Origin: Gemmatimonadota bacterium
Lineage (GTDB): Bacteria; Gemmatimonadota; Gemmatimonadetes; Palauibacterales; KS3-K002
NCBI GenBank assembly: GCA_039586795.1
Contig: JBDHJS010000032.1
Location: forward strand, 3,847-67,846
Length of the DNA: 64,000 bases
Direction: 5' to 3'
Shown: in pieces, positions 1 through 64,000 of the stretch
Layout: each line of letters starts with the position of its first letter
Position numbering within the stretch: position 1 is the stretch's first letter
Made by a program: the position numbers and the translations under genes
Notes under the pieces: model-generated
What the model saw: only the letters and a program-made list of their open reading frames with translations
Told to the model about the DNA's origin: nothing
The model's database searches: none

Positions 1-248
1 GCGTGAGCGACGCCGCGATAGCTGCCGCACAGGAAGTGATCACGAGCTTCGATGCCGCAGGGTTCTTGCCGAGACTGCTGCAACATGCGCAAATGCTGCA
101 GGACCATGCCCTCGAGATTGCGAACAGGGAGCCGCGCAAGGCGGTTCACCTGCTCTGGCATTCGTCGATAACGGCATGGGCTGTGGTGCTGATGGCGGAA
201 GAGATGGGGCCGGGTGGTGGTCCGGGTCCAGGCGGCCAACAGCCGTAA
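1..248 (+). CDS. hypothetical protein, C-terminal fragment (gene starts upstream of window)
   Basis: Frame is open from the window edge to TAA at 246-248. GC3-rich codons and a Gly/Pro-rich tail. No diagnostic motif. Confidence 0.3.
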   Translation, partial: VSDAAIAAAQEVITSFDAAGFLPRLLQHAQMLQDHALEIANREPRKAVHLLWHSSITAWAVVLMAEEMGPGGGPGPGGQQP

Positions 249-310
249 CGATAACGCGCGATCAGAATCGCAGAGAGCCGCTGCCCTACCGGGTAGCGGC
301 TCTTCGCGTG

Positions 311-835
311 TTACGGCAGCTGTCCCTCGGTCTCGAGACGCAACAACCGGATCTTCTCCGGCGTTCCGTTCGGCCCGGCGTAGCCACCGGGCGTGCCGTC
401 CGACCGGATGATGCGATGGCACGGAATGAAGAGGGGCAGGGGGTTGGCGCGAAGCGCGTTGCCGACCGCCCTGGCGGCGCCGGGTCGACCGATGCGGCGC
501 GCCAGTTCCGCGTATGTGATCGTGTCTCCGTAAGGGATGGCACGCGCTTCTTCGAGCACCAAACGCTCGAAGGCGCTCGCGCTCGACAGATCGACTGGCG
601 CATCCATCTTTGCGCGCTCTCCGTCCAGGTAGATCCGGAGTTGGCTTTCGATAACTGTCTGGCTCCCGTTGTCCCTCACGATCTCGTCGCCAGCCCGTTG
701 ATGGGCAAGATCGCGCTCGAACTCACGGTCACCGCTGACCAGCCAGGTCAACTTGCAGAGGCCGCGCTCGCTGGATGCTGCGTAGACCACGCCCAGCCGA
801 GTTGCGAAGCTGTCCCATCGAATCGTCTTGGTCAC
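311..835 (-). CDS. ogt: methylated-DNA--protein-cysteine methyltransferase (Ogt/MGMT family)
   Basis: 174 aa with active-site IPCHRII and the family-typical segment TYAELARRIGRPGAARAVGNAL. GTG start lies 3 nt after the stop of the upstream gene. Confidence 0.9.
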   Translation of the reverse strand: MTKTIRWDSFATRLGVVYAASSERGLCKLTWLVSGDREFERDLAHQRAGDEIVRDNGSQTVIESQLRIYLDGERAKMDAPVDLSSASAFERLVLEEARAIPYGDTITYAELARRIGRPGAARAVGNALRANPLPLFIPCHRIIRSDGTPGGYAGPNGTPEKIRLLRLETEGQLP

Positions 836-838
836 AGA

Positions 839-1843
839 TCAATCTTTGTTTCGCCGCCGAGCCCTGACTTCCTGAAGGTAGTTATCGAGGGTCAGGAACT
901 TCTCGTACACGCTCACGCCCTTACCCAAGCGGCCGATCTCGGCGAGCAGGTCCTTCAAGCGCCCGCGGCGGATCACGTAGAACCGGAAGGTCTCCGCGAA
1001 GTCCTCCTGTGGATGCTTGGACGCGTAAGCCGTGACGTGGTTGACGGGCGTCGTCGATAGGTTCCGTTTGCGAAACGAGACCCAACTCTCGTCTACCCCA
1101 CGGTATGCTTTGTCCACGTCACCAAACGCATCGTGGAAGCGCTGCGAACGAGCGAACCGCCAGTGGTGGTAGAGGAAGCTGTGACCGAGTTCGTGCGTGA
1201 TCAGACCGACCATCGCGGGCCAGGACACCTGATCTCTGGGCTGAACCAGACGCCGCTCGATCTCGACGATCTTTGGGTACTTGGGGTCAACACCAGAGAT
1301 CCCCGGCCTCAACAGTATACGGAAGCCCCAGTCGGGAACGCGCGTCTTGCGCAGCAGCTGGCGAACCCGTCTGATCGCCGGTGCCAGCAGGTTTTGTCCG
1401 GTGGCGTCCTTCCCGCACCACGGGCAGTAGTCCATCTGGTCGTCGACGCCGCCATCGCAGTGCGGACAGACACCCTGGAATTCGCCCGAGTAAGACCAGT
1501 AGTTCACACGGCCGCACCACGGGCAGTGGTGCATGGGGTACTGCATGCCGCCCTGACAACTCTTGAATGAGCAGCGCGCATGGAACTGAAAACCGCGCGG
1601 CCGCTTGAGCGGGACGTCGCTGGATGCTTCGTCGACGATACGTTTGCCGCACCAGGGGCAGTACGAGAAGCTGTCGGAGACAATCCAGCCGCAGTAATAG
1701 CACTCGCAGCCGGTGACCTGGTCGTCATCGCCCCACGTCTGATGCTTGCCGCAATCGGGGCAGAAATACCAGTAGCGGCGGAGCTCACGACTGCACCGAG
1801 TGCAATAACTGGCGGCCCAGCTCTCGAACTTAGGTAGCTTCAT
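839..1843 (-). CDS. zinc-ribbon-rich putative zinc metallopeptidase (HExxH)
   Basis: ORF is 839-1915. The preferred ATG at 1843 (MKLPKF) overlaps the upstream stop by 14 nt. Four tandem CxxC...CP(W/D)CG ribbons (nt 1415-1804) are followed by ITHELGHSF (HELGH at 1181-1195). Confidence 0.75.
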   Translation of the reverse strand: MKLPKFESWAASYCTRCSRELRRYWYFCPDCGKHQTWGDDDQVTGCECYYCGWIVSDSFSYCPWCGKRIVDEASSDVPLKRPRGFQFHARCSFKSCQGGMQYPMHHCPWCGRVNYWSYSGEFQGVCPHCDGGVDDQMDYCPWCGKDATGQNLLAPAIRRVRQLLRKTRVPDWGFRILLRPGISGVDPKYPKIVEIERRLVQPRDQVSWPAMVGLITHELGHSFLYHHWRFARSQRFHDAFGDVDKAYRGVDESWVSFRKRNLSTTPVNHVTAYASKHPQEDFAETFRFYVIRRGRLKDLLAEIGRLGKGVSVYEKFLTLDNYLQEVRARRRNKD

Positions 1844-2840
1844 ACCGGGCGAGTGCCTCCTTGACGATGCGTTCGATGAACGCGTAGTAGTCGAGCCCCA
1901 GGCGCTCGGCGGCATTGGCCATGTCTTCGCCGAATGCGATGTATGGGTTCGGGTTTACTTCCAGCACGTAAATCTCCTGATCGCTCGTGAGGCGCAGATC
2001 GATCCGGGCATAGTCGCAGAGCCCGTGTGCCTCGAATGCAATACGGCATGCCCGCTCTATTTCCCTCATCGCCGCGTCGCCGATCCGGCGCGCGAACACG
2101 TTCTTAATTCCCCAGCGCTCGCGGTACTTGAGATCCCACTTGGCGCTGTAGGTGGCGATGCGCGTGCTTCGATCGTCTATCTTGTCGAACGTCATCTCGA
2201 CTACTGGAAGAATCTGAGGCTTCCTGTTTCCGATCATGCCGACATAGAGTTCGCGGCCCTCGATCAACTGCTCGGCTATGGCAGGCTGTTGAAGCTTCCG
2301 GTGGATGAACTGAACGCGCTCCGTCAAGCTGTCGGCGTCGGTCACTACCGAAGACTGGGAGATCCCGACAGACGCGTCCTCGTGCATCGGCTTTACGATC
2401 AGCGGGAAGGGAATGTCCGCCGGCGGCGTGATTTCGCCGTTCGCCGCGTAGACCTCGAAGCGAGGGACCTGAACGGAATGATACTCCAGAACCTTTTTGC
2501 TGGTCGCTTTGTCCCGGGCCAGCAGCAGCGCCTCGGGGGGGGAACCGGTGTATTTGTACCCCTTCATCTCGAGAAGCGCCGTCACGCCGTAGTCGTAGCG
2601 CGCCTTCCCCATATAGGATTCGGTGCAATTGAATACGAGCTCCGGCTCGAACTCCTCGAGTCGATCCAGCAGGCGGCGCAGGTTGGCGTGGAACCCGATC
2701 AGATAGACGTCGTGGCCGTTTTCCATGAGTGCCTCGGCGACCTCATATTCGGCTTCCGGAACCTCGGCCTCGACCTCTTGCTTGAAGTCCTCGTCCTCCA
2801 ACCCCGCAGCCGGCGTGTCGAATACGACCGCGATCTTCAT
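1830..2840 (-). CDS. ATP-grasp ligase of the D-alanine--D-alanine ligase-like family
   Basis: 336 aa. Ddl-like central segment LLEMKGYKYTGSPPEALLLARDKATSKKVL. ATP-grasp half includes LIVKPMHEDASVGI, EQLIEGRELYVGMIGN and EIYVLEVNPNP. GGAGG lies 5 nt upstream of the ATG. Confidence 0.8.
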   Translation of the reverse strand: MKIAVVFDTPAAGLEDEDFKQEVEAEVPEAEYEVAEALMENGHDVYLIGFHANLRRLLDRLEEFEPELVFNCTESYMGKARYDYGVTALLEMKGYKYTGSPPEALLLARDKATSKKVLEYHSVQVPRFEVYAANGEITPPADIPFPLIVKPMHEDASVGISQSSVVTDADSLTERVQFIHRKLQQPAIAEQLIEGRELYVGMIGNRKPQILPVVEMTFDKIDDRSTRIATYSAKWDLKYRERWGIKNVFARRIGDAAMREIERACRIAFEAHGLCDYARIDLRLTSDQEIYVLEVNPNPYIAFGEDMANAAERLGLDYYAFIERIVKEALARYEAT

Positions 2841-3035
2841 CGATCCCTCCCTCAGAGGACATGCTAGTATAGGATGTTAGGCAACGCGGTGAGATGGCAA
2901 CAGTGGGAGTTTGTGAGGAACGCTGGGCGCGACTGAGGGGAAAAGCAAAGCGCCGTCGCAAATGGGTTGGTCAACCCGCGGGTATTGCGACAGCGCCTTT
3001 AGTGTCTCGTATCATCAGTCCCAGATCAACATGGT

Positions 3036-3236
3036 TTAGCTCTCTTCTCGTGTTACGCCACGGGATCCCACCGATAGCGCCGGCCCGATTCCCGGCCGAG
3101 GGTGTCCATTCTCTTTCGCCCTGGATTCGTACCAGGCGAACGGGAGTTCGCAAGCTGGGCACACGACCCAGTCACCATAAAAGTCGCTGCGGACGTGGTC
3201 TCTTATCCGGTTGCAGTGTGGGCATCTGAGCAGCAT
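3036..3236 (-). CDS. small zinc-ribbon protein (hypothetical)
   Basis: 66 aa with a CPHC-N17-CPAC ribbon. AAGGAG lies about 10 nt upstream of the ATG, and a sigma-54-type promoter about 50 nt upstream. Confidence 0.5.
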   Translation of the reverse strand: MLLRCPHCNRIRDHVRSDFYGDWVVCPACELPFAWYESRAKENGHPRPGIGPALSVGSRGVTREES

Positions 3237-3285
3237 TTGAGAGTTTCTCCTTTACCAGACGGGGGCGCCGCTGCCGTGTGATAAG

Positions 3286-3300
3286 GCAGAGCCCGTGCCA
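3286..3300 (-). promoter_or_regulatory. sigma-54 (RpoN) -24/-12 promoter
   Basis: The minus strand reads TGGCACGGGCTCTGC. GG and GC sit at the canonical spacing, with one mismatch to TGGCACG-N4-TTGC. It lies between a sigma-54 activator gene and the small Zn-ribbon ORF. Confidence 0.55.
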
Positions 3301-3379
3301 GCGAAGGGCGTGCGGATCCCGACCTTATAACTCGTTGTTATGTAAGATGATATGTCGCTGACCGCTCGACGCTCCCGAC

Positions 3380-3427
3380 GGTTACCCTGGGGTTCGATGT
3401 TACCAAACAGTAACAGCTGACGTAACC
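3380..3427. promoter_or_regulatory. nested inverted repeats, candidate enhancer (UAS) for the adjacent sigma-54 activator
   Basis: GGTTAC (3380-3385) pairs with GTAACC (3422-3427), and GTTAC (3399-3403)-N6-GTAAC (3410-3414) forms the inner pair. The site is 80-140 bp upstream of the -24/-12 element. An AT-rich stretch (3323-3358) lies between them. Confidence 0.3.
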
Positions 3428-3457
3428 GTGGGTGAAATCAGGGTGGCTGCAGCCGGG

Positions 3458-4831
3458 TCAGGAGAGGCCGTACTTCTTCCGCTTTTCCCAGAGGTTCTTG
3501 CGGGAGATCCCGAGACTCTCCGCGGCGCGTTGAACGCTGCCGCCACAAGCCTCCAGGGTCAGCCGAATGTACTCCTTTTCGGCGTCCGCCAGGGTCAGCC
3601 CTTTGCCGACGCCGAAAGCGTCTGCCGCGGCGGCCGGTTGCTGGTCGGCAATCTCGATCACGCCGAGATCCGGCAGGTCTTCGGGCCGCAGGTCGGGCCC
3701 TTCAGCGAAGATCATCGCTCGCTCGATGACGTTCCTCAGCTCGCGAACGTTGCCGGGCCAGTCCCAATCTTCGAGCTCCTTAAGAGCCTCCGGGCTGATC
3801 TTCTCGACCTGCTTTCTGAACTCCAGGTTGAACACCTCCCGGAAGTGCTCGGCGAGGATGTGCAGGTCGCCCTTCATCTCGCGCAGCGGTGTCAGCTCGT
3901 GGGTGGCGACGCTAATGCGATAGTACAGGTCCTTACGGAATTCGCCCTGGCGAACGGCTTGCTCGAGGTCACGATTGGTGGCGGTGATGACTCGCTGGCT
4001 CACTTCGATCTCCTCGGTGCCGCCCAAGCGTCGGAAGCGTCGTGACTCGAGGAAGTTCAGCAGTTTGGCCTGAAGTTCTTGGGACAGATCTCCGATCTCA
4101 TCGAGGAAGAGGGTGCCCGCGTCCGCCACCTCGATGAGGCCGCGCTTCGATTCTCGAGCATCGGTGAAAGCGCCTTTTTGGTAACCGAAAAGTTCGGCCT
4201 CCAGGAGGTTAGAAGGCAGAGCGGAGCAGTTGATCTCGACGAACCGTCCCTCGGAGTGCGGGCTCGAGTAGTGGATGGTCCGGGCGACAAGGTTCTTTCC
4301 GGTGCCGCTTTCGCCGAGCAGCAGGACCGTGGGGCGAGGGATGTCGGCGACACGCTGAACGAACTCACGGGTTTCCTCGAGCTTCGGGTCCTGGCCCAAG
4401 ATGGCGCGGAGCGAGAATTCTTCCTGTCGTACCTGCTGAAGCGACGCGGCTTCCTCGCGCAAGGGCCGCACCTCGAGTTCCCGAGTGAGGAGCGTCATCA
4501 GTTCGTCCATGTTGACGGGCTTCGTCAGGTACTCGCTGGCGCCTGCCTTCAACGCTTCGATGGCCGTTTCCAGGTCGGCGTGGGCGGTGAGGACGAAGAT
4601 TGGCAGGTGGGGATCGGACTGGCGGAGCCGGCGGGTCACCTCGATACCGCTCAGTCCCGGCATCACAAGATCGGTGATCACCGCATCGGGAGGTTCCTCG
4701 GTGCGGCGGTCGAACAGCTTCTGATGGTCGTCGAAGACTTCGCTTCGGACCTTGCCAGCTTTGCCGAGGTTGGCGGCAAGCAGCTTGGCGTAGGTGATGT
4801 CGTCGTCGAGGATGTAGACTTTCGGTATCAT
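3458..4831 (-). CDS. sigma-54-dependent response regulator (NtrC/AtoC family: REC + AAA+ + Fis-type HTH)
   Basis: Receiver segment AVITDLVMPGLSG, Walker A GESGTGKN, GAFTDA (a GAFTGA variant), and C-terminal HTH SVQRAAESLGISRKNLWEKRKKYG. ATG at 4831 is preferred over TTG at 4867. Confidence 0.9.
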   Translation of the reverse strand: MIPKVYILDDDITYAKLLAANLGKAGKVRSEVFDDHQKLFDRRTEEPPDAVITDLVMPGLSGIEVTRRLRQSDPHLPIFVLTAHADLETAIEALKAGASEYLTKPVNMDELMTLLTRELEVRPLREEAASLQQVRQEEFSLRAILGQDPKLEETREFVQRVADIPRPTVLLLGESGTGKNLVARTIHYSSPHSEGRFVEINCSALPSNLLEAELFGYQKGAFTDARESKRGLIEVADAGTLFLDEIGDLSQELQAKLLNFLESRRFRRLGGTEEIEVSQRVITATNRDLEQAVRQGEFRKDLYYRISVATHELTPLREMKGDLHILAEHFREVFNLEFRKQVEKISPEALKELEDWDWPGNVRELRNVIERAMIFAEGPDLRPEDLPDLGVIEIADQQPAAAADAFGVGKGLTLADAEKEYIRLTLEACGGSVQRAAESLGISRKNLWEKRKKYGLS

Positions 4832-4912
4832 CGCTGCAATATTTGTCGACAATCGCCGAAGTAACAAGCCCGGCCCCCCAAGAGCACTCCCGCCCCGGGA
4901 AGCCAGATCCGA

Positions 4913-5299
4913 ATGGAAAACGCATACCGAGTCGTCCTTATCGACGACGACCCCGACCTCAGAAAACTGGTCAAGCTAACTCTAGAATTCACCGCCCAGT
5001 GGCAGGTATCGACAGCTGCCGACGGCGCGGAGGGCATCGATGCCGTCCGGAACGTAAGGCCTGACGTGGCCGTAGTCGATATCATGATGCCTGACATGGA
5101 TGGCTACGAGGTATGCCGTCGTCTCAAGGCAGATCCGGAGACGGCCGATATCCCCGTGGTCTTTCTCACGGCGCGAAAGGAGCTGGATGAGGCCAAAGTC
5201 AAGGCCTGTGGGGCGCGTGGGGTAGTGGTGAAGCCGTTCGAGCCGGACCGTCTGGCCGAAGAGCTCACGAGACTGTGTGGAGAGGAGCCGGAATCGTGA
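4913..5299 (+). CDS. single-domain response regulator (CheY-like receiver)
   Basis: 128 aa with VVLIDDDPD, VAVVDIMMPDMDGYE and VVVKPF. Confidence 0.85.
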   Translation: MENAYRVVLIDDDPDLRKLVKLTLEFTAQWQVSTAADGAEGIDAVRNVRPDVAVVDIMMPDMDGYEVCRRLKADPETADIPVVFLTARKELDEAKVKACGARGVVVKPFEPDRLAEELTRLCGEEPES

Positions 5300-5649
5300 C
5301 CGCATCGACGCCCGAAGAGGAGTTGCTGGAGCAGGTCTACAGGGAGTTTCGTGAGGGGCTGTCACAACGTCTCGACACGATGCGAGTAGCGTTGGAAGGA
5401 CTGGCAGAGGCGTACTCCGAGGAGTCTGCGGAACTCTTCTATCGTACCGCTCATTCGCTCAAGGGCACGGCCGCGTCCTTCGAGGCGACCGAGCTGGTTC
5501 AGCCCGCAACCACGTTGGCCGGGATCGGTCTCCCCTGGTACGACGGGGAAGTGCCGCAAGCCGAAGAGATCGAGGCTGCCCTCGAGAGTCTGGAGCAGCT
5601 CGGCGAGGCGGTACAGCGGTACACGGCTCGCATAGAGGGCGAAGGGTAG
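5296..5649 (+). CDS. Hpt (histidine phosphotransfer) protein
   Basis: AHSLKGTAASF phosphotransfer motif. GTG start overlaps the upstream TGA (GTGA at 5296-5299). Confidence 0.7.
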   Translation: MTASTPEEELLEQVYREFREGLSQRLDTMRVALEGLAEAYSEESAELFYRTAHSLKGTAASFEATELVQPATTLAGIGLPWYDGEVPQAEEIEAALESLEQLGEAVQRYTARIEGEG

Positions 5650-5651
5650 AG

Positions 5652-8030
5652 ATGGATTCCGGATCCGGACCGCACGGCCTACATGCCGCACGGCTCGAGG
5701 TGGTTGGCGAGCTGGCGTCGCTGATCAACAGCACGTACGATCTCGACGAGATCTTCCACACTGCCATTCTCAAGCTCAAACGTGTGCTCCCATTCCGGCG
5801 GGCCAGCGTGGTTCTGACTTCGGACGACCGTTCGAGCTATTACCTGCACACGCTGTATGACGAGGAGCGGGGCGGCTTCGTTCAGGTCGAGGGTGGCTTC
5901 CCGATTGAAAGAGGTATGACGGGGCAGGCGATCGAGACGGGTAAAGCGATCAGGGTCGATTCGTTCGGTGGCACGGACGGGATTCGCACGAGCAAAGAAA
6001 GCAGTGTGTCGGCGCTCATCGTTCCGATCGAGGTCGACGAAGAGGTGATTGGGACTCTGAACTTCGGCGTCCGGAAACCGGAGAAGTATGAGCAGCGGGA
6101 CCTCGAGCTGGCGGTGCTGCTCGCTCGTCAGATCGCCACGTCCCTTCATTACTCCAAGTTGCTCGCAACAATCCGTGAACAGCAGGAAGCGCTGGCGGTG
6201 GAACACTCGCACGTCGAGTCAGAGCGTACGCGGCTGGAAGCGCTCATCGACGCCAGTGATGCGGCGGTGATGATGGTTGCCGATGACCGAGTTGCCCACG
6301 CCAACAACGGGATGGCAGAGCTTCTGGGCTTGCCGCGCGAGGTTGTGCTTGGCATGTCGCTAACCGAGGTGAACCGAGTGCTTGCTCGCTCGCTTGCCGA
6401 TGCGTCGGCGCTCGATGCGCAGACGGCATCGTTGCAGGGCGGTGCTCCGCTTAACGACCGCGTCGAGTTTCACTTCCCACGACGATCCGTCTGCCAGAGG
6501 ACGGTCGCGACCGTGACCGACGACGGGGGAGCGGCTATCGGCCACCTGGTGCTTTACAGAGACGTGACGAAGGAGGCCGAGGCCGAAGCTGCCAAGAGCG
6601 AGTTCGTTTCGCTGGTCAGCCATGAGCTCCGCACACCGCTCACCTCGGTGAAGACGTCTCTTGGATTGCTGGCGCGCGGAGCCGCCGGGGATGTGAGTGA
6701 CGAGGTCCGCGACCTGCTGGAAATAGCACTCCGCAACCTGGACCGGCTGATTCGTCTGGTGGATGATCTTCTCGATCTCTCGAGGATCGAGAGTGGTCGC
6801 ATGGTGGCGAAGCTCACCGCGATCCCGCTTGACGAAGCGATGGACCGCAGTGTTGATGCGGTAGCGGGTTTCGCGAGCGAGCGAAATGTAACCATCGAGA
6901 GAGCTGATTCGGACGAGGGGCTCTCTGTTTTGGCCGATGCCGATCGCCTGCAACAGGTCATCGTCAACCTGCTATCCAACGCCATCAAGTTCTCGTCGGA
7001 GAGAAGTCGAGTAGCGATTCGCTGGTGGAAACAGGGCGAGCAGGCGGTGATGGAAGTCTCTGACCAGGGCCCGGGGATACCCGAAGAACTTATCGAGGAG
7101 ATCTTTGACAAGTTCCGCCAGTTGGAGCGAACGGCCACGCGAAAGTACGGAGGAGCCGGGCTGGGACTGGCGATTAGCCGCACGATCGTCGAACAGTTCG
7201 GGGGCGATCTGTGGGCCGAAAGCGAGGAGGGAAAAGGCGCGCGCTTCTTCATTCGGCTGCGACTGGCGTACGTCGAGCCGGAAGAACCATCCGTAGTGGT
7301 GGAGGAGCCTGCTCACCGAAGCGCTCTGCTGGTCCTCAACGATCCCGATCTGCAGCGACTGGTGGGCGCACAGTTCGAGAGCGAAGGCTGGGAGACGCAT
7401 GTAACTGGGACGGGCTCATCAGCACTGAGCTGGGCGCGGGGCGGAACAACGAGCGCGATTGTGATTGGTGTTGAGCTCGAGGACATGCACGGACACGAGT
7501 TCTTGCAGCGGCTGCGAAGCTCAGCGGTCAGCGTAGACACGCCAGCCCTTCTGTTCGGCCCCGGAAGTGAGTCGGCTCAAGCCGTAGCATTTGGCGCCGA
7601 TGGCTGGGTGGAAAGCGACACCGACCGACTGCTCAGTGAAGCGACGCGATTGGCCTTCTCACCAAAGCGTCGTGTGGTGCTTCTCATCGAGGACGACCCT
7701 GCGATTCGCGTTGGGCTGGCGCGCGGACTTCGTCGAGCCGGCTACGCGTGCCTCGAAGCGGCCAGCGGCGAGGTCGGGCTGGAGCTGGCGCGCGATCGAA
7801 GCCCCGATCTATTGGTCACCGATATTCAGGTGCCGGGCAAGGATGGTCTTACGGTATTGCGGGATTTCCGCGCCGATCCCAAGCTGGCAGACGTTCCGGC
7901 GATCGTCATCACGGGTCACGCCAATCCGGATCAGGTCGACTCGATCGCATCGCTTCAGGCGCAGTTGATCTCCAAGCCGTTCGGCACCGCGATGGTGCTC
8001 AAGGAAATAGAGCGACAGCTTGGCGCCTGA
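5652..8030 (+). CDS. hybrid sensor histidine kinase (GAF-PAS-HisKA-HATPase, degenerate receiver, canonical receiver)
   Basis: H-box SHELRTPLTS, N-box NLLSNAIKFS, G1 DQGPGI and G2 GGAGLGLAIS. The C-terminal receiver has LLVTDIQVPGKDG and SKPF. It is preceded by a receiver-like module without an obvious acceptor Asp. Confidence 0.9.
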   Translation: MDSGSGPHGLHAARLEVVGELASLINSTYDLDEIFHTAILKLKRVLPFRRASVVLTSDDRSSYYLHTLYDEERGGFVQVEGGFPIERGMTGQAIETGKAIRVDSFGGTDGIRTSKESSVSALIVPIEVDEEVIGTLNFGVRKPEKYEQRDLELAVLLARQIATSLHYSKLLATIREQQEALAVEHSHVESERTRLEALIDASDAAVMMVADDRVAHANNGMAELLGLPREVVLGMSLTEVNRVLARSLADASALDAQTASLQGGAPLNDRVEFHFPRRSVCQRTVATVTDDGGAAIGHLVLYRDVTKEAEAEAAKSEFVSLVSHELRTPLTSVKTSLGLLARGAAGDVSDEVRDLLEIALRNLDRLIRLVDDLLDLSRIESGRMVAKLTAIPLDEAMDRSVDAVAGFASERNVTIERADSDEGLSVLADADRLQQVIVNLLSNAIKFSSERSRVAIRWWKQGEQAVMEVSDQGPGIPEELIEEIFDKFRQLERTATRKYGGAGLGLAISRTIVEQFGGDLWAESEEGKGARFFIRLRLAYVEPEEPSVVVEEPAHRSALLVLNDPDLQRLVGAQFESEGWETHVTGTGSSALSWARGGTTSAIVIGVELEDMHGHEFLQRLRSSAVSVDTPALLFGPGSESAQAVAFGADGWVESDTDRLLSEATRLAFSPKRRVVLLIEDDPAIRVGLARGLRRAGYACLEAASGEVGLELARDRSPDLLVTDIQVPGKDGLTVLRDFRADPKLADVPAIVITGHANPDQVDSIASLQAQLISKPFGTAMVLKEIERQLGA

Positions 8031-8072
8031 GAGGCAATCCACAACTAACGCCGCGTACGACAGGAAAGAGGA

Positions 8073-9776
8073 ATGGACAAGATTGTAGAATGCGTACCTA
8101 ACTTCTCAGAAGGTCGCAGCGACTCCGTCATAAAGGAGATCACCGACGTAATAGAAGCCGTCGCTGGAGTCCGTTTGCTTGACGTGGATCCCGGTCGCGA
8201 CACGAATAGGACGGTCGTGACCTTCGTCGGCGAGCCCGAGACTGTGGAGGAAGCGGCATTCCGAGCGGTGGAGCGTGCGTCTCAGGTGATAGACATGCGT
8301 CAGCATCAGGGGGCGCATCCGAGGTTCGGCGCCACCGATGTATGTCCTTTTGTTCCGGTATCCGGCGTCACGATGGACGATTGCGCGGAAATGGCGAGGC
8401 GCGTCGGAAAGCGAATCGGAGATGAGTTGGGGATTCCCGTGTATCTGTACGAGCACGCGGCGAGCCGGCCCGAGCGCCAGAACCTGGCTAAGGTTCGGGC
8501 TGGAGAATATGAAGGGCTGCCTGAGAAGCTCAAAGATCCCAAGTGGGCGCCAGATTTCGGGCCGGCCGAGTTCAATCCGACGGCAGGTGTTACGGCAGTC
8601 GGCGCGCGTGAATTTCTCATTGCCTACAACATCAATCTCAACACCACCGACCGGCGTTATGCCAACGAGATCGCTTACGTGATCCGTGAGCGTGGCCGGT
8701 GGAAAAGGGTGGGGAATACGGAGCCGTTCTACTATAAGGGCGATGTGGTTCGCTTTCCGGAGGATGGAACTTACCCCTGCGGCCCGTGCGGCTTCGTAGC
8801 GAGTTCTTTCGCCGAACTCGAAAAGCACTATCGAGACGAACATGGAGGCGATCTTCGTCAGCGCTACGAAGATCTGGCTATCGGTGTCGAGAACCCGAGC
8901 GGTCCGGTCTTCAACGACGGGAAGTTCACTAAGCGCGGGATCGTGATCACCGGCTCGGAGGTCGTCGGGGTGGTGCCTTACGAGGCGATGCGCGAGGCCG
9001 CCGTCTTCTATCTTAAGCGCATGCAGAAGTCGACGGGATTGCCGGTGCCGGATTTGATGGAGACGGCCATCCAGTCGATGGGGCTTCGCGATGTGGCGGC
9101 GTTCGACGCAGAAGAAAAAATCCTCGGTGTGCCACGTATGGATGGGCCGTTGGTCAATCGCTCGACCTATGACTTCGTCGATGAGGTGTCGCGCGACACG
9201 CCGGCGCCAGGCGGTGGATCGGTGGCGGCGCTCGCTGGAGCGTTGGGAGGTGCGTTGGCCGGGATGGTCGCGAACCTGTCGGTCGGCAAGGGAGAATTCG
9301 ACCCGCACTATGAGAAGCTGTGCTCGATCGCTGAACGTGCTCAGCAGGTGAAGGACGCTCTCGTGCGTGGCGTCGATGACGATACGAGCGCTTTCGATCT
9401 CGTGATTGAAGCGATGCGGATGCCGAAGGATACCGAGGAAGAAAGGGCTGTCCGTCAGGAAGCGATGCAGGTGGGGTATAAGGCGGCCACCCGGGTGCCG
9501 CTGAAGACGGTGGAGGACTGTCGACAGGCGCTCGACCTGTGTGTGGAGATGGCCGCGATCGCCGATCCGGAAATGGTCAGCGACGTCGGTACCGGCGCCC
9601 ACATGGCCGGTGCCGGCGCTCATGCTGCTGCTTACAACGTGCGCATCAACCTGCGTCATATCTCCGATGATTCTTTCGTTGGTGAAATGCGATCAGCGGT
9701 CGAGCGACTGATTGGGGAGTGCGATGCTTTGAAGGCCGAGGCCGTGGCCAAGGTCGAGGAGGTGCTCGGCGGGTGA
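8073..9776 (+). CDS. ftcD: bifunctional glutamate formimidoyltransferase / formimidoyl-THF cyclodeaminase (FTCD-like)
   Basis: N-terminus MDKIVECVPNFSEGR, then HPRFGATDVCPFVP. The cyclodeaminase half contains TPAPGGGSVAALAGALGGALAGMV. Confidence 0.85.
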   Translation: MDKIVECVPNFSEGRSDSVIKEITDVIEAVAGVRLLDVDPGRDTNRTVVTFVGEPETVEEAAFRAVERASQVIDMRQHQGAHPRFGATDVCPFVPVSGVTMDDCAEMARRVGKRIGDELGIPVYLYEHAASRPERQNLAKVRAGEYEGLPEKLKDPKWAPDFGPAEFNPTAGVTAVGAREFLIAYNINLNTTDRRYANEIAYVIRERGRWKRVGNTEPFYYKGDVVRFPEDGTYPCGPCGFVASSFAELEKHYRDEHGGDLRQRYEDLAIGVENPSGPVFNDGKFTKRGIVITGSEVVGVVPYEAMREAAVFYLKRMQKSTGLPVPDLMETAIQSMGLRDVAAFDAEEKILGVPRMDGPLVNRSTYDFVDEVSRDTPAPGGGSVAALAGALGGALAGMVANLSVGKGEFDPHYEKLCSIAERAQQVKDALVRGVDDDTSAFDLVIEAMRMPKDTEEERAVRQEAMQVGYKAATRVPLKTVEDCRQALDLCVEMAAIADPEMVSDVGTGAHMAGAGAHAAAYNVRINLRHISDDSFVGEMRSAVERLIGECDALKAEAVAKVEEVLGG

Positions 9777-10054
9777 CTCCTGGGGAAGCGGCCGACGAGT
9801 TGCGCGAGGAGATCGAGGCCGCGCTCGTCGGCATCGGAAGAGCTTCTGCGGTGCGAGTCCAGTCTGTTGAGCCGCCGGAAGACCTCGGCGCCGATACTTG
9901 CTTCCAGGTCACCATCGTTAGCGAACGAGGCTCCGGAGCCTTTGATCTGCCCACAGGTCTCGCCATGGCTTATCTAGCGGATGAGGAGGCTGCTGTAGAT
10001 GAGTTCAAGCTCTGGTTGCAGTCACTCCTGGTCGGAAGAGACGACGTGGACTGA
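9773..10054 (+). CDS. hypothetical small acidic protein
   Basis: GTG overlaps the ftcD stop (GTGA). 93 aa with no motif recognised. Confidence 0.35.
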   Translation: MTPGEAADELREEIEAALVGIGRASAVRVQSVEPPEDLGADTCFQVTIVSERGSGAFDLPTGLAMAYLADEEAAVDEFKLWLQSLLVGRDDVD

Positions 10055-10210
10055 GGCCGTCGGTGGTTCTTCTCTCGCAACCACGGTGGCGCAACTGAAG
10101 GTTTGTGAGTAGCTTACGAGGTCAGCCGAAGGCTGCACACCCGCCGTCCCGATGCCGAATGCTCAACCGAAGACCAAACCAAGACAGATGACTACCGGGC
10201 GGAGGCTAGG

Positions 10211-10654
10211 ATGCGTCGCACAACGCTTGAGGTAATCCTCCTCATCGCTTTCATCGTCGCAGAAGGCGCGGTTCTCTACTATCTGGAAGATCCCGCGGCC
10301 CGACTCAGCATCGGCGTCCTTCTTCTCGCGCCTCTTGTGTGGCTTTCCTCTCGTCTGGGCCTGGCCGACCTGGCAAGCCAATCGCCGGCGGCGCGAATTC
10401 ACAAGCGTCGGTTCACGCGACTCCGCGGGCAGGTGCAACAGTTACTCGATGAAATCAGACGCCTCAACTGGATGGCGGTAGATGCCGAGCGCGGTTTCCG
10501 AAACCAGGACACGGCGCTGCGCGAGATGGACCTGATAGAAGATCGCCTGAAGGAGTTGATTCAGGAAATCAGAATCACCGCCGGTCAGATGGCGGCTGAG
10601 GCCGAGAGCAAGGTAGGTGTGGAAGATGCGGGGGAAGGGGCTCCGGCTACCTGA
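10211..10654 (+). CDS. membrane protein with cytoplasmic coiled coil (paralog of 12322-12909)
   Basis: Two N-terminal hydrophobic helices, then RRFTRLRGQVQQLLDEIRRLNWMAVDAERG...LKELIQEIRITAG. This aligns with the 12322-12909 product. Confidence 0.55.
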   Translation: MRRTTLEVILLIAFIVAEGAVLYYLEDPAARLSIGVLLLAPLVWLSSRLGLADLASQSPAARIHKRRFTRLRGQVQQLLDEIRRLNWMAVDAERGFRNQDTALREMDLIEDRLKELIQEIRITAGQMAAEAESKVGVEDAGEGAPAT

Positions 10655-10735
10655 TCCACACGAAAGAGGCAGTGTCGCAACTCCCCCGCGCCTGAAAACG
10701 AGGCTGAACGCCCAGCACTCCAGTCGCAGGCATTC

Positions 10736-12193
10736 ATGAGTCCCAACATACTCGAGATATTCGCTTCCGATTCGCGCAAGTATCTGGATCGCCTACAGGA
10801 CGCGTTGAACGCAGAAGGCGGGGCAGACATTGACGGTCTGCGTCGCGCCTCGCGGCGGCTGCACCATGCGGCGGTTCTGGCCAATCACGCGCCTGTCATC
10901 GACGCGGCCCAGGCCGTGCAGAAGGCGACGGTCCAAGTGATCGCGGGAAAGCGCGACCTGACCGATGACCTTCTCATCTCCTTGCAGTTAACCGTCGACG
11001 CCATGGATGCGGTAGTAAAATCTCTACCTGACGGTGATGGTCAGGCTGAGGATAGCCTGAGACAGGCGGCCGGTACGCTGATGAGTGGCCCGGCGGACGT
11101 GGCGATGGCGCCGGAGGTCGAAGTAGAGACGGGAGGGGATTCGGCGTCGGACACACTGGAGCTCGATGAAGCCGGCGCCGTGTTGGGCGCTTTGATCGAC
11201 GACCTGGGTGACGCCATCGAGCGACTGGGTAACGATCCGCGAGACCGTGAACCGCTCAAGGTCATGCTGCGCAAGATCCGCCGGCTGCGCGACCTGGGCC
11301 GAATCGAAGTTCTGTCAGCAGAGGACAAGGCGTTGAGCGCGGTTGAGGAGTTGATCCTGCAGATCGCAGATCTCAACGCGACCGTCGGTCCTGGCTACCT
11401 CACGGTATTCAGACACGCCAAGGAAGTACTTGAAGGGATGCAGGCGGACGATTCAGGGGCGCCGTCCGTCGATCAGGTCAGTGGGCGTGCGGTCGAAGTC
11501 GATCGTCTCAAAGAGAGCGTGATGGAAAAGGCGCGCCGGGCGCGCCTTGTCGTATGGGTGAGCGATCTGTTCTTCCCGGAAGGGCCACACATAGTGGAAT
11601 GCCCTACTGCAATAGACCAGGCTGGATCCGCGGAGAACTACTTCATGAAGGAGGCTTCGCAGCGCCTGGAGCGGTGCGAAAGCCTGCAAGAGAAGATGCT
11701 CGAGTCGAACCCCGAGCAGATGAGGTTGGCCGGGGAATCGCTGGCCCACACGCTCCGGCATCTGCGCGAACGTGCTGCGGCGTTCAACCATATGACGATG
11801 GGGCGCGTGACTCGACGCGCCGCCGCGGCCTTGCGCGCTCAACTCGTTAAACCGCCGTCCCAGGTTCGCGGCATCGCGGCCGGCCTCGGCGATGTGCTGG
11901 CCTCACTGAGGGTCTACCTTGAGAACGACGACGAGGCCGTGCGTGCGCAAGCCGTAAGAGATGCTGAAGCGGCTTTGAGCGTAGCGATTCTGGGGGGCGA
12001 GCCGCAGAGTGAACCGGAAGAACCAGAATTCGATCCGGACGCGGCACTACAGCAGGCGCTCGCACTCCGGACTCGGGTTGATGGAAGGCTCAAGCGGTTG
12101 AGCGGACCGGACGCCGAAGGTTTACGAAGCGATCTCGAAGAGCTCTTCGACCTGATCGCGCTCTATGTGGCGGCGTCGGCCGAACACCACTGA
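10736..12193 (+). CDS. hypothetical protein with three degenerate Hpt-like helical modules
   Basis: 485 aa, helical and acidic. Three segments follow the Hpt pattern F..E....L..L...L...H(L/A)... but with non-canonical motif residues. Confidence 0.55.
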   Translation: MSPNILEIFASDSRKYLDRLQDALNAEGGADIDGLRRASRRLHHAAVLANHAPVIDAAQAVQKATVQVIAGKRDLTDDLLISLQLTVDAMDAVVKSLPDGDGQAEDSLRQAAGTLMSGPADVAMAPEVEVETGGDSASDTLELDEAGAVLGALIDDLGDAIERLGNDPRDREPLKVMLRKIRRLRDLGRIEVLSAEDKALSAVEELILQIADLNATVGPGYLTVFRHAKEVLEGMQADDSGAPSVDQVSGRAVEVDRLKESVMEKARRARLVVWVSDLFFPEGPHIVECPTAIDQAGSAENYFMKEASQRLERCESLQEKMLESNPEQMRLAGESLAHTLRHLRERAAAFNHMTMGRVTRRAAAALRAQLVKPPSQVRGIAAGLGDVLASLRVYLENDDEAVRAQAVRDAEAALSVAILGGEPQSEPEEPEFDPDAALQQALALRTRVDGRLKRLSGPDAEGLRSDLEELFDLIALYVAASAEHH

Positions 12194-12239
12194 GCAATCG
12201 TCAATTGCCAGGTGGTAGATCCGCAGACAAAATCACTCA

Positions 12240-12270
12240 GGGGAGCCGGAACTCACGTTCTAGGCTCCCC
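12240..12270. terminator. GC-rich hairpin between convergent genes (possible bidirectional terminator)
   Basis: GGGGAGCC-N15-GGCTCCCC. There is no strong U-tract. Confidence 0.4.
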
Positions 12271-12321
12271 CGAGTGTCTATCTGCATCCGTCCGCGCTGC
12301 CGATTAGGGTCCTGACGGATC

Positions 12322-12909
12322 TCAGTCTTCCTGCTTGCGCTTGTCAGATTCGTCTCGCTTCGCTATCGCCTGAGCCTCCAGGGCGTCAAGCATCCGGTCG
12401 GTGTCATCGGCTGGCGTCGGTGTGTCACCGTGTGCTTTGGGCATCACGACCTGTTGGCTGCTGACCGAAGGTGCTGCTTTCTCGGGAGGGGTCGGCACGC
12501 CGGCCGACTTGCGGATCTCGTCCGTCATTTCCCGCAATGTTGCTGCCATCCGGTCCAGTTCGGCATGAGCGTGGCGCGGAGCGATCTTACCCTCTCGCCC
12601 CTCCACGGCGACGCGGTTCATGTCTCGTACCTGGTCGAGCATGCGATCGGTGGTGGAGCGCAGACGGCCGTACTTTCGCCTGTCCAATCCGCCGCTCTTC
12701 TCCTGGATCTTGTCGAGCAGTGGATTCTCGACCTCAGGCTCTTCCCGGGCCTGCGATAGGTAGATAACGAACACGTAGATAATCAGGACAGCCAGAACGC
12801 GCAGGAAGGGGTCCGGAAGGACGATGATTGCCAGGGCGAGGAGGATGCCACCGAACATGACAACCGCCCAGTTGATCACTCCGGTCTCGGCTGGCTTTCG
12901 CTCGGCCAT
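12322..12909 (-). CDS. membrane protein with cytoplasmic coiled coil (paralog of 10211-10654)
   Basis: ATG at 12909 with GGAGG about 8 nt upstream. Two hydrophobic helices, then RKYGRLRSTTDRMLDQVRDMNRVAVEGREG...LREMTDEIRKSAG. Confidence 0.6.
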   Translation of the reverse strand: MAERKPAETGVINWAVVMFGGILLALAIIVLPDPFLRVLAVLIIYVFVIYLSQAREEPEVENPLLDKIQEKSGGLDRRKYGRLRSTTDRMLDQVRDMNRVAVEGREGKIAPRHAHAELDRMAATLREMTDEIRKSAGVPTPPEKAAPSVSSQQVVMPKAHGDTPTPADDTDRMLDALEAQAIAKRDESDKRKQED

Positions 12910-13095
12910 CGGTAAGGGCCTCCAGCTGGTCAAGGACTGTGGTCAGGCTCCGAGGGAGCGGCGGCAGGCTATAATACAATGCAACGGTACGGCCGGCAGC
13001 GCCAGTGTGGCGTGCGATTGCGCGAAAGGGGCTGGTTGTCCGATCTTCCTTTGTGTCTAGGCCGTGAGCGGCTCGACCATAACCTTGGAGCAGGC

Positions 13096-14853
13096 ATGGG
13101 CAAGGCACTACCCGCTGATGATCAAGTGATTCGCGTGGCGCTCTGCCAGCACAACATGATCGTCGGCGACATCGACGGAAACGTTGGCAGGATCAGGCGT
13201 GCCCTGGCCGATGTCCGCGAAGTGGGTGCGGATCTGGTGCTCTTCCCGGAGCTCACAGTCACAGGCTACCCGCCCGAGGACCTGCTGCTCAAGCCGCATT
13301 TCGCGGAAGAAGCTGAGGCGGCGCTGGCCGATCTGGCGGCTGATGTGCAGGATGTCGTCGCGATCATTGGCTTTCCGGAGCTGCACGATGACTTGTTCAA
13401 CACGGCGGCCGTGGTCACTGGCGGCGAGGTCGCGGCGACCTACCGGAAGCGATACCTGCCCAACTACGGGCCGTTCGATGAGCAGCGGTACTTCGCGCGG
13501 GGGGAAGAAGCTCTGGTGCTGGATATGGACGGCGTGAAGGTCGGTGTCACCATCTGTGAAGATCTCTGGTACCCCGGTGGTCCGGCGCAGTGGTCGGTGA
13601 TCGACGGAAAAGCGGATGTGATCGTTAACATGTCAGCATCGCCGTACAGCCGGGGCAAGGGCATCTCCCGCGAGCAGATGCTCGCGACGCGATGTGAGGA
13701 CTACCGCTGCTACCTGGCGTTCTGCAACACGGTGGGCGGCCAGGACGAGCTGGTGTTCGATGGACACAGCGTGGTGATCGATCCGCGCGGCGAAGTGCTC
13801 GGGCGCTGCCGGCAGTTCGAGGACGACACCTTGGTGATCGATCTCGACTTGCGCGGCGTATCGCGTCGTAGGCTGCACGATCCACGCTGGCGGCAGCGGC
13901 CGGCCGTTGCTGCCGAGCGAGTTCGAGTGGTGCCGGTTCGCCGGTCGCGGCGACAGAAGCCGGAGCTCGAGGAACGTGTTTGGGTCGAGCCATTGGGGCC
14001 CGAGGCCGAAGTGTACGAAGCGCTCAAGTTCGGCACCAGAGAGTACTACAGAAAGAACGATTTCCAGCATGTCGTGCTTGGTCTGTCGGGTGGGATCGAT
14101 TCTGCGTTGACATTGGCCGTCGCCGTCGATGCGCTGGGTGCGGACGCAGTAACCGCCGTGTCCATGCCGTCGCGTCACACGGCTGACCATAACCGTGAAG
14201 ACGCGGTAGAGTGTGCACGTCGCGCTGGCGTCGAATTCCTCGAGATCCCTATCGATGGGGTCTTCAATTGCTATCTGGATGCGCTGCAGGGTCCATTCGA
14301 GGGGACCCAATCAAACGTTGCCGAGGAGAACATACAGGCTCGCATTCGTGGTAACCTGCTGATGGCGCTGTCCAACAAGTTCGGGTGGTTGGTGTTGGCG
14401 ACGGGTAATAAGAGCGAGTACAGCGTTGGTTACGCCACCCTCTACGGTGATATGGCAGGGGGCTTCGCCGTCCTAAAAGACGTGCCAAAGACTTGGGTCT
14501 ATCGGCTAGCTCGCTGGCGGAATGCAGAGAGACAGATCATGCCGGAAAGCGTGATCGAAAAGGCACCGACAGCCGAGTTAAGGGAAGAGCAGCTGGATAC
14601 AGACAACTTGCCGCCGTACGAGATTCTAGATCCGATTTTGGAGGCGTACGTGGAAGAAGATCGTGCGCCGGAGGAAATCGAGAAGCTCGGGTTCGATCGG
14701 AAGTTGGTCAATTCAGTAATCGAGATGATCGATAGGGCGGAGTATAAGCGCAGGCAAGCACCGCCCGGCATTCGTATCTCGGCGCGATCGTTTGGAAAGG
14801 ACCGGCGCTTGCCGATCACCAACCGATATCGGCCGGCGAACGGTCCAGATTAG
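13096..14853 (+). CDS. nadE: glutamine-dependent NAD+ synthetase (CN-hydrolase + NAD synthetase domains)
   Basis: Nitrilase-type LVLFPELTVTGYP and ICEDLWYP, plus PP-loop LGLSGGIDS. ATG at 13096 (MGKALPADD) is preferred over the longer ORF. Confidence 0.9.
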   Translation: MGKALPADDQVIRVALCQHNMIVGDIDGNVGRIRRALADVREVGADLVLFPELTVTGYPPEDLLLKPHFAEEAEAALADLAADVQDVVAIIGFPELHDDLFNTAAVVTGGEVAATYRKRYLPNYGPFDEQRYFARGEEALVLDMDGVKVGVTICEDLWYPGGPAQWSVIDGKADVIVNMSASPYSRGKGISREQMLATRCEDYRCYLAFCNTVGGQDELVFDGHSVVIDPRGEVLGRCRQFEDDTLVIDLDLRGVSRRRLHDPRWRQRPAVAAERVRVVPVRRSRRQKPELEERVWVEPLGPEAEVYEALKFGTREYYRKNDFQHVVLGLSGGIDSALTLAVAVDALGADAVTAVSMPSRHTADHNREDAVECARRAGVEFLEIPIDGVFNCYLDALQGPFEGTQSNVAEENIQARIRGNLLMALSNKFGWLVLATGNKSEYSVGYATLYGDMAGGFAVLKDVPKTWVYRLARWRNAERQIMPESVIEKAPTAELREEQLDTDNLPPYEILDPILEAYVEEDRAPEEIEKLGFDRKLVNSVIEMIDRAEYKRRQAPPGIRISARSFGKDRRLPITNRYRPANGPD

Positions 14854-14872
14854 CGCCCTGCTTCCCGAACAT

Positions 14873-15346
14873 TCACTCTTCCAACTCGCTGGCCACAGCG
14901 CGAACATCTAAGTCGCCGCCCTCCTTGGCCACCGAAAGTACGATCGACGTGTTCGTGCCTTCGATCTCCGGATGCGATAGCACACGCTTGATCTCCTTAT
15001 TCATGCTCTCTTCATCCGGATACTTGCCGATCACCAGCACGTCGTAGTCGCCAGTAATCTCGTAGACGTCGACGAGTGTCTCCTCCTTGATCAGCTCGTC
15101 GACTATCCGCGCGATCTCCGCACCGCGCGCCTTGATCTTGGTGATGGCTGTAAGCCGGTAGCCGAGCTTCCCGTAATCAAGGACCGGCTTGTAACCCTTG
15201 ATCACACCGTTCGCCTCCATTCCCTTCACACGCTGGCTTACGGTAGATGTAGAGACGTTCAACCGCTCGGCGATGGCGCGAAGTGAGGCGCGGCCGTCGC
15301 GGCGCAGCTCTTCCAGGATGTCGAGGTCCAATCCTATGTGGGTCAT
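14873..15346 (-). CDS. Lrp/AsnC-family transcriptional regulator
   Basis: N-terminal [40 protein letters not shown], plus a C-terminal AsnC-type ligand-binding domain. Confidence 0.9.
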   Translation of the reverse strand: MTHIGLDLDILEELRRDGRASLRAIAERLNVSTSTVSQRVKGMEANGVIKGYKPVLDYGKLGYRLTAITKIKARGAEIARIVDELIKEETLVDVYEITGDYDVLVIGKYPDEESMNKEIKRVLSHPEIEGTNTSIVLSVAKEGGDLDVRAVASELEE

Positions 15347-15353
15347 GGTTCGT

Positions 15354-15388
15354 TAGACGGTAGACGGTAGACGGTTGACGGTAGACGG
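15354..15388. repeat. five tandem heptamers TAGACGG (fourth copy TTGACGG)
   Basis: Read directly: TAGACGG TAGACGG TAGACGG TTGACGG TAGACGG. The array starts 8 nt from the lrp-like start codon. Confidence 0.95.
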
Positions 15389-15543
15389 ACTGGCTGACAG
15401 CGGCGCCGACCCCGATTGTCCTATGATTGTACGCTGACAGGAGGCTACACTGCAAGATCGTCCGGTCATTGGGTCTGTTTTTGGACGAACATCTGATCCT
15501 GTGGAGTGGTGGACCCGGTACGCCACGGCCTCTATCGAAGACA

Positions 15544-15579
15544 CCGTCTACCGTCTACTGTCTACTGATCTACCGTCTA
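15544..15579. repeat. five tandem copies of the complementary heptamer CCGTCTA (variants CTGTCTA, CTGATCTA)
   Basis: Read directly: CCGTCTA CCGTCTA CTGTCTA CTGATCTA CCGTCTA. It is inverted relative to 15354-15388 and ends 24 nt before the speE-like ATG. Confidence 0.95.
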
Positions 15580-15603
15580 CGGTCCACTGAAGCGGAGAAG
15601 AGA

Positions 15604-16551
15604 ATGGCCGAGCTCGACGGGTATTGGAAGCGACTATACGAGCTGCCGGGTATCGTGAAGCGGCCTGAGCTGGCGAAGATCGATGCGCTCAAGGAGACCG
15701 GTTCGCGCGTATTGGTCGAGGAACAGACGGACTTCCAGCGGCTCTTGTTGATCGAGACGCCGAAGAAGGAACTGGTCCTGCTGCTGGATGGCGAGATACA
15801 GTTCTATGGCGGTGATGAGCACAGATTCCACGAGTCACTGGCCCTCGTTCCGTTCCTCTACCGACGTTCGTCGATCAAGCGCGTGGGCGTGATGGGCGGG
15901 GGAGACGGCCTCATCGCCCGGGAACTGTTGGGACGGTTTGGCGACGAGATCGAGCAGATCACGATCGTCGACATCGATCCGGCCGTAACGGAGATCGGAA
16001 AGACTGTTCCGCAACTCCTCGAGCTGAATAACGGGAGTCTGCTGGATGAACGTGTGGAAGTGAGGAACGCGGACGCGCTGAGCTTCGAGACGGAAGAGCC
16101 GTTCGATCTGATCCTTTGCGACCTACCAGACCCGACCAGTTCGGTTCTGGGCTGCCTCTACAACCGCGAATTCTACCAGCACCTGCAATCTCAGCTGAAC
16201 GATAGGGGGCTGATGAACGTCCAGATCATCTATGTGCCCCCGCTCTTCGATGGCGTGCTCAGTACGTTGAGAAGCGTCTTCCCGGCGGTGGAACCGTACG
16301 CGGTCTGGATGTACAGCTTCGTCCGCGCGGGCTTCGCTCTTTGTGGGTTGGAGTCGTTGGAGCGGCAGCGTGACCTGCCGAAGGGGACCCGGCATCTAAC
16401 GCCCGAAGCACTCGACCAGATGTTCTACTTTGCGCCCGACGAACCGCGGGCAGCTGTATCCGAGGTGAGTACGAATGACAACATGCTGGTCATGGAGTGG
16501 TATGAGACGTACTTGAGAGAATACTTCGAGGAGCGAATACTCTACTACTGA
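15604..16551 (+). CDS. speE: spermidine synthase-like polyamine aminopropyltransferase
   Basis: VGVMGGGDGLIAREL, VDIDP and CDLPDP motifs. ATG at 15604 (MAELDGYW) is chosen because the longer ORF would read through the repeat array. Confidence 0.8.
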   Translation: MAELDGYWKRLYELPGIVKRPELAKIDALKETGSRVLVEEQTDFQRLLLIETPKKELVLLLDGEIQFYGGDEHRFHESLALVPFLYRRSSIKRVGVMGGGDGLIARELLGRFGDEIEQITIVDIDPAVTEIGKTVPQLLELNNGSLLDERVEVRNADALSFETEEPFDLILCDLPDPTSSVLGCLYNREFYQHLQSQLNDRGLMNVQIIYVPPLFDGVLSTLRSVFPAVEPYAVWMYSFVRAGFALCGLESLERQRDLPKGTRHLTPEALDQMFYFAPDEPRAAVSEVSTNDNMLVMEWYETYLREYFEERILYY

Positions 16552-16576
16552 GTGTCATTGATGTTCGTGAATGCGA

Positions 16577-16617
16577 AACCCGTCCCGGAGGCCTAGCCCG
16601 AGGGACGGGTTCTTTGT
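16577..16617 (+). terminator. rho-independent terminator shared by convergent speE / speH
   Basis: AACCCGTCCC-N15-GGGACGGGTT, followed by CTTTGT. Confidence 0.6.
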
Positions 16618-16633
16618 CATCCGGGACCTGGAG

Positions 16634-17032
16634 TCAGGCTTCGTCGCCGTTAAGGAAGCCGCGGAAAATAAGCTCGTTCTCAGTTCGCTCTGCACCCAGC
16701 CGCTCGACAATATGGTCGCGCGCCCGCTCGGCCCGTTCTGCCATGGCGCAGCTGACGATATCCACGGAAGCGTATCCGTGTTCCGGGTAGGTGTGGATTG
16801 CGAAATGGGATTCCCGGATGGGCAAAAAAACGGTCAGGCCCTGACCCGGGTAATGGTACGAAGCCGGCTCTGCCAGGGGGTGCATCGAGGCTGCGGCTGC
16901 AGCGCCCGTCAAAACACTCCCGATGCGCTCGGGGTCGTTCAATAACTCGGAATTTACGCCGTACAACTCCAGCATCACGTGGGTCAGCACGGCGCGCTCC
17001 GTCGCCACTTCTGGTGGAGCCACCTTGTGCAT
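16634..17032 (-). CDS. speH: S-adenosylmethionine decarboxylase proenzyme (small pyruvoyl SpeH/SpeD type)
   Basis: Processing/active-site motif RESHFAIHTYPE. About 132 aa from ATG 17032 (TTG 17068 is an alternative). Confidence 0.85.
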   Translation of the reverse strand: MHKVAPPEVATERAVLTHVMLELYGVNSELLNDPERIGSVLTGAAAAASMHPLAEPASYHYPGQGLTVFLPIRESHFAIHTYPEHGYASVDIVSCAMAERAERARDHIVERLGAERTENELIFRGFLNGDEA

Positions 17033-17264
17033 TTTCACCCCCCCCAAGTCTGAAAGTCCAATGGTCAACTTCCGAGTGCCAGTAAGGATAGAAAGCCGGC
17101 GTCGTGACGCAATAGCTTCACAGATAGCCCGTAAGTGCCCGTATCCGTCGTCAGTCTAGGGTGTCTGCCGACCGCCCAGGCAGACGATTAGAACTGGGTC
17201 GTGTGGGTAAGCTCCGGAGGTGCTCGGGTGTGGTAGAGTTGGTGGATCGGCTAGATTGCTGCTC

Positions 17265-18386
17265 ATGATAGCCGCCAGAATAGCCCCCTCTGTGGTCGTA
17301 GCCCCCACGGCCTTCAAAGGGACGATTGGACCGTCCGAGGTGGCCCGCGCGATTGCCGCGGGTGTCCAGGATGTCTGGCCGGGCGCTGACGTCGTCTTGC
17401 GCCCGCTGTCCGATGGCGGAAACGGGTTGCTCGAGGCCTGCTTGGCAGTCGGTGGCGGTGATATCGAAGAGCATCATGTGACCGGGCCGCTGGGAGAGCG
17501 TGTCCGCGCCCGCATCCTGCGACTGGGCTCGGAGGCCGTGATCGAATCGGCTGAGGCTTGTGGGCTCCATCTGGTACCACCTAATCAACGTGACCCGTTG
17601 CGTGCCACCACGCACGGTGTGGGTGAGTTGCTTTCGCGAGCTGTGACGGGTGGCGCCGATCGGGTTGTGCTTGGACTCGGGGGCAGCGGTACGGTGGATG
17701 GCGGGACCGGCATGGCTGAAGCGATTGGCTGGCGCTTCTTCGCCGAGTCGGGCGAAGAGCTTCCGGCGGGAGGCGGCTCGCTTGTGGGGCTCGCGAGACT
17801 CGAGCCGCCGGACCAGCCGCTCACGGCGCGAGTCGTGGCGCTCTGCGATGTGAGAAATCCGCTTGTCGGGGAGTTGGGGGCGGCTCGGGTATACGGTCCA
17901 CAGAAAGGCGCCGGGCCAGATGATATAATCAGGCTGGATCGGGGTCTTTCGCTATTGGCGGACGTAATCCAGAGCCAGTTGAATATGGCGGTGGCCGAGC
18001 TTCCTGGCGCGGGTGCGGCGGGCGGTCTTGGTGCCGGTGCGCACGCATTTTTGGGCGCGGACCTCGTGTCGGGAGCGGACTGGATGCTGGAGCGTGCTGG
18101 CGTGGGTCAACTACTGGCCAGCGCCGACCTCGTCATCACGGCCGAAGGGCGCTACGATGCGCAGAGCGGAATGGGAAAACTGACAGGCAAGGTACTGGAA
18201 AAGGCGGGTCAGGTTGGAGTTCAGGCGCTTCTGGTCAGCGGCCGCGTTGACGGGCCCTTACCACACGGTGTCGAATCGGTTGATGGTACGGGCCGGCAGT
18301 TAGCGGCCGAAGAGATCACCGAACTCACCGCGGTGGGTTGCCGGGCCCTCGCTGGTCGAGGTAGACTAGCAGATTCGGGGACATGA
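17265..18386 (+). CDS. glxK: glycerate kinase
   Basis: VVVAPTAFKGT at the N-terminus and DLVITAEGRYDAQSGMGK near the C-terminus, both typical of the glycerate kinase family. Confidence 0.85.
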   Translation: MIAARIAPSVVVAPTAFKGTIGPSEVARAIAAGVQDVWPGADVVLRPLSDGGNGLLEACLAVGGGDIEEHHVTGPLGERVRARILRLGSEAVIESAEACGLHLVPPNQRDPLRATTHGVGELLSRAVTGGADRVVLGLGGSGTVDGGTGMAEAIGWRFFAESGEELPAGGGSLVGLARLEPPDQPLTARVVALCDVRNPLVGELGAARVYGPQKGAGPDDIIRLDRGLSLLADVIQSQLNMAVAELPGAGAAGGLGAGAHAFLGADLVSGADWMLERAGVGQLLASADLVITAEGRYDAQSGMGKLTGKVLEKAGQVGVQALLVSGRVDGPLPHGVESVDGTGRQLAAEEITELTAVGCRALAGRGRLADSGT

Positions 18387-18418
18387 CAATCTGGCTAAAC
18401 GCGAACGGAATTGGATAG

Positions 18419-19729
18419 ATGGCAACTACTGACGTGATGGAGAAGATCGTCTCGCTGTGCAAGCGACGCGGCTTCGTGTTTCAGTCTTCTGAAGTCTACG
18501 GCGGACTCGGCTCCGTGTGGGATTACGGCCCTTTGGGCGTCGAGCTGAAGCGTAACGTGAAGGATCGCTGGTGGCGCGACATGGTGACGGCGCGCGCGGA
18601 TATCGAGGGTCTCGACGCGGGGATCCTCATGCATCCGGACGTCTGGGTGGCCAGCGGGCACGTGGAGGGATTCACTGACCCGCTCATCGAGTGCAAGAAC
18701 TGCCATCGCCGGTTCCGAGAGGACTTTGTGGAGGGGGACCAGTGTCCGGTATGCGGCACCAAGGGTGAATTCACAGCGCCCCGCATGTTCAACCTGATGT
18801 TCAAGACGTTCATGGGCCCGGTTGAAGATGAGGCGGCGCAGATCTACTTGCGTCCTGAAACCGCGCAAGGGATCTATGTGAACTTCCTGAACGTGCAGAA
18901 CTCGGCCCGTCAGAAGGTTCCGTTCGGTATCGCGCAGATCGGTAAGGCTTTCCGCAATGAGATAACGCCGGGAAACTTCATCTTTCGGACGCGTGAATTC
19001 GAACAGATGGAGATGCAGTTCTTCGTGAAACCGGGCACCGATACCGAGTGGTTCGACTACTGGCGGAATGAACGACTCGAATGGGTGAAGTCGTTGGGGA
19101 TCACGCCCGAAAAGCTGCGCATGGAACAGCACACCCGTGAAGAACTCGCGCATTACGCGTACGATGCTTACGACATTCAATACGAGTTTGCTTTCGGCTG
19201 GCAGGAATTCGAAGGGATCCATAACCGAACAGATTTCGACCTTAGCGCGCACCAGAACCGCTCGGGCAAGAAACTCGAGTACTTCGATCAGGCGGCCAAC
19301 GAGCGCTACGTGCCCTACATCATCGAAACGTCCGGTGGCGTGGATCGACTGATGCTCGTGCTGCTGGCCGACGCCTATCGCGAGGAGGAAGTGGAAGGCG
19401 AAACACGCGTGCTGCTCAGCCTGCAGCCGAAGCTCGCTCCGATTAAGGCCGCCATCTTTCCGCTGGTCAAGAAGGATGGGATGCCCGAAGTGGGCCGCAA
19501 GATCTTCGATAACCTGCGTGGACGGTTTCCGACGTTTTATGACGAAACCGGGTCGATCGGTCGCCGGTATCGACGCCAGGACGAGGCGGGCACGCCGTAC
19601 TGCATAACGATCGACGGACAGACGCTCGAGGATGATACGGTGACCGTGCGCGATCGTGATACGCTCGCCCAGGAGCGCGTGGCGACTGGAAAGCTCTCGG
19701 AGTACCTGACGTCGAAGTTGAGCGAGTGA
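18419..19729 (+). CDS. glyQS: glycine--tRNA ligase (homodimeric class II type)
   Basis: KRRGFVFQSSEVYGGLGSVWDYGPLG, LRPETAQGIYVNF, FRNEITPGNFIFRTREFEQME, and the Cys-rich insertion CKNCHRRFR...CPVCG. Confidence 0.95.
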   Translation: MATTDVMEKIVSLCKRRGFVFQSSEVYGGLGSVWDYGPLGVELKRNVKDRWWRDMVTARADIEGLDAGILMHPDVWVASGHVEGFTDPLIECKNCHRRFREDFVEGDQCPVCGTKGEFTAPRMFNLMFKTFMGPVEDEAAQIYLRPETAQGIYVNFLNVQNSARQKVPFGIAQIGKAFRNEITPGNFIFRTREFEQMEMQFFVKPGTDTEWFDYWRNERLEWVKSLGITPEKLRMEQHTREELAHYAYDAYDIQYEFAFGWQEFEGIHNRTDFDLSAHQNRSGKKLEYFDQAANERYVPYIIETSGGVDRLMLVLLADAYREEEVEGETRVLLSLQPKLAPIKAAIFPLVKKDGMPEVGRKIFDNLRGRFPTFYDETGSIGRRYRRQDEAGTPYCITIDGQTLEDDTVTVRDRDTLAQERVATGKLSEYLTSKLSE

Positions 19730-19736
19730 TCCCCTG

Positions 19737-20705
19737 GTGCTAGGCCGCTTGATCGCACTCGGGGCTGGCGCCCTCGCCGGCGCTTACCTGGTGAACCGCC
19801 ACCAGAGGAACCTCGCCACCGAGCCTCGCTCGCTGCGAGACGAGTCCGGACGCTCCCTCGAACCGTCGCTTGTCGAATTGGAAGGCGGCGAGTGTGTACC
19901 GGTCATCGATGTTGGGGAGGGACCGGCGGTCGTTTTGATCCCGGGACTGAACGGCGACAGCCAGGTCTTTCGTCATCAGATCCCCGTCTTCGCCCGGACT
20001 CACAGGGTCATCGCGCCGAATCTGAGGGTGGACTTCGACGGCGTGGCGCGGGACTTCGATCAGTTTGCGACTGATGTGGCTACGGTTCTGGATGCGCTGG
20101 GGGTACGGTCGGCGACACTGCTCGGTCTTTCCTTCGGTGGGCCGATCTGCATGCGTTGCGCGACGCTATACCCTGATCGCGTTGACGCATTGGTGCTCAC
20201 CAACACGTTGGCCAAGCTGGACCTGTCTCACGTCGGCCTCAATCGCACGCTGCTCATTCCAGTAGCGCGTTGGACCTCTCGCTACCTACCGGTACCGGTG
20301 ATGCGGAGGATGTCAGAGATCTGGGGTAAGTGGGGGGTCTGGGTATACGACCCTTCACCCGGGAACGATCGCATCATCGACTACGAACTGGAAGTGCCCG
20401 TCCGCGTTCCGATGTCGGAGGGCGGTGTTCGACTGGATACGTTCAAAGACCGTGACCTTCGTCCGGACCTCCCCGGCGTCGATCAGCCGGCGCTCATCAT
20501 CGCCGGCGCTTCCGACACCTACACTCCAAATGCGTGGCAGCGTGAGATCGCCGATCTGATACCGAACGCGACCTATCACGAGATCCCGTACGGTGGCCAT
20601 CTATCGCTTATCTCTCATGCCGAAGAGTTCAATGAGGTCGTGCTGGACTGGTTGGCGACCGCAGTAGGGGGTCGTGCCCAGGGGCAGCGCACCGAAACTG
20701 CTTGA
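19737..20705 (+). CDS. alpha/beta-fold hydrolase
   Basis: VVLIPGLNGD, nucleophile elbow GLSFGG and C-terminal GGHLS. GTG start. Confidence 0.8.
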   Translation: MLGRLIALGAGALAGAYLVNRHQRNLATEPRSLRDESGRSLEPSLVELEGGECVPVIDVGEGPAVVLIPGLNGDSQVFRHQIPVFARTHRVIAPNLRVDFDGVARDFDQFATDVATVLDALGVRSATLLGLSFGGPICMRCATLYPDRVDALVLTNTLAKLDLSHVGLNRTLLIPVARWTSRYLPVPVMRRMSEIWGKWGVWVYDPSPGNDRIIDYELEVPVRVPMSEGGVRLDTFKDRDLRPDLPGVDQPALIIAGASDTYTPNAWQREIADLIPNATYHEIPYGGHLSLISHAEEFNEVVLDWLATAVGGRAQGQRTETA

Positions 20706-22182
20706 GGACCTGAGATTGGCTTCACGTTCCGAAGTCTTCACGAGCCGTTGGGGAATGATGTTAGCCATGCTCGGCATGGCGGTGGGGACCGGCAATATCT
20801 GGCGTTTCCCACGGATCGTTGCTTCCAATGGAGGCGGCAGCTTCCTCGTCGCTTGGGTGGTGTTCCTGCTCTTGTGGTCCATTCCGCTGATCATCGTCGA
20901 GTTCGCCATCGGAAAAGCGACTCGTTCGGGTACCGTAGGCGCGTTCGGCAAGCTGATTGGAAAGAAGTTCGCCTGGATGGGTACCTGGGTCGGCTGGTGT
21001 GCGACGGCGATCATGTTCTACTACAGCGTCGTCATGGGGTGGTGTATTCGACACTTTGCTGCCGCGATTACGGGCGAGATCCCCGGCGCAACGCCGGAGG
21101 CGTTCTGGAACGGCTTCAATAGCTCGGCTGGTGCTTTGCTGACCCACGCCATCGCGATGGGCCTGGGTCTCATCGTCGTCGCGCGCGGCGTTAGGGGGAT
21201 CGAGAAGGTAGCCAGAATACTCATCCCCAGCCTCGTCGTGCTCGTCGTTGTGCTCGCAGTGCGTGCGATAACGCTGCCGGGTGCGGCGGCCGGCCTGAAC
21301 TTCCTCTTCACACCTAATTGGGCTCAGCTGGCGGACTACAGGGTGTGGCTGGAGGCGCTGACCCAGAATGCTTGGGACACCGGCGCCGGATGGGGCCTTA
21401 TACTGACCTACGCCATCTACATGCGTCGGAATGAGGACACGACGCTGAACGCCTTCGCCCTCGGCTTTGGCAACAACTCGATGTCGCTGCTGGCAGGTAT
21501 CATGGTGTTGTGCACGGCCTTCGCTCTGCAGCCGGACATCGCCACGCATATCATGGGACAGGGGAACGAGGGGCTGACCTTCATCTGGATGCCACAGCTG
21601 TTCGCGCAGATGCCGGCGGGTCGCTTCTTCATGGCTTTCTTCTTCCTCGCGCTGGTGTTTGCCGCGTGGACGAGCCTCATATCGATGATCGAACTGGCGA
21701 CCCGTGTGCTGGTCGATGCCGGTATCCAGCGGAGCCGAGCTATCTGGTGGGTCGGAGGCGTGGGTTTCCTCGCCGGTGCACCCGCCGCGCTCTCCATCGG
21801 CTTCTTCCATAACCAGGACTTCGTGTGGAGTGTCGGGCTGATGCTCTCCGGCTTCTTCTTCGCTTTCGCGGTCCTGAAGTTTGGTGTTCGCAAGTTCCGC
21901 ATGCAGTTCGTTAACCAGGCGGGCTCGGACATCAAGGTGGGCCGCTGGTGGGAGTGGGCGATCGTTCTCGTTCTCATCGAGTCAGTAGCGCTGATGGTCT
22001 GGTGGTTCTATCAGGCGGGGGCCGATGGCTGGAGGAAGGCGCTGGATCCTGTAAGCGACTTCAGCATCGGCACGGTGCTGCTCCAATTTGGAATAGTACT
22101 GATCGCGTTCTTGTTGCTGAATCCGTGGCTGGCCAAACGCTCCGGCGTGACCGAACAGCCGGCGCTGGAGGAAGAGGCCTAG
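20674..22182 (+). CDS. sodium-dependent transporter, NSS (SNF) family
   Basis: SRWGMMLAMLGMAVGTGNIWRFP signature and about 11-12 hydrophobic segments. The exact start is uncertain: GTG at 20674 overlaps the upstream gene, with CTG/TTG alternatives at 20710/20716. Confidence 0.9.
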   Translation: MPRGSAPKLLEDLRLASRSEVFTSRWGMMLAMLGMAVGTGNIWRFPRIVASNGGGSFLVAWVVFLLLWSIPLIIVEFAIGKATRSGTVGAFGKLIGKKFAWMGTWVGWCATAIMFYYSVVMGWCIRHFAAAITGEIPGATPEAFWNGFNSSAGALLTHAIAMGLGLIVVARGVRGIEKVARILIPSLVVLVVVLAVRAITLPGAAAGLNFLFTPNWAQLADYRVWLEALTQNAWDTGAGWGLILTYAIYMRRNEDTTLNAFALGFGNNSMSLLAGIMVLCTAFALQPDIATHIMGQGNEGLTFIWMPQLFAQMPAGRFFMAFFFLALVFAAWTSLISMIELATRVLVDAGIQRSRAIWWVGGVGFLAGAPAALSIGFFHNQDFVWSVGLMLSGFFFAFAVLKFGVRKFRMQFVNQAGSDIKVGRWWEWAIVLVLIESVALMVWWFYQAGADGWRKALDPVSDFSIGTVLLQFGIVLIAFLLLNPWLAKRSGVTEQPALEEEA

Positions 22183-22220
22183 CGACCGCGAGGTAGCTGC
22201 GACGGCAATCACCTCTGCCG

Positions 22221-23000
22221 ATGACACGAGACGCGAGCACAGGGCGGTCGACGCCCTACGAGATGGTTTTTGCCGGTGGCCTGGCCGATCAACACTTCGC
22301 CTCGATCTCGGAAGAGACGGTGGGTGGCGCGAAGCAGCGCGATGTGTTCGCACGGCTTGAGAGCGTTGCGGCGCTGGTTCAACAGTTGGTGCCGGATGAT
22401 GCTGACGCCGCAGCGTTTGACCGCTCACTCGACCTGATCTTCCATTGCTACCATTTCTGGAAAGCTGGCTGCCCCCTGTATGCCCTCGAGGACGGTGCAG
22501 TTCGTGATCTGATCGATAACCCGCCGGAGCTGTCGGCCTGGACGCCGACACCGCCTCACGCGAGTCTGTACCTGGAGCTTCCCCAGAATCTGTTGTGGGC
22601 GGCCGTGACAGAGGGGGATATTCCGGAGCCGGTTGAGGGGCTGTTCCTGAGGATCGAGGAGGGCCAGGCCGTCTCCATCCTGCTTGTCTTGGGGATGCGC
22701 CTGGATCGGCCGGGCTTCAGCGTGTCCGGGATCGAAGCGCAGGTGAGCGATGCCACTGACACGGACGAGCCGGGGGCCTTCCGCTCTGACATCCCGGGCG
22801 CCGATCTGGCCGGGCTATATTCTCTGCAGCGTCCCCTGGAAGCTCTGTTGCTAGCGCTGCGTGTTCTATGGTACGTCGAAAGTTATCCCGAGGCCGCGGA
22901 GTCGGTCCGCGTCGATATTGAGGCGACGTCAGAGAGCAACGGTGGATTGACGAACCTGGATCATCACATCGTGCGTCTCGTCGAACGGAGTCGCGAATGA
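22221..23000 (+). CDS. hypothetical protein
   Basis: 259 aa with GC3-biased codons. Stop overlaps the start of the next gene (ATGA). No motif recognised. Confidence 0.55.
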   Translation: MTRDASTGRSTPYEMVFAGGLADQHFASISEETVGGAKQRDVFARLESVAALVQQLVPDDADAAAFDRSLDLIFHCYHFWKAGCPLYALEDGAVRDLIDNPPELSAWTPTPPHASLYLELPQNLLWAAVTEGDIPEPVEGLFLRIEEGQAVSILLVLGMRLDRPGFSVSGIEAQVSDATDTDEPGAFRSDIPGADLAGLYSLQRPLEALLLALRVLWYVESYPEAAESVRVDIEATSESNGGLTNLDHHIVRLVERSRE

Positions 23001-24118
23001 ACGGAATCCGAATCTGCTCCTTCTTCGGTTTCGAAGTCCGCCTCGATCTATCCTGGTTTGTCGTCTTCTTTCTAATCCTCTGGACGTTTGCCAAGTCAGA
23101 GTTTCCCCGAATCATGCCAGGCTTGTCGGCTCTGGAATACGTCATCATGGCGTGGTCTGGAGCGGTGCTCTTCTTTGGGTCCGTGCTTCTTCACGAGCTG
23201 GCTCACTCTGCGGTCGCTCGGGCGCGACGCATTCCTGTAGAGGGCATCACGCTATTCGTCTTCGGCGGCATGCAACGGATTCGCTCGGACGCTGGAAGCC
23301 CCAGAGACGAGTTCATGATCACCGCCGTCGGGCCGCTGACCAGCGGCGCGCTTGCGGCGGCCTTCTATGGAGTTGCCAGGGTTGGCCAAGCGCTTGGAGC
23401 CTCGGTGGCGGTTACCGGGGTCGCGGACTACCTGGCGTTCGTCAATCTGATTCTCGCCGTTCTTAACCTAATCCCGGGGTTTCCCCTCGATGGGGGACGA
23501 CTGTTTCGGTCCATCGTCTGGCATGTATCGAAAGACCTAAGAAGAGCGACGCGTTGGGCCGCCTACAGCGGAAGGGCGTTTGGGCTGCTGATGATCGGCT
23601 TCGGTGCCTTGAACATGTTCCGCGGCTTCATCCTCGCCGGCATGTGGTTGGTGTTTATCGGTTTGTTCCTGACGCAGGCGGCGGAGGCGGGGTACCGGCA
23701 GCTGTTGATGCGACGGATTCTGGAAGGCGTACAGGTTAGCGAGGCGATGAGTCGTAGCCCGGAGACAGTGGCCCCTGACCTCACACTGAGGGATCTGGTT
23801 GACAACTACTTTCTGAAGCGGCGATACAACGCGTTCCCGGTTGAAGGTGAAGATGGCATGACGCTTGGAATAATCACACTGGCCCAGGTGAAAGACATCG
23901 AGCGAGATCTGTGGCCAACGACAGAGGTCACAGAGGTGATGATGCCGGTGTGTGACGCCGTCAGGGTGCGTCCCGGCGATTCGTTGGCCGAAGTGTTGAC
24001 CAAGCTCGAGCGTGAAGGAGTGGGGCGCGCACTGGTGATCGATCGAGGACACCTCGAGGGAGTCATAACCCGGGCGGACGTGGCGCAGTGGCTCGATCGC
24101 TATCAGCAACTTCACTAG
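22997..24118 (+). CDS. site-2 protease family (M50) metalloprotease with C-terminal CBS pair
   Basis: LLHELAHSAVAR (HExxH), LNLIPGFPLDGGR, multiple TM segments, and a C-terminal CBS-like tandem. Confidence 0.85.
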   Translation: MNGIRICSFFGFEVRLDLSWFVVFFLILWTFAKSEFPRIMPGLSALEYVIMAWSGAVLFFGSVLLHELAHSAVARARRIPVEGITLFVFGGMQRIRSDAGSPRDEFMITAVGPLTSGALAAAFYGVARVGQALGASVAVTGVADYLAFVNLILAVLNLIPGFPLDGGRLFRSIVWHVSKDLRRATRWAAYSGRAFGLLMIGFGALNMFRGFILAGMWLVFIGLFLTQAAEAGYRQLLMRRILEGVQVSEAMSRSPETVAPDLTLRDLVDNYFLKRRYNAFPVEGEDGMTLGIITLAQVKDIERDLWPTTEVTEVMMPVCDAVRVRPGDSLAEVLTKLEREGVGRALVIDRGHLEGVITRADVAQWLDRYQQLH

Positions 24119-24160
24119 TCGCTGTCAAAGCCATCGCATTCAGGGAGAGATTTAGAGACC

Positions 24161-24850
24161 TTGACCGCCGGTAAGAAACGGAAAAAGGGTACACCGGGGA
24201 AGCGAAGAGAATCGGAGTCGGCGAAACGCGATCGTGCCCTGCGTATCGTCGGGCGACTCTCTGAAGCCTACCCGGCGCGCATCGAGCTCGATTTCGAGAC
24301 GCCGCTTGAGCTGGCCGTGGCCACGATTCTCAGCGCCCAGTGCACCGACGCGCGAGTCAACGAGGTGACCGCCACGCTTTTCAAGAAGTACCGTACCGCA
24401 GAAGACTACGCGAACGCCGATCCCGAGGTCCTCCAGGAAGAGATCCGATCAACCGGCTTCTTTCGGAATAAGACGAAGTCGATCATCTCTCTTGCTCAAG
24501 CACTGGTCGATGTGCATGACGGCGTCGTACCTGATACTATGGACGCGCTCGTGAAGCTTGCGGGAATTGGGCGCAAAACGGCCAACGTCATCCTGGGATC
24601 CGGGTTCGGGATCAACGAAGGCGTCGTCGTCGATACGCACGTCAAGCGCCTGTCGAATCGGCTGGATCTGACCGGGCAGGACGATCCAGTGAAGATCGAG
24701 CGCGATCTCATGGAGCTGGTTCCCCAAGAGGAGTGGAATCGTTTTGGCCTCCGCATGGTCCTGCATGGTCGCTATACGTGTCTGGCGCGGAAGCCGAAAT
24801 GCGACGAGTGCCCGGTGGAAGATCTCTGCCCGAGCGCCGGCCAATTCTGA
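24161..24850 (+). CDS. nth: endonuclease III
   Basis: HhH LAGIGRKTANVIL, VVDTHV and the Fe-S cluster motif CLARKPKCDECPVEDLC. TTG start with a Lys-rich N-terminal tail. Confidence 0.9.
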   Translation: MTAGKKRKKGTPGKRRESESAKRDRALRIVGRLSEAYPARIELDFETPLELAVATILSAQCTDARVNEVTATLFKKYRTAEDYANADPEVLQEEIRSTGFFRNKTKSIISLAQALVDVHDGVVPDTMDALVKLAGIGRKTANVILGSGFGINEGVVVDTHVKRLSNRLDLTGQDDPVKIERDLMELVPQEEWNRFGLRMVLHGRYTCLARKPKCDECPVEDLCPSAGQF

Positions 24851-24891
24851 GAACTAAATGTGAATAAGCGGAAGTCTCGACGTGTAACGAT

Positions 24892-25497
24892 ATGTACAGG
24901 AGTGACGAGATGGAGCTGAAACGCGACGAAGCCCTCGCGCTGATGCACGAATACACCCAGAATGAGAACCTGCGGCGCCACATGTACGCCGTCGAGGCGG
25001 CGATGCGCGCTTACGCCAGCAAGTTCGGCGAGGACGAAGAGCTGTGGGGCATCACGGGCCTGCTGCACGATTTCGACTACGAGCGCTGGCCGAATGACGA
25101 CCGCAAGCCGGACGACGAGCACCCCAGCAACGGCGTCCGGATCATGAGGGAAGCCGGCTATCCCGAGGTCATGCTGGAGGCTATTCTCGGGCATTGCGAT
25201 TACACCGGCGTAGCCCGCGAGACCCTCATGGCGAAGACGTTGTTCGCTGTCGACGAGCTCACGGGGTTTCTCACCGCCTGCGCATTGGTTCGCCCCACCG
25301 GACTTGCCGGTCTCAAGGTGAAGTCCGTGAAGAAGAAGCTGAAGGATCCGAGCTTTGCGCGCGGTGTGGACCGTGAGGACTTGCAGAAGGGCGCAGAGGG
25401 CTTGGGAGTCGATTTTTCCGAGCACGTGCAGCTGGTGATCGATGCGATGGGCGAAATCCAGGGCGAACTAGGCCTCGCCGGCGACGAAAACGGTTAG
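24892..25497 (+). CDS. HD-domain phosphohydrolase
   Basis: LLHDFDYERW HD motif. About 200 aa. Confidence 0.75.
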   Translation: MYRSDEMELKRDEALALMHEYTQNENLRRHMYAVEAAMRAYASKFGEDEELWGITGLLHDFDYERWPNDDRKPDDEHPSNGVRIMREAGYPEVMLEAILGHCDYTGVARETLMAKTLFAVDELTGFLTACALVRPTGLAGLKVKSVKKKLKDPSFARGVDREDLQKGAEGLGVDFSEHVQLVIDAMGEIQGELGLAGDENG

Positions 25498-25515
25498 AAG
25501 AAGGCCGTGTGAAAG

Positions 25516-26901
25516 ATGAGTATCAGGACGATCATTGAACCCTTCAGGATCAAAGCGGTCGAGCCGATCCGAATGACGACCCGCGAGGAGCGCGAGGCGA
25601 AGATTCGTGCTGCGCACTACAACGTGTTTCTCCTGAGGGCAGAAGACGTTCTTATCGACCTGTTGACCGACAGCGGCACCGGGGCGATGAGTTCCAGCCA
25701 GTGGGCTGCGGTGATGCGTGGCGACGAGTCCTATGCGGGCAGTCCGTCGTACTACCGTTTCGAAGAAGCGGTTCGTCGCTGCTTTCCATTCGAGCACATC
25801 ATACCGACGCATCAAGGGCGAGCCGCGGAACGCATCCTCTTCAACGTGACATGTGGGCCCGGGCAGATCGTCCCTAACAACACGCATTTTGATACGACGC
25901 GTGCCAACGTCGAGTATAGGGGTGCGGTCGCGTTGGACCTCCCGTGCGTCGAATCGCGTGAAGTGGCGGAAGCGCATCCGTTCAAGGGTAACATGGATGT
26001 GGACGCCCTAAAGGACCTGCTCGAGAAAGAAGGTCCCGCGAAGATCCCACTTGTCATGCTGACCATCACGAACAATTCGGGCGGCGGCCAGCCGGTATCT
26101 ATGGCGAACGTGAAAGCCGTGTCCGAAGTCTGCCGCTCTTTCGGGATACCGCTTTATATCGACGCTTGCCGCTTCGCCGAGAACGCCTACTTCATTAAAC
26201 TCCGTGAAGACGGTTATGCCGATCGATCGGTCGCCGAGATCGCCCACGAACTGATGTCACAGGCGGATGGCTGCACGATGTCGGCGAAAAAGGATGGTCT
26301 GGCCAATATCGGTGGATTCCTGGCGACCAACGACGCGGAATTGGCGAGACAAGAGAAGGATTTGCTCATTCTTACGGAAGGGTACCCGACGTACGGGGGG
26401 CTGGCCGGCCGGGACCTGGACGCAATTGCCGTTGGGCTCGACGAGGTGGTGCACGAAGATTACCTGCAGTACAGGATCGCGTCGACGGATTATCTTGGCA
26501 GGCATATCTCGGCGGAAGGTGTGCCAATCGTACAACCTCCCGGCGGACACGCGATCTATGTCGATGCTGCTGCCTTCTTGCCCAATATCAAACCTCTCGA
26601 GTATCCGGGAATCGCACTGGCCGTGGAATTCTATGTCGAGGCGGGAATCCGCGGGGTGGAGATCGGTAGTCTGATGTTTGGGCACAAAGACCCGGAGACA
26701 GGTGCCAGCTTACCGGCGGACAAGGAGCTGCTGCGGTTGGCGATCCCGCGCCGCGTGTACACGCAGAGTCATGTCGATTATGCCGTGGAAGCGATTCTTG
26801 AGGTCTGGAAGCGGCGCGAAGAGATCAGCGGGTACAGGACGACCTACGAGGCGCCGTTCCTCAGACACTTCACGGCGCGGTTCGAGCCTCTAAACAAGTA
26901 G
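25516..26901 (+). CDS. tnaA: tryptophanase (beta-eliminating lyase family)
   Basis: EPFRIKAVEPI, DLLTDSGTGAMS, GGGQPVSMANVKAV, PLP-lysine region MSAKKDGLANIGGF, and the TnaA-like tail GIRGVEIGSLMFG...LLRLAIPRRVYTQSHVDY...LRHFTARFEPL. Confidence 0.85.
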   Translation: MSIRTIIEPFRIKAVEPIRMTTREEREAKIRAAHYNVFLLRAEDVLIDLLTDSGTGAMSSSQWAAVMRGDESYAGSPSYYRFEEAVRRCFPFEHIIPTHQGRAAERILFNVTCGPGQIVPNNTHFDTTRANVEYRGAVALDLPCVESREVAEAHPFKGNMDVDALKDLLEKEGPAKIPLVMLTITNNSGGGQPVSMANVKAVSEVCRSFGIPLYIDACRFAENAYFIKLREDGYADRSVAEIAHELMSQADGCTMSAKKDGLANIGGFLATNDAELARQEKDLLILTEGYPTYGGLAGRDLDAIAVGLDEVVHEDYLQYRIASTDYLGRHISAEGVPIVQPPGGHAIYVDAAAFLPNIKPLEYPGIALAVEFYVEAGIRGVEIGSLMFGHKDPETGASLPADKELLRLAIPRRVYTQSHVDYAVEAILEVWKRREEISGYRTTYEAPFLRHFTARFEPLNK

Positions 26902-26930
26902 CGGACGCTCTTCGCTAGAGAGGATATTCT

Positions 26931-27065
26931 GTGAACACATCAGCGATCGTAGCCATGACGCTCACGTGCGGTTTCGTATGGGGCGGATTCCTGGTGCTCC
27001 TCGGCTATGCGATTCATCGCGAGAAAGAGAAGAGAGCGAACGATCTGAAAACCACCAGCAACTAG
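26931..27065 (+). CDS. 44-aa single-TM protein resembling MetS-type small subunits of NSS transporters
   Basis: Absent from the ORF track because it is under 60 aa. GTG start with AGAGAGGA 7-14 nt upstream. Product is VNTSAIVAMTLTCGFVWGGFLVLLGYAIHREKEKRANDLKTTSN: one TM helix with a central WGG and a basic tail. Confidence 0.5.
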   Translation: MNTSAIVAMTLTCGFVWGGFLVLLGYAIHREKEKRANDLKTTSN

Positions 27066-27077
27066 AGAGGTGATATC

Positions 27078-27968
27078 ATGGCCGACCCGATTATCCCGCG
27101 CGAGTTTCGAAACATGCAACGTCCGACGCTAGGCAAAGCGCTGATGCTGGTTCCGGCAGCGGCCGTCATGTTGGTTGCCGTTACGTTGCCATTCTCGTGC
27201 ACCACCGTTACCGACTACGAAGTCGCGGTTCTCAAGAACCCCATCACCGGCAACGTTGCGGATCAGTCGAACGGGCAGGGCTTGTACTTCGCGGCGCCGG
27301 CCTTCTTCTGGAAGCAGTACTCGAAGTACGACACGCGCGAGATTCAGTGGCCGAGTGGTTCTCAGAGCGAGAAAGCGGAGGCGCTGACCGCTGACCAGCT
27401 GACGATCAGCATCGATGCTTCCTATCGCTACCGCGTTTTGCCCGATAAGGTCGTCGATCTCTTCCTGGTGGTAGGCGATATGCGGGCCGTGAACAATTAC
27501 GTCTACACCTCTTACCGCACCGCGCTGCGTGACGCCATCGCCGAGCTAACCGGCACACAGATCCTGTCGACCGAGCGTCTTGGGATTGCGGCGCGGGTGG
27601 AGGAGCTGATGGACGAGGAGCTCGGTCCTAAGGGAATCCAGGTTGTGCGGTTCTTCGTGCGCGAGATCCAACCGCCGGCGACCGTCCGGCAAGCGATCGA
27701 GCTCAAGCTGCAGCGCGAGCAAGAGGTACAGTCGCAGAAGTTCCAGACTGAGATCGTGATGGAGCAGGCCGAACAGAAGCGGCAGGAAGCCTTGGGCATC
27801 CGCGACGCGCAGCAAATCATCGGCGCAAGCCTGACTTCGGAGTACCTGTCGTACTACTACATGCAAACGCTCCAGATAGTGGGCCAGGACGAAGGTACCG
27901 TCATCATTGCACCGACGGAGGGCGGCAATCTTCTGTTCGACGTACCGACATCACGGCGGAATCAGTAG
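27078..27968 (+). CDS. SPFH/Band-7 (prohibitin/HflC-like) membrane protein
   Basis: N-terminal TM anchor, an SPFH core (VLKNPITG...LTADQLTISIDASYRYRV) and a C-terminal coiled coil (QAIELKLQREQEVQSQKFQTE). Confidence 0.85.
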   Translation: MADPIIPREFRNMQRPTLGKALMLVPAAAVMLVAVTLPFSCTTVTDYEVAVLKNPITGNVADQSNGQGLYFAAPAFFWKQYSKYDTREIQWPSGSQSEKAEALTADQLTISIDASYRYRVLPDKVVDLFLVVGDMRAVNNYVYTSYRTALRDAIAELTGTQILSTERLGIAARVEELMDEELGPKGIQVVRFFVREIQPPATVRQAIELKLQREQEVQSQKFQTEIVMEQAEQKRQEALGIRDAQQIIGASLTSEYLSYYYMQTLQIVGQDEGTVIIAPTEGGNLLFDVPTSRRNQ

Positions 27969-27988
27969 CTGATCAGATGCTTGCGTTC

Positions 27989-28024
27989 CGGGCGCCCCGG
28001 CGTGAAGATGTACTGGGGCGCCCG
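27989..28024 (+). terminator. GC-rich hairpin after the SPFH gene
   Basis: CGGGCGCCCC-N16-GGGGCGCCCG. The downstream U-tract is weak. Confidence 0.35.
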
Positions 28025-28047
28025 AACGGATTTCAGGAGGTTCTGGC

Positions 28048-28716
28048 ATGATTACGCGGCTCACACCAAACCGGTTTGTGGTGGCGACCGCGGCGGTCGT
28101 AACGCTCTTGTCCTGCAGGCCCGTGCAGGAAGAGCCCGCCTACGATATTGCTCCAGTACTGATCAATCGCGATGAGATTACGCGCGCCATGCGATCGGTG
28201 GGCGCCGGCGTCGAAGCTCAGGTGATCCTGCTGGTTCGGGTGGACGAGCTGGGCTACGTGCAGGACGTCCGCGTTTCTCAGGGCTCGGGGAGTATCGATC
28301 TGGACAATGCGGCGGTGTGGATCGGCGAGCAGATGCGCTTCGAGCCGGCCCGTTACAACGGCGAGCCTGTGCCAGCGTTGGTGAGCGTGCCCGTGACGTT
28401 CGACCTGGTTGAACGAGTCAGCTATCCGCCGCGGCTGCGCAACGCGGATGTAGTAGCAAGAATGATCGTCAACGAGTACGGTGACGTACGCGGTCGTTGC
28501 AGTCTCCGTGTTCATGTCGGCCCAGAAGGGTGGATCAGGCAGACTCGCGCTCCAGCGGCGACGAACGACGAGGCGCGGTCCGCAGCACAGAGACTGATCG
28601 ATGAAGTAACGTTTTGGCCCGGTTACCGAGGCGATTCGCCGATCGCGGGTTGGGTAACGGTGGTCTTCGAGTTTGCGGGCCCCAACTCCCGCATCTTCAT
28701 CGAGTCTTCCGGTTAG
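28048..28716 (+). CDS. lipoprotein with two tandem TonB-C-like domains
   Basis: Lipobox LLSC. Two repeats match the TonB C-terminal pattern: ...VDELGYVQDVRVSQGSGSIDLDNAAVWIGEQMRFEPARYNGEPV... and a second, more divergent copy. Confidence 0.6.
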   Translation: MITRLTPNRFVVATAAVVTLLSCRPVQEEPAYDIAPVLINRDEITRAMRSVGAGVEAQVILLVRVDELGYVQDVRVSQGSGSIDLDNAAVWIGEQMRFEPARYNGEPVPALVSVPVTFDLVERVSYPPRLRNADVVARMIVNEYGDVRGRCSLRVHVGPEGWIRQTRAPAATNDEARSAAQRLIDEVTFWPGYRGDSPIAGWVTVVFEFAGPNSRIFIESSG

Positions 28717-28717
28717 A

Positions 28718-29839
28718 TCACTCCGACACGGTATCGGGTGCAGCGGTCGGCTTGCTCAGCGGCGGCCTGATCGTTGGCGCGTACCCGGCCAGGAAATCCA
28801 TCGCGCGCTCCTCAGCCCAGTACGACGGTCGCCAGGGTAGCGGGCCGGCCACGAACCCCGCGTGGCCACCACGGGGCGTGAATTCCGCGTGAAGCCATTC
28901 CGACCTATCCACTATCTTCCGCGGCAGACTCGATTCAGGGATGAAGGGATCATCGACGGCGCTGATCAGCAGCGTTGGTCGACGTATCTGATCCAGATAA
29001 TGTTGGGAACTGGATTTCTGCCAGTAGTCCACCGCGTCCTCGAACCCATGGAGGGGCGCCGTCGCGACATCGTCGTACTGGCGCCAGGTTCGAGCTCGTT
29101 CAATAGCCTCAGCGTCTAGCGTTCCGGGAAACTGCTCCGCTTTTGCCAGAACCTTCGGCTTCAGTGTCTTGAGGAAGAATCGGGTATAGAGACGACCAAG
29201 GCCGCGTGACATCTTCTGAGCTGACGCCTCCAGATCGTAGGGGACGGATATCGCGACGGCGGCCCGTAGCTCATCCACCGCGCGCGTTCCCTCTTCTCCG
29301 AGCCATTTGAGGAGAACGTTCCCGCCTAGCGAGACACCGACCGGGAGTATGGGCGCGCCCGGGTCACGTTTGGCCAGTTCGCTGATGACCCAGCCGAGGT
29401 CGCTCGTCTCGCCTGAATGGTACAGCCGTTGCGCCCGGTTGAGCTGGCCGCTACAGCCTCGGAAATTCATGGCGACGCCACGCCACCCCAGCTCCAATGC
29501 CCGCGCTAGCAGCCCGCGCACGTATCTTCGCTCGGAGGAGCCCTCGAGGCCGTGAATGACGAGGAGCTGTGGCGATGCGACCGGGCCGTCCGCGAAATCG
29601 AGGTCCAGGAAGTCCCCGTCTGGGGTGGTCCAACGGGCCCGCGTCGTCGGCACCTCGATCTGGGGCCGCAGCAATCGGTTCCAGATTGTCTGCAGATGAG
29701 CCCCTCTGATCCACCAGCCCGGCTGGAAGGGGTGCAAATCCCGGCGCCGGGCTTCGTCTGTCGCCTGTTCGCTCAGCTCTGTAGGGCCGTCACGAGTATC
29801 CAAATCGGCATCCGGTGCGGGCCGCCGGTTATGCGGCAC
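28718..29839 (-). CDS. alpha/beta hydrolase, YheT/ABHD-like
   Basis: FQPGWWIRGAHLQTIW N-terminal signature, LVIHGLEGSS and nucleophile GVSLGGN. GTG at 29839 is proposed as the start. The ORF is open to 30061, but that extension lacks features. Confidence 0.75.
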   Translation of the reverse strand: MPHNRRPAPDADLDTRDGPTELSEQATDEARRRDLHPFQPGWWIRGAHLQTIWNRLLRPQIEVPTTRARWTTPDGDFLDLDFADGPVASPQLLVIHGLEGSSERRYVRGLLARALELGWRGVAMNFRGCSGQLNRAQRLYHSGETSDLGWVISELAKRDPGAPILPVGVSLGGNVLLKWLGEEGTRAVDELRAAVAISVPYDLEASAQKMSRGLGRLYTRFFLKTLKPKVLAKAEQFPGTLDAEAIERARTWRQYDDVATAPLHGFEDAVDYWQKSSSQHYLDQIRRPTLLISAVDDPFIPESSLPRKIVDRSEWLHAEFTPRGGHAGFVAGPLPWRPSYWAEERAMDFLAGYAPTIRPPLSKPTAAPDTVSE

Positions 29840-30090
29840 GGTGACGATGATGTTCGGTATGGAAACCCAGGCTCGGCGGCAGGGGAGGCTCCAAGCGGGT
29901 CTCCGGGCCCGCGGCGGTAAGGGGCCGCTGGCCCGGGAGTTGCGGCAATTCTCGTGTTTTCTGGAAGTTGCCGCGAACCTGAATATATTGTGGCCGGCTA
30001 TCGGGTCGCGCCAGATCGGTGCGGCGAGCTCATTGACCGAACAGAACTCGGGACTGATCACAAGGTCAGCCCAGCGGATAGAGCGTAACG

Positions 30091-33000
30091 GTGATGAAGA
30101 CGAAGGTGAGAGTCGAATCTGAATCGCCTCCGATTGGGGCGATCGTCGACGCCATTCAAGCGAGCGCTGATCTCGGCCAGGGACCGGCGCTCAAGTCGTA
30201 TGCAGAAGAGCTGCTCAGTCGAGCGGTCCCCGACTTCTTCGCCGATCGGCGCGAAGGCGAGGTCGAGGAGATCGTCACGTCGATGTTCGACATGCTCCAG
30301 CGCACGCCACCCGATGAACTGGGCGTGCGGGTATATCAGCGCCCGGACTACGGTCACTGGGGCAGCGTCGAAATGGTTGTAAGAGACCGGCCGTTCATCG
30401 TCGATACAGTGCGCCAGCTCCTGACCTCGAAGGGGTTCGAGATTCGCCACCAGTTGCACCCGGTCGTGGTCGTTGAGCGCGATAAAAGCGACGCGATCAC
30501 CGATGTGCATGAGTGGAGGAGCGAAGGCGAGCGGACGTCGACGATGTACTGTGAGTTCGAAGGGCATCTGGATAAGGCGATAGTCGAGGCGCTGGAAGCG
30601 GAGATCCGGGCCTCCATGGAGGAGCTGCGGCTCGCCACCAGCGATTTCGAGGCGATGCTGGAGAAGACGGAAGTTGTCATAGCAGCTCTCCACAGCGAAG
30701 CCGAGATCAATCCAAGTAGAGCTGCCGAGTTCGAGGAAGCTGTCGCGTTTCTCGAGTGGCTGAAGAACAACAACTTCGTTTATCTGGGCTACCGGGAGTA
30801 CGATTTCACCCAGCAGGAGGATGGGCGTACCTCTGTAACAGTTAGCCGTGGATCGGGGCTCGGGATTCTTCGACGGGAATCGGATTCAGGGGTTTGGGAG
30901 CCGAGGCCCGTAGAGGATCTGCCGGCCGACCTCCGCGCTCGCGTGTTGCATGGTCCGTTGCTCGTCGTATCCAAGACGAACTCGGAGTCTCGCGTTCATC
31001 GTCGCGCCAGGATGGACTACGTGGGCCTGAAGAAGCACAACGAGCAGGGTGAGGTCGTCGGTGAGCGTCGCTTCCTTGGTCTGTTCACATGGCAGGCCTA
31101 TTCGGAGCCTAAGGGCAGCATCCCGATCCTGAGGGAGAAGCTCCGCGATGTACTGGCTATGGCCAACGTGCCGGAGGGCGCTCACGACTACAAAATGATC
31201 CTCGCGCTGTTCAACGAGATGCCGCTCGAGGAACTCTTTCTGCTCAGTGCGGAGGACCTGAGTCGACAGATATCCGCGGCGATGGCCACGGAGGGAACCG
31301 GTGACGTGCGTGTCGTCCTTACGCCGGAAGCGTTGGGCAGGGGCGTGAACGTGATGGTGATTCTCCCGAAGCGAAACTACACCGACGAAGTAAGGGGCCG
31401 TCTTCGCACGGAGTTGTCGCGGGCCATGGGCGGAACCATTCTCGATGACCATCTGGCGATCGGCGCCAGCGACGCGGCGCGACTCCATTTCTACATTTCG
31501 GCGCCGCCGGAGCGTGTCGATTCCGCCGACGTCGATTCGCTGCGAGCGTTGGCCGGCTCCATCGTTCGAACCTGGAAGCAGCGCCTCGCCGACGCACTAG
31601 ATGAGCGATATGAGGCTGAAGCCGCTCACCGACTGCAGCGAGCCTACTTCGACTCCTTCTCACCCGCGTATGTCGCCACAGTGGATGTCCAGACTGCGGT
31701 CGAGGACATCGCCCGGCTCGACGCGCTGCAGCAAAGCGGAGTGATGCAGGTTGCACTCGAGGACCACCAGAATGGCGGCCTGGAGGCCACCTCGCTGCGA
31801 CTGTTCGTCAAACGTGGCTCGATGATCCTGGCCGACGCCATGCCGGTGCTAGAAAACCTGGGGTTAAGAGTTATCGAGGCCGACGCCATGGATGTCGGGT
31901 CCGAAGAAAGTGCGGCCACCATTCACAAGTTCGTGGTTCAGGGGCCGGACTCCAGGCGTCTCGATCGCGCAGCGATCGGTGAACGTATGACCGCTACCCT
32001 GTGCGCGATCGCCACGATGCGGACCGACAACGACCAATTCAACGAACTGGTCATAACGGGAGGTCTGTCCTGGCAAGAGGTCTCGGTACTGCGTGCGTAC
32101 TCGGCTTACGCGTTTCAGGTGGGTGCGGTGACCAGTCGTCGTGCGGCCCCTGACGCGCTCGCAAACCACCCGGAGTGTGCTCGGCAGCTGATCGACGTAT
32201 TCCGCACCAAGTTTGACCCGGGCCTGGAAGGCGATCGCGCTGTTGAGCTCGAATCGTGTGTTGGTCGGTTTCGTGAATGCTTGCAGGCTGTCGACTCGAT
32301 ACTCGACGACCTGACGCTGCAGCGCCTGCAAAACCTGATCGACGCTACGGTCAGAACGAGTTACTTCCGCAACATCGGGCGTGACCTCAAGTGGCCACGG
32401 ACCACCTTCAAGTTCGACTGTGCGGCTATTCAGCAAATGCCAGATCCACGCCCGGCTCGTGAGATGTTCGTTCACGGCCCACGTACGTCGGGCCTGCATC
32501 TCCGTTTCGGTCCTGTGGCGCGCGGTGGTCTGCGATGGAGCGAGCGGCCGGACGATTTCCGCACCGAGGTCCTCGGTCTGGTGAAGACGCAGCAGGTAAA
32601 GAACACGGTGATCGTGCCGAGTGGAGCGAAGGGCGCCTTCTACGTGCGAAAGCCACCGGCGGATCGGTCGCAGATGGAAAGGGCGGTGCGCCAGTCGTAC
32701 GAAGGGTTCATCGGCGGCCTGCTCGACGTTACGGACAACGTGGTGAAGGGCAAAGTCGTACATCCACCCGACACCGTCATCTATGATGATGAGGACCCGT
32801 ACCTCGTCGTGGCAGCCGACAAGGGGACGGCCCGTTACTCGGACGTCGCCAATGGCATCGCCGGCGACAACGAGTTCTGGCTGGGCGATGCGTTCGCTTC
32901 GGGCGGTTCCCAGGGCTACGACCACAAGAAGGAGAAGATCACCGCGCGGGGGGCGTGGGAGTGCGTCCGTCACCACTTCCGCGAAATGGGTATTGATCCC

Positions 33001-34956
33001 AACGTCGATACTGTAACCGTCGTCGGTATAGGTGATATGAGCGGCGACGTGTTCGGGAACGGGATGCTGCTCAGCCGGACGATCAAACTGCTCGCCGCCT
33101 TCGACCACCGGCACATCTTCATCGACCCCGACCCCGATGTCGAGAAATCGTATGCGGAAAGGGAGCGGCTCTTTCAGCTGCCCAGCTCCAGTTGGGAAGA
33201 CTACGATCGCTCCCTCCTCAGTCCGGGCGGTGGCATCTTCTCGCGCGGTGCGAAGGAGATACGCCTGTCGGACGAGGCGCGCCAGCTATTCGACATAGAC
33301 GAACCTGTGGTGAACGGTCAGACGCTCATCAAAGCAATTCTCCGAGCACCGGCCGACCTGCTATGGAATGGAGGGATCGGCACCTATGTCAAAGCTCCCG
33401 ACGAGAGGGATGCTGACGTGGGTGACTCGGGCAACGACGCCGTCCGTATCGACTCCAGCGAACTCCGAGTCAAGGTGGTCGGGGAGGGCGGGAACCTGGG
33501 TCTGACCCAGCCCGCGCGGATCGAGTACGGATTGGATGGTGGTCACGTCAACACCGACGCCATCGACAATTCGGGTGGTGTTGATATGTCGGACCGCGAA
33601 GTCAATCTGAAGATCCTTTTGCAGCGACTGATGACGCGCAACCAGCTGACCGAAGATCAACGAAACGACCTGTTGGTCGAAGTGAAGGGCGATGTTGCCG
33701 AGAGGGTTCTGGCCAACAACAGATCGCAGGCGCGCGCACTCAGCCTGGAGCAGCTACGGGCACGCGAGCGCTTAGCAGATTTTAGAGATGCGTCGTATTT
33801 CTTGGAGGAGAACGCAGGTCTACGCCGTGCCCTCGAGTACATCCCAGGTTGGGGCCGCTTGCAGACGCGTAAAGAGGCGGGCAAGTCACTCACACGTCCG
33901 GAGCTCGCGGTCCTGCTCGCCTATAGCAAGATGAACCTGAAGCGGGAGGTCATCGCGTCGAGCTTGCCCGATGACCCGGCACTGCTGCGTTGTCTGCATC
34001 GCTACTTCCCGGCCGAGATCGCCGGGCGCGTGACAGAAGATGACCTGAAGACGCATCGGCTGGCTCGAGAGATCATCGCGACCGTGCTGACGAACAGGTT
34101 CATCGACCTGATGGGCAGCACGTTCATTCCGCGCGTCTCCCGTGACACCGGGGCGTCGCCGGCTGCCGTGGCGCGTGGCTGGTACGTCGCCGCGGAGATC
34201 ATGGGCGCGACTGAACTTCTCGAGCGTATCGAGCAGGCCAGAGATCGGTTGCCGGCTGAGCAGGAATACCGCTGGTTGCTGGCGCTGGATGGTGTACTCG
34301 ATCGAACGGTCCGCTGGGCAGTTGAGAACCTACCCGAGGACGTGGAAGTCGGTGGGGTCATCGAGAAGTTCCAGCGGCCAGTCGCCGAGCTGTGCGACAT
34401 TCTGCCGTCGATCGTTCAGGGCTCCCAGCAGGCGGCGTTCGAGGAGACGCTGGCGGAGCTAAAGAGCGGAGGCGTCTCGGAGGAGGTCGCGATCCGGGTG
34501 GCGGCGCTCCAGTTCCTTGAGGATCTCATGGAAGTGGTTCGAATCTCCACGGATGTGAAGCGTTCCGTCGCCGATGTCGGCCGCGTCTACTTCGCGCTCG
34601 CCGATGAGATCGATTTCGCGCTGTTGCTCGAACTACTGAAGATGACACCTGGCGAAGACGAATGGGAACAAAGAGCGGCTCAGGGACTGATTCAGGATCT
34701 CGGTCAGGCGCGGCGCAACCTGACGCTAGCGGTGATAAGAAAGAGCCGCAAAGGCGCCACTGTAGACGAGCAAGTCAATGAGCTTCGAACCGCGCATGGC
34801 CCGCGTTTGGCAGTGATGCGCGAGTCGCTGGAGGAGCTTCTGACATCTGAGAATATCAACCTGGCTGCGTTGACAGTGGCCACGAGGGAAACGGTTCGCC
34901 AGTCGCTGCTGATACTGGAGGGTCGCGGTAAGCTGACGACCAGCAACGGGAGATGA
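30091..34956 (+). CDS. gdhB: NAD-specific glutamate dehydrogenase, large (~180 kDa) bacterial type
   Basis: 1621 aa with a catalytic core including GGLRWSERPDDFRTEVLGLVKTQQVKNTVIVPSGAKGAFY and VVAADKGTA. GTG 30091 or ATG 30094 start. Confidence 0.95.
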   Translation: MMKTKVRVESESPPIGAIVDAIQASADLGQGPALKSYAEELLSRAVPDFFADRREGEVEEIVTSMFDMLQRTPPDELGVRVYQRPDYGHWGSVEMVVRDRPFIVDTVRQLLTSKGFEIRHQLHPVVVVERDKSDAITDVHEWRSEGERTSTMYCEFEGHLDKAIVEALEAEIRASMEELRLATSDFEAMLEKTEVVIAALHSEAEINPSRAAEFEEAVAFLEWLKNNNFVYLGYREYDFTQQEDGRTSVTVSRGSGLGILRRESDSGVWEPRPVEDLPADLRARVLHGPLLVVSKTNSESRVHRRARMDYVGLKKHNEQGEVVGERRFLGLFTWQAYSEPKGSIPILREKLRDVLAMANVPEGAHDYKMILALFNEMPLEELFLLSAEDLSRQISAAMATEGTGDVRVVLTPEALGRGVNVMVILPKRNYTDEVRGRLRTELSRAMGGTILDDHLAIGASDAARLHFYISAPPERVDSADVDSLRALAGSIVRTWKQRLADALDERYEAEAAHRLQRAYFDSFSPAYVATVDVQTAVEDIARLDALQQSGVMQVALEDHQNGGLEATSLRLFVKRGSMILADAMPVLENLGLRVIEADAMDVGSEESAATIHKFVVQGPDSRRLDRAAIGERMTATLCAIATMRTDNDQFNELVITGGLSWQEVSVLRAYSAYAFQVGAVTSRRAAPDALANHPECARQLIDVFRTKFDPGLEGDRAVELESCVGRFRECLQAVDSILDDLTLQRLQNLIDATVRTSYFRNIGRDLKWPRTTFKFDCAAIQQMPDPRPAREMFVHGPRTSGLHLRFGPVARGGLRWSERPDDFRTEVLGLVKTQQVKNTVIVPSGAKGAFYVRKPPADRSQMERAVRQSYEGFIGGLLDVTDNVVKGKVVHPPDTVIYDDEDPYLVVAADKGTARYSDVANGIAGDNEFWLGDAFASGGSQGYDHKKEKITARGAWECVRHHFREMGIDPNVDTVTVVGIGDMSGDVFGNGMLLSRTIKLLAAFDHRHIFIDPDPDVEKSYAERERLFQLPSSSWEDYDRSLLSPGGGIFSRGAKEIRLSDEARQLFDIDEPVVNGQTLIKAILRAPADLLWNGGIGTYVKAPDERDADVGDSGNDAVRIDSSELRVKVVGEGGNLGLTQPARIEYGLDGGHVNTDAIDNSGGVDMSDREVNLKILLQRLMTRNQLTEDQRNDLLVEVKGDVAERVLANNRSQARALSLEQLRARERLADFRDASYFLEENAGLRRALEYIPGWGRLQTRKEAGKSLTRPELAVLLAYSKMNLKREVIASSLPDDPALLRCLHRYFPAEIAGRVTEDDLKTHRLAREIIATVLTNRFIDLMGSTFIPRVSRDTGASPAAVARGWYVAAEIMGATELLERIEQARDRLPAEQEYRWLLALDGVLDRTVRWAVENLPEDVEVGGVIEKFQRPVAELCDILPSIVQGSQQAAFEETLAELKSGGVSEEVAIRVAALQFLEDLMEVVRISTDVKRSVADVGRVYFALADEIDFALLLELLKMTPGEDEWEQRAAQGLIQDLGQARRNLTLAVIRKSRKGATVDEQVNELRTAHGPRLAVMRESLEELLTSENINLAALTVATRETVRQSLLILEGRGKLTTSNGR

Positions 34957-34960
34957 GGAT

Positions 34961-36166
34961 ATGGCCAAGGGCAAGTCGGAGACTGATTGGGGAATCGCGA
35001 CTCGTGTAATCCACGCGGCAACCGGTGGCGGCATGGCGGTCGGTCCCGGTGGCGGAGCATCCGTAGCCGCCCCCATATGGCAAACGTCCACCTTCGAATT
35101 CGGCAAGCCTGAGGAGGTAGCGGGCGCAGCAACGGCTACCCAGCCGGAGACGTTCTATACCCGTTATGGGAATCCCAACTTCAGCGCTGTCCAGGAAGCG
35201 ATAGCTGTCCTCGAGGGTGGAGATGCGGCTCTGGTGACTGCGTCCGGTATGGCCGCGATCATGTTGGTTTATCTCGGGCTTTTGAAGAACGGGGACCACC
35301 TGGTTGCTCAGACATGCCACTACGTGGGGACGATGAAGGCGTTGGAGGTCTGGTTGCCTCGCTACGGGATCGAAGTCACCATGGTGGACCAGACGGATCT
35401 GAACGCTTTCGCCGACGCGATCCGTCCGAACACGCGCCTCATCTATTTGGAGACGCCGACCAACCCAACGCTTACCGTTACCGACATTGCAGGCGTCGCC
35501 GGGATCGCCCGGGAGCGTGGCATCCTGACGTGCCTGGACAACACTTTCGCCACGCCGATCAACCAGCGGCCTCTCGAACACGGGATCGACTTGGTCGTCC
35601 ACAGTGCAACCAAGTACCTGGGCGGTCACAGCGACATCACGGCGGGTTTCGTTGTGGGAAGCAACGAGCTAATCGAGCAGCTCTGGTTCGGGCATATCAT
35701 TCATGGCGGCATCTCGCATCCGTTCGAGTCCTGGCTTCTGGGTCGCGGACTTCAGACGCTCCCGTTCCGAGTTGCTCGCCACAACGCGAATGCTGTGGCG
35801 ATGGCCGAGTTCCTCGAGGGCCATGCCGCGGTCGAGCGCGTGTACTACCCGGGCCTCGCATCACACCCGCAGCACGAGCAAGCCAAGAAGCAGATGGATG
35901 GCTTCGGCGGAATGGTGGTGTTCGAGCTGGCGGGCGGATTCGATGCGGCCCGTGATTTTGCCGCTCGTATGGAGCTGGCGCGTCGGGCGGTCAGTCTCGG
36001 TGGAACGGAGACGCTGGCCGTACATGCTGCTTCGATGATCCATGCACGGCTCACACCTGAGCAGCGCGCCGCGGCGGGCATCTCTGAGAACCTGATTCGG
36101 GTGTCGATCGGGCTCGAGGATCCTGAAGATATCATCGCTGATTTCGATCGGGCGCTGACCGGTTAA
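34961..36166 (+). CDS. Cys/Met-metabolism PLP-dependent enzyme (cystathionine gamma-synthase / beta-lyase / methionine gamma-lyase family)
   Basis: YTRYGNPN and the PLP lysine motif HSATKYLGGHSD. Starts 4 nt after the gdh stop. Confidence 0.9.
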   Translation: MAKGKSETDWGIATRVIHAATGGGMAVGPGGGASVAAPIWQTSTFEFGKPEEVAGAATATQPETFYTRYGNPNFSAVQEAIAVLEGGDAALVTASGMAAIMLVYLGLLKNGDHLVAQTCHYVGTMKALEVWLPRYGIEVTMVDQTDLNAFADAIRPNTRLIYLETPTNPTLTVTDIAGVAGIARERGILTCLDNTFATPINQRPLEHGIDLVVHSATKYLGGHSDITAGFVVGSNELIEQLWFGHIIHGGISHPFESWLLGRGLQTLPFRVARHNANAVAMAEFLEGHAAVERVYYPGLASHPQHEQAKKQMDGFGGMVVFELAGGFDAARDFAARMELARRAVSLGGTETLAVHAASMIHARLTPEQRAAAGISENLIRVSIGLEDPEDIIADFDRALTG

Positions 36167-36169
36167 CTC

Positions 36170-36243
36170 AATACTCAACACCTAACACCTAACGCTCAAT
36201 GTCCAAGTGATGATTGAGCGTTAGTTGTTAGGTGTTGAGCATT
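36170..36243. repeat. 74-bp AT-rich imperfect palindrome (31-bp arms, 12-nt loop), possible terminator or REP/MITE-like element
   Basis: Left arm AATACTCAACACCTAACACCTAACGCTCAAT, loop GTCCAAGTGATG, right arm ATTGAGCGTTAGTTGTTAGGTGTTGAGCATT, with 2 mismatches. The arms contain tandem heptamers CACCTAA. Confidence 0.85.
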
Positions 36244-36254
36244 ATATTTCGCCG

Positions 36255-36284
36255 TTGACACCGGTCGGGCTACCGCCGTACAGT
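36255..36284 (+). promoter_or_regulatory. candidate sigma-70-type promoter for the tricorn-like gene
   Basis: TTGACA-N18-TACAGT, 36-54 nt upstream of the candidate start codons. Confidence 0.3.
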
Positions 36285-36319
36285 CACTCGCTGCCAATCA
36301 TCATCCAGGAACTCACCAA

Positions 36320-39300
36320 ATGATGGATGAACCGACCATGCGCATACGACCCATATTTGTGATTGCACTGCTCGCGTTTGCCTCATCTTCGGCGACGGCC
36401 CAGGAAGAGCGCCCCTTTGCCCGTTTTCCGTCCGTAAGCCCCGATGGAAGAATCGTGGCATTCTCCTACCAGGGCGACATCTGGACGGTGCCGGTGGATG
36501 GCGGTCGGGCGACCCGGCTGACGATCCACGAGGCCTATGAGAGCTATCCGCGTTGGAGCCCCGACGGCGGACGAATCGCTTTCGTCAGCGATCGCTACGG
36601 CTCGGACGACATATTCGTTATGGATGCGACGGGCAGCGGGGTGACGCGCCTCACGTTCCATTCGGCGGCTGACGTACTTGGCGGCTGGACGCCGGACGAT
36701 CGCCTGTTGTTTCAAACGCGGCGAACGTACGCGCAGGTTGAACGCGAGCCCGAGATCTACGAGGTATCAGTTGCCGGCGGCACGCCGAACCGCTTGCTGA
36801 ATGGGCTGGGTTTCACGCCACGCATGTCGCCGGACGGTCGCTTCATCGCGTTCGTATTTCGGACGAATGGAGAGTTCCGAAAAGGATACGTCGGTCCTGC
36901 GAACAAGGACATCTGGGTCTACGACACACAGGCCAACCGTTACACGCGATTCACGAACTACGACGGAAATGACTTTCGGCCGGAGTGGGTGGGCTCGCGG
37001 ACGCTTTTGTTCGTCAGCGAGCGAGACGGAACCTACAACGTGTATCGCCGAGGCATAGACGACAATGGGGACGCTTCGGGAAGTGCCGAGCAGGTTACGA
37101 GCTTCACTGGGGACGGTGTGCGTACGTTCGGAGTCAGCGCCGACGGCGCGACGCTCGTTCTCGAGAGACAAACCGATCTGTACGTAATGCGTGGTGGCGG
37201 TGCTCCCGCGCTTCTAGGGATCGACGTCCCCGCCGACGATCGTTTCGACCCGGTGGAGCGCCGCACTTTCACGAATCAGGCGAGCAGCTTTGATATATCG
37301 CCGGATGGGAAGCTGATTGCGTTTGTCGTGCGTGGTGAATTGTTCGTGACGGAGAACGACAGCGAGAAGAACCGCACCGTGAGGCTCACCAGCCACCCGT
37401 ATCGCGACCTGGATGCGATGTGGACCAGCGATTCGACGCTCATATTCGCGTCGGATCGAGAGGGGCAGTTCGATCTCTACATGCTGGAATCGGCCGACCC
37501 GGATGAGTCGAATCTGTTTCGGAGCTTGAAACACCGCGCCGTCCGGCTCACTGACTCCGAGGAGGATGAGCGGCTCTACTCGCTGTCTCCGGACTATTCG
37601 AAGCTCGCCTTCGGCCGCGGACGTGGAGAGCTGGTGGTCGCTGAGATAGAGGGCGGGCGCCTGGGCGGCGAACGCGTTTTGCTTGATGGTTGGGATACCC
37701 CGGGCGGCGTGTCGTGGAGCCCAGACGGCCGCTGGTTGGCCTACTCGCTGGACGACCTGGATTTCAATACCGAGATCTACATACACGCTGCGGATGACTC
37801 CGGCGAGCCGGTGAATTTCACCAAGCATCCAAAGGGTGATTACTCTCCGGTCTGGAGCAAGGACGGCAGCAAGCTCGGCTTCATCTCGGCACGCAACAAC
37901 GGCGACGCCGATATTTGGTTCGTCTGGCTCCGCCACGAGGATTGGCAGAAGACGCAACAGGATTGGGAGGAACAAGACGGAGAAGAAGAGGACGGCGAGG
38001 ACGACGGCGATAGTGACGAGCCCGAGCCGATCGAGATCGACTTCGAACGTATCCACGAACGGCTCGTTCAGGTTACCTCGTTGCCGGGCAACGAGTCGGA
38101 CCTCGCAGTATCGGAGGACGGCGAGACCTTCTTTTTCGTCAACAATCGCTCGGGTCGAGCGTTCTTCGAGGCCGATCAGGACCTCTATAAGGTGAAATGG
38201 GACGGCACTGATATGGAGGCGCTCACGACCGGAGGCCAATCGCCCTTCGGAGTATGGCTCGGGCCGGATGGTAAATACCTCTACATGGGGCGTTCCGGTG
38301 GCCGGCTTGCTCGGGTGAAGACCGACGGTGGAAGGGTCGAGGGGTTGCCCTTCTCGGCACGTGTAGAGATTGACTACCCGGAAGAACGACGGCAGGTGTT
38401 CGGTGAGGCGTGGCGCGTGTTGAGGGACGGTTTTTACGACCCGAACTTCCACGGTCTCGATTGGGAAACCGCTGGAGAGAAGTATGGCGCCTGGGCGGAC
38501 TTGGCCTCGACCAACCGTGATTTTCGGGACGTATTCAACATGCTGCTCGGCGAACTGAATGCCAGCCACTTGGGCCTGTACGGACCGGACCGCGCCGAGA
38601 CCCAAACCGAACGCACCGGATTGCTGGGTGTCGAGGTCGACCCCGTTGCTGATGGCGTCCTGGTCGAACGCGTGATCCCGGACTCGCCGGCGGATCGTGA
38701 GGCCAGTCGGCTGTTCGAGGGCGACGTCATTACTGCGGTCGAAGGAGTTCCCGTCGCCGGCTCGAACTTCTACGCTCTGCTGGTCGACCGCGTCAGTCAG
38801 AAGACCGTGCTCACGGTTCGCGGAAGCGGCGGAGCCGGGCGCGATGTCGTGATCCGGCCGACCGGTAGCCTGCGTGGAAACCTGTATGAGGAGTGGGTGC
38901 GAGATCGTAGGGAGCTCACCGAGAGCTACTCGAATGGCCGGTTGGGCTATATCCACGTCCAGGGTATGAATTGGCCGAGCTTCGAGAGGTTCGAGCGCGA
39001 GCTGGTCGCCAGCGGCGAAGGCAAGGATGGCATAGTGGTCGACGTCCGCTACAACGGCGGTGGCTGGACTACGGACTACTTGATGGCCGTGCTGACGGTT
39101 CAGCAGCACGCGTATACTGTTCCCCGAGGTGCGGCGAATAATCTACAGCAGCAGCACACGGAATTTCGCGCGCACTATCCGTACGGCGAGCGGCTTCCGC
39201 TGGCCGCGTGGACGAAGCCGGCAGTCGCTCTGTGCAACGCGAGCTCGTTCTCAAACGCCGAAATCTTCTCCCATGCTTTCAAGACACTCGGCAGGGGTAC

Positions 39301-39547
39301 CCTGGTTGGTGAGCCAACCTTCGGCGCCGTGATCTCTACCGGCGGCGCCGGCCTGATCGACGGCTCTTTCGTGCGTCTGCCGTTCCGCGGCTGGTACGTG
39401 AAGGCGACTGACGAGAACATGGAGAACGGTCCGGCGGTGCCCGATATCGTCATCGAGACGCGGCCGGATTCTCGCGCCGAGGGTGAGGACGCGCAGCTCC
39501 GCGCGGCGGTGCGTGAATTGCTGCGGCAGATTGACGGCGAGGGTTGA
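36320..39547 (+). CDS. tricorn protease homolog (beta-propellers + PDZ + S41 peptidase)
   Basis: FPSVSPDGRIVAFSYQGDIWTV, RWSPDGGRIAFVSDRYG and repeated SPDG propeller blades. C-terminal S41 region contains DVRYNGGGWT and NASSFSNAEIF. The signal-peptide-like MRIRPIFVIALLAFASSSATAQ suggests a start at 36338. Confidence 0.9.
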   Translation: MMDEPTMRIRPIFVIALLAFASSSATAQEERPFARFPSVSPDGRIVAFSYQGDIWTVPVDGGRATRLTIHEAYESYPRWSPDGGRIAFVSDRYGSDDIFVMDATGSGVTRLTFHSAADVLGGWTPDDRLLFQTRRTYAQVEREPEIYEVSVAGGTPNRLLNGLGFTPRMSPDGRFIAFVFRTNGEFRKGYVGPANKDIWVYDTQANRYTRFTNYDGNDFRPEWVGSRTLLFVSERDGTYNVYRRGIDDNGDASGSAEQVTSFTGDGVRTFGVSADGATLVLERQTDLYVMRGGGAPALLGIDVPADDRFDPVERRTFTNQASSFDISPDGKLIAFVVRGELFVTENDSEKNRTVRLTSHPYRDLDAMWTSDSTLIFASDREGQFDLYMLESADPDESNLFRSLKHRAVRLTDSEEDERLYSLSPDYSKLAFGRGRGELVVAEIEGGRLGGERVLLDGWDTPGGVSWSPDGRWLAYSLDDLDFNTEIYIHAADDSGEPVNFTKHPKGDYSPVWSKDGSKLGFISARNNGDADIWFVWLRHEDWQKTQQDWEEQDGEEEDGEDDGDSDEPEPIEIDFERIHERLVQVTSLPGNESDLAVSEDGETFFFVNNRSGRAFFEADQDLYKVKWDGTDMEALTTGGQSPFGVWLGPDGKYLYMGRSGGRLARVKTDGGRVEGLPFSARVEIDYPEERRQVFGEAWRVLRDGFYDPNFHGLDWETAGEKYGAWADLASTNRDFRDVFNMLLGELNASHLGLYGPDRAETQTERTGLLGVEVDPVADGVLVERVIPDSPADREASRLFEGDVITAVEGVPVAGSNFYALLVDRVSQKTVLTVRGSGGAGRDVVIRPTGSLRGNLYEEWVRDRRELTESYSNGRLGYIHVQGMNWPSFERFERELVASGEGKDGIVVDVRYNGGGWTTDYLMAVLTVQQHAYTVPRGAANNLQQQHTEFRAHYPYGERLPLAAWTKPAVALCNASSFSNAEIFSHAFKTLGRGTLVGEPTFGAVISTGGAGLIDGSFVRLPFRGWYVKATDENMENGPAVPDIVIETRPDSRAEGEDAQLRAAVRELLRQIDGEG

Positions 39548-39562
39548 ATAGGGCCGTATCGT

Positions 39563-40219
39563 ATGGGCTATCGCGTCCGGAGCAGGGCAGGCGCCGGGCA
39601 GTTGCTGCTTACAGTAGCGTTTGCTGCCTGCGGGAGCCACACCGTAGACTCTGACTCGCCGTCTGCTGTCGAGGACTGTTGCAGCGAATTCGACTACGTG
39701 CTCGAGGTCACGATCTTCCAGATCGACGTGGTGCATCTGTATCTGCGTGTCGATCCTGAGACAGGTCTGGCCGTCTCGAGCTTGGTGTCGCGCGGCAGTC
39801 GCTCACGAGCGTTGGAAGATTCAGTCGTCGAAGCACTGCTTAGGACTCCGAGCGCCTACGCGCGTATGACTTTTCTGATGGAAATGTCGGCCGAGCGGTT
39901 TCTGGACAACACTATAGAGACCCTCGAGGGGATGGGTGAAGAGGGTTTGCTGACCGCTGCCGAGGTCGATAACCTCGTCCGATCGGCTCGGCGGCGGTTT
40001 GCGTTTCTCAATGAATCCGGCATCACGGCAGGCGACTATCTCGAACAATTGCTCCACGGCGACTCGCTCAAAACGCGATTCTTCAGGGAAGACGGCGAAC
40101 GTAGCATGGAGGATGTGCAGATTGGACGCGCGCACAGGATCGCGCTGCTGGGGTCTTATTTCTCGGAAGCGTCAGACTTCCGAGACGGTCTGCTCGATCA
40201 GGTGTTCGGGTCCAGATGA
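39563..40219 (+). CDS. hypothetical lipoprotein
   Basis: Lipobox FAACGS. 218 aa with no firm family assignment. Confidence 0.5.
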   Translation: MGYRVRSRAGAGQLLLTVAFAACGSHTVDSDSPSAVEDCCSEFDYVLEVTIFQIDVVHLYLRVDPETGLAVSSLVSRGSRSRALEDSVVEALLRTPSAYARMTFLMEMSAERFLDNTIETLEGMGEEGLLTAAEVDNLVRSARRRFAFLNESGITAGDYLEQLLHGDSLKTRFFREDGERSMEDVQIGRAHRIALLGSYFSEASDFRDGLLDQVFGSR

Positions 40220-40325
40220 AGAGCAAGGACCGCGAACTCGAACGTCCTCCTGGAGGCCTGTTCGTTCGCCGAGTTGGCCGGCTCGCTCCCTTCCGCGTCA
40301 TGACCGCATCACATAGCGGACCTCG

Positions 40326-41282
40326 ATGAGTGTCACGGCGGCCCCCTCGTCGGCAGATGTATTGATCGTCGAATCGGCGACGCGGCGGTGGGGTGAACGC
40401 GTCGCGCTCGACAGCGTCACGTTCAGCGTGCGTGCTGGAGAGCTCTTCGCGCTAATCGGCCCAAACGGTGCCGGGAAGACCACTCTCATCCGCGCCGTCA
40501 CCGGGCGGGCGCCGCTCGATGACGGCCGAATCGAGATTCGTGGGCCGGAAGCGTCTGGCTCGAGCAAAGGAGCGTCGTTGGGGCTCGTGCCACAGTCTCT
40601 TGCTATCTACACGCATCTCACGCCGCGTGAAAACCTCTCCGTCTTCGCACGACTGGCCGCAATGCCGCCTGGTGTTATCGAGGATGCCGTTCAGGCTGCG
40701 CTCGAACGCGTGGGTCTGGAATCGAGGGCGGGTGACCGCACATCTAGCTTGTCAGGCGGTATGCAACGCCGCCTGAATATCGCGGCGGGAATCCTTCACA
40801 ACCCTCCATTGCTACTGCTGGACGAACCCACGGTTGGTGTGGACGTGGTCGCACGTGAAACCATCCACGACGTGCTGCGCAAGCTGCGACGCCTGGGTAT
40901 GGCGATACTCCTTACGACGCACGATCTGGATCAAGCGGGTGAGCTGGCCGATCGTGTGGGCGTGCTATCGCATGGACGGCTGCTTGCGACTGATACCCCC
41001 ACCCGTCTCATCGCCGAGACCTTCGGGTCGAAGCGAGAACTCTTAGTGACACTGCACGACGCCCCGAGTCCCTCCGCACAGAGGGCCCTCGAAGGCTACG
41101 GGCTGCGCAGCGCGAACGGTGGTACTGTCTGGGGCGGGCAGCTTATGGGCGGACTGGATCAGGTTTCGATACTGGAGGACACGCTCGCCGAAGCCGGCGC
41201 GAACGTAGACGAAGTGCGGATCCGCGAACCGTCTCTCCGCAGCGTGTTCTTCAACCTCACCGGCGAGGACGTGGCCCCATGA
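40326..41282 (+). CDS. ABC transporter ATP-binding protein
   Basis: Walker A GPNGAGKTT, signature LSGGMQRR and Walker B LLLLDEPT. Confidence 0.9.
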   Translation: MSVTAAPSSADVLIVESATRRWGERVALDSVTFSVRAGELFALIGPNGAGKTTLIRAVTGRAPLDDGRIEIRGPEASGSSKGASLGLVPQSLAIYTHLTPRENLSVFARLAAMPPGVIEDAVQAALERVGLESRAGDRTSSLSGGMQRRLNIAAGILHNPPLLLLDEPTVGVDVVARETIHDVLRKLRRLGMAILLTTHDLDQAGELADRVGVLSHGRLLATDTPTRLIAETFGSKRELLVTLHDAPSPSAQRALEGYGLRSANGGTVWGGQLMGGLDQVSILEDTLAEAGANVDEVRIREPSLRSVFFNLTGEDVAP

Positions 41283-42388
41283 GCTGGGCGGTGTTTCGAG
41301 TGATGCTTTTGGGCTTGATTCGGGATCGTGGTGCCCTCGCCATGACGTTCTTGGTTCCGTCCGTCTTCTTCCTCGTCTTCGCATCGATCTTCGCCGCCTC
41401 GAGTGGAGGCAATTTCCGCCCCCGAGTCGCCGTCGGGTACGATTCCGGCTCCCCCTGGACGGGTGAGTTCGTGACGGAATTGCGTTCTGAAGATGCTCTG
41501 GATATCACCAGGGTTTACGAGGACGATGCGGATAGCGTGCGCGATCTGGTCCGCCATGGTCGTGTCGACGTTGGTCTCTTGATAGAGAGTGACCCTGACA
41601 ATCCCGACCGACCAGGCTTCGTGATCGTCCATGATCCCGCTCGAAATGTGGCGTCACAGATCCTCACTGCCAGTATTCAGCGGGCCTATGCGGTCACGTT
41701 CGTGATTCCGAAGCCGGCAGCGGGACAGCTTCCATCGTTCGCTCCGACGATCGACATTCAGGCCGCGACCGGAGGTGCGGCGGGCTCGAATGAGGTCGCC
41801 TACTCAGCGGGCGCGGTCGCTTTGCTGTTCTTGCTGCTGTCAGCAGTGCACGGTGCCGTTTCATTGTTCGAAGAACGCGACAGTGGGATCATTGAGCGTT
41901 TGGTCGCTGGGCCGGCGGGAACGCGGCCCCTGGTGGACGGGAAGTTTCTCTACCTCACGGTCCTTGGGATCGTCCAGATCTTTGTTATCTTCGCGTTGGC
42001 TTGGCTCGTGTACGGCGTAAATGTGCCGTCGCGCTGGCTGCCATGGCTTGTTATCAGCGTGGCGGCGGCGGCGTCTGCTGCGGGACTGGCTCTGGCGTTG
42101 ACCACTTTGTTTCCCACGCGGCACCAGGCGCTGACGTTTGCCAACGTGACCGTGCTCATCATGTGCGCCCTCGGTGGAAGCATGATCCCGCGATTTCTGA
42201 TGCCGCCGTTGTTGCGGCAGGCGGGTTGGGTCACGCCGAACGCTTGGGCCCTGGAAGCCTACACGTCCATCTTCTGGCGCGGGGATCCATTGACAGCGCT
42301 CGGGTTACCGTTGTCTCTTCTTGCGGTCGCTGCGCTAGTTGGTCTCATGCTGGCGCGCCGAAACGCTCGGCGCCTGGAAGCGCTTTAA
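41279..42388 (+). CDS. ABC-2 type transporter permease
   Basis: Start overlaps the ATPase stop (ATGA). One N-terminal TM, a large loop, and five C-terminal TM segments, typical of ABC-2 permeases. Confidence 0.8.
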   Translation: MSWAVFRVMLLGLIRDRGALAMTFLVPSVFFLVFASIFAASSGGNFRPRVAVGYDSGSPWTGEFVTELRSEDALDITRVYEDDADSVRDLVRHGRVDVGLLIESDPDNPDRPGFVIVHDPARNVASQILTASIQRAYAVTFVIPKPAAGQLPSFAPTIDIQAATGGAAGSNEVAYSAGAVALLFLLLSAVHGAVSLFEERDSGIIERLVAGPAGTRPLVDGKFLYLTVLGIVQIFVIFALAWLVYGVNVPSRWLPWLVISVAAAASAAGLALALTTLFPTRHQALTFANVTVLIMCALGGSMIPRFLMPPLLRQAGWVTPNAWALEAYTSIFWRGDPLTALGLPLSLLAVAALVGLMLARRNARRLEAL

Positions 42389-42428
42389 GCGGCCGGCAGC
42401 GGTTGATATACTGAGCCAGGAGAAACGG

Positions 42429-42908
42429 ATGTCAGTACTGCTTAACAGTCTTCTGTTCCTAGGCGCTTTCGCCGGTATGGAACTCGTCGCGTACGTGACG
42501 CACAAGTACGTGATGCACGGCTTCCTTTGGAACCTGCATGAGTCCCACCACGTCTATCACGATGGTTGGTTCGAAAAGAACGACCTCTTCGGAGTTCTCT
42601 TTGCGATCCCATCGATTGTGCTCATCTACTTCGGTGTGAATCACTATTCGCCGTTGCTGTGGGTCGGCTTCGGGATGACCGCTTACGGCGCTGCGTACTT
42701 CGCTTTCCACGACATCATCGTCCACCGGCGAGTCAAGATACCCTACAAGGCGAAGAACGCTTACATGCGGCGGATCGTACAGGCGCATCGTATGCACCAT
42801 GCGACGGTCGAACGCGCTGGGGCCGTGTCGTTTGGGTTTCTTTATGCGCCGGGGCTCGAGCGTCTGAAAGCGCAGCGCGAACGGATCGCCGCCGAGGGAT
42901 CCGAATAG
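42429..42908 (+). CDS. crtZ: beta-carotene 3-hydroxylase
   Basis: ATG at 42429 (MSVLLNSLLF). His boxes HKYVMHGFLWNLHESHH, FHDIIVHRR and AHRMHH. Confidence 0.9.
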   Translation: MSVLLNSLLFLGAFAGMELVAYVTHKYVMHGFLWNLHESHHVYHDGWFEKNDLFGVLFAIPSIVLIYFGVNHYSPLLWVGFGMTAYGAAYFAFHDIIVHRRVKIPYKAKNAYMRRIVQAHRMHHATVERAGAVSFGFLYAPGLERLKAQRERIAAEGSE

Positions 42909-42909
42909 C

Positions 42910-43851
42910 TCACGCGTCTTCCTGCGGGATGGGCCACAATCCAGCACGCTCCTCAGCCATACGGTTCCCGACGACCTGACGGCCGGTCGTATGGGCGACG
43001 GCGATCACCACCCATCTTAGCTTCCCCGCGAGCGAGATGGACACTCGTTCATCCCACGCGTTTTGCCCGAGCCTTCGAACAACGTGACCGATGTCTCGGT
43101 AGATGAGTCGCGCGGCTGCTATAGACCAGGCGGAACGGAAGGGCAACTGCGCGATACCCACCAGGGCAGAGGTGTAATATCGCTCGGCCTCATCGAGCAA
43201 CTTCCCGATGGCCACCGCGAGTGGCGCACGGTACTCCGAGTGTGTAATGCGGTCGGGATCGATTCCGCTTTCGCGAATCCACTGTCGAGGGACGTACACG
43301 CGACCCGCGTCAGCGTCGCCGATGACATCGCGCGCGATGTTCGTCAGTTGGAACGCAATACCTAGATCGGCCGCCCGGTCCAGAGCGTCGCGGTCTCGCA
43401 CGCCCATGATGCGGGCCATCATCACGCCGACGACCCCGGCAACGTGATAGCAGTAGCGGATCGTATCATCCAGGGTGTCGAAGTCGTCGCCACGCACGTC
43501 CATGGCGAAGCCGTCCAGGTGGGCGAACGGGTAGATCTCCGGCATGTCGTACTCCGCGACGACGCGGCTCAGCGCTCGGAACGGCACCTCCTCGACCGGC
43601 TCGCCCGCCAGGGCCAGACGCGTCTGCTCGGTCAGGTACTCGAGGACGTCGGCGGGCGGTCTTTCATGCGATTCATCCGCGAATCCCAGTTTCTGTCCGT
43701 CCACGCAGTCGTCACAGTAGCGGCACCACGTATAGAGCAAATGGGCGCTGTTGCGAATCGGTGCGGGAAGAAGTAAAGACGCGGTGAAGAAGCTCTTCGA
43801 GCCTTTTGCGATGGTCTTACGACTCTCCCGGAGCACTGCGTCGGTGGTCAT
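42910..43851 (-). CDS. crtB: phytoene synthase
   Basis: GSKSFFTASLLLP, LYTWCRYCDDCVDG and the second Asp-rich region NIARDVIGDADAGRVYVP. Confidence 0.9.
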   Translation of the reverse strand: MTTDAVLRESRKTIAKGSKSFFTASLLLPAPIRNSAHLLYTWCRYCDDCVDGQKLGFADESHERPPADVLEYLTEQTRLALAGEPVEEVPFRALSRVVAEYDMPEIYPFAHLDGFAMDVRGDDFDTLDDTIRYCYHVAGVVGVMMARIMGVRDRDALDRAADLGIAFQLTNIARDVIGDADAGRVYVPRQWIRESGIDPDRITHSEYRAPLAVAIGKLLDEAERYYTSALVGIAQLPFRSAWSIAAARLIYRDIGHVVRRLGQNAWDERVSISLAGKLRWVVIAVAHTTGRQVVGNRMAEERAGLWPIPQEDA

Positions 43852-43862
43852 CTCTCCCTTTG

Positions 43863-45368
43863 TTAGCTTTTCCCGAGGTCTTCGAGGATCAGTTTTGCCG
43901 TCGCCTTCGCAGAGCTCACCACGCCGGGCACACCGGCCCCGGGATGCGTCCCGGCTCCGACGAAGTACAGACCCCTGAAGCGGTCGTCTCGATTGTGCAC
44001 GCGGAAGTAAGCACTCTGCGTCAGCACGGGCTCGAGAGAGAACGCCGATCCTTGGTACGAGTTGAGCTCGGTGACGAAGTCGCTGGGTGTGAATATACGA
44101 CTCGTGACCAGATCGTCACGCAGGCCAGGAATGCACTGTGCTTCCAGGTATTCCAGGATGTGATCGCGATAACGCGGGCCTTCCACCGACCAGTCGATAT
44201 CGGCTTTTCCGAGATGTGGAACCGGCGCCAGGACGTAGAACGCCTCGCAGCCATCGGGCGCTAGAGAGGGATCGGTGACGGTCGGCACATGCAGGTAGAG
44301 TGAGGGGTCATCGGCGAGGATCCCTCGCTCGAAGATATCATCGAGTAGTTCACGATATCGGGGTCCAAACAGCACCATGTGGTGCGCTAGCTGTGGATGC
44401 TTGGTGCGCGTTCCAAAGTAGATGAGAAAGAGCGACATGGAAAAACGACGTCTTCGCAGACGTCTGGCCTGGCGGCGCCCCCAGCTTTCGTGACCGAGAA
44501 GACGTCCGTACGTGTGAACGACATCGGCGTTGCTCGCGACGACGTCCGCCTGAAGTTCACTGCCGTCAACGAGCTTCACCCCGCGAATCTGCTTTCCCTC
44601 GGTCAGAATCTGCTCGACGGCGGTGTCAAGCAGGACCGTCCCGCCGATCGACGTGAATAAATCAGCTAGCGCACGTACAAGTGCGCCTGTGCCTCCGCGG
44701 GGGAAGAAGACGCCCCACTTGCGCTCCAGCATATGAATGAGCGTGTAGATCGCCGACGTACGAAACGGGTTTCCTCCCACCAACAGTGCATGGAAACTGT
44801 ATACCTGCCGCAGGTGTGGGTCGCGAATGAATCGCGAGACGATTCCGTAGACGCTGCGATACGCCGCCAGCCGGATCAGCTGTGGCGCTACTCGAACCAT
44901 GCTACCCCAGTCCAGGAAGGGTACGTCCGCCAGTTTCACGTACCCCTGCTCGAATACCTCAGCGGCATACGCGAGGAATCGGGCATACCCATCCACATCG
45001 GGCGGGTTCTTATCGTGGATCTGCCGGTTGGTAAGCTCGAGGTCGTTGGTGTAGTCGAATCGGTAGCCGTCTTCCCATTGCAGTCGATAGAAAGGCCACA
45101 CCGGCATCAGCTCCACCCAGTCATCTATCTTCTGGCCGGCGATTGTGAAGAGCTCTGTTAGCAAGTCGGGCGCGGTGATCACCGTTGGGCCCGCGTCGAA
45201 GGTGAACCCGTCCTGCTGATACACGTAGGCGCGCCCGCCGGGCCGATCACGGCGCTCAACGAGCGTCGTCGATACGCCAGCCGCCTGCAGTCGAATGGCC
45301 AGTGCTAGCCCACCAAAGCCGCTCCCGATTACAACAGCCAACCGTTGGGATCTCGGGTTCTCAGTCAT
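43863..45368 (-). CDS. crtI: phytoene desaturase
   Basis: FAD fold AVVIGSGFGGLALAIRLQAAGV...VERRDRPGGRAY and C-terminal GLYFVGAGTHPGAGVPGV. Confidence 0.95.
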   Translation of the reverse strand: MTENPRSQRLAVVIGSGFGGLALAIRLQAAGVSTTLVERRDRPGGRAYVYQQDGFTFDAGPTVITAPDLLTELFTIAGQKIDDWVELMPVWPFYRLQWEDGYRFDYTNDLELTNRQIHDKNPPDVDGYARFLAYAAEVFEQGYVKLADVPFLDWGSMVRVAPQLIRLAAYRSVYGIVSRFIRDPHLRQVYSFHALLVGGNPFRTSAIYTLIHMLERKWGVFFPRGGTGALVRALADLFTSIGGTVLLDTAVEQILTEGKQIRGVKLVDGSELQADVVASNADVVHTYGRLLGHESWGRRQARRLRRRRFSMSLFLIYFGTRTKHPQLAHHMVLFGPRYRELLDDIFERGILADDPSLYLHVPTVTDPSLAPDGCEAFYVLAPVPHLGKADIDWSVEGPRYRDHILEYLEAQCIPGLRDDLVTSRIFTPSDFVTELNSYQGSAFSLEPVLTQSAYFRVHNRDDRFRGLYFVGAGTHPGAGVPGVVSSAKATAKLILEDLGKS

Positions 45369-46543
45369 GTCGATCTTCCGGCGTTTGTCTCCATCAATGC
45401 TTTGATTGCGGCTCCGATCGGTACCGGAGGCACACCAGCGAGAATCCGGAAACCGTCGAGCGCAGTTAGGCGCGCCGCGTAGAAGCGTGCGATTAGGCGT
45501 TCCGGCAACGTATAGAACCGCTCCAACACGCGATAGCGCCGATGGGGCTCGGCGGCGAGGTAGAGCATTCGGTTAAGGCCACGGAAGAGACGCCCAGATC
45601 TCCACGAACTCTCGGACAGTCCACGAAGCAGCCGATACGCATCGTTCGGCGTGGTCTTGGCAAGCAGGTCGGCCGAGCGTACCGCGCTGGGAAGCGAATA
45701 GCCTGTAGTCGGATGTACGAGCGCCGCCCGCAGCCCGATCCGCGCCAGGCGATCGGTGTCGCTCCAGAATTCGTCGATGTCGCCAGACAACAGGACGGGC
45801 AATACGCCCGATTCTTCGCGCTGGACTCCGGATACCGACCAGCCCGAACGCTCGGCGTAGAGAAGGATCTCGTTCCTGATCGCCTGCGCATCGATCTCTG
45901 GAGAGTCGCTGTAGTAAGTGTCTTCGATGAGCGCCGTTCGGGATGTGAATGGCAGGACATAGACGAAACGAAATCCGTCCATCTGGTCGACCGTGGCGTC
46001 CATCAGGATGGGATGGTTCAGTTCGATCGGTCGTTCGAAATCGACAACTTGCCCGAGAAACTTCTGGTAACCTAGACCCAGGGCAGCGCTCGACATAAAC
46101 CCGCGACCGTCGACGACCGTGGCAGCGCTGTAAACCTCGCCGCTGGCCAGCGTCACCGCCTGCTCGGTCATTTCGGAGACCTCGACTCCGAACTGCACCT
46201 CCTCGCCGAGGCTCGCTGCGATGCGCTCGTGGAAGTCAGCCGACTCGATGGACTGATAGCCCTGGGCGATCACTCTGCGATATCTTGGAAAGCGTACCTC
46301 GTGCTGCGGCCAGCGGTGACTGACCAACGGTTCCATCCAGGCCTGTTCTTCAGGCGTCAGGTCCCCGTCGTGAAACGACCAGGTGTGGTTCCCGCCCAGC
46401 GTGGGCCCGCGTTCCAAGACTCTGAATTTGAGATCGGGGCGTCGCTCTATGATGCGGTATGCGGCCAGGCCGTTGGCCAAACCGCCCCCTACGAAGAGAT
46501 AGTCGAAGTCCATGCGACCCGAGTCAGTGTGTGTCTTGGGCAC
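45365..46543 (-). CDS. crtY: lycopene beta-cyclase
   Basis: DYLFVGGGLANGLAAYRI, LGGNHTWSFHDGDL and HRWPQHEVRFP. Its stop overlaps the crtI start by 4 nt. Confidence 0.9.
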   Translation of the reverse strand: MPKTHTDSGRMDFDYLFVGGGLANGLAAYRIIERRPDLKFRVLERGPTLGGNHTWSFHDGDLTPEEQAWMEPLVSHRWPQHEVRFPRYRRVIAQGYQSIESADFHERIAASLGEEVQFGVEVSEMTEQAVTLASGEVYSAATVVDGRGFMSSAALGLGYQKFLGQVVDFERPIELNHPILMDATVDQMDGFRFVYVLPFTSRTALIEDTYYSDSPEIDAQAIRNEILLYAERSGWSVSGVQREESGVLPVLLSGDIDEFWSDTDRLARIGLRAALVHPTTGYSLPSAVRSADLLAKTTPNDAYRLLRGLSESSWRSGRLFRGLNRMLYLAAEPHRRYRVLERFYTLPERLIARFYAARLTALDGFRILAGVPPVPIGAAIKALMETNAGRST

Positions 46544-46614
46544 AGTCCGTAGCTCTCGGGGAAGATGATACCCCGGCTGTTGCTAGGAAACCCGCGTGCG
46601 CCTCACAATGCAGA

Positions 46615-46648
46615 TGGCCGGCGGTCTCCCAGAGGAGGCCGCCGGCCA
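46615..46648 (-). terminator. GC-rich hairpin downstream of the S46 peptidase gene
   Basis: TGGCCGGCGG-N14-CCGCCGGCCA, 37 nt after the stop at 46685. No clear U-tract. Confidence 0.35.
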
Positions 46649-46684
46649 CTATTAAATCGCGGTCGGTAGCGTGCCTTCGCTAGC

Positions 46685-48922
46685 CTACCGTCGGGCCGCG
46701 TCTGCCGCCTCCTCGGTCTCGACCATCTGGCCTGTCGTCAACTCCAGCACGATGCGGTCTGCATCGTAGATGTCATCCAACGCTTCGAGGATACCGCGGA
46801 CGTCAACGGCGACCGAGCGATTGACGCTAGTGTCATAGATATAGTCGCCGGGCAGGCTCTCAATGTTGCCATCGAAGATCAGGCCTACGACCTCGAGGTC
46901 CTTGTTGATCACCGGCGAACCGGAGTTGCCGCCGATCACGTCGGAGGTCATGACGAAGTTGAGCGGCGTCGCCAGGTCGAATTCGGCGGGCGGCGACAGC
47001 CAGCGTGCCGGCAGGTCCCACGGCGTGCCGGGACCGCCGTGCGAGTAATATCGATCGTACAGACCGTAGAAGGTCGTATAGATGGGCGCCAACGTTCCGT
47101 TATACTTGTAGCCCGTCACCACACCATCGGCTATCCGAAGCGAGAACGTGGCGTCCGGCGGAATCGTGGTTCCGTACACGTCGAACCGGGCCCGCCCCAG
47201 CTTGGCGGAGATCGCCTCTTCCTGAGTGTTCAGCTGGCTCATCGCAGTCTGCATCTGGACCACGGGCTGGATGATCGCAGCGATCACCTGTACCGCGGGA
47301 TCCTCCATCGTCAGCACACCCGATTCGATGGCGTCGGCGGCCCGCGCCGAATCGGCCAGCACGGAGTGGGCTAGTAGATCCTCGGCCGCAGCCTCGGGAG
47401 TCCGTCCCTGCAGGATCTGCGACACGACCGCATCATCGGCGCCGAGGTAATCTTCAAGGTCCCTGAGCCGCGCTTCTAGTAGCCCCTTCTCCAGCGTCGG
47501 GTTCTTGTTCCCGATCGCCAGAAGTTGATCCCTGGCTGCTTGAGCTCCCTGGCCGAGATACTGATACGCGGCGAGAGCGCGTAGCATGGTGGCCGAGGTC
47601 CAGTTGGGACTGCCGATGGCGAAATAGGCGCCGAACTCCGGACCCAGCGCCGTCATCTGCTCTTGCGTCTCCGTCATCTGATCGAACAGGTCGCCGTATT
47701 CTGCACTGAGCGCCGGGTCCGCGTTTACGGCTTCACGGAATTGGCGTTCCGAGTCGGCGCGCCTGGCCATGTACTCCGAGTTGTACAGACCCTCCACCAT
47801 CCCGCGGTAGGCCTTCTGGGAGTTCTCGAGGCTGAAGATCAAGTTGCGCGTGTCAGCCTCCTCCGCGCCTTCCGGATCGGCGTCGTAGTAAGCGCGCAGG
47901 GCCTCGAGGCGCGTATCGATGAACCCGAGAATCGTCTTGTCGCCGACGACGCGACGGTAGTCGAGCTGTGATACGGTCTGCAGACGGCTGCTACCGCCCG
48001 GGTTCCCAATGACGAAGACGGCGTCACCCTCTTCGACCCCCTCTTCGCTCCACGTGAAATACACGTCGCTCTGAAGCGGTGCGCCGTTCTCGTCGTAGAT
48101 CCGATAGAACGACATGTCGAGGTTATAGCGTGGATAGGTGAAGTTGTCGGGGTCGCCACCGAAGAAACCGATCTGCAATTCGGGCGCGAGCACCAAACGC
48201 ACGTCGGTGTAACGGCGAAACACGTAGGCCGAGTACTTCGCCCCGTTCCACAGCGCGATCACCTGCACCAGATAGCCGGCCTCTTCACCGCCGCGCTCCA
48301 CGGAGATGTTCTCGGCGATCGAATCCTGCGAGGCCTCGATGGCCTGCGTCAGCGCCGCGTCGGTCGTGGCGCTGGCCGTGGCGGTCATCACCCGGTCGGT
48401 CACGTCGATGATCTCGATCAGCTGGTCGGCGGTCTGGCTCGATGTCCGCTCACTGTCGAGGCGCGTCGCGTAGAAGCCGTTGTCCAGCAGGTTCTCGCCC
48501 TCTCCGCTCACCTCGGTGACACTGCCGCGAGCGCAGTGATGGTTGGTCATCACCAGGCCGTTGGGCGACACGAACGACGCCGAACAACCTTGAATTCGTA
48601 AGGCGCCGAGCCGCGCTTTCTCGAACCACTCTTCATCCGGATTGAAGCCGTATTCCTGGCTGAAATACTCGAGCGGCGCGTACTCGAATGTCCACATCCT
48701 GCCGTTATCGAACTTCCCAGCCTTCACATCTTCGGCTACGGTCGGGCTGGACGCTGGTGGTAGTGTCGCCTCGGGGGCTGCCGGCATCACTTGCGCCGCC
48801 GGCTCCGGGCTCGGGGCCGGCTCCGTGTCGCCACCGGACGTGGAGCTACAGCCGGTGGCCAACAGGAAGGCTGCGGCGGGCAGCAAGCGGCCCCAAAGGA
48901 ACGGATGATTCGGGTTCTTCAT
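46685..48922 (-). CDS. S46 family dipeptidyl-peptidase (DPP7/DPP11-like) lipoprotein
   Basis: ATG at 48922 with lipobox LLATGCSS. Catalytic regions GLVMTNHHCA and GGNSGSPVIN. Confidence 0.9.
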   Translation of the reverse strand: MKNPNHPFLWGRLLPAAAFLLATGCSSTSGGDTEPAPSPEPAAQVMPAAPEATLPPASSPTVAEDVKAGKFDNGRMWTFEYAPLEYFSQEYGFNPDEEWFEKARLGALRIQGCSASFVSPNGLVMTNHHCARGSVTEVSGEGENLLDNGFYATRLDSERTSSQTADQLIEIIDVTDRVMTATASATTDAALTQAIEASQDSIAENISVERGGEEAGYLVQVIALWNGAKYSAYVFRRYTDVRLVLAPELQIGFFGGDPDNFTYPRYNLDMSFYRIYDENGAPLQSDVYFTWSEEGVEEGDAVFVIGNPGGSSRLQTVSQLDYRRVVGDKTILGFIDTRLEALRAYYDADPEGAEEADTRNLIFSLENSQKAYRGMVEGLYNSEYMARRADSERQFREAVNADPALSAEYGDLFDQMTETQEQMTALGPEFGAYFAIGSPNWTSATMLRALAAYQYLGQGAQAARDQLLAIGNKNPTLEKGLLEARLRDLEDYLGADDAVVSQILQGRTPEAAAEDLLAHSVLADSARAADAIESGVLTMEDPAVQVIAAIIQPVVQMQTAMSQLNTQEEAISAKLGRARFDVYGTTIPPDATFSLRIADGVVTGYKYNGTLAPIYTTFYGLYDRYYSHGGPGTPWDLPARWLSPPAEFDLATPLNFVMTSDVIGGNSGSPVINKDLEVVGLIFDGNIESLPGDYIYDTSVNRSVAVDVRGILEALDDIYDADRIVLELTTGQMVETEEAADAARR

Positions 48923-49153
48923 GATTCTCGACTCGCGTTTCAGGTGTGCGATTCTGGATACCCTTATTTGGACGCGGAATGTGGTCAACCTGTTCCACCG
49001 GGGCAACATGCGTGCCGTGGACAGGAATGAAAGGGTGGTGGCCGCAAGCCGAAGCAGTGCCCCTTCGGGCGTCTCACGGCTAGCCTGAACTGGCGGAATG
49101 GCTCCTCCTCAGGTACAATTCGTCGGTTTCAGCGCAATCCCAAGAGGAGAAAC

Positions 49154-52100
49154 TTGCCGAAGCGGGAAGACATAAAAAGCGTCCTGCTGCTGGGCAGCGG
49201 GCCGATCGTGATCGGACAGGCCTGCGAGTTCGACTATTCGGGCACGCAGGCCGTTCGCGCACTGAGGGAAGAGGGCTACCGGGTCATCCTGGTGAACTCG
49301 AACCCAGCCACGATCATGACGGATCCGGACCTGGCCGACGCCACCTATATCGAGCCGCTCACCCCGGAGTGGGTCGAACGGGTGATCGAGAAAGAGCGGC
49401 CTGACGCACTATTGCCCACCATGGGCGGCCAGGTGGGGCTCAATGTGTCCCTCGAGCTCTTCGATTCCGGCGTGCTCGAGAAGTACGGCGTCGAGCTGAT
49501 CGGGGCGGATGCAAGAGCGATCCGACTGGCCGAGAACCGGGAAGAATTCGCGGGGGCGATGAGGCGGATCGGGCTCGACGTCCCTCACGGCGGGTTCGCT
49601 CATTCGTTGCAGGAGGCGCAGGCGGTAGCGGAGAAGACGGGCTTTCCCGCCATCGTACGTCCCTCGTTTACGCTGGGCGGCACGGGCGGTGGCATCGCTT
49701 ACAATCGCGAGGAATTCGAGCAGGTCGCACGCACCGGGCTGGACGCTTCGCCGGTCGGCGAAATCCTCATCGACAAGAGCGTCATCGGCTGGAAAGAGTT
49801 CGAGCTCGAGGTGATGCGCGATCACGCCGACAACGTGGTCATCGTTTGCTCGATTGAGAACTTCGACGCGATGGGCGTGCATACCGGCGACTCGATCACC
49901 GTCGCCCCGGCTATGACGCTCTCCGACGCCGAGTACCAGGTGCTCCGCGACGGCGCGATCGCCTGCATCCGAGAGATCGGGGTCGATGCAGGTGGCTGCA
50001 ACATCCAGTTCGCCGTGAATCCCGAGAACGGTGAAGTGATCGTGATCGAGATGAACCCGCGGGTCTCACGCTCATCAGCTCTGGCGTCCAAGGCCACGGG
50101 GTTCCCGATCGCCCGAATCGGTACGAAGCTGGCCGTCGGTTACCGCCTCGACGAGCTTCCCAACGCGATCACGCTGAAAACGCCTGCTTCTTTCGAGCCG
50201 GTGCTCGACTACGTCGTCGTCAAGATTCCTCGCTTCGCTTTCGAGAAGTTCCCCAAGGCGGATCCGACCCTGGGCGTTCAGATGAAAGCGGTGGGCGAGG
50301 TGATGGCGATTGGCCGGACGTTCAAAGAAGCCTGGATGAAAGGATTCCGCTCGCTCGAGAACGGCCGCGCCGGCTGGACGATCGGCGAAACACCGGCCGA
50401 CGATGGATTGCCGGACGAGGATCTCGAGTCGCTCATCTCGGCGTTGCGGCGGCCAACGGCCGATCGCGCGTTCCAGGTCAAGCGAGCCTTGCACGCGGGC
50501 TTCACGACGGAAGAGATCTTCGAAGCTAGTCATATCGATCCGTGGTTCATCGAGCAGCTGCGAGAGTTGGTCGACGCGGAGACATGGTACGCGTCGCTCG
50601 ACGAACCGACGCGCGAAGCGACCTGGGAGCTGAAGCGGCTCGGATTCGGCGATCGCCACCTGGGTGAGGTACGCGACGAGAAGGAAGACGCGGTTCGCGA
50701 ACGCCGCTGGGATTGGGACATTCACCCGTCGTATAAGATGGTAGATACATGCGCCGGGGAGTTTCCCGCCGCGACACCGTATCTGTACAGCACGTACGAG
50801 GAGGAGAACGAGTCCGTCGAGAGCAGTCGCCGCACGGTCGTCGTCCTGGGGAGCGGCCCCAATCGCATTGGGCAGGGCGTCGAGTTCGACTACTGCTGCG
50901 TCTCGGCCGCCTTCGCCCTGGCCGAGGAGGGGTTCGAGACGATCATGGTGAACTCGAACCCGGAGACAGTATCCACCGACTTCGACGTCAGCGACAAACT
51001 CTACTTCGAGCCGCTCACCCTAGAGGATGTGCTCGAGATCGTTCATCTTGAGAAGCCTGAAGGCGTCGTCGTGCAGAGCGATCATGGCGTGCCGATCCTG
51101 GGCACACCGGTCGACGCGATCGACCGGGCTGAGGACCGCGAGCGATTTGAGGCGCTCGCTCGTGAGCTGAGCATAGATCAGCCGCCGAACGGTCTGGCGA
51201 TGAGCGAGGAAGAGGCGCTCGAAGTCGCGGGAAGAATCGGCTATCCGGTGCTTGTGCGACCCAGCTACGTGCTGGGCGGACGGGCGATGGAGATCGTTTA
51301 CGACGAGGAATCGCTCCGCAGCTACTTCGAGCGCGCGATTCGGGCTTCGCCTGAGCATCCCGTGCTCATCGACAGCTTTCTCGAAGACGCGTTCGAGGCC
51401 GACGTCGATGCGGTGTCGGACGGCGAGAGTGTGCTGATCGGTGGCGTAATGCAGCACATCGAAGATGCGGGCATCCACTCGGGCGACTCCGCCTGTGTCG
51501 TTCCGCCCTATCTGCTGCGTGATGAGCACGTCGATCAGATGAAGCAGCACGCGCGCGCTCTGGCGCAGGCGCTCGGCGTTGTCGGCCTGATCAACGTGCA
51601 GTTCGCCGTGAAAGACGGGACCGTCTATGTCCTGGAGGTCAATCCGCGGGCCAGCCGCACGATTCCGTTCCTCAGCAAGGCCACGGGGGTGCAGCTGGCA
51701 CGGCTGGCCGCGCGCTTCATGATCGGCCGCAAGCTAGCCGAGTTTGACTTGTCGACCAACGGCGACTTGCAGGGCGTCGCCGTGAAAGAGTCGGTCTTCC
51801 CGTTCGAGAAGCTCCCCGGAGTCGATGCATTGCTCGGGCCCGAGATGCGTTCGACGGGTGAGGTTATGGGGATAGCCGATTCTTTCGGGATGGCGATCGC
51901 CAAGGCGCAGGTCGCGGGCGGCAACCCACTGCCGCTTTCCGGACGCATCGTGGTTACGGTGCATGAGGAAGACAAGCCGAATGTGACGCCGATCGTCCGA
52001 CGATTCCACGAGCTGGGATTCGAGATTTGGGCGACGGGCGGAACCGCACGCTACCTTCGCGGGCGCGGGATACCGGCGCAGCCGGTCCTCAAAGTCCACG

Positions 52101-52351
52101 AGGGGCGCCCACACATCGTCGATCACTTAATATCTGGCGAGATCGCTCTGTTGATCAACACTCCGCTCGGCAAGCACGCCCAGTTCGATGATTACGCAAT
52201 CCGGCGGGCGGCTATCCAGCACCGCGTCCCGTATACCACGACGCTCTCGGGTGCGTCGGCCCTCTGTGATGCGGTGATCGCACTGCGGCACCGGAAGCTT
52301 CAGGTGATGAGTCTGCAGGATCGGGCTCAACGGGCGACGCCAGGGGTATAG
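49154..52351 (+). CDS. carB: carbamoyl-phosphate synthase large subunit
   Basis: TTG start with AGAGGAG upstream. (M)[29 protein letters not shown]. Duplicated ATP-grasp halves and a C-terminal MGS-like domain. Confidence 0.95.
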
Positions 52352-52411
52352 AAGCGCACAGAGACAAGGCAGTGTTTGGAAGTCGCGTTATTGCGGAGGA
52401 CTTTGACCGGC

Positions 52412-54346
52412 ATGACACAGCTGATCGGGCGAGTCGTCGGTACCGAGCGAAAGCCCAACACCACACATGAGTTCCACTTCTGGACCAATCTGGAAGCTCA
52501 GATTGGCATCGGCTCGATCGTCAAGGTCGTGGCGAATACGCAGACGGTATACGGCGTGGTGGTCGAGGGGTTCAGCTATTCCGATCTGATGTCACCGCTC
52601 CATGACTACATCGGCGCCGACGCCGACCCGGAAGCCGAATCGCGTTCCGCGTCCCAGCGACCCGAGATCCGCCTCTACTCTGCCGCTGTGCTACGCCGCG
52701 AGCCTGAAGAACCGGTCCAACCCGTCCCAATGGGCGCCGTCTTCCTGGCGGACGACCACGACGTCGTCGTCGGGTTGCGGATGGACACCTACGTCGGGGT
52801 CGAAGAGGAGACGGGTATCCCCCTCGGCCTCTACACGAGCGGCGGTCTGGAGGCGAAGGTCTATCTCGACGCCGATTTCTTGCTAGGCCCGGAAGCCGCT
52901 CACATGAACATCACGGGCGTGAGCGGTCTAGCCACAAAGACCAGCCTGGTCGAGTTCCTGCTGGCTTCGATCTTCGAGTACATGCCACCGGCCAAGGGAT
53001 CGGTCGCTGCCGTCGCCTTCAACGTAAAAGGCCCCGATCTATTGTTCCTCGACCAGGCCGGCGAGCTGGACGAGAACGACCTTCGCATGTACGGACAGCT
53101 CGGCGTGCCAGCGCGACCATTCGAGGTGGTACGGTACTACGCGCCGTACAAGGCAGACGGTTGGAACCTGAACACTCTTCGTACGCACCCGGACCTGGTC
53201 GACAACGTCGAGTCGCTGCGCTGGGGATTGAAAGAAGTGATGCAGTTTTCCGAGGTACTGCTCACTCGAGATGATCTGGATGCCAAGGCGGACGCGCTGG
53301 TCGATTTCATACGCGATCGCGTTCTCGATCAACAGTTCGGACCCAGCCTCGGGCACCTTGTCGCGCGCGAGCATACGGTGCGCACGTTCCGTGACCTCGA
53401 GGACTGGTTCGACGATGTATTGGCCTTCTGCGAGATGAACGGGACCGACCGCTGGATGACGCATCATACGGCGACGATCCGCAAGGTGCGAAATCGTCTG
53501 AACGGTATCGTCAGTCGTGCGCACGGTCTCGTCGTAAACGATGATGCGGTCAACGATCTTCCGTGGGGTGAGTTCGAAGACCGATCTGTCTATGTCGTTG
53601 ATGTGGCGAATGTCGAGCCGGAGGCCCAGGACCTGGTCTTCGCCAGGGTAGTCTCGAAGCTGCGCGAGGGGCTGGAGTCCGGGACGTTGGGCGTCAAGCA
53701 CGTAGTCGTGCTTGCCGATGAGCTGAACAAGTATGCGCCGTCGGATGGGCCCGACACCTATGTGCGAAAGATGCTCCTCGACATCAGCGAGCGCGGTCGA
53801 TATCTGGGGCTGGTGCTGTTGGGCGCACAGCAGTTTCGCTCACAGGTGCATCGACGCGTCGTGGGCAATAGCGGTTCGTCTGTCTACGGGCGCATGGATA
53901 TGGACGAACTGGCGACACCCGGTTACGCGGTGCTATCCCCGGCCACGAAGACCAAGCTGGCCAGTCTTCCCAAAGGCGACCTCATGGTTCGGCACCCCCA
54001 CTTCACACAGCCGGTCTTTGTGCGCTTTCCAAGGCCGACCGTGATGCGCGGCCGAGATGGAATCGAGCGATTTCCGCCGCGCCAGGAGGTTCCGTTCGAG
54101 GATGCGATCGCGCTTGGCTTGAAGCGTCTCGACGGGAAGGTCAAGGCGAACGAGGTGAAAGATGCTATCGCGGGCCGCGATCGGGACGAGGTCTTACGGG
54201 CCTATCACCACACGGAGCGTGCGCGGCCAGACAATGCTATGCGCTTCTTCACGTCGCGCCTAAAGAGGAAGATGGTATCCGAGGTCGTTGATTCGACCCC
54301 ACGGCCGGTACCGGTTCCCGACGATCCTTACGGAGGTGATCGGTAG
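52412..54346 (+). CDS. HerA/FtsK-superfamily ATPase (HerA-like, deviant Walker A)
   Basis: N-terminal barrel-like segment LIGRVVGTERKPNTTHEFHFW...IVKVV...VYGVVVE. P-loop region NITGVSGLATKTS. Walker B HVVVLADELNKYAP follows the HerA-type DEAHxxxP pattern. GGAGGA lies 11 nt upstream of the ATG. Confidence 0.7.
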   Translation: MTQLIGRVVGTERKPNTTHEFHFWTNLEAQIGIGSIVKVVANTQTVYGVVVEGFSYSDLMSPLHDYIGADADPEAESRSASQRPEIRLYSAAVLRREPEEPVQPVPMGAVFLADDHDVVVGLRMDTYVGVEEETGIPLGLYTSGGLEAKVYLDADFLLGPEAAHMNITGVSGLATKTSLVEFLLASIFEYMPPAKGSVAAVAFNVKGPDLLFLDQAGELDENDLRMYGQLGVPARPFEVVRYYAPYKADGWNLNTLRTHPDLVDNVESLRWGLKEVMQFSEVLLTRDDLDAKADALVDFIRDRVLDQQFGPSLGHLVAREHTVRTFRDLEDWFDDVLAFCEMNGTDRWMTHHTATIRKVRNRLNGIVSRAHGLVVNDDAVNDLPWGEFEDRSVYVVDVANVEPEAQDLVFARVVSKLREGLESGTLGVKHVVVLADELNKYAPSDGPDTYVRKMLLDISERGRYLGLVLLGAQQFRSQVHRRVVGNSGSSVYGRMDMDELATPGYAVLSPATKTKLASLPKGDLMVRHPHFTQPVFVRFPRPTVMRGRDGIERFPPRQEVPFEDAIALGLKRLDGKVKANEVKDAIAGRDRDEVLRAYHHTERARPDNAMRFFTSRLKRKMVSEVVDSTPRPVPVPDDPYGGDR

Positions 54347-54347
54347 C

Positions 54348-55235
54348 ATGAATCGCAGACGACTGTTCTCAGCCAGTCTCTGCCTGGTCATCGCCGGCTA
54401 CGCACCGCCGGCTTATGCTCAGGAACCTGGCGGAGAAGCAACAGGACGTCGTGTATTTCTCCGGTTGGCCGCGGACTCGGGCGCTGTGGGGCACTTCAGG
54501 TTCACCGGCCAGGGACAGAGCCAGCTGGTGTTTGACATACCTCCCGATGACCCCAGGAACGAACTGCTTGCTTCCATCACGCAGCCGAAGACGATCACCC
54601 GGGATATCGCGGGGACGATCGTATCCACGCCTGCTGAAGGTGACGACGAGCGTCGCTACCTGATCTACTGGCTCGGCTACCGGTTGGCAGGGATAGAGGA
54701 GGATCGCAGCCTCACGCCAATACAGTGGGACAGCATTTTCCAGGCGGCCGGTCGCCGTGCTGAACTTCGGTTCACCGCTCGGGGACAACCCCGTGGCGTT
54801 CAGGTATCATCGGAAGCTGTGCGCCCCGTGGCGCAGTCGCTGGCGGACGTGTTGGCGGGGCTTGCGTTGGCGCTTCCAGCCGACTCGGTTGGACCGACCG
54901 ATAGGTGGAGAGACGAGTTGGCCGTCCCCGTCGAAGGGCTGGACGGGTCGAAGAAGCTCGTCGTCGTGGAGGTGTCTTACCGACTAACTGAGTTGCAGGT
55001 GGAGCCCGGTGGAGTTAAGGCACATATCGAATTTGATGGCGCGCCAGTGCGCATCGGCGACGACTCTGGAGAGGTGACGGGAAAGTACTTTGGAGAGAGC
55101 GTCTTTTCGGTTGATGGTGGCAGATACGAGCAAGTGATGGCCATCGCCAACCTGGAGATAAAGTGGAAGGACAGCAGTGGGCTGCCACCCAGCCGAACCA
55201 TTCTCGAATGGCGGGGGCAGCTGGTTCGCAGGTAG
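54348..55235 (+). CDS. secreted/periplasmic hypothetical protein (paralog A)
   Basis: ATG lies 1 nt after the upstream TAG. Signal peptide MNRRRLFSASLCLVIAGYAPPAYA|QEP. 295 aa, beta-rich. Shares LPADSVGPTDRW with the LPETAVAVGDSW block of the next ORF. Confidence 0.6.
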   Translation: MNRRRLFSASLCLVIAGYAPPAYAQEPGGEATGRRVFLRLAADSGAVGHFRFTGQGQSQLVFDIPPDDPRNELLASITQPKTITRDIAGTIVSTPAEGDDERRYLIYWLGYRLAGIEEDRSLTPIQWDSIFQAAGRRAELRFTARGQPRGVQVSSEAVRPVAQSLADVLAGLALALPADSVGPTDRWRDELAVPVEGLDGSKKLVVVEVSYRLTELQVEPGGVKAHIEFDGAPVRIGDDSGEVTGKYFGESVFSVDGGRYEQVMAIANLEIKWKDSSGLPPSRTILEWRGQLVRR

Positions 55236-55291
55236 AGCACTTGTCGTTTTGGGCGCCGAAGTCGGGCTGGTCAGCTGTGTTCGCTCCTAAC

Positions 55292-56182
55292 ATGATTCGT
55301 TCTCTTCTTGTTGCGTTGCCGCAGCTCGCTTTCCTAGCGACCGCGTTGGCCACGGGTCAGGAACCGGCCTATCGTCTCCATCTCACGGAAGAAGTTGGGC
55401 AGATCAGTAGTTATCGTCTGGTGTTCGATCTGGAGATGCGGGCCGAGTATACCGGGGGCGGCGAACTGAGTAGCGCTACTCGACAGTTCATGGCAGCGCT
55501 TTCGGAAGGGATGAGAGTGCGGACGGCCGTTGAGTATGATGAACGTCTGGTGGCGGTGGAGGAAGATGGGGTGCGAACGTTCGATGTCCGTTGGCACGAC
55601 TACAAATTCCAGGGCCTCATCGGTGGAGAAGAGATACCAGAACCTCCAGGTCGCGCGGAAGCGACACGTGATCTGCTTGCGGCCAGCGCGGCGCGCGTGA
55701 AGACAACGCCTTCCGGCCGCACGATCGAAGTCGAGTACTCGAACCCACAGGTGGAGACGTTTGTTCGGCAATTCGAACAGGCAGGCATGCCAACCTACCT
55801 GCCGGAGACCGCCGTTGCCGTCGGCGACAGCTGGACTAGCCGCGCAAGTTTTCCGTTGGGGGCGGGCGCCGGGGCAGGGACGATGGAGCTCGATCTCGTC
55901 CACACGTTCACAGAACTACGCCAGGGCCCGGATGGCCCGATCGTAGTAATCGAAATCGCCGGGTCGTACTCACAGCTTCAGGGTTTGGAGGATGTGGGGA
56001 TAGGGGCGCCCCTACATATGGACGCGCGCTTGACGGGCGTGTCTCTGTTTGACATTACCTGGGGGCGCTTCGTGGGTGGAGACTTCCAGCTAGATATGTT
56101 CGCCCTCAGCGCTTCAGAAGAAGTGGAGATTCAACTGACGGGACACGCCAACGGGAAACTCGAGCTCTTGAGCGGATCATGA
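55292..56182 (+). CDS. secreted/periplasmic hypothetical protein (paralog B)
   Basis: Signal peptide MIRSLLVALPQLAFLATALA|TGQEP. 296 aa. Stop overlaps the next start (ATGA at 56179-56182). Confidence 0.6.
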   Translation: MIRSLLVALPQLAFLATALATGQEPAYRLHLTEEVGQISSYRLVFDLEMRAEYTGGGELSSATRQFMAALSEGMRVRTAVEYDERLVAVEEDGVRTFDVRWHDYKFQGLIGGEEIPEPPGRAEATRDLLAASAARVKTTPSGRTIEVEYSNPQVETFVRQFEQAGMPTYLPETAVAVGDSWTSRASFPLGAGAGAGTMELDLVHTFTELRQGPDGPIVVIEIAGSYSQLQGLEDVGIGAPLHMDARLTGVSLFDITWGRFVGGDFQLDMFALSASEEVEIQLTGHANGKLELLSGS

Positions 56183-57390
56183 AGCTCGTTCACGCCGCCG
56201 ACCTACACCTCGGCTATCGCGCCTACCACCGGACGGATTCCCGGGGGATCAACATCCGGGAGGCGGATGTGGCGAGGGCGTTCCGCGAGCTGCTGGAACG
56301 CACAACCAGCATCGCGCCTGACCTGTTCATCGTGGCGGGTGATGTCTTTCACACGGTGCGCCCCTCGAACACCGCGATCGCCGACGCGTTTCGGCAACTC
56401 TCGCGGTTTTGCGCCGAGTCGGGTGGTACTCGGGTCATCATCATCGCGGGCAACCACGATTCTCCCAAAGCCGTCGAGACCGGCAGTATCCTCCGACTGT
56501 TCGACGAGATCGATGGCGTCAACGTCGTCCACCAGGATGGTCGCCGGCTGGTCTTCTCGGATCTGGATGCGTCCGTCTTGTGCCTTCCGCATAGCGAACT
56601 GGCCGGGGCCGGTGATCTGGCTATCGAACCAGGCGACCAAACTTCGAAGAACATTCTGGCTGCGCACGCCGAGATTGATGACGAGCGACTGAAGCTACTG
56701 ACCGACTTTGGAGCAGCCAAGCTGGCACGCAACGCCATCGATCCGAAACAGTGGGGGTACGTTGGCCTCGGGCACTACCATGTGCGTACACAGTTGGCAC
56801 CCAACATGTTTTACGCTGGGGCGATCGAAAGAACGAGCCTCGACATATGGGCGGAGGCCGATAACGCGAGAGTCGCAAAGCAAGACACCTGGAATAAGGC
56901 GGCATGGGGGAAGGGGTTCATCGAGTTTGACCTCGAATCCGGCAAGGCGGAGTTCCACAAGCTCGACTGCCCCAGGCCCGTCCTCGACCTGGAGCCCGTC
57001 CTCTACCTGGATCAGTCGCCAGCCGAGCTCGATAGCGCGATCGAATCGGCACTCGCGACGGTGCACGCTGGGATCGCCGGGAAGATTATCAGGCTGCGTG
57101 TATTCAATGTGCCTCGCGAGCTCTACCGCGAGCTCGACCACAAACGGATACGTGAGTACAGAACCGAAGCGCTCCATTTCCACCTCGATGCTCGGCCGCC
57201 GCAAGTCGAACGTCGCGCCGGGTCCGGGGCGCCGGGACGCCGCATGACACTAAAAGAGGAACTCGAGTCGTTTCTGAAGGACCGCTTCAATCTGGAGTCG
57301 GGTGGCGTCGACAGAGAGGCGCTGATCGACCTGGGTCTTCGTTATCTGCACGAGGCCGAGGAGAGGGAGTCCCTGGAGGGAAGGGAGTGA
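56179..57390 (+). CDS. Mre11/SbcD-family nuclease (calcineurin-like phosphoesterase)
   Basis: Motifs AADLHLGY, VAGDVFH, IAGNHDSP and GLGHYHV. The N-terminal region (READVARAFRELLE) resembles archaeal Mre11. Confidence 0.85.
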   Translation: MKLVHAADLHLGYRAYHRTDSRGINIREADVARAFRELLERTTSIAPDLFIVAGDVFHTVRPSNTAIADAFRQLSRFCAESGGTRVIIIAGNHDSPKAVETGSILRLFDEIDGVNVVHQDGRRLVFSDLDASVLCLPHSELAGAGDLAIEPGDQTSKNILAAHAEIDDERLKLLTDFGAAKLARNAIDPKQWGYVGLGHYHVRTQLAPNMFYAGAIERTSLDIWAEADNARVAKQDTWNKAAWGKGFIEFDLESGKAEFHKLDCPRPVLDLEPVLYLDQSPAELDSAIESALATVHAGIAGKIIRLRVFNVPRELYRELDHKRIREYRTEALHFHLDARPPQVERRAGSGAPGRRMTLKEELESFLKDRFNLESGGVDREALIDLGLRYLHEAEERESLEGRE

Positions 57391-57391
57391 C

Positions 57392-59842
57392 ATGAAGCTG
57401 CTTCGCCTCGGTTTGAAGCGCTTCCGGCAGCACGCCGACACTCAACTCGAGTTCCGGCCAGGGCTCACCGGCATCATAGGGCCAAACGGGGCCGGCAAGA
57501 CAACGATCCTGGAGGCGATCGCCTGGGCGATCTACGGCGCGCCGGCGATCCGCGGCACAAAGGATACCCTCCGTTTCAATCGCGCTCCCGGTCGATCAAC
57601 GGTGCGCGCCGAACTGGAGTTCGAACTGCGCGGCGAACGGTTCCGCGTGAGCCGAACGCCCCGCACCGCCGAGCTCTTCAAAGCGGAAACGGAAGACCCG
57701 ATCGCCGCCGGAGTAATGGAGGTGACCCGGCAGCTGACCCGCCGTCTCGGTATGACGCGCCGCGAGTTCTATAACACCTACTTCACGGGCCAGAAGCAAT
57801 TGCAGTTCCTCGCGGCGATGAAGCCCGCGGAACGCGCTCGCTTCTTGTCACAGGTATTGGGTTACGAACGGTTGCGCATAGCACAGGATCTGGTCGGCGA
57901 ACAGCGCAGAGTGCTGCGTGGCCAGGTCGAGGAACTGACACGCACGCTGGGCGATCCGGAGAAGATCAAAGCGGAGTTAGAATCGACGGAGGAACGTCTC
58001 AAGGAGGCGAACGCGACGCTCGCCGGAGCAGAGAAGCAGCAAACCGAGGCCGCCACACGCTTCGCTGAGCTCGAGCCAGTGTGGACGGACTTGCAGGCCA
58101 AGCGCGAACGGTACACGGAACTGCAGCAGCAGATCCTCGTGGCGGATACAAAACTGGGACGTGTCGCGGAAGAGCAAAAGAAGGCGGAGGTCGAGCTTGC
58201 TACGCTCTCCGAGGCAGCTAGTGAACTGGACAAGTTGAGATCCGATGTAGCGCCACTCAGCGGCTTAAGGGAAGAAGAGGAGCAACTCCGCGTGCTGGCC
58301 GATACTGATTCGCGTCGCCGTGCTCTGGCTGGCCAGCTAGAGGAGCAGCGCAACCGCGTCGAAGCTATAGCCAAGAAGATCGGCGAGCAGGAGGAGAAGG
58401 GCCGCGGCCGAGACGAGCTAAAGGAGAAGCTCGCTCAACAGGAAGAAGAGTGTGAGCGGCTCGAAAAGAAGCGAGAGGAGGTGGCGTCGCACTGGCAGGG
58501 TGACAGACAGGAAGTGGCTGCCCAGCTTCGCATTCTGCTAGACCAGGCCAAGGAGCTTGAAGACAAGGTAGCGCAACTCGAGAAGGAGGGTCCTGACGGC
58601 GTTTGCCCGACGTGTCAGCGACCTCTGGGTGCGGAATACGAGAGCGTGCTCGGTCTGGTACGCGATGACTACGAGAACATCGTTCAGGATGGGAAGTGGT
58701 TCCGCAAACGGGAAAAACAACTCGAAGCCGAGCCGCAAGAGGTCATTGAGTCTCGCGAGATACTCGGCGTGGCGCGTGAGGAACAGGAACGGTTGATGGC
58801 CCAGCTCGCGGAGGCGGAATCGGCATCGTCGCAGGCAGCAAGCCTGAGATCGGAGCTGGAAGCCGAGGAGGTGCGGGCCCGGAAGCTGGCGGGTGAGATC
58901 GCTGTACTGGCGGAAGGCTACGACCCAGTCCGGCACAAGGACGTTCGTGAGTCCCTCGAACGGTTGAACGATCTGGAAAAACAGATAACACAGCTGGAAA
59001 CGCGCCTTGAACGCGAGCTAGCGCTGAAGGCTGATCTGGCGGAAGCCCAGGAGGAGGAGCGGCAGATAAGAAGCCAGATTGCTGAGCTGGAGAAGTTCCT
59101 CGCCGACCTCGGCTTCTCGGAGGACGAGTACGCAGCCGCCGGTCTCAGATTCGAAGAGGCTCGCGTTGCGCTGGAGGCGACCCGGTTGAAAGTGGCGGAG
59201 GCCAAAACGGAACTCGAGGGCGCACGCGCCGCTGCGGAGTCAGCGCGTCAGACGGAGAAAGAATACAAACAGTTGAAGAGCACGATCGGCGAGCGCGAAC
59301 GCGAGCTACGTTTGCACAACGGTCTCACGCGGGCGCTTGGCGAGCTCCGGCACGAGTTGAACGATCGTGTTCGTCCTGAGCTCTCGGAAGTCGCCAGCGT
59401 ATTCCTGACAGAGCTGACCGACGGCCGCTACAACCGACTCGATATCTCGAAAGACTACGATGTGGTAGTGCTCGATGACGGTGAGGAGAAGCCGGTGATA
59501 TCGGGCGGCGAAGAGGACCTGGCTAACCTGGTCCTACGACTAGCGATCAGCCAGATGATCGCCGATCGGGCGGGGCAGACCCTGTCATTGCTCATCTTCG
59601 ATGAAGTCTTCGGCGGGCTCGACGACCAACGCCGTGACAGCGTCGTGCGTCTGTTGCAGCGACTTCAAGATCGATTCGAACAGGTTGTGCTGATCACACA
59701 CATCGAATCGATACGGGACGGAATGGATCAGGTTGTCCGCGTGATGTACGATGACTCTTCTGGCGCCAGCCTGATTCAGGACGAGAGTCCCGGTGCATCG
59801 TCCGAGGAGCCCCGACTCGAAGATCTGGTTCTGACGACCTGA
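57392..59842 (+). CDS. Rad50/SbcC-family SMC-like ATPase with zinc hook
   Basis: Walker A GPNGAGKTT. Roughly 550 aa of coiled coil with a central CPTC (58604-58615). Signature ISGGEEDLANL and Walker B LLIFDEVFGGLD. Confidence 0.85.
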   Translation: MKLLRLGLKRFRQHADTQLEFRPGLTGIIGPNGAGKTTILEAIAWAIYGAPAIRGTKDTLRFNRAPGRSTVRAELEFELRGERFRVSRTPRTAELFKAETEDPIAAGVMEVTRQLTRRLGMTRREFYNTYFTGQKQLQFLAAMKPAERARFLSQVLGYERLRIAQDLVGEQRRVLRGQVEELTRTLGDPEKIKAELESTEERLKEANATLAGAEKQQTEAATRFAELEPVWTDLQAKRERYTELQQQILVADTKLGRVAEEQKKAEVELATLSEAASELDKLRSDVAPLSGLREEEEQLRVLADTDSRRRALAGQLEEQRNRVEAIAKKIGEQEEKGRGRDELKEKLAQQEEECERLEKKREEVASHWQGDRQEVAAQLRILLDQAKELEDKVAQLEKEGPDGVCPTCQRPLGAEYESVLGLVRDDYENIVQDGKWFRKREKQLEAEPQEVIESREILGVAREEQERLMAQLAEAESASSQAASLRSELEAEEVRARKLAGEIAVLAEGYDPVRHKDVRESLERLNDLEKQITQLETRLERELALKADLAEAQEEERQIRSQIAELEKFLADLGFSEDEYAAAGLRFEEARVALEATRLKVAEAKTELEGARAAAESARQTEKEYKQLKSTIGERERELRLHNGLTRALGELRHELNDRVRPELSEVASVFLTELTDGRYNRLDISKDYDVVVLDDGEEKPVISGGEEDLANLVLRLAISQMIADRAGQTLSLLIFDEVFGGLDDQRRDSVVRLLQRLQDRFEQVVLITHIESIRDGMDQVVRVMYDDSSGASLIQDESPGASSEEPRLEDLVLTT

Positions 59843-59851
59843 AGCCCTGCC

Positions 59852-62395
59852 CTAGTTCCCCCCTCCACCTTCGACGTTCGTGTCCGACGGCAGCTCTATG
59901 GGCTGCGTCTCCATGTCCGTCATCGGTATGGGCGGTACGGTGGTCTCCGCTCTTTCCGGTCGCATGTCCTCCGGCAGCGGACCGATCGCCACCTCCAAAA
60001 AATCGATGGCCCGGTTCACGGCCGAGTCGGATGCGGTCTGGTTTCCGACCACCAGATGGGCGTTCGCCAGCGCCATGTACGCCTGATAGTACTGCAGCGG
60101 GATACCGCTGGTCGTTGGGTCGGGCCAGTGCGACCAATCGGTGATGTCACGATAGATGTAGTGATCCTCCAACAACGTTCGCGTTCGTTCGACGTCGATC
60201 CAGAACGGCACGACGCGGCCGCCCTGCACACGCGCTTGAATCGGCACGGGGACGACCGTCGAAGTCGGTTGGAAGTCGCCGCTCGACTCTAGCCTGTAAG
60301 CGACACCCTGGCGAATCATCCAGGGCTGCAGGTTGAAGCGCTCGAAGGTTCCCGTGGTGCCGGCAAAGTACACGGGGCGATCGCCGGCTGCGGTTTGCAG
60401 GATCTGCAACAGCATGATGTCATTGCGCAGGAGGCGCGAGCCTCTGGGCAGGGTCCCGACGATGCCGCCAATAGGAACGGCCTGCGTATCGGGGAATACG
60501 GCGCAACGCCCTCCTTGGGTCGGGAAGCATTCCGGCACCGCGGCAATCTGCGCGTCCGTTGCCTCGAGAATCGGTCGCGTTGGCGGCGTCCACGCTGAGT
60601 CAGCGTATAGCGGTAGAGCCTTGTCGGGCTCGAACGGACGCTGGCAGATGATCCGCGACGCGTCACTGTTCGGGTCCTCGTCGCCGCAGGGTCGCGTCAG
60701 ATCACGGAGCTGTGTCGAGTACCACGGCGTTGCCAAATACGAATAGACGATCACCGTAACATCGCGGCGCAACCCCTCCACCTCTTGAAGATACCAGAGG
60801 GGGAATGTGTCGTTGTCGCCGTTGGTAAACACGATTGAATACGGGTCCACCGACATCAGGAGATTGTACGCCCAGTCGCGGGACGCGTAGTCTCCGGCGC
60901 GGCTGGCATAGCTCCAGTTCAACAACAGTGGTAGCAGAGCTACCAGCATTACCGGACTTGCCCGCTTTAGTTGGGCTGTGGTGATCCGTGCTTGCGCCTT
61001 GCCGAGGTACTCGGCGAGTTCGCGCCAGAGCGCTGCGAGTCCCACGCCGGCCCAAACGCCCCAGAACGAGAACGAGACTATGTAGAAGTAGTCGCGTTCA
61101 CGTACCTCGCGCCAATCCCGCGGCACGGGAACCATCGAACCGTCCGGGCCGACGGTAGTCGCCGGGACCGAATAGCCGTACCTGAAGTTCAGGTAGATGA
61201 CGAGACCGAACGAGACAGTGGCGAAGAGCGTCGCGAAGTAGATCCACGACAGGCGGTCTGCATAGTAGTGCCTCCAGGCACCAAACAGTCCGAGCAGCAA
61301 GAAGATTAGCGTGATCGGTGCACGCATCTTTGACAGGAACGTATTGCCACCGTCGAGGCTTCGCGCCCATTGCCAGTCGAAGTACTGGGCGAAGTTGGCA
61401 ACCTGCCATTTCACCAGTTCCAGGTCTCGTAGCGGGTTGCGGTCTGCGCCGGGTAGATACGTGACCGGATTCAGATTGATCGGTGGCTTCCGATACTGCT
61501 CGCGGCGTAGAGATGAGGCTAGCGCCGCGCAGCGGTCGTCTTCCTTCTTCGGCTTCAACAGCGACACGGGCGGATGCAACCGTACGATGTCGATCGTCGC
61601 ATCGACCAGGGACTCGCAAGCCGGCGCCGCTTCGTTGATAACCGGCTGCTGGTTCGCGCGAATCGGCAAGAAGAGCTGCGCCGACAGCCCCAAGAACCAC
61701 GCCATGGCGGCGAACGCGTAGAGTCGCCAGCGCGTCAGCACGCGGGGGTGCACCCAGAGAATGAACAGGAGCATCGCCGGCGCCACCAGAAACGCCATCA
61801 TGTGGTTGCCCAGCGACAATGCCAGCAGGAAGACGATCAAAATCAGTATGTTGTCGTCCTTGCCTTTTCCCAGATTGTCCCGCCACCTGAAGATGAGCCA
61901 GGTCAGCAACGCGATCGTCATCATGCTGACCGTGTAGACCTTCTCGTTCACCACCGACTGGTTCCACACGGTGAACGCGGTGGCGGACAGCAGAGCCGCG
62001 GCTGCCGCGCCAAGCAGGCGGTACATCTCGTCGGCGGAGAAGAAGGCCAGCACGCGATGAACGACCAGGAACCAGAACGCGGCCGCCGTGGCGCTCATCG
62101 CTGCGGAGAACAGGTTGATCTTTACGGCGATCGGCAACGGAACCGGAGCCATCAACAGCTCCCACGCCCGCGCCAGGATGATGAATACCGGGTTACCCGG
62201 GGGATGCGGGATGCCCATGATATGGGCGGTGGCAATGTACTCGCTGGTGTCCCAGAATGCAGTGCTGGGTGCCAGCGTGATGACGTAGAGGGCAAAGACC
62301 GCCAACCCTACGATGCCAGCCCACCTGTAGGGAGGCTGGAAGTCCGGGGCGCCAACTTCGGGCGCATCTATGCGTTCGGCTTTTTCCTGTGCCAT
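59852..62395 (-). CDS. DUF2723/TMEM260-like polytopic membrane protein (GT-C-type glycosyltransferase fold likely)
   Basis: N-terminal FWDTSEYIATAHIMGIPHPPGNPVF motif and about 10 or more TM segments, followed by a large soluble C-terminal region. Confidence 0.75.
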   Translation of the reverse strand: MAQEKAERIDAPEVGAPDFQPPYRWAGIVGLAVFALYVITLAPSTAFWDTSEYIATAHIMGIPHPPGNPVFIILARAWELLMAPVPLPIAVKINLFSAAMSATAAAFWFLVVHRVLAFFSADEMYRLLGAAAAALLSATAFTVWNQSVVNEKVYTVSMMTIALLTWLIFRWRDNLGKGKDDNILILIVFLLALSLGNHMMAFLVAPAMLLFILWVHPRVLTRWRLYAFAAMAWFLGLSAQLFLPIRANQQPVINEAAPACESLVDATIDIVRLHPPVSLLKPKKEDDRCAALASSLRREQYRKPPINLNPVTYLPGADRNPLRDLELVKWQVANFAQYFDWQWARSLDGGNTFLSKMRAPITLIFLLLGLFGAWRHYYADRLSWIYFATLFATVSFGLVIYLNFRYGYSVPATTVGPDGSMVPVPRDWREVRERDYFYIVSFSFWGVWAGVGLAALWRELAEYLGKAQARITTAQLKRASPVMLVALLPLLLNWSYASRAGDYASRDWAYNLLMSVDPYSIVFTNGDNDTFPLWYLQEVEGLRRDVTVIVYSYLATPWYSTQLRDLTRPCGDEDPNSDASRIICQRPFEPDKALPLYADSAWTPPTRPILEATDAQIAAVPECFPTQGGRCAVFPDTQAVPIGGIVGTLPRGSRLLRNDIMLLQILQTAAGDRPVYFAGTTGTFERFNLQPWMIRQGVAYRLESSGDFQPTSTVVPVPIQARVQGGRVVPFWIDVERTRTLLEDHYIYRDITDWSHWPDPTTSGIPLQYYQAYMALANAHLVVGNQTASDSAVNRAIDFLEVAIGPLPEDMRPERAETTVPPIPMTDMETQPIELPSDTNVEGGGGN

Positions 62396-62485
62396 TTCTC
62401 GATGATTGCTGGGTTTTCTCTCAAAGTATGGCCGCTGTGGCGGACTATATATATGTCAGGTGCTTGCTACGCTCAATGCCTGTCG

Positions 62486-64000
62486 CTACGCCGGCTCCAG
62501 CAGCAGGTCCCCGGTCTTCGCTGCCTGTAGGCTCCAACCGACGGGGAGCCACGTGGTGCTGCTGTATTCGGCGATGATCGCCGGGCCCGCTATGCGGTGG
62601 TCCGCACCCAGCGCCTCTCGTAGGTACATCGGGACCTCGTTCCAGCTTCCATTGAAGTAGACGCGGGTCGAACCTGCAGGGTTCGCCGGCGCTGCGCCGG
62701 GAGTCAGGCTTGGCGGTTCCACGCGGGATACTTTCGCTCGCGCAACGACTCTCACGGTTACGGCTTCCACTGGGGCGGCATCGCGGCGGAACCCGAAACG
62801 CTGGTCGTGCGCCGTGTGAAACGCCTCCAGCCACTCCTCCGAGGCGGGGACGGTGAGCTCGTAGCTCTGTCCGCGGTAGCGAGCGTCGATGGCGCGCTCG
62901 ATGGCGACCGCATCTTCTGGAACGCCCTCGCTCTCCAGCTCGGTGCGCGCCGATGCCTCCAGGTCCCCGAACACCGGCTGCAGTGCGGCAAGCTCTGCTT
63001 CCGCCCCGCTGCGCAGTACGCTTCTTGATGCATCCTTCCGAACGTCGGCGACGAGTATGCCGCGCGCCGACAGAGTGCCGGGGTCCGGCGGCACCAACAC
63101 GCGCGGTACGCCCAGTCTCGCCGCTAACTCGACAGCATGAAGCGGTGCCGCGCCGCCGAAGGCCACGAGCACCAGGTCAGCCGGGTCGTAGCCCCGCTCC
63201 ACCGAGATGAGCCGCAACGCACCCTCCATCCGTGTGTTCGCGACTTCCAGCACACCCTCTGCCGCAGCCTCCGTCGTCTGACCGAGTTCCTCGGCAAGTT
63301 TCTCTAGAGGGCCTGCGACGGAATCACGATCCAACTGCTGGCGACCGCCCAGGAACAGGTCGGGCGGTATGCGACCGAGCCAGACATGCGCGTCGGTCAC
63401 GGCGACATCCGTACCGCCGCGGCCATAGCAGATCGGTCCGGGAACCGCGCCGGCGCTCTCGGGCCCGACCTTGAGCGCGCCCCCGGGGTCGCGCCGCGCC
63501 AGCGAGCCGCCGCCCGCGCCTACCGTATGAATGTCCAGCACCGGGATCGCCACGGCGCAGCCGGATATCTCGTACTCCCTGGTGGCCAGCGGTCGGCCCG
63601 GGCACAGCGAAACGTCGGTCGATGTACCACCCATGTCGAACGATAGAACCCGGTCGTAGCCGGCCCGCTTCGCTGCCTCGAGAGCCGCTACCACGCCGCC
63701 CGCCGGTCCGGACAAGATGGTATGCACCGGCTCCCGCACAGCGCGTTCGACGGAAAACGCGCCACCACCTGAGGCCATGATTCGCACGCGTTCAGCGCCG
63801 CTCTCCGCACCCAGCGTTCCCAGGTAACGCGTGACCAGCGGAGCCACATAGGCATTAGTCAGCGCCGTCGAAAAGCGTTCGTATTCACGATACTCCGGTA
63901 GCAGACGCGCCGAGCAGGTGATGGGGACACCAAGCGCTTCGAGGATCTTGGCCGCCGCTTCCTCGTGCGCCGGGTTCGCGTAGCTGTGCAAAAAGCCGAT
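62486..64000 (-). CDS. hydantoinase/oxoprolinase family protein (HyuA-like), 5' end outside window
   Basis: The ORF is open to the window edge. Hydantoinase_A-type segments include VLSFDMGGTSTDVS and HTVGAGGGSLA. Confidence 0.85.
   Translation of the reverse strand: MGFLHSYANPAHEEAAAKILEALGVPITCSARLLPEYREYERFSTALTNAYVAPLVTRYLGTLGAESGAERVRIMASGGGAFSVERAVREPVHTILSGPAGGVVAALEAAKRAGYDRVLSFDMGGTSTDVSLCPGRPLATREYEISGCAVAIPVLDIHTVGAGGGSLARRDPGGALKVGPESAGAVPGPICYGRGGTDVAVTDAHVWLGRIPPDLFLGGRQQLDRDSVAGPLEKLAEELGQTTEAAAEGVLEVANTRMEGALRLISVERGYDPADLVLVAFGGAAPLHAVELAARLGVPRVLVPPDPGTLSARGILVADVRKDASRSVLRSGAEAELAALQPVFGDLEASARTELESEGVPEDAVAIERAIDARYRGQSYELTVPASEEWLEAFHTAHDQRFGFRRDAAPVEAVTVRVVARAKVSRVEPPSLTPGAAPANPAGSTRVYFNGSWNEVPMYLREALGADHRIAGPAIIAEYSSTTWLPVGWSLQAAKTGDLLLEPA

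Follow-up and report, generated by a model that had tools for sequence, protein, structure and literature searches.

The five-gene string at positions 52412-59842 of the 64-kb stretch of Gemmatimonadota DNA that we analysed (the window) raises the question of what two genes for exported proteins are doing inside an apparent DNA-end-processing operon, and whether they stand in for the nuclease NurA. The ORF listing of the window showed five ORFs, all on the + strand: herA (ORF1, 52412..54346, 644 aa), ORF2 (54348..55235, 295 aa), ORF3 (55292..56182, 296 aa), mre11 (56179..57390, 403 aa) and rad50 (57392..59842, 816 aa). herA and ORF2 meet at TAG-c-ATG (54344-54350), a 56-nt gap separates ORF2 from ORF3 (55236-55291), the stop codon of ORF3 overlaps the start codon of mre11 in ATGA (56179-56182), and mre11 and rad50 meet at TGA-c-ATG (57388-57394). 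These ORFs and the four junctions agreed exactly, in coordinates and sequence, with the preliminary description, and its near-seamless packing was upheld, promoter-like and terminator-like sites not being enriched within the string. Judging from their spacing, the five genes are probably co-transcribed. ORF1 has an alternative start, TTG, at 52376.

The database matches mark ORF1 as a bacterial-type HerA, a hexameric translocase/ATPase. Its sole PDB sequence match was Deinococcus radiodurans HerA (7f6d_B, E 3.9e-44), collinear over aa 4-552, and a profile built from 16 homologs again found this protein as its sole PDB match (E 2.4e-55). The named homologs of the window HerA were from Gemmatimonadota. 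The Pfam scan gave a weak HAS-barrel match alone (E 0.041) and detected no membrane-related domain. A motif search by program located Walker A as GVSGLATKTS (aa 169-178, 52916-52945) and Walker B/NKYAP as VVVLADELNKYAP (aa 431-443, 53702-53740), so that the HerA-like character first proposed for ORF1 stands. The nearest solved HerA, that of the D. radiodurans NurA-HerA complex (PDB 7F6D; PMC9960219), is collinear with the window protein from its N-terminal region up to and including the ATPase domain and shares its unusual Walker A, G-x-S-G-x-A-T-K-T-S, whereas the window HerA has an extra C-terminal tail of ~90 aa. In Deinococcus, according to PMC9960219, nurA and herA form their own operon, whereas in the window herA is joined to the mre11-rad50 operon.

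The identification of ORF4 as Mre11/SbcD and of ORF5 as Rad50/SbcC with a CPTC hook was likewise confirmed. Motif searches by program found all five phosphoesterase motifs in Mre11 (DLH, GDVFH, GNHD, H163 and GHYH), and its match to Pfam Metallophos (42.1 bits) exceeded the cut-off of 21.5; the NCBIfam sbcd and Mre11 models matched, yet below their cut-offs. In Rad50, the motifs GPNGAGKTT, SGGE, LLIFDE and ITHIE were found together with a CPTC zinc hook in the middle of the protein (aa 405-408 of 816; 58604-58615), and Pfam AAA_23, SMC_N and SbcC_Walker_B were matched above cut-off. Both proteins are nearest to archaeal ones in these sequence comparisons: the PDB matches of Mre11 ranked archaeal proteins (M. 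jannaschii 3auz, P. furiosus 1ii7) above T. maritima and E. coli SbcD, the top PDB matches of Rad50 were those of P. furiosus and M. jannaschii, and archaeal Rad50 (NCBIfam PRK03918, E 1.5e-62) outscored sbcc (3e-28). The pair resembles bacterial SbcCD as a nuclease and an ABC-ATPase with a zinc hook, but E. coli-type SbcC/SbcD were the weakest of the PDB matches, Rad50 has 816 aa against 1048 aa in E. coli SbcC, and linkage to herA is not among the features of classical sbcCD.

The two middle genes had been described as paralogs with signal peptides and without NurA features, and all three points were borne out. ORF2 and ORF3 matched each other in BLASTP (E 2e-4) and in profile-profile comparison (hhalign probability 98.6%, E 5e-16), which marks them as true paralogs. 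Judged from sequence features, both begin with a Sec-like signal peptide, ...AYA|QE in ORF2 (54348-54419) and ...ATG|QE in ORF3 (55292-55357), and a rough test of hydropathy assigned a signal peptide or lipobox to 54 of 59 related slot proteins. A 256-aa gene-caller version of ORF2 (P0121) would lose the signal peptide; homologs span the full N-terminus. Homologs of ORF2 fell into 49 clusters, the named ones from Gemmatimonadota, and those of ORF3 into 44. Pfam DUF6263 (PF19777) was matched by ORF3 at 11.7 bits, under the cut-off of 26.7, weakly by 34 of 37 ORF3 homologs, and also by the distant slot proteins, five of which exceeded the cut-off; ORF2 did not match it. The AF2 models were confident for both ORF2 (pLDDT 87.7, pTM 0.82; all-beta with short helices) and ORF3 (pLDDT 83.1, pTM 0.80), and predict all-beta barrels of the DUF6263 kind. 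The nearest folds were the N-terminal barrels of MTP/vitellogenin for ORF2 (TMq 0.41) and of ApoB/MTP/lipovitellin for ORF3 (TMq 0.45-0.47), a moderate likeness to lipid-transfer proteins that does not imply homology to the eukaryotic proteins. Our literature search found no paper on DUF6263 function.

We then compared 85 Gemmatimonadota loci. The order herA-slot-mre11-rad50 was found in 79, the other six being incomplete or cut by contig ends, and the commonest gene string was nurA-herA-DUF6263-mre11-rad50. The slot held at least one DUF6263-like ORF in 53 of these 79 loci, was empty in 23 (66-354 nt), and contained an unrelated small acidic protein in two and something else in one. In a neighbour-joining tree, on which the count of losses is based, the slot gene occurred in all major HerA branches, and empty slots were scattered across at least five. 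Pairwise DUF6263 and HerA distances were correlated (r 0.93; 0.87 without the window clade; Mantel 0 of 999), with means of 0.69 for DUF6263 and 0.28 for HerA, so that the slot gene evolves ~2.5 times faster. Because its distances track those of HerA, the slot gene appears to be ancestral in the phylum. It often overlaps mre11 by a 4-nt stop/start (translational coupling), and copy number and companion genes vary among relatives. ORF3 has distant counterparts in the same slot throughout the phylum; ORF2 was found in L003, L005 and L011-L013 and was absent from L001, L004, L006, L008, L009 and L014. The window lineage has duplicated the DUF6263 gene. Homologs of the middle ORFs lie between herA and mre11 in relatives, so that on this point, as on the HerA match of ORF1 and the lack of internal promoters or terminators, the outcome did not refute the preliminary description. 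Close relatives carry a gene for a 157-aa DUF2269 integral-membrane protein at the place of the 56-nt gap, giving herA-ORF2-DUF2269-ORF3-mre11 in L003 and L005; the ORF listing contained no DUF2269 ORF in the gap of the window. Three of five sampled distant DUF6263 relatives lay away from any herA or mre11.

Across the phylum, 67 of 85 loci had a NurA-like ORF upstream of herA and in the same orientation. This family is divergent, with sub-threshold Pfam NurA matches; a PDB search with a single Gemmatimonadota NurA-like protein found nothing, and the family profile had D. radiodurans NurA (DrNurA) as its sole significant PDB match (E 2.7e-6; plasmid NurA seeds match DrNurA at E 2.5e-22 and 8.4e-19). 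NurA HMMs run on the 64 kb of the window and on the loci of its clade detected no NurA-like ORF, and in the window carB sits upstream of herA with no nurA near the operon. In the sister clade, nurA is displaced 4.7 kb upstream in L015 and reduced to a C-terminal remnant in L002. The sister clade thus shows decay of nurA, and in our reading the window lineage has lost the copy next to the operon. One might conclude, as first suggested, that the exported paralogs now fill the position of NurA and do its work in a herA/mre11/rad50/nurA machine of the archaeal style, since nurA is missing from the window and from the operon flanks of its clade, where two extra genes are found. The comparative data already contradict this reading, and we regard it as hardly credible: in most of the phylum, nurA and a DUF6263 gene occupy different positions of one operon, neither NurA HMM matched ORF2 or ORF3, and their models are all-beta barrels with signal peptides rather than an RNase-H-like nuclease. 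Nor does the duplication track NurA loss, as ORF2 is missing, along with nurA, from the sister loci L001 and L004. Since nurA and the DUF6263 slot gene share operons, the exported genes occupy a different, older slot. A replaced NurA slot was accordingly rejected, with nurA upstream of herA coexisting with the exported gene between herA and mre11.

A herA-mre11-rad50-nurA cluster is described for thermophilic archaea in PMC9960219 (citing Constantinesco 2004) and PMC2288612 (Quaiser 2008). The window string resembles it in the co-directional, tightly packed herA, mre11 and rad50 and in the archaeal affinity of Mre11 and Rad50, and most Gemmatimonadota include nurA; it differs in its bacterial host, in a Deinococcus-type HerA with no archaeal HerA match in the PDB, and in having two DUF6263 genes between herA and mre11 and no nurA. 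The view of the four-gene string as an archaeal trait has to be softened, as plasmids of Streptomyces and cyanobacteria carry nurA/herA/sbcD/sbcC strings too. We found them on plasmids of Streptomyces sp. BB1-1-1, Sphaerospermopsis kisseleviana and Ca. Chlorohelix; NurA adjoins the herA string in the first two, and the Ca. Chlorohelix neighbour has a weak Pfam NurA match. These plasmids carry the same bacterial-type HerA (27-33% identity) followed directly by sbcD and an SMC/SbcC gene, but they differ in their location, in having nothing between herA and sbcD, and in an SMC partner of ~1000-1100 aa. The Streptomyces plasmid string (herA-sbcD-SMC-nurA) also adjoins an ImmA/IrrE gene and genes named TIGR02678/TIGR02680/DUF2397, which we take to be Wadjet components, and the window Rad50 matched PADLOC LmuB and other SMC-type defence models (E 1.8e-31), as would suit an anti-phage or anti-plasmid system built on HerA-like and SMC/Rad50-like ATPases. 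Such a system is nevertheless very unlikely here. The PADLOC matches of Rad50 reflect generic ABC/SMC similarity, its best matches being true Rad50, those of Mre11 were marginal, and PADLOC models did not match HerA, ORF2 or ORF3. The locus is inherited vertically, was found in nearly all the Gemmatimonadota sampled, keeps the synteny carB / operon / TMEM260-like in relatives, and sits among housekeeping genes, a distribution opposite to that of a patchy defence island; in a Pfam scan of 30 other large window ORFs, 26 belonged to metabolic, regulatory or other cellular families and four matched no family, and one endonuclease III was among the ORFs scanned.

Functional coupling of the exported DUF6263 proteins to HerA-Mre11-Rad50 deserves more weight, though we consider it improbable. 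They could form an envelope-side part of DNA uptake, export or membrane-tethered DNA processing, or an envelope response that has to be made in constant proportion to the repair proteins when both answer the same stress, for example desiccation or radiation. Some DNA pumps of the FtsK-HerA superfamily, to which HerA belongs, work at membranes (see also the discussion in PMC2288612), but no membrane-related domain was detected in the window HerA. The slot gene co-diverges with HerA and keeps its position down to ~60% HerA identity, yet 23 of 79 slots over several branches are empty with herA, mre11 and rad50 intact. Frequent translational coupling to mre11, and the envelope cassette that the window clade enlarged by duplication and a DUF2269 membrane protein, favour a link; against it are the variable copy number and companions, the fast evolution of the protein, and the distant members (three of five sampled) away from repair genes. 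Retention of the slot across phylum-level divergence and the frequent 4-nt mre11 overlap exceed what a neutral passenger needs, and leave room for a functional link.

The locus is probably a housekeeping operon for end resection that carries an envelope-protein gene along in its transcript as a passenger, the exported genes being old, dispensable and phylum-wide. Among the three options offered by the preliminary description, the best fit is an insertion that is unrelated to the repair genes and co-transcribed with them, an ancient rather than a recent one. By homology, Rad50-Mre11 would recognise and clip DNA ends and HerA would pump the duplex; where NurA is encoded upstream of herA, as in most of the phylum, it would degrade the strand fed by HerA. 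In the window lineage the 5' nuclease role would then have to be filled by Mre11 itself, by a NurA gene at another place in the genome, or by a different partner, for instance RecJ, which is reported to bind HerA in Deinococcus (PMC4663267). A single DUF6263-type gene would have occupied the slot between herA and mre11 from an early point in the history of the phylum, with two copies here. Because its product is extracytoplasmic (predicted Sec export) and fast-evolving, has been lost from several branches and has relatives encoded in unrelated surroundings, it is most likely a passenger envelope protein, neither a subunit of the DNA machine nor a NurA substitute. This protein, possibly with a hydrophobic ligand, would ride along in the operon, where its gene may be expressed together with the repair genes in response to stress.

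Five ORFs follow one another on the plus strand of the window: herA (ORF1, 52412-54346), ORF2 (54348-55235), ORF3 (55292-56182), mre11 (ORF4, 56179-57390) and rad50 (ORF5, 57392-59842). Their junctions (TAG-c-ATG, a 56-nt gap, ATGA and TGA-c-ATG) read exactly as in the preliminary description. A consensus scan for promoters or terminators separating the genes found such sites within the string to be no commoner than in shuffled sequence, in keeping with the single transcription unit proposed there. herA starts 60 nt after the end of carB, 9 nt separate the end of rad50 from the stop codon of a TMEM260-like gene that runs towards it, and the base composition of the string is the same as that of the remainder of the window. 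Rfam and tRNA scans of the entire window gave no match. Of 30 other large ORFs scanned with Pfam, 26 fell into families of metabolism, regulation or other cellular functions, with one endonuclease III besides, and 4 were unmatched; none was NurA. The sizeable ORFs unmatched at E <= 0.001 lie at 176-1060, 22221-23000, 30058-30693 (minus strand) and 39563-40219. A carotenoid-pathway trio (squalene/phytoene synthase, phytoene-desaturase-type amine oxidase and lycopene cyclase, consecutive) occupies 42910-46543 on the minus strand.

HerA of Deinococcus radiodurans (DrHerA, 7f6d_B) was the only PDB match of ORF1, both as a single sequence (sole significant match, E 3.9e-44) and as a profile of 16 homologs (E 2.4e-55, no further chain), indicating that ORF1 is a bacterial-type HerA and upholding its first assignment. 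The two proteins are collinear over nearly their whole length, with aligned stretches at aa 4-249 and 324-552. The Pfam HAS-barrel match was weak (E 0.041, 14.4 bits vs a cut-off of 25.2), and the N-terminus aligned with the DrHerA N-terminus. The Walker A segment GVSGLATKTS with its lysine, the Walker B segment VVVLADE, the conserved arginine region ERGRYLG and the NKYAP motif were all present and were invariant among the 16 homologs. In the window clade (the window and its close relatives, with no nurA beside herA), HerA ends in a conserved acidic-aromatic tail, ...VPxDPYGG (aa 617-644, window 54260-54343). This tail lies outside the DrHerA-aligned region, its residues D638, P639 and Y640 are invariant in the 16 homologs, and it could be a partner-docking peptide.

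ORF4 exceeded the cut-off for Pfam Metallophos, the calcineurin-like phosphoesterase domain (42.1 vs 21.5 bits), and carries all five Mre11 motifs (DLH, GDVFH, GNHD, H163 and GHYH), as expected from the Mre11/SbcD motifs reported for it. All of its NCBIfam matches fell under their cut-offs (sbcd, 70.9 vs 77.65; Mre11_Sulfo, 66.4 vs 500), indicating a divergent member of the Mre11/SbcD family. ORF5 passed the Pfam cut-offs for AAA_23 (83.2 bits), SMC_N (67.3 bits) and SbcC_Walker_B (34.1 bits). It has a split ABC-ATPase head (Walker A, Q-loop, signature, Walker B and H-loop) with a long coiled coil between the halves, and Rad50 structures of P. furiosus and M. jannaschii in the PDB matched the head halves. 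Together with the central CPTC zinc hook at aa 405-408 of 816 (Pfam Rad50_zn_hook weak, E 0.015), this head agrees with the Rad50/SbcC reading. Both proteins were closest to archaeal Mre11/Rad50 (the top PDB matches for ORF4), then to Thermotoga and then to E. coli SbcCD.

Neither ORF2 nor ORF3 had a family match of its own, and Pfam, NCBIfam and PADLOC returned nothing usable. For Pfam DUF6263 (PF19777), ORF3 scored 11.7 bits against a cut-off of 26.7 and ORF2 gave no match, while 34 of 37 ORF3 homologs matched weakly (best E 3.5e-6). Each of the two had 44-49 homolog clusters, all named ones from Gemmatimonadota, and Trp, Gly, Pro and Asp residues were invariant at many positions of the alignments. 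ORF2 and ORF3 are genuine genes. Profile-profile comparison (probability 98.6%, E 5e-16) bore out their paralogy, and both N-termini show the charged start, hydrophobic core and A-x-A/G|Q site of the putative signal peptides described for them. The database version of ORF2 (P0121, 256 aa) starts at about 54465, about 39 codons past the ATG at 54348. This late start would cut off the putative signal peptide, yet 97-100% of ORF2, its N-terminus included, is covered by homologs that are about 290-318 aa long. The database start is likely a start-codon miscall of automatic annotation.

AlphaFold models built from homolog alignments reached a pLDDT of 87.7 and 83.1 and a pTM of 0.82 and 0.80 for ORF2 and ORF3, respectively. 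Both predicted structures are all-beta barrels of long antiparallel strands with few short helices. Their top structural matches were the N-terminal barrels of microsomal triglyceride transfer protein, ApoB and lipovitellin (TMq 0.41-0.47), followed by YmcC-like and LmcA lipoproteins. An outer-membrane porin identity was rejected: the porin fold reached a TMq of only about 0.2, and the C-terminal aromatic residue is absent from both proteins. We also rejected a NurA identity, as neither protein matched Pfam or NCBIfam NurA or our seed and phylum NurA HMMs, and an RNase-H-like NurA nuclease fold, as the models are barrels nearest to lipid-transfer barrels and the proteins carry putative N-terminal signal peptides. 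That the two middle ORFs lack NurA-like motifs was therefore correctly seen.

We then compared the interval between herA and mre11 (the slot) across related genomes. A HerA-alignment scan with one genome per species gave 80 further loci, the best 80 of at least 571 relatives and nearly all from Gemmatimonadota; HerA contexts beyond this phylum were sampled through plasmids alone. Both herA and mre11 were found in 79 of 85 loci (80 of them the best 80 of at least 571 relatives), the others being incomplete or cut by a contig end. Slot content was classed with HMMs of the ORF2 and ORF3 families, and a six-frame HMM search of the slots covers five slot genes whose reading frames continue from herA. 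The results showed at least one DUF6263-like ORF in 53 of these 79 loci, an empty slot of 66-354 nt in 23, a small acidic protein in two and other genes in one, all within the same best 80 of at least 571 relatives. Homologs of the middle ORFs do therefore stand beside herA, mre11 and rad50 in related genomes, and a condition that would have refuted the preliminary description does not hold. Five distant slot proteins (L019, L032, L065, L067 and L078) passed the Pfam DUF6263 cut-off and were recovered by the ORF2/ORF3 HMMs, and a simple hydropathy test found a signal peptide or lipobox at the N-terminus of 54 of 59 slot proteins. At locus L052, herA and mre11 are separated by a 2.6-kb insert (1861-4446) whose ORFs, none of them DUF6263-like, lie on both strands; one on the minus strand has 629 aa.

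In a neighbour-joining tree of HerA, the slot gene occurred in all major branches and empty slots were dispersed over at least five. The slot is empty in the Gemmatimonas loci of the sample. Pairwise distances of slot proteins correlated with those of HerA (r 0.93, or 0.87 when the window clade is left out; Mantel 0 of 999), and the slot protein diverged about 2.5 times faster. This distribution and correlation indicate that the slot gene most likely dates back to the ancestor of the sampled phylum, was passed on vertically as part of the operon and has since disappeared several times, as counted on a distance tree. Among close relatives of the window, the order is herA-ORF2-DUF2269-ORF3-mre11-rad50 in L003 and L005 and herA-DUF2269-ORF3-mre11-rad50 in L001 and L004. 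The 157-aa DUF2269 integral-membrane gene of L003, L005 and L011-L013 lies at the position of the 56-nt ORF2-ORF3 gap of the window (55236-55291). Most likely, as judged from these gene orders, the window clade duplicated the slot gene and gained the DUF2269 membrane-protein gene; the latter would then have been lost cleanly in the window, leaving the 56-nt gap, and ORF2 lost in a sister group. In L002, whose HerA is 66% identical, an unrelated acidic protein of 168 aa stands between herA and the mre11-rad50 pair. The place of DUF6263 in the slots of L002 (11937-12443) and L016 (9032-9547) is taken by such an unrelated, highly charged protein, about 170 aa long and matching no family.

To locate NurA, we built an HMM from plasmid seeds and then a phylum-specific HMM. 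A translated plasmid search with HerA turned up herA-sbcD-SMC strings on plasmids of Streptomyces, Sphaerospermopsis and Ca. Chlorohelix. The strings of Streptomyces and Sphaerospermopsis are flanked by proteins of about 340 aa that matched D. radiodurans NurA (DrNurA; E 2.5e-22 and 8.4e-19), and the neighbour of the Chlorohelix string had no NurA match in the PDB. A NurA-like ORF lies upstream of herA on the same strand, mostly abutting it, in 67 of the 85 loci (80 of these being the best 80 of at least 571 relatives). A single Gemmatimonadota sequence of this kind had no PDB match, and Pfam NurA was sub-threshold or absent; a profile of 20 of them had DrNurA as its sole significant PDB match (E 2.7e-6), pointing to a divergent NurA. 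By this profile-level similarity the upstream gene is probably NurA, and given its presence in 67 of the 85 loci the usual operon of the phylum appears to be nurA-herA-DUF6263-mre11-rad50. The preliminary description had held that the exported paralogs fill the NurA slot of an archaeal-style operon. This is unlikely: they are not in NurA's place, since they coexist with an upstream nurA across most of the phylum.

HerA has no adjacent NurA partner gene in the window, and both NurA HMMs found no NurA-like ORF in a six-frame translation of its 64 kb. They likewise found no NurA in the window-clade loci with carB upstream; two of these loci, L007 and L008, start at herA and carry no information on this point. 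In the sister clade, L015 has an intact nurA (1148-2236) 4.7 kb upstream of herA. In L002, the C-terminal 140 residues are all that is left of NurA (7629-8138, called as a 118-aa gene), with three unrelated genes between this remnant and herA, and L016 has no nurA within 7 kb. The sister clade thus appears to show intermediate stages of nurA decay, and loss of the adjacent nurA is the best-supported reading for the window lineage. No relaxed conservation of the NurA-docking N-terminal region of HerA was visible in the NurA-less clade (column conservation 0.88-0.92), a weak test given how shallow this clade is.

The string would then be a housekeeping end-resection operon that has lost its adjacent nurA and carries ORF2/ORF3 as a duplicated, probably co-transcribed envelope-protein passenger. 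Candidate nuclease partners of HerA here would be a distant nurA, Mre11 itself or RecJ. A Mre11-HerA contact is known in Sulfolobus (PMC2288612), and a RecJ-HerA contact is reported from Deinococcus (PMC4663267). Another reading makes the exported barrel proteins a working partner of HerA-Mre11-Rad50, an envelope-side arm tying DNA-end processing to the cell surface via DNA uptake or export, or else an obligatory co-expressed envelope response to DNA-breaking stresses. It draws on the phylum-wide retention of a DUF6263 gene between herA and mre11, on frequent 4-nt overlaps of the slot gene onto mre11 (translational coupling) and on the enlarged envelope cassette of the NurA-less lineage; the long retention and the overlaps do suggest some co-expression benefit. 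The family has few members, 1.84 billion proteins yielding 323 representatives at E <= 0.001, and on the contigs of five distant members, two lay in herA-x-mre11 strings and three amid unrelated genes, indicating that it is not tied to DNA repair. A tandem DUF6263-like pair (352 and 332 aa) occurs at L090 (2041-4249) with no herA or mre11 nearby, so tandem duplication is not peculiar to the repair operon. No relevant paper emerged from literature searches on DUF6263 or on HerA and Mre11 in Gemmatimonadetes. We consider a working envelope-side arm improbable and the association of DUF6263 with the repair operon most likely passenger-like.

A role in anti-phage defence is also unlikely. The component combination is not matched in PADLOC; ORF2 and ORF3 had no match, Rad50 had strong but generic SMC-type matches only, and HerA had none, for which the defence reading was dropped. 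On the Streptomyces sp. BB1-1-1 plasmid NZ_CP134205.1 (L086, 415120-428352), the herA-sbcD-SMC-nurA string adjoins an ImmA/IrrE peptidase gene and TIGR02678, TIGR02680 and DUF2397 genes, which we take to be Wadjet components, and an ImmA/IrrE gene precedes the Chlorohelix string (L088). Plasmid-borne versions of the module might have a role in defence or in maintaining the plasmid.

Compared with the archaeal-type four-gene end-resection operon, the window has herA, mre11 and rad50 without nurA within 64 kb, whereas most other Gemmatimonadota (among the 85 loci, including the best 80 of at least 571 relatives) have all four genes. None of these findings overturns current understanding. For the uncharacterised DUF6263, they provide a first reproducible genomic association. 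Across an entire bacterial phylum, the archaeal-style nurA, herA, mre11, rad50 cluster is apparently the usual arrangement, and plasmids from other phyla carry it too. Gemmatimonadota may therefore offer bacteria in which to examine the cooperation of HerA-NurA with Mre11-Rad50. The window lineage is a natural experiment in which HerA is highly conserved and fused to mre11-rad50 with the adjacent nurA gone. With displaced and truncated nurA in relatives as intermediate stages, it makes testable whether HerA functions with Mre11-Rad50 or another nuclease without NurA.
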